Source: Tubulanus polymorphus (taxonomy: Eukaryota; Animalia; Nemertea). From it: a stretch of DNA of 64,000 nucleotides. A program made the translations under genes and the position numbers. The DNA lies in the NCBI RefSeq assembly GCF_964204645.1, contig NC_134032.1:7428275-7492274 (forward strand). Direction: 5' to 3'. Below, piece by piece: positions 1 through 64,000 of the stretch; the first letter of the stretch is position 1, and each line of letters begins with the position of its first letter. Below the pieces are notes generated by a model that saw only the letters and a program-made list of their open reading frames with translations, made no database searches and was not told where the DNA came from.

Positions 1-3000
1 CTTGTAATATAGCTATTTCCAAATTTCGATGTATTAAATTAGGCAGCCAAGAAAATTCAACCCAATCAGTCGTTTGCTGGTTCAGGCTGAATGGAAGATT
101 GTTTGAATGAACCGGAACCGAATTTCCCAATTATTTACTTCGATTTAAACAAAATACTTTTTGTAAACTCGACCGCCGATCACACAACTATATCTGTACT
201 TCGATTTCCGATTTCAAAATCAAACCCCCTGTTTCGCTCCCGGCAGGTGTTGTGGGTCTGTGAGGGACACTCAATCAAAAAATCAAACGAAATTTACCAA
301 CCAATTAAATAACAGGGACAATCCCTATTTTAGAATAAAAAAGAAATAATTCACAAGGCGATTCGAAAGAAATCTAGTCGAAGTGTGGGCGGTTATTACA
401 GCACCATCCCTTAATCATTACTAGTTCTTTTCTAGATCATTAACCGGAGGTACGATCGGATGAAAGGGGGGGGGGTCGACTTAATTGATTTATTGAGCCT
501 GAGTCTTGTGGTAAAGTAGCACAACTCGTACAGTTCATTCATTCCTGTTACATTTCATGGCATGTGTGACTGAACAATAACAGGTAAGGAATTGCGATCA
601 TTTCTTCGGTTGACTTCTCTATGACGTAGCAATCGAGGATTCTATTTGAGGCAAGTGATGATCTTCCAAGTGTCGCTAGTGTGCAGTAGGACATCAAAAT
701 ACGATAGCAATTGAGTTCCGCTTGCGGAAAGTGAGAAACAAAACAACTAATTCGACTTTATCTAGAAATGTGATTTTTGTTATGGTTCTTTGTTTATGTT
801 GCCCGCTGAATTACTCATTAATTCGACTTGATCTGGAGAAGTGACTTATCTTAAATTTCTTGAGGCTAAATTTGGATGTAATTTCCTGAAACGCGATTCC
901 AGACTCGTAAGCTGGGTTTATTAAATCAACAGTTATCAAGATTACCGACTGATCGTTTATAGTTCATTACAGAAACAAAGTTCAATCTGATAAAAGAAAA
1001 GTTATCTATTATATACACTGTGACATGACATGAATTGTGTTGTAACAAACTCGAACAAAATTATGGGTTCAGTACGTCCTGGTTGGTAAAATGTTCAACA
1101 AAAAAGGCTTTCTTTTACCCGAAATGACCACGAGACGGCCAAATTGTTTGCAAACAATTCTGATGCTAGGCCCTTACGGTAGTAAGGGCGCTACGAATAC
1201 ACGCAAAGCCAACAACAAGTCTTCCCTGAAAATCTGAAAAGTCATGAGGAGCTGATCTTGGCGAGCCGCCAGAACAAACCAAATATCAAAACAATCCATC
1301 GAAGGGTCTTCAAAATTCACCGTCACAAACATCATAATAGTGCAAAGAGAGCTGATTTTGCCTAACAACAGTGGCTGCCAGTCGGCCGTCTTGATTCCGA
1401 TCGGGCCACGTCGAAGCAGCCGCAATATCGATCCACTGACATTTGAGTACAGTTTTTGCTAACGTCTCACGGGACCAAGAGATAAAAACAAATACAGCGA
1501 CCACAAAATGACTTGAGAGAAATCAACAACGCATTTTATGAAACTACCAGTCGCTATTACTCAGCTTAATCCGATGAAAAAAAATCACAATAAATTAGAT
1601 ACCACCACGGCGTGGGTATGAGCAATGTTAGCCGTCCCCTGAGTGACTAATGGACCAGACACTCACAACTATTCAGCGATGCTTCACCGATTTTCCAATA
1701 TATTTCATTTAAAAGCGCGAAATGTTATTAGGCTCTGTACACCCGCGGAGAACTTACGACCTATCGCTCTTCTGTCTCCGGGTTGTTGTTGCTGCAGCGG
1801 CTGCTGCTGCGGCTGCTGCTGCTTGACTATAAATAACAAATAAACTCGCCGGTTCGTCGCCCAGAAGGAGAAAGGTCCCGCGCAATCGATAGAAAATAAT
1901 ACTAATTCGCATCAAATAAATCATTTTTGCCGTTCGTATCCCTGGTGATAAAATGACGGGGACCATGTCCGCGCAGTCCAGAACCCCACCACACCACATT
2001 AACCATTGACGTGCAAATAAAGTCTTGACGATCGCTAACGAAAAAAGGGCTGATAAAATATCTTATGCCTCGTGTTTGTAGTTTATTTTCGAATAAAAAT
2101 GCCTCGGGTGGAGGTCTGAACACAATGTGGTCTGTGGGCAATCAGTCTTCGAAAGTATTTGATAAAATGTCTTATGTCTGATGTTTGTAGTCCATTTTCA
2201 ATGTCTCCGGGTGCGAAGTGCGGATGATCTTGAAAGTGTAGGCCTACTGATCATATGTCTAATGTCTGGTGTTTGTAGTTCATTTTCAGTTCTTAATGTT
2301 CAGTCCTTATACATGCCTATCATTTAAAGGCCAGTTCAATAACCAATCTAACAACTTAATTAAACCTGAAGATATGTTAAGAAGAAAAGGGCGTGTAGTC
2401 CCATTTGCTTGATGTTAGCAACAATGAAAAAATATCTTAATGTATCAAGTAATAAATGCATCGATAATTGTATCAGTAACTCGTATAGACGATTAGGAAA
2501 TCAAATCCTTTGCTCGTGGATTCACTCTGATGTTGATTGATCACTCGGTTGTGACGTCATGTTTACAAACAAATCGCTACCGTTAATGATATCTAATTAG
2601 CGGCCGGCATTCAACGAGTTACAATAAACAAACAGTCATCTGTTATCGAGGGAGAGGAGGGGGAGGGGGACTGAAAGAGTACGGGGTGGGGTTCGAGATT
2701 GGTGTTAAACATTGATGAAACAATCGTTAATACAAAGTCCCGCTCTAAGAATAAAAAGATTCTGAAATGTTCCTTTGAGCTCTAGAAGATCGTTTCGACT
2801 ATTCCGTACAGTCATCATCAGGAATACGATGTTGTCCTCATTACAAACATTAATCATACATGAAACACTCTTTGAGTCCGTGTTGTAAAGATAATAGAAA
2901 ATCCTACGATAAGAAACGATTTTTAAATGTTTCCTTGAACTATTCATTATTTAGATGTTTCGGCTATAGCCTAGTAGTTCGGGAATAATGATATAAAAGG

Positions 3001-3527
3001 GTAATATGCAACCATACCCTACTGGGCTATTCGTTTACAAACCGAACCATTTATCCACTATCCATTCGGCCATTATAACAATTAACAATACACAAATCGT
3101 ATGTTGGTGTATCATCCCGTAGAGGCTGGGAACTAACCTCTAGCCGTCGGATAAATAGCTGTGAATTACTCCATTAACGTAGATGACAATAATGATACAC
3201 CCAGATGAACCCATTGTATCTCAGGGTTCCGACCTGTTACTAATTTTACGGCTGCATATATAGTTTACAAGTTTAGGTTATTGTAATTATGACACTTATT
3301 CTGATCTCATTGATGATTTTATACGGTAGAGAGTATTTTGTCGATCTTTTCTGTCAAAATGACGAATTGTAGTTGATTTATCGAGTGTTATTATCGCGTA
3401 GTTTTAGCTTCGCTTTTCAAGCTGCCAATAATCGTTGTCATGAACGTGTGAAAATCATATTATTGATAACACGAGTATGAACCCTCTAGCGGTTCGGGGG
3501 TCATTCTACGAGTAGATAAGAGCTCCC

Positions 3528-3852
3528 CTGTGGCGGCAAGGGATAGTCCACCAGGTGTCGCTAGTGTGCAGTGTGGCATCAACTGCTGCAAAAGAGGATG
3601 ATTTCAGTCATGCCAAGTGAGGATCCACCAGGTTTCACTAGCTTTGCGTTGGTAGGACATCAACTATACTGCGGCAATATATGTTTCGGCTTGTGGCAAG
3701 TGATGGTCCACCAGGTGTCGCTAGTGTGCAGTAAGATAGCATATTAACTATTGATGATACATAATAAATGTTCGTGAACGAGGATCCACCAAGTTTCACT
3801 AGTGTGCAGTAGGATATCGATTACTGCGATCTATTTGTGACAAGTGAGTCCA
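3528..3852. repeat. Degenerate ~75-80-bp tandem repeat, about 4 units (another unit near 648-700)
   Basis: Recurrent GGCAAGTGA..TCCACCAGGTGTCGCTAGTGTGCAGTAGGACATCAAC. Confidence 0.7.
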
Positions 3853-6800
3853 TCAGGACCCCATTGCTCCCCTCTGCAATATATTTTTCAATTTGTAAGT
3901 ATAAAAGAAATTGAATGTGGAAGACCGAATCACAGCTAGACGTGGTCGACCTTGACTTGTCACAAGAGGAATCCTAGATTGCCACAGATACGTTCCCATA
4001 GGACCACTGCACCGTATACATATGCACACATGAAGAAGAACGCCTCTCAATCTCAGATCTGTAACACATTCTAAAACTATACGTCACAACTCGCAAATTG
4101 ACTCTTAATTGCAATTAGGACCTTAATCGTAATTATTTCTCGTTAACCATGATGTTGAAATGGGTCCCAGGTGCATGAGACTCTACCAAGACACCTGCAA
4201 CTTGCCGAACGAAATGTGATTAGATTGAGGCGGGTTTCAATTGCGGTTCCAACCGATTCATTCTGACGCGTTCGTTTTGACCAGAACAGGCTATTCCTAT
4301 TCCGGAATGATATAATCTGTAAAGATGAAAGAATCAGTCGGTAGAGAGTTTGTAATACAGAATTGATATTCCTACACCAAGGAATAACCGGACAGGGTGG
4401 CGTAGGGGGGAGTTGACAGTTCCCACTCCCCAAAAACGTGGGAAAACGTGCTATTTTCTCATCTACGTGTGCCCTTTTTTTCAAAATCAACTGAAATATA
4501 TTGTTTTATCCTACTGAAACTTAATGTACAATCCTTCACGTGGGCCTGATGAGCATTTTTATAGGCATAACAGATGTTTTGTTGTTAGGGCGCCGAAAGC
4601 AGTTTCATTTCTCTGAATAACTTGCCGATATCATAGAATTCCAAATATGTAGTTAATTGCTATGAGGTATTCGGTAACAGTGACATAGGCATCTACTCTA
4701 CTGCGGCTCATAGCGCCGTTAATTAATACTAAATGTCATTGTGTATATATGCATATTAAATGCGTGCTGAAATTCCTAATTAATTTTGCCACAACCCGTT
4801 ATGTATATAAACGTATATATAACTGCATAGTGTGATAGCAATCAACGAATAGGTATAAAAACATAGACTTACAGAAACAACGTGAAATGGCTTCAAAACA
4901 ATAGGACCGCGTCGGTGGTACCACAGAAAGCTGATATAGTGTCAGTACGGTGGTATGCCACAGAAAGCTGATAGAGTAAGGCGTATTCACCCCAGAAAGC
5001 TGAAGTCTGTTTCAGTAAGATTTATACCAGAAAGCTGCTATCAGTAAGATCTATAACCCAGAAAGCCGCTATGATACTGCGAGGCCTGTTTTGTTCTGGC
5101 GCCTTTTTGCTCGCGATAATTCAAAGCCCTCTCTGTTGGTGCTGTTGGTCTGTTGTATTGTCTGAAGTAGGCCTATAGAGTCAACCCCGCACCGCAATGA
5201 TTGCGAGCATTAAAGCGAGTACCGATGCAACAAGAGGTATATATGTATTTTAGCATGTATAACAGGTGTTTATGCTGTATACACGCGGTGTATACAATCT
5301 CTCTAACATACAGAAACAAATGATTTTTTCATCAGAAAAAAAAATCATTGTTCGCCCATCAAAGTAACGCATCGCTGACCTGTTTTAGGCTGCGTCTACT
5401 GGAAGACTGTCAAACTGACGAGTCGAGTAAATCTAACCCATGTATATCGGATCGGGGTTTTGCCCATCCACTTTCTCTGACGTTGTGCATCCAAAATTGC
5501 GGATATGAAGACCCCAACAAGTTCATTGATATATTACCCGAACTAAAGCCCTTTGAAAATCGTAGATCCATCTCTGTACAATTCATCATTTACGAGAAAA
5601 AATCCATTTTCCATTCTTTTTTACATTTAGCATCAGACGTAAAAAAAGACAGCGCACATGATATTTTTAGACACTGTGGCAACTGGCAGAGCTAACAAGT
5701 TCGCTAAAGTGCATGCGTATTGTTGTTGCTGGAAATAAGTAAGCCTATTCTCGCTTGGGTGATTTAGTAAAAATTAGCTTTATCAGTTTTAACCCGCGTG
5801 ATCTTAACACAAATAATACGTATCACAATACATTTGAAGTGCCTCAGGAGGGGTTCCCCGCTCAGGTGGGGATAATTGGTCTAGAAATACCTGTTAAACC
5901 AGCCAGTTATTTATACCAACCAGAAAAAGGCAGCGGCTGCATCGAAAGGTCTTCAATATATATATAAGTTCAGTCAAAATGACAAATGAAGACCAGTCTT
6001 ATCCCTCGTTTGGTTCTATAACCAATCTAACAGCTAAAGACAAGTCTAGGCTCATGCTGGTTCTAAAAACCAACGTAATAACTTTAGACATGTTAAAGCT
6101 GATGTTGGTTCTAATAGCCAAAACAACTCCAGTGTAATGATTGCACATTTATGTCCGAACAATGTCCCCGGCCCAAATAATTTTGTCGCAGGTTTGACTC
6201 TAACGAAGTACGTTAATTTCCAAAGATAGAAGTCAGTCAAATGCTTTAGTACTATAAAACTGAATGTCTTCCACTTAAGAGTTCTTACGTTATTCGTGTA
6301 TTTCTCAAAGACAACGCCTTGAATTGATTTCATCTAAAGCTAATCAGTCGCTGACTGCATCTCAGAAGACAGCAAACACACGATCTAGTATTTTTGATGC
6401 CTTAAAAACTGCTAAATAATGTTCTTACACATTGCGACTACGACGCGTTATCTTAGTGGTACTTGAAACTTTGAATTTTCTTGGTAATATGCACCAATTA
6501 CGTATATCATTATTTCGCGCAAACCCCATATACGGAACAGTACATCATTGAACATAGCTAAAGAACAGTTTGTTTATTTTCATAATATCGACCAATGAAC
6601 CCATTAGGCGCCGGTAGCTAATAGACAATCATCTTCGCGGTTTCCGAGTACGGGGTAATTAAGGAAGCTCTCTACCGCGTATTAAAGTGCCTATAAGGCA
6701 CTTCAATGAGAGTCAAGACCTCGTCCGCACCCGTAAATAAATTAAACCCACATCCGGATCGTCTTTGATGCATAGCTTCCGGTTGGAAATATCATCCCGA

Positions 6801-9288
6801 CTTTGCCTGTTTGCAATCAAGCATCAGTCAACATACGTAGTCAGCCTTAAGAATGAATGTCAAGTCACCCTGAAATTTTATGGGAAAAATGAAAAATATC
6901 AAACTGATAATAAAACACGTTTAAATTCTTAAGATAATTCTCTGTATTTCTATGAATTTTGAATGTTAATGTTTTCCGATTGGCTTTCTTTCGGATTGCC
7001 CTTTTAATCATATGATAAACTCTATTTTGGGGGTGCACCCTCCCTGAATCAGACTCAGATCCGCCCCGGCCTTCTACACAATCAGGGGTGGATCCAGGGG
7101 CAGACTTTGACAGCAGCACAAAGAAATAAAAAGGGCATATATACCGGTATAAGTATATACCGAAAAGGCAAGTAAAGTATCCACGCAGCAATTTCTGTGC
7201 GTTTTCATACAATTCCTATGCACTTGAGAGACATTTAAGAATGTATAAGCTAAATCTTGCGGATACGGACTGCCTGTCTTATTATTTGCGGGTGAAAAAG
7301 TGCTCTGAAAAACATTGCCATCGTATACTTTCAAAAGGGACGGAAAGCTGCAGATTTATGTGACTCAAAATGTCTTTCCTTTCCGAAAGCGTCTATTCGA
7401 GCAATTGGATTTTGCAAGACTGGATTCACGGAGACATCGTTTCGCAATCTCAAGGGCCAATCTAGGGAAATTGGAGGGTGAGGGTACAAAGGGATAGGGA
7501 GAATCGTACTAACGAGGTTCATTGAATGCACGTGTTACCAAAAGCGACCATCAGTCACTAAATGGATACATTGAAAAGTCTTAACATTTTTTTTACTACT
7601 TGTTTTATCGAAGGTTCAGGCTAGCGACTGCAGACATGTCAAAAACAACTATTCGTGATGCTAGCGGCCGGCGCCGAGAGGTCGCCGCGAATTTGAATTC
7701 AAGCGGAAAGTTTTAAACTCAACATCTGTTACGCCACCCACCCGCCCGGCCAGACGCGTAAACTATGTGTCTGAGAGTTTAAAAAAATATGTGGCCATTA
7801 TCTCCAGGTCGAAAGAGGCAAAAAGCAACGGCAAAAGTCGAACGACCCGTGAAATGAGTCCGAACAAACAAACAATTATATGTATACATGTATACATGAA
7901 AACATCGAATACGAGGTTCATTGCTCGAAAAATAAGGAAGATATGACACAGCTGTATACGGCTCAAATTTGAATTGAAATCGTGGTGAAACGCTCTGAGT
8001 CCTTGTTGTAGAGACAATGTAAAATCCCACATTGAAGAATAAAAAGAGTCTGAAATGTTTCCTTGAGCTAGTAGTTTTTAAAATGTTTCGACTATATACA
8101 TCATGATAGTCATCTTCAGGAATACTGATGTTGTCTCCATCCTGACCATTGTGACCATTGATGAAACACACTGTGTTGTAAAGATAATTGATCCCACACT
8201 AAGAATAATTAGTCTGCAATGTTTTCTTTGAACTAGTCGTTTATTTGACGTTCCTACTATATCCTAATGATGTAATGGAATAGTAAGTTGTCTAGACTGT
8301 ACATAGCTATAGTATATTCTTGAATACGATTATTAGTTCATTTTTCAATTTTTGAACTCTTGAGCCAAATCTAAGAAAATTGCTTAACAGTGAGACTGGA
8401 TCCAGAGAAATACTTTTTTAAAGTTCAAGTTGATTTATTTCAACGACGGTCTATAGTAGCCTAGAATATGTTTTACCGTAGCGGTTTTTTAAGCTGGTCA
8501 ATATTCGGTTTAAAGCCGCGATACGGCGACGAAATTTATTCATTTGTCCTTTCACCTCTGGGAGCCATAGCGGTGTAATTTTTATTGCGCGCAATGATAT
8601 AGCAGCCGACACGACAGCAAATTACCGGAGGATTGATTTATTGCTATGGACTACTTTACCGAAATGAGAACAGCACGTACGTAACTGGTGTGTGAGTCCT
8701 CAGGGATTCCGTGTCTTCAAAAAAAACCATTGCTTTGTCGACTTTTTAATAGTAGAAGGGCCTACTTAATAACATCATTATTCGAGTTCTTCCATATTAA
8801 CTACACTGTAAAAAAAGATACGGTGCTTATCGTTTATTAACACCCCTTTTTCCATTAAAATCGCAATAAAACGTTAAAATTAGCCAAATTTCGCAATTTT
8901 ACGTTATTTTACCAGTAATTTCTGTTAAACACAGTAAAACAGGTAGCCGTTTTTTTACGGAAGACATGAAAACGACGATAAAACTCATTTTCACGGTTGA
9001 CCAAGCGTAGCAGTGCGGTGCACAGCGATATTAGATGGGTGGTCGACGTTTCGATACGGCAACATTTTTTCTGGGACGGCAAAATCAATTTTTTTGCGAC
9101 AGGTAGACGTTTGGCTGAGGCGTGCACCGTTAAAATACCGTCAGTGTGAAATATATAACGATGTGCGGACGTGTCATTACTGATCTTAACATCACAAAAC
9201 GGAGAATGCCGTTTTTCGTAGGCAGCCGGTCGTATTTTTTCGTTTTTTTCCGCATTTTACTGTCGTCAACAGGCGTGTTCGATGCAAG

Positions 9289-12200
9289 ATGGCGGAACTG
9301 CAAACCGGTTCGACTTTACAGGTAAGCAATTTTTTAATTTCTATAACCTCTCACTGCAAGCATCATCAATCAAAAGTAGCGATAACTTTTCTCCAGGTCT
9401 CGTGTGTCCGGAGGGAGGTTTCCGGTATCAAATTCCCGTTTGATTATATGAATATTTCCGGAAAAGGGCCTAAAATAAATGTCATGTCACCTCGGACAAC
9501 TGTAGTAGTGTAACTAGTGTAAACTGTGTCATGGACCTGCCAACCGTACTTTTTCACCGTATTTTCATATGGCTGTGGGCTTTTGTGTAGGCCTATGGAC
9601 TCTCTCTATTTAGTACGGTCTTGAATAGAATTCTGGGTGGTGATAAAATAATTGACTAGACAGTAGCAATAGGCAACTAGTGATCGATAGAGAATCTGCA
9701 TGCTGTATTGTAACACAAGGAGCTGCTCTAACGCGCGCTTATTTCAATTTAATTCAAAAGTAACAGAATCTTGAAACTACGATTGATAATATCTTTATGA
9801 TTCATAAATTGTAATAAGGGCCTAGCCCTATGAATTAATAAGGCGATTAGATTTAGACTTAAAAAGACGCTATTTATTGAAGAGTTTATTCAGAATCTTG
9901 AATTGATACATGTAGTTTTAATTGGTAACACGTGTTGGAGCACGTTTTTGATTTCGTTTTGATATATTACATCACCGGCCTTGCGATTCTGGAAAATAAC
10001 AGAAAAATAATCATGATATTGAAGAAATTGCTTGAATTATTAGATACTGATCAGATTTAATACTGATTAGATACTGTAAAAGAAATGTAATTTATTTCTA
10101 ATTTAGTAGGCCTATAATAATATATTAATATTAATAATTGTGATAGCATTAATTCTTACAATGTTTTAGGCCTATAGGCCTAGTCATTTATTTGGTTAGA
10201 AATTCTATTTTCGACCGGAACTGGAAGTTATTTTTCGTGTCGAGTTACTATTAAAAAATACTGACAAACTCAAAAACTGACGACATTTTTCTGGGGTTGG
10301 CAGGTCTGGATGATGTGTGTCAGTCAGTGTGTGGTCAATATAGGCTAGGCCTAATCAATGAGGATGAGTTCTTTATAATAAAGTGAACCAAGCCCGTGCC
10401 TAGAGCCTATTAAAGACCATGCCAGATTCATGTGTTCTAATGTAATATTATTAGGAAGATCCCACACCATTTTGATATAGTTTCGCATTCAAGTAAAAAT
10501 ATAGGATAGGACTAAGAGCATTGGTAAATTCTTGAGTCATGCTGTGATTAAATCTAAGGTCTGGGTTTATTTGTAGGAACTATATAAATGCCTTGTATGT
10601 CAGGCACAGTCAACATCAGTGAAATCGTATTGTCGTCATTACAGAGAGCATAAAAATCTACCAAATTTTCCAAACATACCTTGCCCACATTGTAATGTCT
10701 TATCACCTTCCTATGATGCACTACGTAAGCATATAAATAGGAATCATGATGCTAAAAAAAAAGATGGAGGCCTCAGAAGACCATCATGTCTTGCTGAGTT
10801 CAAATGTTCAGTGTCTCTATGCAATAAAGTATTTATGTCTTTGAGTAGTCTAATCGCGCACCTAAAGGTACATATTGGAGTGGGTCATGAAATATCGTGT
10901 CCGTTTAAGGATTGTAGCTATAAATATGATGTAAAGTCTTCATTTTCAAGCCATCTTTCACGGCAGCATAGGGAGGATTGGTTTCGCGATAATATAAAGG
11001 CTGAAATTGCAGTACCGTTAGTTCTGGAGAAAAATGATTCTCAGACCGATTCAGTCAGTGATTCCATTGAAACTGCAGAAGCAGCAGGAGACATTTCAGA
11101 TTTACACCTGGATGAAACTCTAACCAATAGTTCTACTGATGTCAGGCAACTTGAAATGAGCTTAGCTCTTTTGTATCTGAAATTACAGTCTAAGCTTTTA
11201 GTACCAACTTCTACTGTACAAATAATAGTTGAAGAATTTGCCAATGTTTTCCACCTTGAACAAAAGTATGTAAGTGGAGTATTGTGGCATAAGTTGAAAA
11301 GTCTTGAAATAACAGATGATGTCGCACAGAAAGTTATTGATGAACTGGCTCAACAAAATGAATTCTCTCAAATTCTAGACATGAAGAACGGTCCATTTCG
11401 TTCGGAGCATTGTAGAAAAAAGTTTTATGGAAAGAATTTTAATGTAATTCCACCAGAGAAAATAGTTCTTGGTGGTAATGACCAATTTATGTATTATGTA
11501 CCCATTGCTAGAAGCATTGAAGGCTTTTTCAGTGACTCAGCAGTTGTCAACCAATTTAATTGTCCATGCCCATCTAATCTTGATAAAATGGTTGATATCC
11601 ATGACGGGTTGGCTTTTAGACAAAATCAATTTTTCAATGCTTCTCATGAAAAATGCTTGGAAATTATATTATATCAGGATGAAATGGAAATTGTTAATCC
11701 CCTAGGAAGTGCCAAAACCAGGCACAAAGTATTGGCCTGCTATTTCACTTTGGGTAATATCTTTCCATGGCACCGGTCTAAAATTGATAGTATACAATTG
11801 TGCTTCTTGTGTAAAAGTAGTACTGTAAAGCAACTTGGCATTAAAAAAGTCTTTGAAAGATTGGTTCAAGACATAAAATCTATTGAAAGTAATGGTATTG
11901 AAATTCAATCTTTAGGAAAAACTATTAAAGGATCGGTACTTTGTGTTTTAGGGGACAATTTAGGATCCAACGGTATTGGGGGTTTCACAGAAAATTTTTC
12001 AACCTCTGCATTTTGGTGCAGATACTGTCTTCATTCAAACATAGAACAAAAAAACAAGGACATATGGCCTAAAATCATCCGTGATGTAAAATGTTATAAG
12101 GACTCCGTAGAAAAAGTAAATACTGAAAATTCTATACATAATGGGGTCAAGGAAAATTCTGTCTTGAATCAGATGAAGTATTTTCATGTTCAGCAGCCAG

Positions 12201-13264
12201 GTTTACCCCCCTGCCTAGCACATGACGTTTTTGAGGGTATACTGAAAATTGATCTTGGCCTTATATTAAATGATTTTATTAAGAAAAAGTGGTTCACAGC
12301 ATCTAATGTTGTTGATAGATTTAGAAAATTCAAATTAGCAGGGTCTGATGTCCTAGATAGGCCATGTTTGAGTGTTGACAAAAAAAAGAAGAAATCAGTT
12401 AAAGTAAGTGGGAGTGCCGTTCAGAATTGGAACCTACTTCGTTTGATTCCGGTGGTTTTAGAAGATGAAATTCTGAATACATCAGATGAAGTATGGCGAT
12501 TGTTTATTATGTTAAAGCAGGTAGTTGAGTATATATGTTCTCCATGTGTCACCATGGAAATGTTAGCGATGATGGAAACTTTGATTGAACAGTATATTCA
12601 ATTGAGGATTGATGTATTCCCAAATTCTAATTTACGTCCTAAGCACCATTTTATCCTACACTATCCATTGATGACATTGTATTTTGGCCCTTTAATTAGA
12701 CTCTGGACTTTACGCATGGAAAGCAAACATACATACTTCAAGCAAATTGTCAGACGAACTCAAAACTTTAAAAACGTCTTATTTTCACTTTCTGAAAAAC
12801 ATCAGTATCTTCAGGCATACTATTCTATTGGTAGTCTCTTTTCTCCAAACTTGACTTATGTTGAAGGTTTCAAATTTGTTGACAGTATTTATAGTGCTGA
12901 GATTTCTAAGTCTGTACGAGATGTCATACCTTATTCCAAACAGTGTTTAGTGACTAAAGAAATTAATTTCAAAAGTGTTATATATAAATTGGACAGTGAC
13001 ATGCATGTAGCTATCTCAAGTAGTGAAAGTGAGACAGTGTTTGGAAGAATTATTCTACTGCTTGTTTCCGATGAGGAACCATTCTGCGTCGTGGACCTGG
13101 AGAATGCTATATACTCTGAAGCATACGGTGTATTCGAGCTCCAATTGAAACAGGAAAAACTGTGTTTAAAACTGTCAGAATTATGTGATTTTTATCCACT
13201 GCCATCTTACAAAATGTCCTCAAAAAATGTGGTTGTAATCAAACATGCATTGGTGATGCGTTAA
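9289..13264 (+). CDS. EnSpm/CACTA-type DDE transposase with four N-terminal C2H2 zinc fingers; spliced 9289-9321 + 10577-13264 (~906 aa)
   Basis: The 881-aa ORF has motifs LYQDEMEIVNPLGS, GDNLGSNGIGGF, CRYC, PPCLAHDVFEG and PKHHFILHYP..FGPL..WTLRMESKH. A phase-0 splice (CAG|gtaagc at 9321 to ttgtag|GAA at 10577) supplies the ATG. The acceptor exon completes the first finger (CLVC...HYREH). Confidence 0.9.
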
Positions 13265-16200
13265 TAAGGTACATTGATGAGGCATTTGATGTTCTAATTT
13301 TATACAGTTTTGTTCAAGATTGTTCTGTGTTATTTAAAGGTCATTGGCAAATTAAAAAAATTTATTTTAGAATTCAAGAATTACTTCTAATAGATAGATT
13401 GAAGTAAATAAAATGCTTGCATTCTGCTTGAATAAAGCATTAAAAAAGATGGCATAACGGGTTTCGATCAGCATTGCTTCTCCTGCACAACTACAATGTG
13501 GTCTGTTGTAAACAGCAGTGATTCATGACGTCATTTGATTCGCTCAGCAGCACGGTTACAATGTTGAAAGCATAGCACTCTACTTTTAATCAACTGTATC
13601 ATCGCTTATGTAATATGTATTATTTATTGAATGGCATCATTGGATAGCTATATAAACTGAGAAGAACCTTCAGTGAATGTCATGGATTGTTATGCACTGC
13701 GTTATCTGTATGAGCCAAATTAAAAACACTAGTACTGAAGTGAACTGAATAAAAGCTGCCTCAACGTGTGTATAGCAGACAGTCTCTGCAGCAGTGCGAA
13801 TCAAATGAGTCAATGTGAACCACTCCACTCGGTACTTTAGTGAACTACACACAGTGAATACAATGTGCTCTTAATCTTCACATAGGCGCGTTAACAAAAT
13901 AATTTGGTAAAATTATGATTAGAAATGTTTAGCTAGGTTAACAGGATGGTATTAAACTGTGAAATAGAAATTTGAAAAATTAGTGTGCCAATGACCGTTA
14001 ATTAAGACTAGCTGGTTGGTACATTAGTACCGATTAGTGGGTCTGTTATTTGAATTAATCAGGATTTTCAAGAGTTTTTTATTTAAAGTGTTGCTTCACT
14101 ATTAGTTCTTTATTATCATTATTATTATTATTCTTTATTCGCGAATTGAATTACATTAGAAAATTACAGCAGGTGATAACAAGATAATATAAAGTTGATG
14201 GACACCTGACAACAGTGTCATTTGAATATTTGAACCGAACCAGATGAATGGTACCGATTTAATCCTCTCAAGCAAAGTTGAAATACGTAGAAATTAGGTT
14301 CCATATAATAAAATATAATGGGTAAACAATATATAAATAGGACTTTGTGTATGAAATTGTTACCGCAATACTTTTTACTTTTAGGTGCCAGTCGTTCAAA
14401 GCGAGATGATCTTAAATGATACACTTGATATCTCAGACTACTCTAGTATCGATGTAAGTAATTAATTTAATCGAATAAATACTCAGTATTTGTGGCGGAT
14501 CAAGTATAGGATCAAAATCATAAACGTGAAATGTTTAAATGAAATTGTACCTGTAGTTTTTATGTATACATTAATTATTCTAAAATCACTGACTCTAGGA
14601 TTTGGCATAAAGAATTTGTGTGCAAGGACAGGTCGCTAATTTGTATCATGTGTCTCTGCATAACACAAAAAATGTTAAGTTGTGGCTGCGAGTTCAGAAA
14701 CCGACAGTTTTATATATTTACAGCTTTTTAATGTTTTTTTTTCAGTCATTACTCAGTTCAGGTTCTCCGAGTTATTATGTCGTGAAATATAACACACGAA
14801 GATGTGGTATCAAGGGAGATTGTTACGATGAATTAATCACTAAAGGTAAGCGCGACTTAAATGTGGATTCATTATTCTTTTCATTTAATATGTACACATA
14901 AAATTTGGATTTTGCAACCCCCTTCCCCTTGTTCGCAAAATCGGCCGTTTTTATGCTTTGATCATTATAGCACGTAGTTTTAATCATATACAAGAAATCT
15001 CATTCAACTCACTCAACTGACCTAATGGGACTATGATTTGTCTGAATTAGGCACTTAATTTAGTATTACATAGATGGAAAGATGTGTTTGTCCGAGTCGA
15101 ATAAATACCGGAAGTACATGTCCGATTTAGGGTTTACTTTTTTTTCTAGTATCGCTCAAATTCAACATTGATCCGAATGATTTCAAGATCACCCTAAAGG
15201 ATGGTGTGGAATTAGACGATGACATTTTCGATGTGGTGCCAAAGGGTACAGAAATGACTTTAGTTCCTGAAGTGAAAGGTGATTATAATAGGCATGTATT
15301 TGTACCCAATTCTGGGATTAGTACATGTAGTAGATGATACATTTTTGTTTCAGTTCTCACCTCTCTGGACAACACGACACCAACATCAATGCTGGAAAAC
15401 TCAACATATTCTCAACTAGATGAACCGTCAGCGAAGCTACTACTCCGAGAATCAACACCAGCACAGCGATTTGAGATACCTTTTAGTAAAATACCGCCAT
15501 CAATTCTCCAAAAATTAAATGGTGGTACAAGGCTTGATGAATCTAATCGATCATTACTATTGAAACTTATGTATGCAGAACTTAAAAGTTTCTGTGATAA
15601 GCCAGGAAATGCTGAATTTAAGCAAATTGCTGATGCGCTTACAAAGACCTTCCCAAAAGCATTCGAGTGTAGATTGCTCGATCAGGTTATAAACAATGGT
15701 TTCACTGCAATTTTCAAACGATTAGCATCATTCCGCGATCAAGAAACGCGCGAGAAGAAACGTAAAAGTGCCGTAGAGTTTGAAAACATTTCTGTGAAAA
15801 AGGCTAAATCCGACAATCCCACCATGAAGAAGCTTCAAGAACTTTTTCAAAGTGGACAAAAGCAGTCTGCTGAAATTGAACAGCTGCTCGAATCATTATA
15901 TGATAGTATTAGAATTGAAGCTCACACTAAACATGACATTAAATGTCTCATTGAGAGGTGGCCTCATGTCTTTAAGGAAATAGTTTATTTTGTACGTCTT
16001 TGCGAATGCTCTATCAATTTCGACCTAAAGGACTTTTCAACCCATGTTTCCACAAGGTTGGAGTTGCTGCGTACTTTTCTAGACAAGAAAAAGACCTTTG
16101 GCGGAAGAAAAACTACTGACGTGCATTTGCAATGTTTTGAAATGCTAACAACATTCTTCAAAGAGGACCGCAGTATTATTGAAATGAACCGAGATGATTC

Positions 16201-17501
16201 GTTTGAGGATGATCTCCCCTCGTCACCAACTATAAACATTTTCTGTAAGTATGCCGTCATATTTCAGGGCCCAAAATTGGATTTCAGTTCCACAGTTCCG
16301 AGTTAAGATTTGACTCCGAGTTAAAACATTGAAAATGAAGTATCCAGGACCCAGTTCCACAGTTCCGAGTTAGGATTTGACTCCGAGTTAAAACATTGAA
16401 AATGAACTAATTTTAACTCGGAGTTAACTATAACTCACAACTGTGGAACCGAGTCCTGGATAAAAATGCGGGATACTAGCTATTCAAAATATGGCATGGA
16501 ATTCACAACAAATTTATTTCCTTTTATGACGCGTTGTTGGCATGATATCTGTGCCATAGATATACTGTCAAAATTAAACTTGATATCTAACTTCAGACAT
16601 GTCAAAACACATCTAGTTATATAAGAAGAGCAAAATATCAATAATTGCTACGCTGTTGAAGATATCTAGATCTGATGTCTTTGTTGTGTGAATAATTTTG
16701 TCACATTTTCCATGAGCTTTAATCACAAATTATGAATAGTCTTTCACAGAACAATGTTTCAACTGAACATGGACGTATAAACTAGATATAAATTTCTAGT
16801 TTATACGTAAATGATCTGAATTACTTTTACTGTTTTAGCCGACTTGGGACTTAAGTCCCAGTGAGCTATTGTGTTCACATTTCATTTGTCAGTTTGTCTG
16901 TCTGTAAACGGAATCCAGTTGAAATCTTTTTGATTAACTGTTAAGCATTTAAAATTCCTTCCCAAATGGGCATGGTGTCTCGGACCTCTAGTTACCGCGG
17001 TGAGTGCCATTCAGCAAGGAGCTAATGTGGATGATGTAACTTTCTCAAGGACATCACAGCACAACCGCGGTTCGAACCCATGACCTTGCATTCCACAAAG
17101 CCGTACGCTCTAACTACTGGGCGATGCTGTTCATAAAACCATTTAATTGTATGCAGCTTAAAAATAATTCGATTTCAAATTGATTTTGACTGACTGGATA
17201 CTGCTGTATTATCAAATACATTCACAATATTACTTTCTTTTCAGCTGCTGTGAATGGTGAGGACCAATATATTATTACTGTGGACAAACTGATCATGTTT
17301 AAAGTCACTTCACAGATGGATGCACTGAAACTACTGTTTTGTTCTTATTTTGTCTTCAACATTAAATACCCAAGTGCAGTAGGCAATACCATGGAATTTT
17401 TCCAGCGCTACATAGTGTGTTACAACCCTCCAGGGAGAATTCGACCTAAAGTAGCGAAACTAGCTGATAGTTTGGCCAAGTATCACTTTAGTCAGCTATA
17501 A
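9289..17501 (+). CDS. Transposon ORF2 (TnpA-analogue) with CIDE-N-like N-terminal domain; exons 9289-9321, 14385-14453, 14746-14845, 15150-15278, 15354-16244, 17245-17501 (~492 aa)
   Basis: All junctions are GT-AG with matching phases (0,0,1,1,1) and no stops. The C-terminus ALKLLFCSYFVFNIKYP..MEFFQRY is typical of the second ORF of animal EnSpm elements. Use of the shared first exon is inferred. Confidence 0.8.
9534..10306. mobile_element. Putative non-autonomous TIR element nested in intron 1 of the CACTA element
   Basis: Inverted repeat GACCTGCCAACC (9534-9545) / GGTTGGCAGGTC (10295-10306); no clear TSD. Confidence 0.45.
13338..13997. mobile_element. Kolobok-like non-autonomous element (TTAA target) nested in the CACTA element
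   Basis: TTAA|AGGTCATTGGCA ... TGCCAATGACCG|TTAA; TIR matches at 11/12 with TTAA on both flanks. Confidence 0.7.
16341..16462. mobile_element. Short palindromic MITE in an ORF2 intron, with a partial tandem copy at 16285-16340
   Basis: TATCCAGGACCCAGTTCCACAGTT ... AACTGTGGAACCGAGTCCTGGATA. Related copies at about 40620-41195, 43930-44035 and 45765-45876. Confidence 0.65.
16880..17128 (-). mobile_element. tRNA-derived SINE in an ORF2 intron
   Basis: The minus strand reads tcgcccagtagttagagcg (A-box/D-arm-like) ... ggtcatgggttcgaacc (B-box). It is not a complete tRNA. The 3' boundary is approximate. Confidence 0.55.
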
Positions 17502-19475
17502 ATGCTAACATCCAAGTATTATTTGAACTGAAAGAGAATCTTGTGTATTGAGCAATCAAGTGCATTTGTTTTTGTATAATGTTTCAGAAAATATTTTCTT
17601 TTTTTAATATATTTGAATTTGGTGAAAACTCTTTTCTAACATTAAATTTATTGGTATTCATCGCCACTTTCAGCACAATCATAAAAAATGTCATTTCATT
17701 AATAAAACAAATTCTGGTAGTGATGGAGAATGCTATTTAATTAAAAAAAGAAAAAAAGCATTATTTACTTAAATGTGAATGATTTTGCAATCAGTGCAAA
17801 ACTAGTTTAAGTTACAAAAAATCCCACAGGAGAACGAACAGTTTTGGAAATTTTATCAAGTAATCTTAATCATTTCGGCTAACCTTTTAGCCCACTGGAT
17901 CAGATCTGGCCCATGATTTTCAATTTGTGTGAAAAAAATTTAATAAAGGGCCACTGCCACAGAAGCAGGTTTCATGAAAAAAAGCAACTCATCACCAAAT
18001 ATCAAAGATTAGATATTATATTTTGTATTGCTTTAATACAGTAACTCTATAGACGAGTGTTCGGTAGCGTGTTATACGTGTAGTTGTTGTGAGAGAAATA
18101 TTTCACTATAGACTGAAATGAGAAATCTTTTAGTCACTTAAACATACTCGAATGTGAAAACAGGATTTATTTGACATGATTATGTACATGAAGTACATGT
18201 TTATACAGAAATTTGTGGTACAGTGTATACCATAATGTTTTTCTTTTAATTAACTCGGCGCCTAAATCGCACATTCGGGGAATCATATTTTTGTCTGGGT
18301 TAGTGGTTTCAGAAAAGGAAATACTGGAGATAATTGTAATTATACATGTTATATGTATTAATTCTTCATCTTATTATTTTTAAATCTTTGCTTGTAATTT
18401 TGTCGCGCATTTTTAAATTCTGTGTAATTCTAAACAGGGTAAAGCCCACTCTCCAATTTTAATTTGTATTGAAGTTATATTTTTAACTCGTTGAAATATA
18501 AACATAAAGCGTATTTTACTACTGTATTATGTATTATATGTATGCATGGATTCCCGAATTTCTAAACCCCTTCCCCGCACAAATTTAAGCATTAGGCTAA
18601 CAAAAATTGATACCTCGTTTCTTATTGCTGATATTAAAAGGTGACCAGGCCGGCCGCCTTTTCGAAATCATGATATCAGGCTAACAATAACAGACCCAGC
18701 AGTTGTAGAAATGAACTGATTAAAAATTTGATTGCAGTTTACAAAATGACCCGGCCGATTAGGAGAAACAAGGTATCATTTTTAAGCCTTATGATAGGAG
18801 AATTGGCATTGGAAATTTGCCCCTTAAAGGAGTCTCAATTCAGGCATCCTGTCGGGGGTTTCAATTTGTGTCCTTTTTTCTTCTGTTACTGTATCCTGGA
18901 GGTTTTTATGTTGGAGGTGCCTTTTACTGTCGATTCGAAGGGTCTGTGGGGTGTGATCTCCAGAATGGGTCAAAAGGTCAGCTAAGGAGGACGGTGGCAT
19001 GTCGGATCAGCCAGGCGATTCTGCCGTTTCTGGACGGTGCTCGATCGTTATTTCACGTTGGATGGAGGTCATTTTAATGGTAATCTCGCCGTATTTTAAC
19101 GGCCCAGTAACGTATTTAAACGCAGCGGCTGCCTCCGGTATACGGGCGCTCATCAGCTCCTGACGGTAATTCAGACAGGGAAATACGGCGTACAGCCATT
19201 TCGGAACGGCGGGTTTGTGTTTTTACATAACGTGAAAAAACGGCATCATTTTTATTACCATCAAATGACGGAATCTCTATGTGTCCCAATTGCTGCCGAC
19301 GGAATTACCGTTTTTAAACGGAATTATTTTTTACAGTGTATGGTATTGTTATCGTGAAATACCCCCTGGTCTGGACTTAGATCTTAGAAATATTGATTGT
19401 TTGTTCTTGCTTTACGTCGTTCGGATCCTGGTTTCCCAAGACTAATTATACTGATTCATTCATTTAACTTCAGAG

Positions 19476-19476
<1 letters not shown>

Positions 19477-19512
<36 letters not shown>
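19477..19512. repeat. (GATT)n microsatellite
   Basis: Read directly from the sequence. Confidence 0.9.
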
Positions 19513-22500
19513 CATGCATTTGATGCTACACTCATTTTTGGTGCGTCTTTGACTTAGATTGATAGTGGCTAGAGTCACAACACCTGACTGGTCACAACAC
19601 AACTGACTGGTCACCAGTCAACTTACTGGCCAGACAAAGTTTGTTGAATTGATCTCTCGTCCAGTGGATGGTATGCTCGACTGGTTGCTGGTTCGGGTCC
19701 TGCTACAGGAAGATTAGGGTAGAGCTGGGGTACTGTTGTTTTTGCTAGGGTTACGGACAGATGCGCTCTTAGAGTCCATGGTAGGACATATGGTTGTTAT
19801 AACCCGGAGAGGAATCACTTGGTGTACGTATACTTTTTCTGTAAACAACTCTTCCGTTTTTTCATTTCAGTTTTTTTGTGAAGAATTGCCCTAGATCTAG
19901 GGTCAGTTGCAAGGAGCCAATTTAACAACTTAAGAACGTCTAAGTAAATTTTTGTGCTTTTGCTGATTTTGAGCTTAAAGACCATGCTAAGCTATTTTTG
20001 GTTCTATAGTCAATCTAACACTTAAGACCAGTAGCTCATTTGGGTTGGACAATAAATCTAACTAATCCGATCTTAGTAAGACCAGTCTAAAAGATCTGCA
20101 TTTACATAATATAGTAAATACTGCTGGCACCAATCTATGTAAATTTGTTTAGTAATAGCCTATATCCCACGTGACCTATTCAAATGTTGACTGTCAACAA
20201 CCCACAATGGCCCGAAAAGCGTCGCGGAAGTCCGATATCATCAAATATTAATCTAATCGGTTAAACATATTATGCCGTAATTAATGACGTAAAGTTACGC
20301 AAATCAGACCCGTCCGGATCGGATTCAATCTCTCCAGTTGTGTATCGTGTCGTATGCGCGTACCCATTGCGTGGCAGATGGCTTCTCAAGTGGCCACTCA
20401 CCCTGACACCCGTCACCGCTACACCAGAACAGAACAACTCCTAAACCCATATATCATTACTCACTGTCATTTGGCGAATACAAAAGATAGTAAGCTATTT
20501 CGCCACGCATCACGAGGAAGATACTTTTAGACCACCAATTATTCACTTCGATTTTAAACAAAAGATTCTTCAAATTCTACTTATCATCCGACTACATCTG
20601 TACTTCGCTACCAGCAGGTGAGACTGGTGAGTTTTTAAGGGACACCAAATCAAAACAAATCAAACCAAATCTACCAATCGAATGAATAACAGGGTCAATC
20701 GCTATTCTAAGATAAAAAAGACTCATTTGAGGACTCCCATCTAATATCTACGTATGAAAAGCTCAATGCAACGGGCCTCACTAATCCTTCCAATAAACAG
20801 CATCTATACCAAACTAGCAAAGAACCCGTCCTGAATGGGTTTTATCGTATTAAGTTTGAGTTGATTATTATGCTACTCGTGTGGAAACCACAGTTATTTC
20901 GCATATGATTGGAAGATTTGACTTGACTTTATTTGGAAGGTCGGTTGAATTAACATTTTATGTTCTTTTTTTGTTAAATCGAAATAGATTACTGGAAACA
21001 AGAAAATTAACTTTGATAAATTATTTGACGCCTGCGAAAAAAATGTAGAATTTCTGGGATAAGCTAATGTGGAATTGCAAATTTGAAATCGAAGTTCTAA
21101 GAAATTTGGGGAATTATGAGATTTGGCGATTGGGTAGATGATACAGTCTTCGACTGGTCTAATTTTAAAAAAATTGTCAACTTGAAACCGACTTAGATTC
21201 ATTTTTGCCTCTAAGTTGGTCTGCAACTTCATTGCCCTCATGGTTGAAGAAAAAGCTCTTCTGATGTCTGCTTCATCATGACTTCGAGCATATCGTGTAG
21301 CCAGCCGGCCCGGTCCCGGGGCCCGGTTTGGCTGTCACTCGATATCCTAGACCTGAGTCTGGGTTCAAGTAGACATTGTCATTTAAATAACTTATTCATG
21401 TTATTCTGTATGAATTACCCGTGTGTCTTGTATTTTGTATTTTCTTATTTTAAAATGTGTAACTTTATTGAATTTGGGAATTTTATCCCGGAATTTCAAT
21501 GTAATAAGGATCAATAAAATATTGAATTGAATTGTCACCTTATACACATGCCATCAGTGGATGCGGAGCCGTATATGACAGCTATGCTATTATAAATTGC
21601 TAATCTCATGAAACCTGCATACCCCTAATATCAAACATATTTTCTAAAACATTTGAATGTTGAAATTATTTGTTTACACATTTTTAAATTTGAAATTATT
21701 TGTTTACACCGCTTGTAGCCGCCGATGAAATTCACGCCGGCCCTACTCAGATCGTAGATAGCTTCGTCATTCCACTAGCATCCCCATGTCAGGGTCTGAC
21801 TTTTATATCAGACTTCCAAATCGTGTATACATCCGCCATTTAACCGAATTATCCGATTTACTTATCATTTCTATTTATGCCTGCCGCTCCTGATATAATC
21901 ATACATCCTTTACTATTACAATACGTATTCTCATGATATTCAATGCAATATAACATTCCGACGTTCAAATATAGGTCATTATATAATCACAGGGAGCCAT
22001 TCTACATCTTTATCAATAATATTTTGCCAAATAGCTTGTATGTGTACACATATACCTGTGACGTTTTGCACATCGATTTACGGTTGTCGTTTGTAAAATG
22101 ACGCTGAATGGTTAACATTGTTTAGGTTTCATAATGGTAACGTTTTATAAGGCGTCAAAAAAATACAGTTCATTTTCTATACTGTAAGACTATTATACGG
22201 TATGTGATCTCCCGTAGGGATACTTAGATAACGGACCCGTGTGATACTCTTTCACGGGTGTTTAAGCACCGGCCCTTCACCAACTGAAGATGTCCCGTGC
22301 CCAGGGCACAGGTAGTAAAACTATAGCAAAAGATATGTAGTACCAGTGAGAAGAATACATTCCCTATAAGCTATACTGCGACTGTTGCTGTGTGACGTTA
22401 TTGAAGTCATTGAAGCATATATATCATATATGTTTTCGGGGTTTATCACGGGCCCCATGTTTGTTTCAACTGGGATATTTCTAACAGCTATGCGTAAAAA

Positions 22501-22899
22501 AATCGCTTAACTCATGGACTCCTAGGCAGTTCCGCGTCTCTGTAGGCAAGTACGCTACACTAAACCGCTGGATGCTCACATTCGGCAACTGTTTATTTTG
22601 ATCAGCGCGCGCAGTGACGTCACGCAGAGCGTCCAAAACTCTAACCGAAATTTATCGTTTCAGCCAAAATTTGACCCTAAAACATAAGACGCGGCCAGTA
22701 TCTTTCATTTGGTACCATGTTCATGCATAACGCACAGACCGCGCCAACCCGTGACAAAGTGTCGCCGTTTTGTCTCTAATTGTATGGATAGTATAGATGT
22801 GTATGGGAATAAGCTTGGAATTTAGCATTTCTAATTGTAGTAACCCTTACAATATAGACATATCTTAGTCTATTCTTTGAATCCCATGTACCGGTATTA

Positions 22900-23055
22900 C
22901 CACCTCACATGATGAGGGGATATCAACTCACCTGGTGAGGGGATTATTACTGCAGATGAGGGGATATCACCTCGTCTGATAGGGATCACCGCTTCACCCG
23001 ACGAGGGTTAAAATCACCTCATCTGATGAGAGGATTATCCTCTCATCGGATGAGA
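22900..23055. repeat. Degenerate ~25-bp tandem repeat with internal CCTCA..TGAGG dyad
   Basis: About 6 units of ATCACCTCA(C/T)CTGATGAGGGGAT. Confidence 0.6.
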
Positions 23056-24689
23056 ACCATTTCAACCGAAAATGTCAACAAATTGTTTATACTCATAACA
23101 ACATACAAGGTGTATACTCCCGAAATCGGCCGTTGCCAATATATACACTACTGTTTTAGAAAAGATTTTAGCATCTGAAATTAGCCTATTATCATTGTCA
23201 TTGCGTGCAGCATATTTCTTCGGACGCACGACATTTCTAAATTATTAAGTTTTCGAATCTATGAATGACGTCATCGCTGCATCGTTCTGGACAAACAAAA
23301 CGGAGCGAAGTCGTAAAAATATCGAGGATTACATCTAATGCGGCGCCGCAAACAAATATCCATAAATTCCCGCTGATTACACAATATATAATGTGAGACC
23401 GTTAGACGATTACAATTGCTAATATTGGCGTTTGTTGTAACCGAAATGAATTTCATTATTCTATCTATTTCTTCTATCTATCTATTCTTTTTCTATTTAA
23501 TGAATGTTCATGTCTTTTGACGGACAATGAGTATTTGAGTCAATGTACAGACACTACGTCATCGATATTGTTGCTAGACTGATGGTTGCTGGTTGATTCA
23601 AGCTACGAGCAATTATCTCAAGAATAATGGAACGATCTTTAACATTCTACTATCTTCTCTATTCCTTAACATTCTACTAACTTCTCTGTTATATATTAAT
23701 CGTGGACAATATTTGAATATATATATGCAATATATATGAATTGAGTTTCGCCTCTAGGTTAACATTAATACCAGTGAAAAGTGGGTCCTGAAGGATACGT
23801 TTTTTATCACTCAAGCATAGTTTTCGCGGAGGTAGCACAGAATGAGCGGTACCCCGTATATACTTTGAAACTGATGTTGCGGATTCATAAACGTCTTTTC
23901 TGGTGTTTCATATACAAAAAGAATAGTCGAAACTTCGGATTAAGAATGCAACTGATGCGTTGGGAAACTAGTCTCACACCGGGTGGCAATTTTTACTTTT
24001 GACTTTCCCTGGCTTACTAGTTGTTTCCCTGACTTGATCTGCTAAGAATCCAATTCAATAGCACAGTCAAATACGGTAAAACATAGTCACGAGGTTAAGC
24101 GCGATCTAACTATCTCAACAATAATCGAGAGAAATTCCACTATAAATTCAGCCAAAAATGAAAAGTTCTGAGGGATTTCTCTCGTTATTTGTTTTACACG
24201 GATATTGTGTATCTTCTCGTCTTATCTCAACAATTGTCCACGACTTCTCCCCATTTCCAGGTAACTGGCCACCATATGTCACCATAAGTTTTCCTCAATA
24301 GACAGAGAACCTATCGTGATTGTAGAGATGCCTTTCGCAATGTTTATGAACCACTTCTAGACGCCTGCACAGCCTGAAGATATCTACTTTTATTCTGTCG
24401 ACGCGTGGCACAACGACCCAGTTCCGTCGTTACCCCCGGTACGGGTCAGAAGAACTTGTAAATAGAACCAACTCAGCATGTCGAGGAATCCCCGCGAAAT
24501 TCCTTTTTTCTTAGTTTGGCAAAAATTAAAGAATGTATATTCCATTCAAAGAAATGTTCTTTAAGAACTATGTTTTCAAAAAGCTTTCACACAACACGTT
24601 TTCAAAAAGCTTTCACACAACACGTTTTTTAGCAGGTGACTAGCTGTAAACATAGGCAATTTCACACGATTCTACACGATTATGCGTAA

Positions 24690-24809
24690 GAGGGAGAGGG
24701 AGAGGGAGAGGGAGAGGGAGAGGGAGAGGGAGAGGGAGAGGGAGAGGGAGAGGGAGAGGGAGAGGGAGAGGGAGAGGGAGAGGGAGAGGGAGAGGGAGAG
24801 GGAGAGGGA
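24690..24809. repeat. (GAGAGG)n microsatellite, about 20 units
   Basis: Read directly from the sequence. Confidence 0.95.
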
Positions 24810-25428
24810 AATGATGTAAGCATGGAGTGATAATTCGATTACTCCAAGATTCTGCTAATGCGAGTGTCTTACGAGAGACAGCTAAAACGCGATTACTAAA
24901 AACCAGCTAATATATACGAGTTATACCCGCGGGCCCGAAGCAAAGGAGAGAGGGTACTGGGGGAAGCCAGTCACAGATGTTCGAAGTATGGACTAGAGGT
25001 AAACGCAGCCAGGCGGGAATGTTTGCGTGCTGGTAGTATAAGGTTATCATACACTTATAGTGCTTGTCATATTCAGAATCTACAAAACTAATTCAATCAC
25101 CTCCGTTCCGCTGACGATAATCATGAAAATAAAAACTACGAAAACGAAAAAATATTCGAACGCGTGAACATTGTGAAATGCTTGAAAAGCCAACAGAAAA
25201 TAACTGTAGCAACACGACTCTAAATAGTAGAGACTCTAACAACAACGGGAACAAAAGCAAATCGAGTGCTTTTTGATCAGATACGAAGAATACCACAAGC
25301 TGCCGGTGTAAATTTCAGTCTATCAAATCTGATCAATTATTCATAGATAATTAACTTTCATGCAAATCCGATTAATTTGAAACAATTAACCTAGTGTTAG
25401 ATAATTAATTAATCAATCAAAAACTTAC

Positions 25429-25830
25429 CTGAACTGATTACGGCCAGCCAACAAACAATCTTGAAAGTATTCGCGGATGCCATCGTATATGTCTATATAT
25501 CACTTCAAAATCCGTCGAGGTAGAGATTTCGAAACAAAAAACCCTTAAATCCGTTACAACTCAAATTCGAAAACGTTTTTTTTTTCACCTTACTTCCCTT
25601 CAACTCAAACGCAGTCTAGATTATCCTTCGCAATTTTTTATGTATGTATATATCTATGTTTGAATAAGTATCCGGAGTTGAGCGTAAAACGTCCGAGTTA
25701 TCCGAACGAAACCGAGAACTGCCGAATCTTCCCGAGCGCTTAAGAGCGAACAGCAATGTGAATCGTCGAACGGAAATAGCGTGGAATGAAGTCGAACGAA
25801 GGAACGCTCTGAACACTCTCTCTTGTAGCG
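25429..25830 (-). other. Candidate non-coding first exon of a minus-strand host gene
   Basis: Perfect donor CAG|GTAAGT at 25429/25428; CpG-rich; X-box about 80-100 bp upstream. The TSS position is a guess. Confidence 0.4.
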
Positions 25831-25909
25831 GGGGCCGTATCCGCGCAGCGGCCGCGCTTATCGAGCAAACGTACTAACACGTCACAAACGGGATGCTCAA
25901 ACGACCGTG

Positions 25910-25923
25910 GTAACCATAGCAAC
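25910..25923. promoter_or_regulatory. RFX X-box
   Basis: GTAACCATAGCAAC fits the X-box consensus GTHNYY-AT-RRNAAC. It sits in a CpG-rich patch upstream of a candidate minus-strand first exon. Confidence 0.55.
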
Positions 25924-27562
25924 GCTTATTAAAGATCCAGATAAAGCTGTTTAGCGCAGCGATGGCGGTGGCCTACATTTTCATCGGAGGGAAAAATTGT
26001 CATCGAAGGTCTAGCAAAATCTCACAGGGAAACCGCCCCCGGTGAATCATCGTAGATGTTTTTTATGAGATTTGATGCGTATTCCGCGAGTTGTAACTAG
26101 AGTAGCATCCCTGGCATGAATTCTATCTCATTCATAACGCAAGGATTCTGCAACCTACTTCAATGCCTACTCCGGGCGCAAAAACTACACAGCCAACTGG
26201 TTTATTTTACCCAGTTACATATACATCAATATTTTATCTCTAATGTGTTCGAATGAAAATTATGTAGTAAGTTGTGTCACAAACTACGTAGTTCGCGGAT
26301 TTATTTCTACCGAAATCTTCGCAATTACAAATTGAATCTAATCTAATTACTTCTCCCCCTGCACCTAAAACTTACATCTAGAATTAGTTTAATGTCACAT
26401 GTTTTTTTTGTGTAACTTGTAAATGTTAATGTTTCTAGTAAGCCTTGTTAGGCTGGCTTGTTCACAAGCGCGATGACACCTTAATAAACAATTCTTTACC
26501 AAAGCTTATTCTTGAGTACTCCTTTATGTTTTAACGTTGCTCTAGAATCCGTCTCTATTTCGTGCATCATACTTCGTAAGTAAAAGAGAATAATTTCATG
26601 TGGAATGATGGCAATTTATTATTATCATTATCATCATTTTATGCTTTACGCTCTTGTTTCGCTGTCAATGGCTACACAACACTGCGTAGAAATTTAGCGT
26701 AGAAATTATGCTAGAAATTCGTCATATTTTACGCAGAGAGAGATATCTTATATATAAACATGTAACACCAGCTTCTGAATGAGTAACATGTGGTAAAAAT
26801 ATGAGCGTTTAGTATGAAAGACTATTTTACAAGATGCACCGCTTAACTAACTACAGATAATCTTATTTTTAAACTGCCATTGAAAAATGATAGCATGCGA
26901 TTGGCAGAACAAGGAAAAACCGACTTGAGTCCTATACATACGTATAACACTTGTTCGCAGGGTCGGATCCAAGGTCCACTTCTGAACATCCAATCATTGG
27001 AAAGGCATATTTGAAGGTGCATTTGCAATCAAGGCATTGCTTGGAAATCTGTGGATGGGTTAGATGCTTTTTACAACATTTCCAAGTAGAAAACTTTCCA
27101 GCTCATCAAACCAATTTTCCATGTTAAGGCAGCTTTCTGGGCGCGTTTAAATGTCTAAATTCATAATACATGCACAGTATATTGTTTTCTTGTTGTATCA
27201 AAATTGATATCAAAATAATGACATTTCATATTATACCAACAACTGATAAAAACCGTCTACGCCTCTGGTTTACTGTTCTGGAATTAAACAATGGCTTTTC
27301 TCGTCATAATTCCCTACTTTATATTATTATTATTATTATTATTATTAGTTTATTATATCAAAAAATATAAATTTTTTTATGATATAACACAATTACATGA
27401 TAATGTATGGCGGGTAAATAATTCAAGTATATAAATGCATTGTAAGTATATAACTTCATAAATTACCGCAAATTACTTACTCACGATGAAAATTACCAAA
27501 TTAACCTTAAAATTTTCAAATAATTATTTTACTTTTAAATTTTTACGCATGTGGATTTTTAC

Positions 27563-27740
<178 letters not shown>

Positions 27741-28869
27741 TATTCCCTACGTTTACATGTGTACATATTATTTTGTGCAGAAAAGAATCCTTTACGCCCC
27801 TGTCCGCATATCTGTTGGGTGCTCAGAGGGGCTCGGGTATTATAAGATCCACATTTAAGAAACGAATTGAAAGGGAATCTATCTTTGAAAACCATCCATA
27901 GACGGGAAATGCAATCAAATGCTTTGAACACAGCGGTGCGACGCGCAAACAATCAGGGTCTAAACCAAGCGTTGACGCCGGAATCATTTGAGTAATCGCC
28001 CCGATAAAAGAGACCGGTCATTTTACAAACGACGACAATTTGGGCGGCGCAGGGATGATCCGGCCTAATTCTTTCTCGACCCCTACCCCGACTTGCTAAA
28101 GCTAACGCACAAACCACGGCCGAACAAACATGAAATTCTTTGTCGGGGGTCTCGCAAACTTTGCACCGTCATTACGACGCAATCAAATCTTCGGCCAATT
28201 CTAAAGCTCTCGAAAAAGCTTTCTTCGCGTTGTCCCCTATTATATTAGAACGGGTCTAATCAAATATACACGATTGCATAGTAATGAGGCTACCCGAAAA
28301 TGACCACTATTATGTAATAGCAAACACGAGTAGAAGCGGTCACTTATTATTCATGAGATGGAATGGGATAATCGGAATTCATTTTCTTCCCAAACAGAGC
28401 GTTCGATGGCAATGACTTATTCATGAACGCCAAATGGCGAAAATATATTACGTACCGGTATTGTATACACGTGTGCTGCCAGCGAAAACTGTGACCGTGA
28501 CCTTGTCACTGGTGACCATTCACCACCAAACGATAACCTGCAGTGGTTGGAAAAATACCGACAGAGATATTTTGATGTTTTCCAAAGACTCGATTTAATT
28601 GGAAACATTGCTTTTAGACATTTGCGTGAACTTGATTTCAAATCTGTTTCATTGCACTGCGCGGCATTGCTTCTAATATAAAATGCTGTAGAGAATCCCA
28701 CAACGATTACGAATAATAAAGTAAAGTTCGAAAATGTCTCATTGAGCTAGTATAGTTAATTCGATGTTTCAACTATATCATGTCATCTTCAGGAATACTG
28801 ATTTTGTCATTCCATTATTCCATGATATCAAAACACTCCGTATTTTACAGATAGAATAAAATCCCTGCA

Positions 28870-29915
28870 TATAACTATAAGTATTTGGGTATACTCCCAT
28901 ACCGGGTCTTTTGTTCAGTGCCGAAAAGCATTAGCAAACCAAGCGCAGCGGGCTATGTTCTCTGTTTTAAAAAAGGTTAGCGAATGTTAACTCGACGTTA
29001 ATGTTAGTTTAAAGCTATGATAGCATGGTATTACCAATTCTATTATTTGGATGTGAAATTTGGGGTTACGAAAATCTCCGAGCTCTAGAGTGCGTGCAGC
29101 TGAAATTTTTTAGATATTCACTCAAGTTAAAGAAATCTACTAATAGCTCATTTGTCTATGGAGAACTTGGCCGCTTTCCTCTCGAAGTTTATGTGCAGCT
29201 CAGCAGAATTGTTAAATTTTGGGCGAAATTAGTATCTGATGATAAATTATGGTCAAAGGTTTACAGATGTGTTTATAATAGCTATATCTATATTGATGGT
29301 CAAGCTAACTCTTGGATGGATTTTGTTGAAAATATTGTGCTCCGAAATGGGCTAGGATATATTTGGGAAAATCAAAATATTCACAACGTGAATTACTTGA
29401 GTCTGATACTTAAACAGAGATTACATGATCAGTTTATGCAAGTCTGGCATGCAAAACTTACTGATTCCACTATGGCTGTTACGTATTTAACAATCAAATG
29501 CCGCTTCGAAATTGAAAAGTATTTAACTCAATTACCTCCCAGGGACCGGTTAACTTTATGTAGATTTAGATGCTCAGCTCACAGGCTACCGGTAGAAGTT
29601 GGGCGGTGGTGCAGAATTGCCCGTGTCAATAGGCTGTGCCAAAAGTGTGATTTATAGGCGGTGGGGATGAATATCTTTTTTACTCGTCTGCCCGTACTTC
29701 CAGGAATCCAGAGCTAGATACATCCCGGAGCGTTATTGGAGATTTCCCAATAACGTAAAGTTGTATAATTTGTTCAACTCAAATTGCCAAACCCTTAAAA
29801 ACTGGCGTTGTATATACGCAAATGTTTAATACATTTCTAATGTTAAATGTTGCAATGTATATTGTAAAATAATTTTGTGCTCTGTGCAATTGTATAATTG
29901 TTGAGTAAATAAACT
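28870..29915 (+). mobile_element. 5'-truncated, decayed non-LTR retrotransposon (RTE-X-like ORF2 C-terminus)
   Basis: YKYLG, LANQAQRAMFSV, PILLFGCEIWG, VYGELGRFPL, RFRCSAHRLPVEVGRW, RLCQKC, then a frameshifted GDEY..LVCPYF; AATAAA near 29908. The clade call is tentative. Confidence 0.85.
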
Positions 29916-32900
29916 AATTGTGAAAATTGTAAATTGCAACACTACCAAGAAAAATAATCTGAAATGTTTCCTGCGCTAGTAGTTTATTCAGCGATTGATC
30001 GTCTAAATCCTACAAGTCATCTTCACTGCTGTTATCTTGAATTTTCATTTCATTGTCAACTATATACATAGCCCATTTCGTAAAATAAATGTCAACAATT
30101 TAGGATGATGAATTAGGGGATATATATATTTGAATCGAGTTTTTAACATTATATTCATTTCCATGATTTGAAATTATGTATTGATATTGTATTCTCTTTG
30201 CAGCATGTTTTTTCCTGTTTCCCCCACTATTTTCATCTTCGTTGTATTGACAATCAAGCAACTTGATTATGGAATGAAACACTCAAACTTCATTCTATCG
30301 ATCAATATACGATGTTTCACACGTAGATAGTTTACCTTATTGGAGATCCTTCTGCCGAAACCAATAACACTCCAATCTAATTGAAATATCGATTAGTATT
30401 TTTTTTCCTATTGAAAATATTCTACCCGGACCCCTGATAAATAACGATTAACCTAATTGACCAACTAGGAAACGTCCGGCAACACAACGAAAGCACAACG
30501 CATGCGCCATCTAGCGGATTAAACTGCTATTGTTTTCGATTTATGCATCTGCCAATCGCGAAATAGTTATCGAGAACGTAATGTGTTCATTGTTCATCTT
30601 GCAAAGAAGCAAATCTAGTTCTTTTCATGCTAATCGGTTCGAAAATTTAGTGGGAACTATTCTCATTTCAGTTTAAAAAGCAATTCAAATGCCCACGCAA
30701 TACGGTCATTTGTTTTGTAGTTGAGCAGGCAGAAGCCCAAGTACCTGGTCTAGGCATCGTTCATTATAACCTTTCTATAACTCCGTCCTCACAATAAACG
30801 CCGGACTTCGAATCGCCTTCTGTGATTGTTGATTTACTACCCAGTTCTGTGTTACATTGCCTTTAAGCATGGCGAGAAGTGCAAAATAAAAATCATCCCA
30901 TTTTCACGGATATCATGCACTTCACGCTTAAGCAAGGTTCTTTTGGTTCGCTTTGCGGAAGAAAACAAGTCCTCGGGATTTTACCTAATTAAGCGGTGGT
31001 TTTTCGTACACTTTCGGCAGGCGCTGGATACATTTTTTGATTGAGTAAAATGATGAGTCCAAAATCTCCGAATAAATAATTCATGCATAATTATTTTTTC
31101 GAATTATAAATTCTATGATGTATTAATGTCTGCTTTTAGTTCACTTTAATTAAGATCAACATTAGAGCATACTGATACAGTTATGCTTTGATGGGTAAAA
31201 TATTCTATTTTATTACACCGGATTAATTCTCGGATTTAATTAAAATCATTCATTTATTTCTTAGGTTTTCCGAATGATTAATGAATATCTCACTATAGTT
31301 GAACCCTGAAGATTACTCAGAGCTCATCGACATTAGTTGTCTAATGTCTGTTGAGGGAGGCTGAAAATCTTGACAGAAGTTCATCGAATAAGAACTAGCT
31401 TATGATCGAGTTGTCGCATTGATGCTTACGCCATCTAGCGGGACAGCACGTACAACACGATCGAGGTCCTCATAGGTTCAGGGTCGAATTTCACAAAAAC
31501 GTCTAACTCAAATTTTTGTTTTGATAGCTACAGTGTAATTTCATGTTTTCAATGAGGACCAACATCTTTTGACCTGTCCCTTCACAAGCGCTTTTACATT
31601 GCCCAAGATCTTGCGAAGCGGCCACCAGTCTATGTATTGAGTCAATCAGATGCGTTGTCACCGGCAATTTCGCTACGCAAGCATCTCATTGGCTAGGTAT
31701 AACCTGTCCACCCAAGAAATCTCGGGCAATGTAAAAGATCAATTAAGAGTTAGCAGCCAGAGTTGTGTTGGCGTGAGCTTCGACGATAACAATCAAATAC
31801 TGGCAAGCACGATTCATGATCCCCTGAACATACAAAATGGCTGGGCTCAATGCATTTCTTTAAGGATCTAATCAATCATTAAAATGGTACTAGTCAGAAA
31901 AAAAACTGGTCTAACCGACGAAACAAGTCGCCTGTAGCGAATTGAGTAACGTCAAATGGTGAATTGAAACCGGCCTGACAGCATTTCGGTGTATCAAATA
32001 ATAATCCTGTGAACCACCATCGAAACAACTACACACACATTCGATATGTTTATGGGTGCAGGAATTTTTGCGGTTTTTTGTCGTCGTCGCGACCTCGGAG
32101 AAAGAAAATAAAACTGTCGTATTATTCATTGCCATTAAAAGACGGCCGGGGGTTATTATGACACGTAGACAACGCGTGAATGCTAGCTTCCAAGAATTTC
32201 AGCTTGTCTCGTAATAATAGCTTTTGAGTGACGTCTAGGGACGCAGCTGCATCGTCATGTTTTAAGCCCTAAAACTTAAGATCGGTCTTAAGTCGAGGAA
32301 AAATTCACCTAAGACTGGCCTTAAGGTGTTGCATGTTAGATTGGTTAAACGGCCAAAATAAGCTTAGACTGGTCTTAAGTTGTTTAAATTGGCTACAGAA
32401 CCAAGATGTGCTAAGAATCGTATTAAGTTGTTTTATTGGCTGTAACCAAAATGAGCTTAGACTGATCTTAAGTTGTTAGATTAACTAAAGAACCAAAATT
32501 TGCCAAAGCTGGTCTTAAGTCCAAGCCCTGTCTACGGAATTGGCCCCGTTAAGTCTTACCTAATATCTATGCAAACTACTAAGAACGTGACCTGTATTCT
32601 GTCAATAATGGCCATTTTGTTCACTTTCGTGAACATCCGATAAAATTGTGCCTAATTTTCAAAGAAAGTGCCCTTTTCAAATTTGGTTTCGTCCAAAATG
32701 TGCCCTTACGATGTATCGATCTTTCGACCACTCAAAAGGTAAAGCGTCTGATGATCTGCGCTTGATGGTTCGTTCGATTTGGTTTTTTTGGCGTGTCTCC
32801 TTGCTCCATCCCGTAATGCAACACTAGATCACAATTAGGCAAATCCTATGACGAAATTCAATATCAAATTTTTGTTTATTATAATCATACTTTTATTTCA

Positions 32901-34597
32901 GAGAGTGTATCTCGGACGGTGGTTTCTTCTTCACTAGAGCGACACAAATATTCAACAACAATTCACAAATTATGTTATAAATACAGTTCTTTTAACGTAA
33001 GAAAATTTCGCGACATTTTTACGTTTCTTAAAACAGAAATCTTATACATGCACAGCATATATAAATACTACAATTAATACTTAAATTATACTCAAAAGTC
33101 AAAAGAAAAAAATTGACAAACATTCATTTTTCATGTTTTATCTAAATTCTTCATTGTTTTCCAAACGCAGTACTAGAAAACAATACAATTCTTGATTTAA
33201 TGAAATTTGCGTTTCCTCGAAGTGTATTTAAAACATAGACACAAAAACGTTTAATCGAAAACATATCCCTTAATCATTTACGCTTACTTGATTTGCAAAC
33301 TTTTATAGTAAAGAATAAAAACAAAACATTCCATTATGAAAAGAAGGTAAGTTTCAAATTTAAAAAATATTTCACCGATTTTTCGATTAAAAATGGCTTT
33401 TAGAATAGACAATTTTTAAATTTGCATCTTTTATTCTTAGGCCCTACCTTCGTCGTTGTGAGACGTTTATAGAATGAAAAACGTAGGTTTTTGATAAAAT
33501 CATCGGTCCAATAATTCGGACAATCGTCAATAAGGAAATGAGAACAAAAAAATTAGAATGAAAATACATATCAAGATCTGAAATCTATTTAGAGCCTGCT
33601 CTAAGCAGTGTCGGAACTAGTGGGTGGTGTACTTGAGGGGTCTGGGACCCTACTTCCCAATGAGGTTGCCCTTTTCGCCAAGACAAAGATCATCCTTCGG
33701 AATTTGTATCTTCTAGGACGGATTTCTTCCAAATATCTTACACAGAGGATGGAATCCCACTAGTGGGCATGGCTCCTTGATCCGAGAAATGCATTTTTCT
33801 TCTGCACCTCGGCCTTTCGAATTTTCCTAGATCGGCCACCGCTAAGTACGTTAAGTAATATTAACAGATATTAAAATGATAGCGCCATCTGAAGCCAAAG
33901 GTTGCAAACCTTTGACTTTGAAGTCTGACTCGCAAGAAAATTAACCCAATGAACTGACATTTTCAATGCCTGCATTCATAGTGACTAGAAAACTAAAATA
34001 CCGATACACAGCTTACTTATTTTCATAGGTTTATAGATAGTTGACGTTATTTAGGATTAAAGGGATAAGACCCTTAATTGGTAAAAAAAGGAAAATGAAT
34101 GAATATATACCTTGATATTTAACTCAGAAAAATGTACCAAGCTAATCGGCAACGGAAACAGAACATCAAGAGTACATATAAACTTAATACGGAATTTAAA
34201 CATCCTGTATCTTACATGTATATCACGATTTATCACCATTCGTATCAGAAAATATCACAGAAGTTTCGTCGAATATGCGCATACATAACAACCTGATTAC
34301 GGAGTCATCGAACTCAAAAATGAACAAAGCATCTTAATCTTTCTATTTCAAAAAGTACAAAATTCGTATTTCAACTTCCATCGATATTTGAATTTCTTTC
34401 GTCAATTTTCCTTCCTAAATCAAGTAAGTTTTCACCAACCGTTATTTTTTTGCCTAAATAAGATCGATATGAAGATAATGTTCGCAAAATTCGGTACGAT
34501 TGTTTTTGATCGCGAAAAGAGGGATGTGTTTGTTTCGCTGGATGTTCAGACACGATTTACGCAGAGTTACCTCAGTCAAAAATGCTCATATATCTAG

Positions 34598-35000
34598 AGA
34601 CTGGCCTTAAGTTTGTTTGATTCGTTGTATTACCGAAATGAATTGGTGTGGTCTTAAACTGTTAGATTGGCTATAAAACTTAAAGGAGCTTAGACCGTTC
34701 TTTTGTTGTTAAATTGGTTAAAAAAACAAAATGAGATACTGTTACTAGCTCGGCTTCATAAGTGAATAATTTGAAACTGTAAGATTGGCTCTAGAACTAA
34801 ATGAGCTTATACTGGTCTTAAACCGATAGATTGGTTGGTCTTAAGTTGTTAGATTGGTTATTGAACCAATATGAACATAGACTTAAATTTTGACAGCTCA
34901 AAAGGGGCCGTTCTCTATGTCATGGCTTAGATTCAAGAGCAGTCTAAGGCCATCTTATTTCTATGGCCGGTCTAACAGCGCAAGGCCAGTCTTTAGATAT
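34598..35000. repeat. Array of a dispersed ~47-bp repeat family
   Basis: Unit CTTAAGTTGTTAGATTGGCTATAGAACCAAAATGAGCTTAGACTGGT. Other arrays at about 5990-6120, 19905-20095, 32270-32525, 41735-42030 and 42470-42700. Confidence 0.8.
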
Positions 35001-35142
35001 AAGACACGTTCGGATTTGAGTGACGGCTGCGCAATTGGCCTTTGGGTCTACAGCCGATTGCTGTCCACTTTCGTCAGTTTCGAATCGAAACAGAACGTTC
35101 GTATTTTCGAGTAAGGCGGATTAACGAGTCTTTAAGAAGTTT

Positions 35143-36342
35143 CTAATCTCCATCGTACACTATGTGAATAGCCGTGTCGGTTTGTCTGGGGACGGGCTCG
35201 TCGAAATCCTCGGGTAGAATTTCGGGTGCGACGATCTCGAACCCGCCTTCCTCGATACCCAACAACCATTGTATAATCCGTTCCTCCCTCTCATCGTCAG
35301 AGTCGATGCAAACATCATAATCGTCTGCCTCGCACTCTACGTCATCATCATCGACCCCGTGACCGTTTTTATCGACCGGTTGTTTCGGTACCGGTATTTC
35401 GTTGTTGTTCAATTCTCGCTTCAAAATGGCGGCGTTACTTCCGGATCGCACTATCGGTCGGCGGTTGGTCCGCGATGCCGGTCCTGCCGGCTTTTTCTGC
35501 TGCTGTAGACTCGTTGAAATGCTATTTTGGCTGGGTTTCTTACGCAACACGCTTACGCTCGTATCCTGGCGTTCGAGTCGCGCTACCCGCCCGGCTTGCG
35601 ATCCGGCATTCACTGCCACCGTAGAAGTGTTATTAGTAACTCGACTGCCAGTGATGGAACCATGCCTAGCGGTTGAATCGACGGCACCGACTCGACTAGC
35701 CCCGGTGCCGTTGGCACGCTTTATCTCACTGTTATTACGGGTGAACTTAGTCCGGGCTTTGCGGCCGATTTTGCTTAATTCGCTGTTTGAAACGCTACGT
35801 TTATTCGACATGAACGATATTTCGGTATCTGCGTCTTTCGCACCGCAACACTGGCGCCCCCTAGTATTCCTACCCGTCATATCATCCGTAGACACAAGAT
35901 TCCCTTCCGATAGAGTCTTTCCGTTCTTGTTCAGACTAGACTTCAGACCGCTACCACTAGCATCAGCCTTATTATTACTATCAGTTGTATTCGCATTATT
36001 ATTGTTTTGCTCAAATAAAGTTTCCAGTTTCGGGTTAGATATCGAAGTCCAGGCAGTTTGCTCCGTCGGACATACGGACCGGGAACGCGGCATACTGTTC
36101 TGCCCGGAACGCGATGTATGGTTACTCGTCGAAGTTGACGTGGAACCGGCGATACTTTTATTAGTCAAAACCTTACTTTTAGTAGTCCTGGGATTAGCGT
36201 CGATCGGTTGCTGGTCCAGACTTATCAAGCCTGGTCTTTCGATGGTTTTCGTCGGCACGCCATTGTAGTAAATTCGTACCGATCCTTTCGCGGTGGTCGC
36301 GACGGCGGTTGGCTGTTTAGTCGTCATATCCCGCGAACCCAT
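35143..36342 (-). CDS. Probable host gene: 399-aa Ser/Thr/Asn-rich disordered protein with acidic C-terminus, single coding exon
   Basis: Uninterrupted GC-richer ORF with an AAATGG start context. Ordered-looking C-terminal motifs EERIIQWLLGIE and QTDTAIHIVYDGD. Splice acceptor tttttcag at 36936 upstream and a long AT-rich 3' region. Confidence 0.8.
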   Translation of the reverse strand: MGSRDMTTKQPTAVATTAKGSVRIYYNGVPTKTIERPGLISLDQQPIDANPRTTKSKVLTNKSIAGSTSTSTSNHTSRSGQNSMPRSRSVCPTEQTAWTSISNPKLETLFEQNNNNANTTDSNNKADASGSGLKSSLNKNGKTLSEGNLVSTDDMTGRNTRGRQCCGAKDADTEISFMSNKRSVSNSELSKIGRKARTKFTRNNSEIKRANGTGASRVGAVDSTARHGSITGSRVTNNTSTVAVNAGSQAGRVARLERQDTSVSVLRKKPSQNSISTSLQQQKKPAGPASRTNRRPIVRSGSNAAILKRELNNNEIPVPKQPVDKNGHGVDDDDVECEADDYDVCIDSDDEREERIIQWLLGIEEGGFEIVAPEILPEDFDEPVPRQTDTAIHIVYDGD

Positions 36343-37820
36343 TTCTCAAAACCAGAAAGAACCGAATATTCTGAATATACAACTTTCAGGCTACTACAAA
36401 AAATCCATCAGATGTTAGTTTCGAAGTAATCCCGTTTTTCGATCACGCCTGCTAGTGGCCATCTTTAATCTTGTATTGCACCGTCACCGATGAAGCACGT
36501 TCCGGCATTTCTAAACCCGATCCCGTACTGTACAGAAAGCACTCCAGGTAACTGCAGATAATCCTGATTTCGAAAAAACTATTGTTACTACGGCTTCTTT
36601 CAACCCGGATGACTGATACGAGTAGGTCTGAAAATCGGCAATGATTGATTCTTCGATCGCGTGTTCTCAATCTCCGAGTTCGAATTGTTTACCCGTAAAA
36701 AAAAAAACTCAACCAGACGAGACCGAATAATTCTCTTTCTATGAGTTCGCCGGTAGTTCAATCCGTCTGTGTAGAGGGCGCTGCGCCGGTTTCGACCGCT
36801 GAATTCCGTTAATCCAATACACCGCTAATACAAATCCTTTATTATTCTTAATCCGCTAACCCAGACGTTAAATTTACACTGGAAACACTGACCAGCCGTT
36901 GAACCGGCCACTGCGCTGTGTTTGGCTGGTGAGGCCTGAAAAATAAAACGGCATTTCATTCATTATTTCATGTGCATGAAATATATAAAACATTTTAAAT
37001 TCATGGCATGCGGTCAAGTGCAAAACGCGCAGATATATTCTTTTGGCTTCGGTGAAGACATTTTTGTAGAATTGCTAATTTTATGAAGATATGACGTCAA
37101 TCTCGGACAGTGGGCAGATTACTCAATCTAGAAAAGAAAACACTTCTTTGATACATCTAGGTTCAGTTCTAGCATTTGACTTTGCACCCAGTTTCACTCT
37201 GGATCCAGTTCCGCAGTTGCGTCGGCTAAATTTAACTGCTTTTGGGTGATCCAATTCAATTCCTTGTTGTTGCAATTTGACACGAATCATTTGACGATGA
37301 ACTGATTTTGAATAATGCAAACTAACTACGGAACTGGGAACTGAACGTATATAAACAAGTAATTAGCATTGATAGACGGCGCTATTCTAAATCACACAAA
37401 CATCGGTTCAAAAAGATCGCGAATCGAAAACGAATGACAATATCAGAAATTTGACATGTAAACACTGCCATGGACTCTTCGTTTTAGAGTCGATGACAAA
37501 ACACACTTACAAGTAGACGCAGTACGGGTATCAATCAATCATACATTACGTATATCGGACGATTCAAACATATTCAAGCCATTGTGTGAACACTTTATAA
37601 AGCGGTCGCGAATTCAAGCGCCAACTATTGTGGGAAAACCGATTAGTTTTGACATCTGAATATGTATTAATGTATTTATGCTAATGTTGTGTATTTTACC
37701 TGCACCTGTTATTGCTAGAACCCACCGGCGCCCGGTGTTCGAGGCCCCAGAAAAAAATTACATATTTGATATATTCTTTTGCATATGGCGTATTTACATA
37801 TTTGATTTGATTCTATGCTT

Positions 37821-38100
37821 TCCTCGCTTGCACAAGGTTTGAATGCCTCCCGCCGAAGCTCACGCCAACACAAACCCTGGCCGCACAACCTTCAACGGTT
37901 TTACATTGCCCAAGATTTCTTGGGCGTATAGGTTGCCGCCAAGCGGCCAGCAGTCTATGTATCTAGCCAATCATATGCACAGCGAATCTGCCGGTTAAAA
38001 ACGTCGCATCTGATTGGTTTGATACATAGACAGGTGGCTGCTTACAGGGCTTTGTTAGCGCGAGCTACGATGGAAGGAATCAAACCCTGGCAAGCGAGGA
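37821..38100. mobile_element. Putative MITE
   Basis: TCCTCGCTTGC(A)CAAGGTTTGA ... TCAAACCCTGGCAAGCGAGGA inverted ends; the internal sequence recurs near 31590-31700. Confidence 0.5.
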
Positions 38101-41100
38101 TCCACTAGGTGGCCGTAGCGATGTAGCTGATCCCCCAATGAAAGAGTATGTCCAACATGGCGATGAATAACATCTTATTTTTGATTTTGCCTTGCTGAAT
38201 GAACTTCGCGAAAACATTCCAATTCAAACGCTTTAGAAACTTTCTCCTCCCAAATCTCCGGTTACAAATTAAGTAAATTTCATTAAAGACGGTTTTATAT
38301 ATACATTTTCGTATATAGATCCCTGCTGTAGTATATTGTGTCATGCATATAGTGTAAATATACCTGTTATGTTTTGGAGATGAATTACATTTTCTTTTTG
38401 ATTTTGCCCTGCTGAATGAACTTAACGAGTAGAAACTATTTTCTGGTGGAACCTCACATTTCCAGTTACAAATGTAACATTGTGAACAACAGTATCTGTA
38501 TGCATAATGTTGTAAATAACCTTGTTATGTTTTTAGAAGTCCGTTGTTTGTCTCCGTTGTAAACAAACTCACTTTTCCCTTCACATACCAAAGTGGTAAG
38601 AGAGCAGCGAAAATTATCTAATTTTTTCTAAACCCCATCGAGGCCCTATTCCAGAGATTATCTGATTTTTTCTCCTGCCTGACTTAAGGACTCATCAACA
38701 GTTTAGGTTTCATGCCCGACACTAGAAGGCCCCCAGTTCACTGCCAGTCAACTATAACTCGGCCGGGGTCACCAGTACACCTACTTTTGTTCCTATGCAT
38801 ATTGTATTTTTGTCGAATAAAAGAAATCCTATATCACCTGTCTACGAACCCTGACTCGCGTGAGCAGTATAAAAACCGCTGAAATCTCAAAATCAATTCA
38901 AGAATATTCGACGACAGCGATGAAAAGTTCAACGCATTTTCTCTAAATCATAAATACATTCAAACAAAGCGATCATTTTTTATTTGTGAGTCAATAACAA
39001 CACGGGCCTGCATAGCATTCTTGGCGTTTGAAGTCGCCAGGATCCAATTCCCCACTTGTGATTTAGGGTTGACTAAATTCAAGATCGAGTTTCACAGATG
39101 TGAGTTAGAGTTAAATCAGTTTATTTTGGATGAGTTAATTATAAGTCAAATCGTAACTTAAAACAGCTGTATTCGTCAATTTTTGAATTGAGTTTTTGGA
39201 CAAATCCAACTACCCAACATCTAAACAAACTTTTCAACTTAAAACACATTAACAAAAAAACACTAATTAATTTGTATCAATTCATTAAAATTTGTACCCG
39301 CATCTATTCTGTTCCCTTTCTATATCTTATATTCTAAACCTAACGACTTCGTGTCTATGCTGCAACAAAATGAACCTTCTATACTATAATCCTACTGTAC
39401 CGCATTTAACTCTGTACTTGAATGTACTTGTAATTGTTCAATGCAATTTTTCTGTCAACAACAAAATAAAATGAACGAATGAATCATCTATAGGCACTAT
39501 TTCAGGCAGGAGCATATCTAGGGGGATCCTCTCAAATCTAATCTTTAAATCTGTGCGTATAGTTGCTCATTCGTGACGTAGTTCTTCGCCCAATAAAGAT
39601 TTCTCGGGTGAAATCGTCCGCTTGATCCTGGGAAAATTCGATCGAAATATTGAAGATTGCCTACATCGATGATTTATCGCGTGACCCATCGAAATGAAAG
39701 TGCCTGTTTGAAAAATGAAATATTCAAATAACACGTTCGGTGCGGTATATTCATTATGAAAACCTCTTCGAATCGAAATGAAAACAGGTTTGACCCGACA
39801 CGTTAATCTTTTATCGGTTAGAACTATCGAACTCATATCATATCGGGTTTGACTACGTAACGTTTACATCAGATAAACCTATTTCTTTTCGAATATATCT
39901 ATTTAGCTATCGTATCATTTCGTACATAAAGAAGAAAGATACCCACAGGTTTACAAGAAAAAAAACAACCAAAAATATTACATTACAAATAAATTATTAA
40001 AAAAAAAACAAACCGGATAACATAATCGTTTTACAAACAATACAAGAACACAAAAAATTCGCTATTACAATTACATTGATGGAAAGCTGATCTTTCCCTC
40101 AAATTGTAGACAAAATGAAGTTAGTAGTTCCGGGAGAGTTGCTAAAATCGGGAGATGACTTTTATAGGCTATTTTTCGAAACGTTGAATAAACTACTTGT
40201 TCAAGACTAACATTGTGTCTTTTAGTTTTCGACTTAATGAATAATCTTTTTTTAAATCTTTCAAATTTGTATAGTGTGCTTTAATGTCTAAATCGTATTG
40301 TCTATTCTCCGCGTCTGAGTGTACCGGCTATTCTAATAAACATTGGCGTGTCTATGGTCTCTATTTATTTCTAGTTGCGCTTCGATGAGCCTATTCGTCA
40401 ACAAACAAATACACGAAGAAAAGCCGATGAAAGAAAATAGATACTAAAAGAAAGGTTAAAACCAGTTAAGATTATTGAGAAATATCGCCTAACCAGTACA
40501 GTCAGACTTGTGACGAATTTTCAAATATAGAATATTCGTAATAATTAATTTTGCGTTCATTTCGAAACCTTACAATTCTAGCTTAAACTGTTCAAAGACT
40601 TTAGATTTAATGAAAAGTTAGTTAACTCATTTGAAATGAAATAATTTCCACTCGGAGTTAACGCTTAACGCACAACCGTGAAACTGGATCCAGGGTTCAT
40701 AGTTAGCTCTAATTTACGACTGTACCGGGGTAATACCGGATGGACTATGAGTCCATGTTCAGAGTTAACTCTAACAGTGGGACTGCATGAGTGTAGTAGT
40801 GAACTGATATAAATCTCAGAATAGTTAAGAAATAAAAACCCACAGTAGATTTGTAGAAAAAGTTTATTTCCTAACAGTTTCGAATTTAATTCTAAACCGC
40901 ATCCTCAGAGGAACACAGTAGGACTGCATCCTGAGCTCAGAGTAACAATCAAAACCGTAGAACTGGATCCTGAGTTCAGTGTCAACTCAAGCTATCTCAA
41001 AACAGTCGGACTTCAGATTTAACTCACAAGCGAAACTGGATCCTGGTAAACTATGATTCACTACTGTAGAACTGGAGCCTGGGCTCAGAACTCTGATTCA

Positions 41101-41734
41101 CAATTATGGACCCTGTTTCAGAGTTGCAAGGACTCATTCTAACTCAAAGTTAATTCAATGGATATTAACTGAATTTAACTCGGAGTTAACTCAAGCCCAT
41201 CATGTCTGTGAATCAAAGTCTATAGAATCAAGTGACAGCAAAAAGGAATTAAACAAATATAAACCATTTAGGAAATAGGACGAAATTTGATCCAAGCCCG
41301 AAAAATTTACCTACAAATTCATACGTTACCTCAAGTAATTTTCCGACAGCGACGAGTCGTGGTTATAGTTAAAGATTACGCGACCGTTACTTCGCTGTGA
41401 TTTTCTCTCGTCGATTTTGTTTTGTTTTCAAGCGAGAGACGAAATGGAAACACACGCGTCGAGCCCAGATGACCCCGTGCTGGCGTTACATTCAAACACG
41501 AAATGTACATTAATTATCATATTCGTACTTTTGATACAATACTCGAGTATTAAATTGATTGTCGCGAGGTCCTTTAGGGTCATCGCGATCGCTGTTTAAA
41601 GATTGTGATTTCAATTGTGACGCGATAGTCAAATATCAAGTTAGAATATATATTTCGATATAGGCCTAAAAGCCTAAAAGCGGAATTTCAGTCGAGTCAT
41701 TTGAAAAAAACAGGCTTCAGGTTATAGAATAAAA

Positions 41735-42030
41735 TGATCTTAAGTTGTTAGATTGGCTATAGAATCAAAATGAGTTTAGACTGGTCTTAAATTGTGAGAT
41801 TCGTTCTATAACCAATATGAGCTTTGAGTTTTAAGTTGTTAGATTGGCTATAGAATAAAAATGGTGCTTAGGCTGGTCTTAAGTTATTAGATTGGTTATT
41901 GAATCAAAATGAGCTTAGAATGGCCTTTAGTTGTTAGATAGGCTATGCATGGAACCAGCTGCACTTAAGACTGGTCTTAAGTTGTTGCTATAGAACTAAA
42001 ATGAGTTTAGTCCGGTCCTGAATCTAAGCC
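41735..42030. repeat. Array (~6 units) of the same ~47-bp repeat family
   Basis: Best-conserved array of this unit in the window. Confidence 0.85.
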
Positions 42031-45000
42031 ATGACTGGGAGGGTCACATCCAAACCCTCGATTTGTTGTATGTTCACATTATTACATTAATATGATATAA
42101 GGAAACTATAAATGAATGCAGGAACCTGCGCATTGCCAGTTCTATTCGATTCTATTTACTTGTCGTAAAATCGATGTATGATGAAACGGACATTGTATTA
42201 TAGAAACTCTATTGTATCCGACACAATAGAGTTATTTCATTAGAGCGATGATAGATGATATTGTCTCCACACTGTGACCCCAGGAGCGGTGGGGAGAGAG
42301 TGAGAGTTCTTCTGGAGTTCATTGCAACTACCTGTATATTGGCTTAGCTTACGTGGAGCAATCGATGACTATAAAGATATACCATGGCGAGACTGGGCTA
42401 TCTGCTCTCTGGTTGAGAAGGCACAGTTGTCAAGTCGTGATCGACATAAGCCCTTAATGGTCCGAAATCTTAAGACTGGTTTCAAGTTGTTTAGAATATG
42501 TCACGATTGGGCTAAGGATTTGGTTGCTAGATTTGGACGTATAATAAAAATAGTCTTAATTTGTAAGATTGATTATAGAACAAAAATGAGCTTAGACTGG
42601 TCTTAAGTTGTTGGATTTATTATTGAATCACAATGAGAGTTTAAACTGGTCTTAATTCGTTAGAGTGACTAGAGAGTCAAAATGAGCTTAGGCTGTTCTC
42701 ACATTAGAACCAAGGAGGGCTTATAGACTCTTCTTGATTCGTCTAAGAACTTAGATGAGCTTCGACTGATCATAAATTAAAACCAAGCTATGACAATGTG
42801 CGTAAAAATCTCTAGACCCTCACAGCACTTTATAACAAAACCTCGCTAAAGCCCTCTCTCTCTCTCGACTTCGATCATATTACTCAATACAAAAGACGAA
42901 GTATGTATCAATTATTCGTGTAGATTCTTTGTTGCTCTAAGAGCCGTCTTATAAAGCCCTCCCGGACAGTCAGTGGCACGCATTTGAACGCTTAGCGGGG
43001 CTAATTTTCACAGACTTGCTCGTTGTTTTCTCCTTATTATGTCATACATAATTCATTTTTTATGACTACGAAAGTAATTACCCCCAGGCGCTTAATGGTG
43101 GGAATTTTTGTTGTCAATTGTGAGTTTTATATAAGATTTAAATAACCTCTGCCGAAGAGCTCGAACGAGTACGTGATCTAAACCAACATCGGGCTTATAT
43201 CCCTTCCTCGGGTATTTCTTCACCCAAAAAATCGAACCCTTTTCCTAACTCAAACCCCTGAAGGATTATGTGTACGTCGATAGAGAACAAAAGTTGGGTA
43301 AATAACAAATCTATATTGAAAATAACAATCCCTAAATACAGGTATTTCTCCACGGATTTAATTCATTAACCTAACTAAGATATAAGGCCTACTATATACA
43401 CTAGCAACGAAAGGTCATAATTTCTGATAAAATCAGTCAATCTACATACGTAGTAGGCCTTTTACTAATTTACCCGATGAAGCTATACTCTATCCACACC
43501 TGACGATGGCCTCTAAGAGTCCGAAATATATGTTCCTAGCCTGAAATATCGTGTTTGTTGCAAAATCTGAATGTCATCAAATAACGTAAGATCAATATTA
43601 TTGCGATATATTTGTCTGATAAACTGTCGAATCGGAAATGATAAAATTCTTTCGTAGAGACTTCAGACTTCGTTCGGTCGCCTGACGTTTACCTGCCATT
43701 AAATATTTTCAGGTCTCGGTTTAGTCCTAAACCTCTGTTCATAAATGTTTGAAAGAATGCATTCCTTTTGCTGCGGAGACGATTGCGTAAAATCAAACAA
43801 CTCATAGGACCTGGTTAGAATGTGACTCATACGTATTATTGTACGACACTATACATGTATATATACATTCAAACAATCATGTTAACCATATTATCAAATA
43901 TCAACCAAGGACCGAAAGGATTCTGAATTGCAGAACTGAGTCCTGTGTTTGGAACTGGATCGAAACTGAGTTCCGTGAGTCCTGTATACTGTGGAACTAT
44001 GAGTCCAGAACTGTGGAACTGCCTGGGTCTTGAATTCAGAATTCAAAAAGCGAAAGCGAAAGTTATGGATCGGAAAATACATAAGAAAATCAGAAAACGA
44101 TTTTACTTTTGTCCGAGTTAGTCAAAGATCCGAGTTGGCCATGTCCGAGTAAGGCGAGGTCTGCACTCTCAAACTCTTACTCGGCATTTAGCCCAGACAA
44201 TATAGCTCTCCAATATCTCAAACTCTGTAACTTTGTACCCTGATTCGGGGTAGAATTATAGAAGATTCAACTTTTCAACTACGTACTTCCAAGGCACTGT
44301 GTACACCTTTCGACTGACAGCTAGATTTAATGCTTAGGCCTCCGTTCGAAACCCACCACTTACACCTGCCAGGAATGAAACGGGGTTTGATTATGAAATC
44401 GAAAATCGAAGTACAGATATTAGTTGGATGATTGGCCGAATTAACGGAATTATTGTAGCCTTTTTCACAAATTTGGCCCCCACTGGGCTAGAATTTCATC
44501 AGTCACGTTCAATCCAACTTGCGTGCACAGTGAATTTAATATAGTTAAGGCCTATACTGCATGCAATTTATACCAAGCCCAGGGTCCAGATTTATACACT
44601 GGTATCAACTTTAGTCCGGGGTTAAACTCAATTCAATTCACTTTTCAATCGACTTTACCCATGGATTTACACATGAGTTAATAGCAGTGGTGGGTTTGAA
44701 AGGTAAGCCTACACCAAAACAAATCAATTTCATGAACAAAATCGACAACCATCTCTATTTTAAGATTCAATGAGTTCATACCAGCCTGTTAATCGCGGCC
44801 CTATAGGCATAAAAAGATATGCTATAGAAATTACTTTGACTTACTTACTCTGAATAGCCGCCTATCCATCACAGCAAAATACTTCAAGTACTTGAATAAT
44901 TGAATAAAAATACTTCAAGTACTTGAATAATTGAATCTGTATGATATTTTGCGATCGCAGTTACGGTTTTGACGTTTTGATATCCCTAGCGTGTGTCGTT

Positions 45001-46156
45001 TGTATACAACATTAATACGTACCGGTAAACGGGTTCTGACGTAATAATTACAGCGTCGCTGGCGGGGGTTGTTTGTTTATTCCACAACAACAACAGTCCA
45101 AACACATAACTGACTCACGACCGTGAAACTTGATCGTGAATGTCCGATCAAACACTGACAGAGACAAGAACGCCAGAACGCGTCTAACGCGCCAGATAAC
45201 GGTCGTTAGACTAGACCGTCGTGAACCCCTGATAAACTGGTATATATATTAACGTAGACAAGAACTAGGTTTGTTGACAAGTTTACACTTCTAAAGGCAC
45301 TTGTAGCGCTGTATGCAGGTACGTAGACTAGCGCGCGACAGTTCACGGCGGGAGGCCATTTGAAACCACACCGCTCGCGTCAGAATGAAGTCAGCGCAGG
45401 CGTCACCGGGATTTTTCAAGAAGGCGGTCAACTACTTTTAAAATTTCACTACTTAGAACAAGCCTTGGACTAATATAGCCGTTGATAATATCCCTGATTC
45501 CAATTTGCAATTTGTGACTTGAGCTCCATATTGTGCTCAGGATGCGTCCTTTAGTGGGTTTTTTTGGATGGGGACCAACAGATCTGTTGACCAACACACT
45601 GTCCCTTCCCAAAAATGTGAGTCACTGCAGGAGCGGGATCTAGAGGTTTTTTTCAGATGAAATTCCTCTACTTAAGGTTTTTTTTCTTCAAATTTGTCAT
45701 TCGTAAGATGTTTTCCCTGAGGAGGCATTGGCTGTTGTATAGGGCCTACCGGTTACTGTATCCAATTCCACAGTTCTGAGTTGAGATTTAACTCTGAGTA
45801 ACCGCATTGAAGCGAAAATGATCTAACATGAACTCGAGTTAATAGCTCTAACAAACAACTGTGGAACTGGGTCCTCTGTAATGCGCCACGAGACTTATTT
45901 GTCCCAGCCGCTGGGAACAAGGTTTAGGCTAAACCGAGACTCAAGCTAGTGTGAGGTGCATCTTTAAAAATGCTAAAGCCTTGTGTCAATGTAAAATGCT
46001 GTGGCCAATGCCTGCCTATAGGCAATCTGGGCGGACAGCTGGTAGTTTAGCTTACAATTATAACATAAAATGAATTAGTTCAGTGTACGAATTGGTACCG
46101 ACCATACCCACTGGAATAACCAATTCGTTAGGTTTTCTTACGTACCGGTACTAGAT

Positions 46157-46917
46157 CAGGGGCGGATCCAGGGGAATGGGTAGACAGTATTGGAAGGAAA
46201 TTTAAGGGCACCTTTCTGGTCTTAGGGCACACCCAGTATCCAGGTCAATGCGAGCGCCGAAGGCGCGAAGTCCTCAGAGGGAGGTCTGGGAAACGAATTC
46301 GAGACAATATTTCAACAGATGCGGATAAAAAATGAAGCTGGCGAACCCATGAAAGAATGGTTGTCGCCAACTTCGCCTAGTGCCCCTATAATCTTTAAAA
46401 GTGCCCCTTAACATTTATACAGAATACGGCTAAGTGCCCCTTCATTGTTAACAATCGGCAAAAATTGCCTCGTCTTCACATTTATCCTTATGTCGTGTGC
46501 CATCTTCCAAACCAAAAGTGACCCTAAAATTTTAAAAATTAGGCAAAAAAGTGCCCTTTTCTTCAACATTTTCCGCGTATAGTGCCCTCTTCTAAAGTAC
46601 GAGTGCCCCTTTAGCCCTCCCTGAAAAGGCAAGGACAAGGTGCCCTCATCTAAAGCATGAGTGCCCCTTGCAAAAGGAAAGTGCCCTTTTTAATTTATCA
46701 TGATTAAAGGCTTTACAAATATGATTATCTCTCCTCACTTTCTCGGCAGCCGTATATACCGATTAATTTTATAATTATGCCCGGATTACGGACACGGAAT
46801 TAGCGGAACTTGCTGAAATAATGCCGTCAAAAATATTGCCGGTGAAATTTCGAAGGGCACTTAAAAATTCTAGACCGTATTGGGCAATACGGCTAATACG
46901 GTCTGGATCCACCCCTG
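46157..46917. mobile_element. Non-autonomous hAT-like element, 761 bp, 5-bp TSD
   Basis: TIR CAGGGGCGGATCCAG / CTGGATCCACCCCTG (14/15); TAGAT on both flanks; many internal GTGCCC(T/C) motifs. Confidence 0.8.
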
Positions 46918-47739
46918 TAGATCAAAGAGTTCCATAATTATAAACCTAGGAATCAAAAAATTTGAAAGGAAGGACGGAAATCGGGAACAGGAGGGGCCCT
47001 ATGACAACTAGGGCGTCCCTCACACTTCCACCGGCGGCATTTCTGGGAAAGAATTTTATGTCTAAATAGCCATCGTGTAATAATCTGTCGAAATTTGCGG
47101 GATCTTGAAATGTTTGGTTAGACCCTTCAGTCGGAAGCCGGTCGTTTTTCTGCTGGGGCTCTAAGCCTGCTGATTCGAGCGCACAATAAAGGCGAAACTA
47201 TCACGTCATATTAAAATCGATTCTAAGTAAAATCGTATACCGGTATCATCCTGGCAAGTCCTGGCAAATCAAATTTGATTTGGTCTAATTTCTTTATTTA
47301 AACACAGTATCAAATTAATCGATTTATCAAATCATCAACTCACCTTCACAGGTGATCTGATACGATTTGAAGATGGTGGACTCACACATATATTTCGAAA
47401 AAGCTGGTCTAAACCTGAAAAGAGAAACCGATTTATTGACAGAAATCAATGAGACTTGTGATGACCGGTGTTAATTGTGGGATAATTGTATTTTTCGAAA
47501 TGAGGGTGATACACTAAATCTTAAGTAGTCACGTTATAGTCATTTCAAAGTACCGTAGTAATAATCTGATTAATTGTAGGCCCCCCAGATTTACAGAATT
47601 AACATAGTTTTCAATGCCAAAATAATTTTTAACTGATTTCAAACCAAATTCCACATGATTCTATAGTTAGTGTAGAAGATCCAAACGTCAAAGGGCTGTA
47701 AAACGAGTTCAGAAGCGATATGAGAGGGCACAGACAAAC

Positions 47740-48320
47740 TTTAAAACTTCACGTGAAACATTTGAAAGTCCAAAAACAAAGGCCAAGCGGATGCTAGTTT
47801 TGCACAAGAATGTGGTACAAAAACACTTGACTTTTGCATATTGTTTGGAGAACTCGATCCGTACTAAATACCGCGCTATCAAAACTCAACGGGAAAGGTA
47901 ACTTTTGCGGAAAGCATACTGTACTTCATACATCAAGAAATACCGTCTCGTTTCCCATGCTGAGAAGCGCTAACAAGTTTCTCATCATCTTCTACAACCG
48001 GGTGAATTTGAAAGAAAAGGACATCAACATTCAGACATTCAACATTCAGTGATCAACAATCAGACGAGATCGTAAACGCCATTCAGGAATCTTTCTTGAG
48101 GGATGACAATAGCCGCATGTGTCCTGGGAAACGCGATACAGTAACCCACTAAAAAGACAAGAAACAAAAGTGACTGCTGAACGAGTCGATGCTTGATCTG
48201 CACTGCAAATTTCTGTTTGAAAATCCGACATTTAGAATGTCATATCCATTCTTTTGCAAAAACGAACCATTTTAGGTGGTACACCCAAAGGCTTCAGATC
48301 TCAATACATGTAACTGTCGA
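47740..48320 (+). pseudogene. Chapaev-like (CMC) transposase N-terminal relic
   Basis: The frame from 48063 reads DEIVNAIQESFLRDDNSRMCPGKRDTVTH*KDKKQK*LLNESMLDLHCKFLFENPTFRMSYPFFCKNEPF*VVHPKASDLNTCNC, with upstream KSPKTKAKRML. It has three in-frame stops. Confidence 0.7.
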
Positions 48321-48344
48321 AATAGCTTATCTAATGTACTTTTA

Positions 48345-48865
48345 TTTTATCGATCAAAATCTAAATTGGAATCAACATGTTAATTATTTAAATTCTAAAC
48401 TGAATAAAAATTTATTCCTTCTTCGTAATCTCTTACAACCATGGGCTAAGCGTTTAGTTTATAACAGCTACATCCAATCTCATCTAGTTTATGCCTTACA
48501 TACATGGGGACCAATGTTATCTAAATCTCAAACCAACTCTATTTTCAAACTACAGAAAAAAGCTGTAAGATATATTGATAATGCAGGTTTCAATGCTCCG
48601 ACGAATCCTATATTCAAAAAATACAAAATTCTTAAGTTCAATGACCTAATTCAACTTGAAATAGTTAAATTTGGATATAGTTATATTAACAAAAACCTCC
48701 CAAAGCCGATTCTTAACTTCTTCAAATCTAATGACCAACACCATTCATATAATACCAGAAGGAAAAACCTACCTCGTGTTTGTGATCACAAGTCCACCCT
48801 CTACCATAAATCTATTTACGCCCAAGTCCCAATTGTTCGGCAAAACCATTCGAGCATTGCGGATG
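48345..48865 (+). mobile_element. CR1/L2-group (Crack-like) LINE fragment, post-RT region
   Basis: IDQNLNWNQHV..KL..LVYNSYIQSHLVY..WG..LQKKAVRYI..TNPIFKKYKILK..HSYNTR. Confidence 0.85.
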
Positions 48866-48870
48866 GTTAC

Positions 48871-50788
48871 CGTCCCGTGAGAGGACCCGAATCAACACAC
48901 TGTCCCGTGAGAGGACCCGATTTTAAATAATGTCCCGTGAGAGGAGCCGAATCAACTTACTGTCCCGTGAGAGGACCCGATTCAACACACTGTCCTGTGA
49001 GAGGACCCGATTTTAAATAATGTCCCGTGAGAGGACCCTATTTTAAATACTGTCCCGTGAGAGGACCTGGTTCAACACACTCTCCCGTGAGAGGACCCTA
49101 TTTTAAATACTGTCCCGTGAGAGGACCCGATTCAACACACTGTCCCGTGAGAGGGCCCGATTCAACACACTGTCCCGTGAGAGGACCCTATTTTAAATAC
49201 TGTCCCGTGAGAGGACCCGATTCAACACACTGTCCCGTGAGAGGGCCCGATTCAACACACTGTCCCGTGAGAGGACCCTATTTTAAATACTGTCCCGTGA
49301 GAGGACCCGATTTTAAATGCTGTCCCGTGAGAGGACCCGAATCAACTTACTGTCCCGTGAGAGGACCCGGTTCAACACACTGTCCCGTGAGAGGAACCGA
49401 TTTTAAATAATGTCCCGTGAGAGGACCCGATTTTGAATACTGTCCCGTGAGAGGACCCGAATCAACTTACTGTCCCGCGAGAGGACCCGGTTCAACACAC
49501 TGTCCCGTGAGAGGAACCGATTTTAAATACTGTCCCGTGAGAGGACCCGATTCAACACACTCTCCCGTGAGAGGACCCGATTCAACACACTGTCCCGTGA
49601 GAGGACCCGGTTCAACACACTGTCCCGTGAGAGGACCCGGATCAACACACTGTCCCGTGAGAGGACCTGGTTCAACACACTGTCCCGTGAGAGGACCCGA
49701 TTTTAAATACTGTCCCGTGAGAGGACCCGATTCAACACACTGTCCCGTGAGAGGACCCGATTTTAAATACGGTCCCGTGAGAGGACCCGAATCAACTTGC
49801 TGTCCCGTGAGAGGACCCGGTTCAACACACTGTCCCGTGAGAGGAACCGATTCAACTTACTGTCCCGTGAAAAGACCCGATTTTAAATAATGTCCCGTGA
49901 GAGGACCAGGTTCAACACACTGTACCGTGAGAGGACCCGATTTTAAATACTGTCCCGTGAGAGGACCCGAATCAACTTGCTGTCCCGTGAGAGGACCCGG
50001 TTCAACACACTGTCCCGTGAGAGGAACCGATTTTAAATACTGTCCCGTGAGAGGACCCGATTCAACACACTCTCCCGTGAGAGGACCCGATTCAACACAC
50101 TGTCCCGTGAGAGGACCCGGTTCAACACACTGTCCCGTGAGAGGACCCGGATCAACACACTGTCCCGTGAGAGGACCTGGTTCAACACACTGTCCCGTGA
50201 GAGGACCCGATTTTAGATACTGTCCCGTGAGAGGACCCGATTCAACACACTGTCCCGTGAGAGGACCCGATTTTAAATACGGTCCCGTGAGAGGACCCGA
50301 ATCAACTTGCTGTCCCGTGAGAGGACCCGGTTCAACACACTGTCCCGTGAGAGGAACCGATTCAACTTACTGTCCCGTGAAAAGACCCGATTTTAAATAA
50401 TGTCCCGTGAGAGGACCCGATTCAACACACTGTCCCGTGAGAGGACCCGATCTTAAATACTGTCCCGTGAGAGGACCCGATTTTGAATACTGTCCCGTTA
50501 GAGGGCCCGGTTTCAAATAATGTCCCATGAGAGGGCCCGATTCAACACACTGTCCCGTGAGAGGACCCGATTTTAAATACTGTCCCGTGAGAGGACCCAA
50601 ATCAACTTACTGTTGCGTGAAGGAACCCGATTTTAAATACTGCCCCGTGAGAGGACCCACTTTTAAATACTGTCCCGTGAGTGGACCCGAATCAACTTAC
50701 TGTCCCGTGAGAGGACCCGATTCAACACACTGTCCCGTGAGGACCCGATTTTAAATTCTGTCCCGTGAGGGGACCCGGTTCAATTCAC
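48871..50788. repeat. 30-bp minisatellite, about 64 units
   Basis: TGTCCCGTGAGAGGACCCGA plus one of three 10-mers (TTCAACACAC, TTTTAAATAC, ATCAACTTAC). Confidence 0.98.
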
Positions 50789-50867
50789 CGTTCAATTCAA
50801 GTTGGTGAGTGGACCTTTATGACAAATAGTGAATATTGGTGGAATATTTCTCTATTTTGATTTATAG

Positions 50868-51906
50868 GTGTCCGGCGAACGACAGGACCTAGACGACGAC
50901 GTGGACGATGATATTTCAAACGTGAGTCAAAAGTTGTTGCATGAATACTTCAATGTACAATATGAAAAAATGATCGAATATTGAAAAAAATTATTTTACT
51001 GTATGAAATTACAGGTGTCCGCAGAACACGGCTGGCTTAGATTGTATGACGACGTCCTTGATATACAAAATCGCACCGAGGCAGAACAGATTAAAATCAG
51101 TATGAAGTTATCACTCAAAGAGTCACATCTCCGTCAGAGTGCAGAGAAAAGGCTTCAATCTCTAGTTTCCGAATCCAATCTGAATATTGTGTCGGTCGCG
51201 GATGAAAGCTGCTTTTTTGCAGCTGTTGTCGAACAATTGAGGCGAGAAAACGTTGACATAACAGCACATGAGCTACGAGTAATGGCTGTTTGTAAGTAAA
51301 TTAAAAACCCATTCATATATCAAGACAGCACTACAATAACTATTATATACACATATTATGGTTTGCTTCGCAGGATGGGGCTGATAAGGCCGACTTTCTG
51401 GAGTCTCATCTGACATGGCCATTATATCTTAATAAAATGAGACAAAGAACCACCTGGGCCGAAGCTTTAGTTGTCCGTGCCACAGCTGACTGTTTAGGGA
51501 GACCAATGGTACTATATACCAGTTCAGAGCAGTCAAACATCAATATGATAGATCCTGTCGAATGTAAAAATGCTGAACCCATCTTACTAGGGCATATTCA
51601 AGATATTCACTACGTTGCCCTAGTAGAAAGGAGCTATATCCCAAGACGACACGTGTCAGTCGAGAAACAGAGGGTAACCTTGCGGCCTAACCCACGGAAG
51701 ACGGTAAGGTGATAGTATATGCCACCCCTTCTGACTATGTATCTGAAAAATACAGCCATCAAAAGCCTTGTTCATGTCAGCTAAGGGTTAATTAATTGAA
51801 TTTCATAGCGTCAAAGTGACAGTTACCTCTGGGAACCGCAGAAAAAAAGAAGACGGGTTGTCGATAGAGGAATCTACTGCGTTTGCAAGAAACCAGATGA
51901 TGGAAG
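50868..51906 (+). pseudogene. Decayed spliced gene with OTU-type deubiquitinase domain followed by the first half of a PHD finger
   Basis: Exons at about 50868-50921, 51015-~51322, 51374-51703 and ~51823-51906. OTU motifs DESCFFAAV..QL, ELR..AV, W..YL.KM..TWA, ILLGH..IHYVAL. PHD start IYCVCKKPDDG. In-frame stop at 51297 and an apparent frameshift in the A-run near 51845. Confidence 0.7.
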
Positions 51907-52056
51907 GTAAAGCTTAATTATATCATATGATATCAGGCTGTTGTTTTAAGATTCAGTCGTCATTGTCGAAAAAATCTTTTACCTTCACTTTCACTTTCAC
52001 TTACCTTCACTTTCAAAATTTTCTGCATTTGAATTTTACGAAGTATTTGCAATGCG

Positions 52057-52287
52057 ATGAATGTAGTAATGGAACCAGAACAACCACAAATTATCAATAT
52101 TACAAATAACACTGGTGTTATAAATATATACTACAAGAAGTGTTCTAAATGTGAATTAGATAAATCATTAACAGAATTTAGTAAGCGTAAGATTAGCAAA
52201 GATGGTTTTCAATATTGCTGTAAAACTTGTTTTAAACTATATACCAAACAATATCGAGAAGATAATATAGAACATTATAATTATTAA
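52057..52287 (+). CDS. Zinc-ribbon N-terminal half of an NCLDV-type HNH endonuclease
   Basis: KKCSKCELDKSLTEF...CCKTC; in frame with the next ORF across a single TAA. Confidence 0.65.
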   Translation: MNVVMEPEQPQIINITNNTGVINIYYKKCSKCELDKSLTEFSKRKISKDGFQYCCKTCFKLYTKQYREDNIEHYNY

Positions 52288-52743
52288 ATGGCAGAATATA
52301 TGAGAGAAAGATATCAAACAGATCTTAATTTTAGATTGAAACAATGCTTAAGATCTAGATTAACACAATTATTCAACAAAGAAACACATTCAGAAACATT
52401 ATCTAATTTGTTGGGTTGTTCAGATGAATTTTTCAAATCATGGATTATATTTCAATTCGATGATAAAATGAATATAGATAATTATGGGGATTATTACCAT
52501 ATTGATCACGTGTTACCAATATCTAAATTTAACATGAATGATGAATACAATAAAAAACTTATTTGGGGTTGGAAAAATTTAAGGCCTTTAGAAAAGAAGG
52601 AAAACATAATTAAATCTAATAAACTAGATTTACAGTTATATTTAGAACAGTTAACAAAGGCAAAGAAATTTATTGATCAATGGAACAATAATCCAAATAA
52701 TGAACAATACGTTGAGGAATTTGATATCAAGGATCCGAAATGA
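52288..52743 (+). CDS. HNH endonuclease domain (NCLDV/phage type)
   Basis: RLKQCLRSRL..LLGCS..NYGDYYHIDHVLPISKF..WKNLRPLEKKENIIKSNK. Confidence 0.8.
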   Translation: MAEYMRERYQTDLNFRLKQCLRSRLTQLFNKETHSETLSNLLGCSDEFFKSWIIFQFDDKMNIDNYGDYYHIDHVLPISKFNMNDEYNKKLIWGWKNLRPLEKKENIIKSNKLDLQLYLEQLTKAKKFIDQWNNNPNNEQYVEEFDIKDPK

Positions 52744-53046
52744 CTTATCTGGACAGTTATAACTACTGCTCCTAATAGATAAACAAAAGTAGTGAGATAT
52801 CAAATAGATTTTAAATAAAAAGTATTTAAAAAACAATAACTTCAACCAGCTTGTGAATTCTATTATATTTTTAATATTTTCTTTTCAAAAAAGAATACTT
52901 TATATCACAAATAAAAAATACTTAAAAAAACAATAACTAATACTAAAATTCTTTACCTTTAACTAAGCTAGTATTAATCTAAAGAGATACTGGTATCATT
53001 TGAAGAATACTTATAATATTTTTTTTGCTTTTTTCCTCTAATATAA

Positions 53047-53649
53047 ATGTCAAAGAAATCTAATAAGAATAGTATTGATATTGAAAAAACATTAGATGAT
53101 TTGGGTATAATTGATAATAAAGATACAGTTGTAACTAATTGTGCTCAAGTTAATTGTAATATTGATTATGAATACTATTTATATTGTAAGCATCATCTAG
53201 AACTATTGATTGCCGGTGGAAAAACTAAAGAGTTTTTAACTAAGACTATTACTTTTCAAGAATTAGATGTTATGAAACCAGATAAAGTAATAAAATATTT
53301 TAAGATTTATGAAAAGGCAAGATTAGCTAAAATAAATGATTCTATTTCAGATGGTATTGTCAAATGTTATTCAAAATTATGTAACCAGTTAATACCAATT
53401 AATGATGAAAATAAATTATATAGTGATTTGAAAAATGACTACTTAGTTATGACTGAATTACAAAAATGGGTTGGATATGCTTCATTTCAATTAGGATCGG
53501 TTATGACATTAATTTCTACTGGCGTCATAACATTTTCGAACATCAAGCCTATGGAATATAAATCAGGTAAGAACGAAACAGATGTACTACAACCAAACGT
53601 CGAAACAGAAAATGAATCAGAAGAAAAATTAACTAAAATAAATGAGTGA
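53047..53649 (+). CDS. Polinton hypothetical protein with a hydrophobic segment near the C-terminus
   Basis: 200-aa ORF, TAAATG start, hydrophobic stretch LGSVMTLISTGVITF. Confidence 0.75.
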   Translation: MSKKSNKNSIDIEKTLDDLGIIDNKDTVVTNCAQVNCNIDYEYYLYCKHHLELLIAGGKTKEFLTKTITFQELDVMKPDKVIKYFKIYEKARLAKINDSISDGIVKCYSKLCNQLIPINDENKLYSDLKNDYLVMTELQKWVGYASFQLGSVMTLISTGVITFSNIKPMEYKSGKNETDVLQPNVETENESEEKLTKINE

Positions 53650-54031
53650 TGGCGTTAAGAAAAAGGTTAGATCTGAAAAACAAATTAAATGGGCAAGATA
53701 TTTAGGTAAAAGATCTTCAGAATTAAAAAAAGCTAAGAAAAAGAAATTAACTGATATAAATGAATCACCTGATATTGATTCAAATAATAATCCATCTGAT
53801 TCTTCTAATGCTGGAAGTAATTATAAATTATATATTACAATTGGATTAGTAACAGTTATTATATTATCCGGTGTAATATATAAATCAAAATTCAAATCTA
53901 ATGATAGAGATGATTCCAATGACAATCGGAAACTTAGTTATCCGTGTACAGACAGTAAACCTATCATACCAGAAAATAAGTCAAATCATAAAGCCATTGA
54001 AACTAAATCTAAATTATTATTAATGGATTAA
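53642..54031 (+). CDS. Polinton single-pass membrane protein with basic N-terminus
   Basis: TM segment LYITIGLVTVIILSGVIY; TAAATG start; 8-nt overlap with the previous ORF. Confidence 0.75.
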   Translation: MSDGVKKKVRSEKQIKWARYLGKRSSELKKAKKKKLTDINESPDIDSNNNPSDSSNAGSNYKLYITIGLVTVIILSGVIYKSKFKSNDRDDSNDNRKLSYPCTDSKPIIPENKSNHKAIETKSKLLLMD

Positions 54032-54037
54032 AATAAG

Positions 54038-55129
54038 ATGAAAAAAGAACAATATTTAAGAGATTTATATTATAACCCAGAAAGTGAAGTATCATATTCT
54101 AACGTTTCAGAATTATGGAATAAAATTAAATCTGATAAAGAAAATGGTGGTATAAAATATAGTGAATTGAAATCATGGTTACAAAATCAACCAACATATC
54201 AAATCCACAAGAAAATGGATAAAACTTATTTAACAAGAAAAGTTATGGTTTCATATATCGATCAACAATGGCAAGCAGATTTAATTGACATGAAGAACTT
54301 AGAGGAATACAACAAAGGATATTTCTGGATACTGAATGTTATAGATATATTCAGTCGATACGCATGGTCAATTCCAATCAAAAATAAAACTGGAATAGAA
54401 GTTACAAATGCTTTTAAATCAATATTTAAAGAAGCTATTCCAGATAAGATACAATTTGATGAAGGTAAGGAATTTTATAACAAACATTTTAAAAAACTAT
54501 TATCTGATAACGATGTAGACTATTTTTCAACACACTCAGATAAAAAAGCATCTATTATAGAAAGATTTAATAAAACATTGAAAACTAGAATGTGGAAATA
54601 CTTTACTGCTAATGAAACATATAAATATATCGATGTGTTAGATGATTTAGTGAAAGGTTATAATAATTCTAAACATAGTTCTATAAATATGAAACCTATA
54701 CAAGCTAGAAAAGAAGATAATCCGGAAATAGTTTGGAATAATTTATATGGAGCGTTTGTTACACATGATTTCGGTGAACCTAGATTCAAAATTGGACAAC
54801 ACGTAAGAATATCTAAATATAGAAAAACCTTTTATAAAGGTTATACTCCAAATTTTACTGAAGAAATATTTAAAATTAAAAAGATAATATTAACTAAACC
54901 TTTTGTTTATAAATTAGAAGATCTAAAAGATGAAGAAATATTAGGTTATTTCTATGAACAAGAATTATCACTTGTACCAAATCCAGATGAAATAGAATAC
55001 AAAATAGAAAAAGTATTGAAAACAAAAACTCTTAAAGGAAAAAAGTATTCTTTGGTGAAATATAAAGGATACGATGATAAATTTAATGAATGGATTTTAT
55101 CTAGTAAAATTAAAAGAATATATGAATAA
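54038..55129 (+). CDS. Retroviral-like (rve) integrase with C-terminal chromodomain
   Basis: DDE motifs WQADLIDM, IQFDEGKEF, IERFNKTLK; YNNSKHSSI.MKP; chromodomain YKIEKVLK..LVKYKGYDDKFNEWI. Confidence 0.96.
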   Translation: MKKEQYLRDLYYNPESEVSYSNVSELWNKIKSDKENGGIKYSELKSWLQNQPTYQIHKKMDKTYLTRKVMVSYIDQQWQADLIDMKNLEEYNKGYFWILNVIDIFSRYAWSIPIKNKTGIEVTNAFKSIFKEAIPDKIQFDEGKEFYNKHFKKLLSDNDVDYFSTHSDKKASIIERFNKTLKTRMWKYFTANETYKYIDVLDDLVKGYNNSKHSSINMKPIQARKEDNPEIVWNNLYGAFVTHDFGEPRFKIGQHVRISKYRKTFYKGYTPNFTEEIFKIKKIILTKPFVYKLEDLKDEEILGYFYEQELSLVPNPDEIEYKIEKVLKTKTLKGKKYSLVKYKGYDDKFNEWILSSKIKRIYE

Positions 55130-55733
55130 AGATTTATTTATATTTGAACCGCATAATATGTTAGTTACTGGAGTAACCAATTGTGGTAAAACACATTTCA
55201 TATTAGACTTGTTAGAAACTATTTATAAGAATCATTTTGATAATATAATATTATTCTGTCCTACTTATGAAATGAATAAAACATATAATAGAGATATAGT
55301 TAAGATGAAAAAGTTTATTATATTAAATCCTAAAACAGTAAAAGAAAATTTAGATAATTGTATAAAAATAGCAATTGATACTTATAAAGGATCAAATACA
55401 TTATTCATTATAGATGATTGCGCAAATTTACATGATTCAAAAGTTAGAGAAAGTGAGTTATGTTATCTAGCTTTCTCTGGAAGACATTTTGGGATAACAA
55501 CATGGGTTTTAAATCAAAGATATAATTCAATTGTTAAAGACTTTAGGGATAATATAGGATTTCTAGTTTTATTTTATAACAAAGATAAAAAATCTATGCA
55601 ACAATCATTGGAAGAAAATCAAATTATACCTACTGAATTACATGATGAATATATGAATAAATTAAAGAATAATCAAGGTTCAAAATTATTACTGAGACTA
55701 CAATTTCCCTATGAATATAAATTTATAAAATAA
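55122..55733 (+). CDS. A32/FtsK-like genome-packaging ATPase
   Basis: Walker A GVTNCGKT, Walker B LFIIDD, GRHFGI motif. The start at 55122 (8-nt overlap with the integrase) is preferred over 55074. Confidence 0.93.
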   Translation: MNKDLFIFEPHNMLVTGVTNCGKTHFILDLLETIYKNHFDNIILFCPTYEMNKTYNRDIVKMKKFIILNPKTVKENLDNCIKIAIDTYKGSNTLFIIDDCANLHDSKVRESELCYLAFSGRHFGITTWVLNQRYNSIVKDFRDNIGFLVLFYNKDKKSMQQSLEENQIIPTELHDEYMNKLKNNQGSKLLLRLQFPYEYKFIK

Positions 55734-55740
55734 CTATTTG

Positions 55741-55850
55741 TGTACCTATGTATTAGATACCCTATTAGATACCCTAATACCTGATACCCCATTAGATACC
55801 CTAATACCTGATACCCTAATACCTGATACCCTATTAGATACCTTAAATAC
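55741..55850. repeat. Short tandem repeats (TATTAGATACCC / TAATACCTGATACCC) between the convergent Polinton gene blocks
   Basis: About 8 GATACC-containing units, read directly. Confidence 0.85.
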
Positions 55851-55931
55851 TTAAAACCCCCTTTTTTATTTACTATTATTTTATACAATTTTCAACTAAT
55901 ATTATTATTTGAGTTAAATATAATTAATATC

Positions 55932-56750
55932 TTAATCACTTTCACTATCACTCTCCAATTCACTATCAGGCCCTAACAATTTATTCAAATGCTCTACCGA
56001 ATCTACATCAATAGTTGTTTTATTTTTATATTTTTTCATCCTTTCTACCGCATCATCAATAGTTTCTTCTTTATGTTTCATAGAATCTTTATTATCAATA
56101 TCTGTAACTATATCACCATGTGGGCGCCGTATGGCAGCATTTTCATTATTATCTTTATTAGTGTTTGCTCCTAATATTTCATTTACAGTGTTTGGTTTTA
56201 ATATTTCATTAGCATCGGTTAGATCTAATTCATCTTTATTAGGTGTTGCTAATAATAAATCTTTATATAATTCTTTACCATTTACTTTTTGATTTGAAAC
56301 AAACTTTGTAACATATCTAAATGGGTGTTCTATAAATTCTCTTAAACCAACACGTTCTATAACATTATTTATATGTACCTTTGTATTCATATGTTTATTC
56401 CAATTTGATGGAGCGTTTGAAAATTCACCTTTACAATAATCACAATAATTTCTATTTTTACTAACATTTAATATTATTGCATTATTATATGTAGAAGGTA
56501 TTACATTATTAGATGTAGTAGGTATTACATTATTAGATGTAGAAGGTATTACATTATTATCAATTACATTACTTAAATTATCAACAACTTCACTTTTATT
56601 ATTATCGATTTCTATTAGTTTAGTTTTATAAATTTTGAAAATAGGATCAAATATCAAAGCTATATTACAAGGTATTACATAATATAAACCATCATTATTT
56701 TCATGTGTATCGATGTATGGAATATGTTTATATACTTTACCTCCTTCTAT
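55932..56750 (-). pseudogene. C2H2 zinc-finger protein; start codon apparently mutated ATG>ATA
   Basis: YCDYCKGEF..WNKHMNTKVH finger, NNVIPST repeats and an acidic tail. The frame is open up to TAA-ATA-GAA at 56750, matching the TAAATG context of neighbouring genes. Confidence 0.65.
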
Positions 56751-56782
56751 TTATTATATATATTTATATTAAAGTTAAAATT

Positions 56783-58030
56783 TTAATACATAACACTATC
56801 TAATTGTGAATTTACAATATTTAATTGCGCGTCAGATATAATATAAATGTGCATTTTAAAATTTTTGATTCCTTTATTCTTTGTCATGAATAATTGTATT
56901 CCATCTTTAGTGTTTTGTAATTTTTTTCCAGAACCATGTTATGAATTATCCTCTGTTGTTCTAAAATCTAACCATAATGCATATTTATTGCCGGTATAAT
57001 AATCAATTTGGTTAATGTTACAATTTTCAGATGATTTTACTTTTTCATTCATAAAATGTTTTCTAATTTCTGGCCATTGATCAATCATTCTCATTCCTTG
57101 ACAAAATATTTTATTTGCTATTCCTTCGATAGTTATTTCTACTTTTGTTATTTCAGGATTATAATAATTATCAACATTTATTGCGCCATTAGTATATGTT
57201 GCAATGGTAAAAAATATTAATATACCTTTAATAGATCTTCTTGGGAAGTTAATATTCTCATTAATTATTTCATCATTTGCATTAATAGTTACGGTTTTAA
57301 ATTTATCAATATAATCATATAATAATGAAAATCCTTGATTGTATTGAGTTTGAATTATACTTGAAATATTTTCATCAGTTACTGTATCATATTCTAAACA
57401 TATATTCGATAATTTATAACTCATATCTTTAACAACGCTAGATAATACAATTTCATTTACAGGAGCAAATGTTATTTCGAATATAACGTCTTCTTGAATT
57501 GCGTATTTATATAAAGGTGCATTATTATTTATCAATTCAAGGTCTAATGGAATTTTATATTTGCTTCCATATATACTTTTTATCAATTCATCTACAGCAT
57601 TAGTTAATATTGCGCTATTAGCTTCTGATCTTAACTTATTTTGGTTTTCTGATTGGATGCCTTGAAATATCATATTATTTCTATTTTCTTTAGTTAACCA
57701 TAAATCTTTATAATGCATGAATAAATTATAATCATCTAATGAGAAAACTGTTTCTGGACCAATCTTTATTGTTAACTTTTTAATCAAATATCTTCCAACA
57801 TTATCAACAACATAATTATTATTATTACCGATTACTTTTATATCGGCCGATAAATAAATACTTTTTGGAACATAAAAAGTATTTTTTGTTAATCGAGGGA
57901 TTCTAACGTATAAAGTTTCATCGGGATTAATATTTGAAGGGTTATGAGTAATTATACGATGTGATCTCTCTGCTTTAATAGCATTAGATATTCTAGAAAT
58001 CTTCGAAGGATTGATATAACTCCCACTCAT
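56783..58030 (-). pseudogene. Major capsid protein (double jelly-roll type) with a premature TAA at 56939-56941
   Basis: ITHNPSNINP.ETLYVRIP, LSNICLEYD, NINFPRRSIKGILIFF, YYNPEITKVEITIEG, YALWLDFRTTEDNS*HGSG, then 51 further open codons ending ISDAQLNI..VMY*. Confidence 0.88.
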
Positions 58031-58063
58031 TTATTTAACAAAAAGATTAATTATTTATTTTTA

Positions 58064-58153
58064 ATCATGGTTACTTGATATTTTTTGATATCATGTTTAC
58101 TTGATATCTTTTGATATCATGTTTACTTGATATCTTTTGATATCATATTTACT
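58064..58153. repeat. 26-bp tandem repeat (3+ copies) spanning the stop codon of the 490-aa ORF
   Basis: Unit ATCATGTTTACTTGATATCTTTTGAT. Confidence 0.85.
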
Positions 58154-59595
58154 AAACCAAAAATAATAGCACTTACAACTGTAATTAAAAATAGAATAAT
58201 ATGTTCAGCAGCAAAGTTAATAATGTTTCCTGCAGATTTCAATATAAAACCAACAATTGATGCAATAACACCAGGTAAAGCTGCAGCAGATTTTTTAGAC
58301 AGTTCCCATAAATATTTTGCTAATTTCTTTAAACCATCTTTAACTTTATCTTGTATAGAATTATTACCTGGGGGTTTATCTGGTTTATTGGGAGTAGGAG
58401 TAGATTTTAAAGCATTTGATATAGCTAAACCTATTGTTGTAAATAACATAGTTACAGCTGTTAGAATTGAAAATATTGTTATTCCTTCAAACTTAAATAA
58501 TAATTTTATTCTATCTTTTAGTGATATGTCAGAATTTGGTTTTAGTATTAACTCTTTAACAACAACTTTTAATCTATTAATACAATAATCATATGATTTT
58601 AATAATAATTTCATTTTTTCTTTCTGAAATTCTATGTTATATTCTAAATCATCAATTTCTTTTTCTAAATATGCATTTCTTTTTTTAAATTCAATTTCTT
58701 CAATAACTTTAAATTCTCTATCTAATTTTAATTGTTCTAATTCTTTTCTGGTGTCAAATAATTTATTTTCTAAAGGTTTAATTTTATTATATCTAATATT
58801 TTTTTCGCGCACAATTTTATCGGCTTCATTTCGTATACTTATTATTTCTCTAATTGTTTTTTTAGAAAACATACTTAAAGCTTCTATTTCTTGATCTGTT
58901 GCATCAAGTAATCCATTCGGTAAAAGTTTTTCAGTTTGAATTTCGTTTGATTTAAGTTTACTAGTTTTTGAAGTTTTATTCTGTTCAGAAGTTGTTTCTG
59001 TTTCCGGATTATCTTTGATTGTTTCAAATAATTTATTAATTCTTTGTTTAAATACTCTTTTATTTTGATTTATTTCTTCTTGTGTTACATCTTCTATTTC
59101 ATTACTATTTCCTATTCTCTTAATTCTAGATAGTAATGAGTCAAACTTAAGCAAAGTTGATTTTGCTACTATTTTGTCTTCATTTTTATTAGAAATATTT
59201 ATATAATAATCCGAATCATCTTTCAAATGATAATAATATTCACCATCTAAAAACTTTAATTTTTTTACTAAAAATCTGGCGACTTTATCATTTATATTAC
59301 ATCCAGATCTTTCAAATACATCTTGGAACTTATATATAAATTCTTTATATTCTATATCTTCCTTTGATAAACCTGGAATTTCATTTTCAGGAGGTATTCT
59401 CGATCTAGTTCTTCTATCAAATTCATCTGTTGATGGGACTTTAGAACCACTATCTGCTAAATTAGAATTATATGCTGATTCATCATCATTATCAATATTA
59501 GTTTCATTAAAATCAGGTTGTGGTTCATCATCAATATATCCTTCATTATTATTTCCCATTTCTCCCATTTCATAATCTTCTCCACCTTCTGCCAT
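58123..59595 (-). CDS. Coiled-coil protein with C-terminal hydrophobic/TM helices
   Basis: Acidic N-terminus, long heptad-like region, then ITIFSILTAVTMLFTTIGLAI, AAALPGVIASIVGFIL and IILFLITVVSAIIFGLV. Confidence 0.85.
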   Translation of the reverse strand: MAEGGEDYEMGEMGNNNEGYIDDEPQPDFNETNIDNDDESAYNSNLADSGSKVPSTDEFDRRTRSRIPPENEIPGLSKEDIEYKEFIYKFQDVFERSGCNINDKVARFLVKKLKFLDGEYYYHLKDDSDYYINISNKNEDKIVAKSTLLKFDSLLSRIKRIGNSNEIEDVTQEEINQNKRVFKQRINKLFETIKDNPETETTSEQNKTSKTSKLKSNEIQTEKLLPNGLLDATDQEIEALSMFSKKTIREIISIRNEADKIVREKNIRYNKIKPLENKLFDTRKELEQLKLDREFKVIEEIEFKKRNAYLEKEIDDLEYNIEFQKEKMKLLLKSYDYCINRLKVVVKELILKPNSDISLKDRIKLLFKFEGITIFSILTAVTMLFTTIGLAISNALKSTPTPNKPDKPPGNNSIQDKVKDGLKKLAKYLWELSKKSAAALPGVIASIVGFILKSAGNIINFAAEHIILFLITVVSAIIFGLVNMISKDIK

Positions 59596-59611
59596 TTACA
59601 TAATAAAAAAA

Positions 59612-61000
59612 TTAAAATTTAAAATATAATATTCCTCCTATAACAATTCCTATACAGGTTATAGCTAATTTAGTATTTTCATGGGATTTATTATCATCAT
59701 TTAGTTTAATTATATCATGTTGAATATTATCAGTTTTTATATTTTCTGATGTATTATAATCTTTTATTTTAGAATCATTATTTAATTTAATATTCTTAGT
59801 TTTAGTTTCAGTTGATTGAATGTGTTTTTTATTTTTTTCACCTTCCATTAATTTTGGAGCAGTAATGATCTTTTTATTTATATCATTCAATCCAAATGAA
59901 TTATTTATTGTTGCAGTTTTAATTAGATTATTATAACCAATTATGTTTCCCATCTTTAATACTAAATCATTAGAAATAATTAATAGATTAGGGCCTATAC
60001 AATAATTTAATCTAATATGTGATTTATCTAAATAATTTTGATATCTTATAATGTTTTCTGGAATCGATCTATTTTTATCATTATGTATGGAATCATCAAA
60101 TAATACTTTGAATTGTTTTTGTGTATCGAATGATGTATTCAAATATCCAATTATTGGTGATCTTGTTTCAACTTGCGCACCTAAAATACATATCAAATAA
60201 GTTCTAATAGATTGATTTATTCTTTGTATACCTGATTTTGTAAAACCTTCATTATTTTCTAAAATGAAATAAACCCAACCATTATTGTTTTCTTGTTTTA
60301 AATTATCATAAAATGTCGGTAATTTATTGAAATTTAATGTTTCTAAATCCTTAGTTTCTATTTTACCATAACCTAATTTATGACTATAGATATTATACAA
60401 ACTATTAGATGGTATGGGAAGTGCACAATATTCTGCAATCTTTTTAGGGCAAGGAAGTGATCTTATTGTTCCAATTTTTGTTCTAATATCAGAATTATTT
60501 ATATCTATATTAAATTCATTGCAAATTTTATAAAACTTTGATAAATTAATATTATTATCTAATTCTTTAAAATATCTAGATCCTGGTAAAGCGCACTCTA
60601 ATTCATTTAATATTATTCTGATTTGAAAGTATGTATGAAATCTAAATAAACTTTGAATTAATTTATATTTAGAATTATTCAAATGATCATTCCAACTAAT
60701 TCCACATCCTGTTGTTGCACAATAAACAGCAAAATTTAATTGGTTCTGCCAATACTTCATATTAGATTTTAATAACCATTGTTTTTCATCTTTCAATTTT
60801 TTAAAATTAATTAAATATACATGAAATATATTTTCCATCTTTGCATTAAAATTATTAGTTTCAGTAACATAAATTTCTAAATTAGTTAATGAATCTAAAA
60901 CTTCATTTCTATATGTAATATCTTTATTAAAATCTATTGCTGGAATATTATATTTAATTGATTTATTGTATTGGAAAGCTTTTGGAAAACTATCTGCCAT
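59612..61000 (-). CDS. Polinton hypothetical protein with C-terminal TM anchor
   Basis: 462 aa; YWQNQLNFAVYCATTGCGIS, FRFHTYFQIR, YLICILGAQVETRSPI; terminal LAITCIGIVIGGILYF. Confidence 0.85.
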   Translation of the reverse strand: MADSFPKAFQYNKSIKYNIPAIDFNKDITYRNEVLDSLTNLEIYVTETNNFNAKMENIFHVYLINFKKLKDEKQWLLKSNMKYWQNQLNFAVYCATTGCGISWNDHLNNSKYKLIQSLFRFHTYFQIRIILNELECALPGSRYFKELDNNINLSKFYKICNEFNIDINNSDIRTKIGTIRSLPCPKKIAEYCALPIPSNSLYNIYSHKLGYGKIETKDLETLNFNKLPTFYDNLKQENNNGWVYFILENNEGFTKSGIQRINQSIRTYLICILGAQVETRSPIIGYLNTSFDTQKQFKVLFDDSIHNDKNRSIPENIIRYQNYLDKSHIRLNYCIGPNLLIISNDLVLKMGNIIGYNNLIKTATINNSFGLNDINKKIITAPKLMEGEKNKKHIQSTETKTKNIKLNNDSKIKDYNTSENIKTDNIQHDIIKLNDDNKSHENTKLAITCIGIVIGGILYFKF

Positions 61001-61016
61001 TTATATAATTAAAAAA

Positions 61017-61451
61017 TTAATAATTTATTAATTCTTTTAATAATTTATCTTGTTCTTCAACTGTTATATGACCATTTAAACTTATGATATAATCTAGTGT
61101 GTTCTTTAATTTATTAATTTCTTTTATATTAGTTTTAATTTTTTCTTTATTACTTTTTATATTTAATTTTGAACTTATACCAGTTAAAACACTTCAACTT
61201 AATCCTAACACACCAATTGATATAGCTAAAGGTGTTAATGGGCTGAATATTGCTAAAAATGTTATTACAGAACTAATTGTAACCGAACCACTAATAATCA
61301 CATAATAAATAATTTTACTTTTTAGATATTTTTTCTTTTTAACTTTTAAGTCACTTTCAAATTCTAATATTTGTTTTTCTAAATATATTTTTAATTTAGT
61401 TTTATTTATATCATGAGGAATAATATCAATACTATCAACTTTATCTTCCAT
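61017..61451 (-). pseudogene. Two-TM/coiled-coil protein interrupted by an in-frame TGA at 61194-61196
   Basis: The frame continues *SVLTGISSKLNIK...DKLLKELINY* and fills the gap to the next gene. Confidence 0.75.
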
Positions 61452-61473
61452 TTATTTAGCAAAAAAAAAATTA

Positions 61474-61896
61474 CTAATTAGTAAACTTATAAGCAACAAA
61501 TATAACAATAACAGTTCCACCTAAAATCCATATTATTTCATATTTCTTCTGTTCATTACTTGGGGTATAATAATCTGATAATTTAGGTTTGTATAGATGT
61601 AATTTTTCTTTATTGGTTACCGCGTTATATATACTCATTGCATCATCAACTGATTGAAAATCTCTATGTGAAATCTTCTGATCATATAATTCTTTATTTA
61701 TGTAATCCATATAGTTTTGTCTCTTTTCTCTATTTTCTTCTGCAGCTTTATTGTATTTCTCTAATGCTAAATTATGTCTTCTTTGTTCTCCTAATGAACT
61801 ATTTTTATCAATATGTTTAAATAAATATCCACCTCCAGTAAATGCTAAAGCGTTAACAATTGCCGATCCTATAATAGTTATAATTGCAGAAGCCAT
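61474..61896 (-). CDS. Membrane protein with hydrophobic Gly-rich N-terminus and C-terminal TM
   Basis: MASAIITIIGSAIVNALAFTGGGYLF ... IIWILGGTVIVIFVAY. Confidence 0.85.
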   Translation of the reverse strand: MASAIITIIGSAIVNALAFTGGGYLFKHIDKNSSLGEQRRHNLALEKYNKAAEENREKRQNYMDYINKELYDQKISHRDFQSVDDAMSIYNAVTNKEKLHLYKPKLSDYYTPSNEQKKYEIIWILGGTVIVIFVAYKFTN

Positions 61897-61920
61897 TTAT
61901 TTAGCAAAAAAATTATGCAT

Positions 61921-62142
61921 TTATATGGGAGGAATATATTTTTGTTTTTCCAAATAATCAATAGTTAAATTAGATAAAGTAACTGCTAACGTTAATTTTA
62001 AAATATCATTTATATCAAATCTATCAACATTAACACTTCCCATTTTGAATACTTTTTTTAATACCATTGAATAACCAACAGTTCCAACTGATAGTAATGC
62101 GCCATTATATAATCCAGTTATTATCCACTTATTATCACTCAT
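61921..62142 (-). CDS. Small hydrophobic protein (73 aa)
   Basis: TAAATG start, two hydrophobic segments, fits the tight gene packing. Confidence 0.75.
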   Translation of the reverse strand: MSDNKWIITGLYNGALLSVGTVGYSMVLKKVFKMGSVNVDRFDINDILKLTLAVTLSNLTIDYLEKQKYIPPI

Positions 62143-62218
62143 TTATCTATCAAAAAAATTACTATCATCAAAATATTTAGTTATCTTATTTATGATTAAT
62201 TCAAAATTTATTTCATTA

Positions 62219-62497
62219 CTAGTTTTTTGTATATATTTCAATTATTATTTTTTTAATATCATCGATGATAAAATCTTCATCTAATTCATAAAATCTTAAA
62301 GATTCTCTAATTAAATTAATAATCTTTTCTACATTTAAAGTTTCTTTATCTATTGTTGTTTCATACTCAAATGTTGTTTCATTAGAAAATGCAATATTTT
62401 TGATATGTGTAATTACATCATTAATGTTAAATTTCATTTCTTTCTCACGTTTAAAATCAAACCCAAAACATATACTCGGTCCAACAGTTATATTCAT
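62219..62497 (-). CDS. Polinton hypothetical protein (92 aa)
   Basis: TAAATG start; packed between the mCP gene and the 73-aa gene. Confidence 0.7.
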   Translation of the reverse strand: MNITVGPSICFGFDFKREKEMKFNINDVITHIKNIAFSNETTFEYETTIDKETLNVEKIINLIRESLRFYELDEDFIIDDIKKIIIEIYTKN

Positions 62498-62513
62498 TTA
62501 TATAGGTGAAAAA

Positions 62514-63263
62514 TTACTCTTTACATCTTATAACTAATTCATAAATTACAGGAAAGTTATTCAAATCAATTAAGTATCCATTATGATTTCTAATTTCTAA
62601 TCTAAAATTATAAGGAATACAAGGTTTGAAATCACATTCAGCTAAATTATAATTTATTTGCGTTCCAAATTGTTTAACATTTTTTAATGGTAAAATATTT
62701 AATATACTAGAATTACAAATTGTATCTTTAGTTGCTTCGAAAGTTTTTGTAGGCTCGATTAAATTGCAATAAATATAAAAGTGTGTAAAAGGTATTATGT
62801 TTGTATAAGTATCAATATTTGAATAATGTCTATCCGTAAGAATTCCAAACAGTTTAGCTAAAGGTTTTCTTACTAGAAATCTATGTTGTTCATTAGTTAA
62901 CTTTATTCTTATTTTATTCGAACTATCACTTTTGATGAATTTAATTTCAAATCGAGCAGCTGAGCCCATTTTTAAACGAGCTCTTTTATTAATTTCTTGC
63001 GCTAATGTTTCTAAATTATATAATCCTGGTTTGAGATAAAGATGAAACCATTTATTCAAATTTCTATCATAAATCTTAAAAGCTAAATGATCAAGACTTT
63101 TATTCGATATATTATGAAAAGAATTACATAAACTTATATTAACTAATTTTAAATCTACACAATTCTTAAATTCTCTATCTAATTGTACTAATAAATTATG
63201 TGATTTATAATTTGTAAGTTTTCTAGAATCTACAAATATTCTGTATTCTTTTAATTCTACCAT
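62514..63263 (-). CDS. Minor capsid protein (penton, single jelly-roll)
   Basis: IFVDSR, LVNISL.NSFHNIS, LKPGLYN, LAKLFGI, FYIYCNLIE, LEIRNHNGYLIDLNNFPVIYEL. Confidence 0.85.
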   Translation of the reverse strand: MVELKEYRIFVDSRKLTNYKSHNLLVQLDREFKNCVDLKLVNISLCNSFHNISNKSLDHLAFKIYDRNLNKWFHLYLKPGLYNLETLAQEINKRARLKMGSAARFEIKFIKSDSSNKIRIKLTNEQHRFLVRKPLAKLFGILTDRHYSNIDTYTNIIPFTHFYIYCNLIEPTKTFEATKDTICNSSILNILPLKNVKQFGTQINYNLAECDFKPCIPYNFRLEIRNHNGYLIDLNNFPVIYELVIRCKE

Positions 63264-63280
63264 TTATTTTACATATTTTC

Positions 63281-63634
63281 TCATTCGAAATCTATTTCAT
63301 GGTGCCCCTTTTCATTCTTACCTTTGTATACGAAATAGAAATCTCCAGAACATAATTCTTCTAAATCTTCACTTGATAATCTATGAAATCTATCCGGTAA
63401 ATATGTTCTGAATTTATATGTATTTCCTTTTAATCCTTCATATTCTAAGTGTATAACTAATTTATCTCCATATTTGTTAGTAACTGTAACAATATTTGTA
63501 ATTAGATATTTCTTATGGATTGTTAATTCTGTAAACTTTTTGAATTTATAATCTACAGATTTTACATTTGTAGTATCTTTAATTCTATCAAGAAATAATT
63601 TGTTGTTCTCACTGTGCGCTTGTTTACTCTCCAT
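63281..63634 (-). CDS. Small beta-rich protein next to pPolB, possible ssDNA-binding protein
   Basis: FKKFTEL..KKYLI..VTNKYG..LVIHL..TYLPDRF..FVYKGK; the function is inferred. Confidence 0.7.
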   Translation of the reverse strand: MESKQAHSENNKLFLDRIKDTTNVKSVDYKFKKFTELTIHKKYLITNIVTVTNKYGDKLVIHLEYEGLKGNTYKFRTYLPDRFHRLSSEDLEELCSGDFYFVYKGKNEKGHHEIDFE

Positions 63635-63663
63635 TTTAATAACATATTTTTATTAAAATTTGA

Positions 63664-64000
63664 TTAACACGTTAGAATTCTTTTCATTATCTCGTTCTCT
63701 TTTGTTTCTTCTCTTTTAAATTTTAAGTATTCATCTAAATTGCAACCATAAGCAACTGTATGAATTCCATCATCTAAAATATATCTTTTATCATCAAATG
63801 GGTTTAGACTTATCTTTTCAATTTCTTCAATAAACATTTCATGATCTTCAGATCTTAAACATCTCATCTTATGTTTTCTAACTTCTTCTTTGAGTATACA
63901 ATTGATGTAATCTTTGAAATGAATATTCTTTTCTGCTACACTTTTGGTTATTCCTTTTAACTTTTTACTTCATGTTCCTTAGTTTTATATGAATACATTT
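63664..64000 (-). CDS. Protein-primed family B DNA polymerase, C-terminal part (5' part outside the window; 1-nt frameshift at 63962-63966)
   Basis: MYSY..EVK/KLKGITK..HFKDYINC..LRS..KISLNPFDDKRYILDDGIHTVAYG. Confidence 0.92.

Follow-up and report, generated by a model that had tools for sequence, protein, structure and literature searches.

Most genes of an integrated virus family in the nemertean Tubulanus polymorphus begin at a two-part signal, in which a T-rich core is followed by a short spacer and by TAAATG laid over the start codon. Counts from the window (the whole 64,000-nucleotide stretch analysed here) and from related loci support this signal as position-specific, lineage-wide and absent from the ordinary Polintons sampled. 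Because the signal matches poxvirus late promoters, and does so in close relatives but not in ordinary Polintons, the integrated virus is likely switched on by a large DNA virus that co-infects and brings its own RNA polymerase. The family probably depends on a helper, in the manner of a virophage, and would be transcribed by a cytoplasmic virus of that kind. A literature search found no report of a vaccinia-type late promoter on a Polinton.

Our lineage set comprised the window and 14 related loci (79 genes), and the control comprised 14 ordinary Polinton loci (75 genes). TAAATG begins 65 of the 79 lineage genes, 61 of which also carry T at -9 (counted upstream of TAAATG, that is, twelve bases before the ATG). 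The comparison with other Polintons envisaged in an earlier, sequence-only reading of this DNA came out in its favour, as ordinary Polintons have the word at 5/75 starts (p 3e-23; orthologous starts among the 79 genes are not independent). In L001 alone the motif precedes 15/17 different genes, and the capsid gene starts at exact TAAATG in 13/14 loci (L001–L014, the exception being L014). TAAATG was found at 0/8 gene starts in sister loci L016–L017 and at 0/15 in L070–L071. Upstream of the word, T is enriched from -12 to -7, reaching 94% at -9 and 77% at -10 versus about 30% in decoys; T at -9 precedes 62/66 gene starts but only 30% of 96 decoy TAAATG sites (p 2e-17), and no conserved element was found beyond -16 upstream of lineage gene starts. 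The anti-Kozak T at -3 from the ATG, first remarked on in the window, extends to 66/79 lineage genes, whereas ordinary Polintons have a purine there in 53/75; G at +4 is enriched (49/79). Within coding strands, TAAAT(G) is not depleted (345 versus 328 expected). Motif-pattern scans (11 and 20 loci) gave largely chance matches, with the motif at most genes only in L034 and L052, and no recognisable poxvirus contig.

In the window itself, exact TAAATG stands at 10/15 visible gene starts (binomial p 5e-9), and T at -9 accompanies 9 of these 10. The sequence-only reading had counted 11/16. The exact word is indeed present at all 11 ATGs that it listed, but 52288 is not a gene start and was rejected as one: TAA 52285-52287 is a stop within a single HNH-like gene, which in L007 is one 244-aa ORF matching both halves of the window gene, and reads from other copies differ at this codon (402/407 plus 370/375). 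The three near matches (54038 TAAGATG, 63634 TAAAATG and 56750 TAAATA) read as originally given. At four inexact starts (54038, 55122, 56750 and 63634) the L001–L004 orthologues begin at exact TAAATG, and the fifth, 52069, lies at the truncated left end of the element. Since every TAAATG necessarily places its ATG first behind a stop codon, long ORFs were compared with short ORFs from the same region; the enrichment held, with the word at 11/19 ORFs of at least 60 aa versus 21/308 shorter ones (Fisher p 6e-8). In the host flank the word occurs at 1/35 long ORFs, and third-order Markov simulations give 7.0%. The short intergenic gaps reported earlier are real (16–29 bp in 6/16 neighbouring ORF pairs). 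TTTTTNT, named in the same reading as the poxvirus early terminator, finds no support as a general gene-end terminator, lying within 63 nt of only 1/14 convergent gene ends (by eye).

The DNA bearing these genes (Table 1) is a decayed, multi-copy virus with integrase, ATPase and capsid, and is not a typical Maverick. Its Polintoviricetes hallmarks are an rve integrase and a Pox_A32 packaging ATPase, both over the Pfam cut-off, and a capsid modelled as a jelly roll. GC content drops from about 0.38 in the flank to 0.22–0.26 in the element; left of 52068, 769 reads from other copies continue differently; and read depth is about 150–1000 on the element versus 12 in the least-covered flank bin, values that are uncalibrated for a single-copy host gene. 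The surrounding host DNA is sparsely coding and has fragments of transposons, in keeping with an animal genome. As the window copy is decayed, the promoter claim concerns the family rather than this single insertion.

The structure model of the truncated capsid protein (pLDDT 76.5) has double jelly-roll major capsid proteins as its best fold matches, and that of the minor capsid candidate is of low confidence (pLDDT 46), with minor capsid proteins included among its named fold matches. A profile of the element capsid misses the ordinary Polinton capsids of L054/L056 (E 4.7 or worse), which places it in another, non-Maverick lineage. The fragment assigned to DNA polymerase is 47% identical over 38 aa (E 2e-8) to a 1253-aa polymerase-like protein of L034, which itself has no Pfam polymerase match. 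For an Ulp1/adenain-like protease, tblastn with two queries found no match in the window or in L001–L017, all incomplete, and matched L034, L054 and L070. The closest relatives of the element come from environmental metagenomes. No relative was found among viral contigs searched with capsid and ATPase, genome contigs searched with capsid or phage records searched with integrase, and a protein atlas gave nothing for a 442-aa conserved protein. A sequencing run presumed to be RNA yielded one contig, less than 90% alike, which speaks neither for nor against.

Table 1. Features of the integrated element in window coordinates; T(-9) is counted upstream of TAAATG.
Feature	Position	Strand	Remarks
Integrated Polinton-type element, decayed, multi-copy family	52068..64000	.	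left end truncated, right end beyond window
HNH-like nuclease gene	52069..52743	+	stop at 52285-52287; ATG 52288 internal; Pfam HNH_4 weak, E 0.03
200-aa ORF 53047-53649	signal 53032..53049	+	T-rich core and TAAATG, no T at -9; L001, L002, L004 orthologues also TAAATG
129-aa ORF 53642-54031	signal 53627..53644	+	T(-9) and TAAATG inside upstream gene's end; exact in L001, L002, L004
Retroviral-type integrase with chromodomain	54038..55129	+	Pfam rve E 2.6e-9, Chromo E 1.3e-4; motif inexact, exact in L002
A32-like packaging ATPase	55122..55733	+	Pfam Pox_A32 E 7.8e-13; T(-9) present, initiator inexact; exact in L001-L004, L011
Zinc-finger-like accessory gene	55932..56750	-	start codon lost, frame broken; L002-L004 orthologues (277-431 aa) start at TAAATG
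Major capsid protein gene	56939..58030	-	ends early, 363 aa vs about 415 in relatives
Capsid gene start signal	58028..58045	-	T-run, spacer, TAAATG
490-aa ORF 58123-59595, two hydrophobic segments	signal 59593..59610	-	T-run, spacer, TAAATG
462-aa ORF 59612-61000	signal 60998..61015	-	T-run, spacer, TAAATG
ORF 61194-61451 (85 aa; 144 aa in L001)	signal 61449..61466	-	T-run, spacer, TAAATG
140-aa ORF 61474-61896	signal 61894..61911	-	T-run, spacer, TAAATG
73-aa ORF 61921-62142	signal 62140..62157	-	T-run, spacer, TAAATG
ORF 62219-62497	signal 62495..62512	-	T-run, spacer, TAAATG
Probable minor capsid gene 62514-63263	62514..63278	-	T(-9) and TAAATG at 63261-63278
117-aa ORF	63281..63634	-	T(-9) present, TAAAATG; exact TAAATG in L001
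Probable protein-primed DNA polymerase B, 3' end	63664..64000	-	interrupted by stops, start outside window

The resemblance to the vaccinia late promoter, already proposed from the letters of the window, agrees with the published form of that promoter. The part of PMC5294985 available describes a T-containing core, a spacer of 5–7 bp and TAAAT(G/A), and an excerpt of PMC11980589 describes a T conserved at the tenth base upstream and a TAAATG that overlaps the start codon. In the element a T-run leads, after a short gap, into a TAAATG that includes the start codon: the T-rich core lies 5–7 bp upstream, the spacer is about 6 bp, G follows TAAAT over the start codon, and a T falls about ten bases upstream (compared with portions of PMC5294985, PMC11980589 and PMC12917281). 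It departs from vaccinia in that the T peak is at the ninth base, where the excerpted review has the tenth, and in that the motif, known here from sequence alone, sits on a small integrated capsid-encoding element in which no RNA polymerase was seen.

Virophages have promoters in common with their helpers (PMC8547959, in part), and the promoter motif of this family is common to vaccinia and to some non-pox giant-virus genes. The sequence-only reading had pointed to a poxvirus or other large nucleocytoplasmic virus as helper. The vaccinia-type late signal speaks for such a helper but not for a poxvirus in particular, as a subset of genes on giant-virus contigs outside the poxviruses has it too (about a tenth of each bin was covered), and we rate a true poxvirus and some other nucleocytovirus about equally likely. 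An asfarvirus fits worse, its late initiator being TA(+1)TA or TATATA versus the conserved TAAATG here. HNH relatives in virus contigs are only 25–47% identical and mostly lie in loci without the motif, so the HNH genes name no helper; homologues of a deoxynucleoside kinase likewise pointed to none.

We propose that the T-rich core and TAAATG, set about six bases apart, would together act as a late promoter, read by RNA polymerase from a large cytoplasmic DNA virus that co-infects. If the vaccinia mechanism applies, transcription would begin inside the AAA and slip, producing a 5′ poly(A) leader that would replace the T at -3; T at -3 in the DNA could thus coexist with frequent G at +4, because the leader would take the place of that T. 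By analogy with mavirus-type elements, integrated copies would stay quiet until late factors of the helper appear, and would then replicate and be packaged alongside it. An integrase-bearing integrated element lives in the nucleus, which helper factors must reach, and this weighs against the scheme. So do the undepleted TAAAT(G) of the coding strands and the chance that, every locus being incomplete, the unseen part has a polymerase gene for transcription. A more specific and only tentative version is that a lineage of viruses endogenous to animal genomes is wired throughout to poxvirus late transcription. It would be an integrated virophage of a poxvirus-like virus yet to be discovered in marine invertebrates, multiplied into many copies as an inducible defence against viruses, comparable to mavirus in Cafeteria.

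The signal might instead be private to the lineage, either as a compact core promoter for the host's RNA polymerase II or as a convention of translation starts, with the element an autonomous nuclear virus. The integrase with its chromodomain, the many copies in host DNA, the enriched G at +4 and searches that yielded no helper would suit this reading, which we nevertheless judge unlikely, as T at -3 is the reverse of what ordinary Polintons show. Polymerase II promoters lie 25–30 bp from the start site, and they fit poorly with a T whose place is constant, twelve bases ahead of the ATG, and with pairs of back-to-back signals within 19–30 bp. A further weak point is that AATAAA is frequent in coding strands and not depleted there (206 versus 212.5 expected in 57 kb), which argues against nuclear processing. 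A larger partner element of the family could also supply the RNA polymerase, on the model of the linear plasmids found in yeast cytoplasm. These virus-like elements of yeast initiate at TAAAN with slippage (excerpts of PMC6211774) and derive from polintons (part of PMC11161782), and every locus here is incomplete. This alternative is improbable in our estimate: no polymerase or capping gene was found among the scanned proteins of the window, L001 and L034 (no locus being complete), no RNA polymerase family matched among window or L001 proteins, and nothing is conserved beyond -16; in the yeast elements, by contrast, a core akin to poxvirus early promoters lies upstream.

Less probable still is a relic, in which the motif served as a helper-virus promoter while an ancestor lived in another host and is now idle in this animal's family. 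The decay of the window copy, with 5/15 starts inexact, and the environmental metagenomic origin of the closest relatives are compatible with it, but the family reached many copies in the host species, and among relatives with 50–75% identical proteins the motif is retained at almost every gene, which requires continued selection. Chance TAAATG words arising from AT-rich composition and tight stop–start packing, as GC of 0.22–0.26 and the many short gaps might suggest, deserve almost no credence and are refuted by tests of composition, packing and position. Matched controls reach only 7%. The motif is kept at 9/11 starts where GC is 0.36–0.44 (L006–L008) and at 16/16 scored head-to-head starts, so neither composition nor packing suffices; at tandem starts the TAA of the motif is the upstream gene's stop in only 1/41, and T(-9) is position-specific.

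A helper-dependent element of this kind has parallels among known systems. Mavirus and the endogenous mavirus-like elements of Cafeteria are integrase-bearing endogenous viruses with a giant-virus late motif on their genes (PMC8547959, excerpted); their motif is TCTA, their host a protist and their helper known and tested, whereas the element here has TAAATG, an animal host and a helper that is predicted from the promoter match. Polinton-like viruses occur in entomopoxvirus occlusion bodies and, like our element, are animal elements proposed to parasitise a poxvirus, with HNH genes in common with large viruses (PMC11296320, in part). In the same partial source, they have an adenovirus-type protease, lack an rve integrase and are linked to the poxvirus by co-occurrence; the words promoter, motif and TAAAT do not appear in its main text as available, nor promoter in its supplement. 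Mavericks/Polintons and adintoviruses share with the element the rve integrase with chromodomain, A32-like ATPase, jelly-roll capsids, a probable protein-primed polymerase and multi-copy integration (sections of PMC8502044, PMC11161782 and PMC10328495). The element differs from them in a capsid whose profile misses L054/L056, in the Ulp1-like protease not found, in several membrane-anchor-like genes and in the start motif, which is scarce in the ordinary Polintons sampled. Yeast pGKL1/2, replicons related to Polintons, initiate at TAAAN and gain poly(A) leaders by slippage; unlike the element, they have their own RNA polymerase and an upstream early-type core, and lack capsid and integrase (PMC6211774, partial text).

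More broadly, these results bear on whether Polinton-type elements of animal genomes live as independent viruses of the nucleus or as parasites on larger viruses. The promoter signature (65/79 versus 5/75) provides a cheap sequence test that every known element can be put to. It also predicts a particular form of transcript, with poly(A) heads at the ATG, and points to a large DNA virus of the host that has yet to be discovered. If the helper-dependent reading is true, the biology of endogenous virophages, for which tests have so far come from protists, would reach animals. Within the window, 20 nt are identical between the signals at 61894..61911 and 61448-61467.

A two-part signal, consisting of a T-rich core, a short spacer and a TAAATG that overlaps the start codon, is fixed at almost all genes in a single lineage of Polinton-type elements. 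Our main set comprised the window and 14 of the 21 metagenome loci fetched by capsid alignment (L003 was omitted as a near-duplicate of L002, and L018–L021, fragments at 23–28% identity, were left unscored); capsids in this set are 50–75% identical, GC ranges from 0.20 to 0.44 and gene order is shuffled. TAAATG starts 65/79 genes, with T nine bases before TAAAT (−9) in 61 of the 65, counts that still contain one false start in the window (52288). The excess of T spans −12 to −7 and is highest at −9 (62/66, versus 30% of 96 TAAATG decoys); A is frequent at −15 and −14, and the aligned start regions show no conservation farther upstream than −15. Orthologous proteins align from within a few residues of these ATGs onward, so the ATGs are real starts. 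Orthologous starts across loci are non-independent observations; in L001 alone, however, the motif is present at 15 of the 17 genes, which all differ from one another, and 14 of these also have T at −9. In the integrase tree, the window, L001, L002, L004 and L005 form one clade (support 100/99).

The sequence-only reading had placed a poxvirus late-promoter motif at most gene starts of the window element. TAA does precede all 11 ATGs it listed as exact, and the near matches at 54038, 63634 and 56750 are as it wrote them. The site at 52288 is nevertheless no gene start: the TAA at 52285–52287 is a stop within an HNH-like gene that is one open reading frame (ORF) in its relative L007, and nearly all reads of other copies differ at these positions. 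The corrected count is TAAATG at 10/15 visible starts, 9 of the 10 with T at −9. As any TAAATG is necessarily the first ATG following a stop, we compared first ATGs of long ORFs with first ATGs of short ones: 11/19 ORFs of at least 60 aa start at TAAATG versus 21/308 shorter ORFs (p = 6e-8). The rate in simulated sequence is 7.0%, and 1/35 long ORFs of the 52-kb flank start this way.

Ordinary Polintons differ. Integrase similarity, without regard to the motif, supplied 16 control loci, mostly ordinary Polintons, of which we scored 14 (dropping L056, a near-duplicate, and L069, not Polinton-like); TAAATG starts 5/75 of their genes, as against the lineage's 65/79, and a purine occupies −3 in 53/75. 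Counts are 0/8 in the sister loci L016–L017 (capsid 42–47%) and 0/15 in L070–L071. The GC-matched L006–L008 keep the motif in 9/11 genes (p = 2e-7 versus the ordinary set). Head-to-head starts have T at −9 in 16/16 cases, one neighbour gene being doubtful, and TAA doubles as the upstream gene's stop at 1/41 tandem starts. A separate Polinton lineage, L034, was returned by a motif scan of viral contigs in which 1 of its 7 genes was selected by pattern; it has TAAATG at 7/7 genes, including a 1253-aa polymerase-like gene, with T at −9 in 4.

The geometry agrees with that of the vaccinia late promoter, described as a core with T residues, a 5–7-bp spacer and TAAAT(G/A) (PMC5294985), with a T conserved at the tenth upstream base and a G that forms part of the start codon (PMC11980589); the element's T peak lies one base nearer. 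The initiator is directly read by the viral polymerase, according to text concerning intermediate promoters (PMC12917281). The late initiators of ASFV and pacmanvirus are TATA-type, the CroV motif is TCTA and mimivirus uses another AT-rich word. Ten giant-virus-like loci have TAAATG at 38/118 genes, where T occupies −9 in 26 and −10 in 82%, a figure biased because the motif itself picked most of the loci. L086, reached via HNH similarity and not via the motif, has 3/13, each accompanied by T at −9 (p = 0.07); its polymerase subunit is nearer to RNA polymerase II than to any viral chain, and 0/46 matches are named as poxviral. L052, a non-pox giant-virus contig of 505 kb with nucleocytovirus-like proteins, shares the start word (in the 16 kb seen, TAAATG at 10/16 starts and AAATG at 14/16). 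The signal thus occurs outside poxviruses as well. The original interpretation is supported in part: a late-promoter-like signal runs through the lineage and is rare in ordinary Polintons.

We consider it probable that a helper drives late transcription of the family's genes; a true poxvirus helper combined with a defence role is doubtful. The signal would serve as a late promoter for the helper's RNA polymerase, slippage on the AAA would create a poly(A) head that hides the T at −3, and integrated copies would be induced upon helper infection. G at +4 in 49/79 genes of the lineage is consistent with the poly(A)-head step. Induction by helper infection has been described for mavirus-like integrated elements (PMC8547959), whereas for this family we infer it. 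Sense-strand TTTTTNT is depleted threefold in the lineage's coding regions (17 versus 51 expected; 29 versus 36 in ordinary Polintons), and A-runs fall to just 0.8 in both alike. This depletion fits avoidance of a T-run signal; the terminator role suggested for TTTTTNT is not supported, because T-runs follow just 1/14 convergent gene ends. Three points count against a helper: neither a transcript nor a helper virus was seen, TAAAT is undepleted within genes, and every locus examined is incomplete.

The signal could instead be a private polymerase II convention, which is unlikely, or be read by an RNA polymerase encoded by a partner element, as in yeast elements, which have a TAAAN initiator (PMC6211774); the latter is improbable. 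We give slightly less credence to a relic, and chance is scarcely credible. Promoter sharing with a helper is a known principle. Barth et al. linked Polinton-like viruses to entomopoxviruses (PMC11296320; by term search, promoter, motif and TAAAT are absent from the main text and promoter from the supplement), and a giant virus activates integrated Polinton-like viruses in an alga (2025 preprint 10.1101/2025.10.09.676808). Our full-text literature search, mainly of openly accessible papers, returned no report of the motif in a Polinton; what appears new is that a pox-type late promoter extends across a whole lineage that carries an integrase and resides in what is probably an animal genome.

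The window element carries genes for an rve integrase, which has a chromodomain, and for an A32-like ATPase. The model of its major capsid protein resembles double jelly-roll capsids; it also holds a probable minor capsid gene (low confidence) and the broken 3′ end of a probable polymerase B gene. The capsid ends early (363 aa versus about 415 aa in relatives) and at least four further genes are broken, so this insertion is a decayed copy. Raw genomic reads from a second study under the same species label, uncalibrated for copy number, cover the element at a depth of about 150–1000 versus 12 in the least-covered flank bin and are mostly 90–99% identical to it; the element is therefore a divergent multi-copy family. 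The host flank has sparse coding and transposon pieces, which, together with a parent contig of 16.7 Mb, point to a host that is probably an animal. The element is not a typical Maverick: its capsid profile does not detect the capsids of L054 and L056, both ordinary Polintons, and a protease was found neither in the window nor in L001–L017. We therefore term it Polinton-type without assigning full membership. That no protease was found, together with the hydrophobic segments of at least four conserved genes, hints that the virion may contain an internal membrane. The ordinary Polinton contigs L054–L068 are grouped with bacterial genomes, probably through mis-binning of eukaryotic DNA.

Coordinates of the element, its neighbours and features of related loci
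Feature	Location	Description
Integrated element	window 52068 to end	GC down to 0.22–0.26
HNH-like gene	window 52069–52743; L002:5568; L007:3289; L008:1717	position differs per relative
Hydrophobic-segment genes	window 53642, 59595, 61451, 61896	also in L001 orthologues
Tandem repeats	window 55741–55846, 56475–56559, 58064–58153	15–27 bp, short, local
Copy breakpoint	window 52068	left truncation at HNH start
Copy breakpoint	window 61437–61893	skip between two near-identical signals
Copy breakpoint	window 63264	loose ends at minor-capsid start
Tandem array	window 48900–50790	30 bp, about 60 units, 1.3 kb left of element
ORF pair	window 10577–17501	intact-looking 895-aa zinc-finger ORF, adjoining 322-aa ORF
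L034 lineage	L034:684–8742	GC 0.38; protease-like domain fused ahead of integrase
Giant-virus HNH-like region	L073:5311–9860	same in L074/L086
Deoxynucleoside kinase	L001:10343–10981	Pfam dNK, E 2e-31; full TAAATG start

Several breakpoints between copies coincide with or adjoin start signals, which may thus also serve as recombination joints. One of the three local repeats sits in the gap between two converging gene blocks. The fragment preceding the 30-bp array is presumably LINE-like, and the ORF pair farther left, whose only Pfam matches are to zinc fingers, resembles a DNA transposon. The HNH-like gene, which carries its own TAAATG start in L002, L007 and L008, behaves as a mobile cassette would. 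Its relative on the giant-virus contig L073 is flanked on one side by a 767-aa piece of the RNA polymerase second subunit and on the other by a 438-aa ORF, an arrangement that may reflect a homing nuclease splitting the polymerase gene. The deoxynucleoside kinase of L001, the closest long relative, has three more homologues at 60–67% identity.
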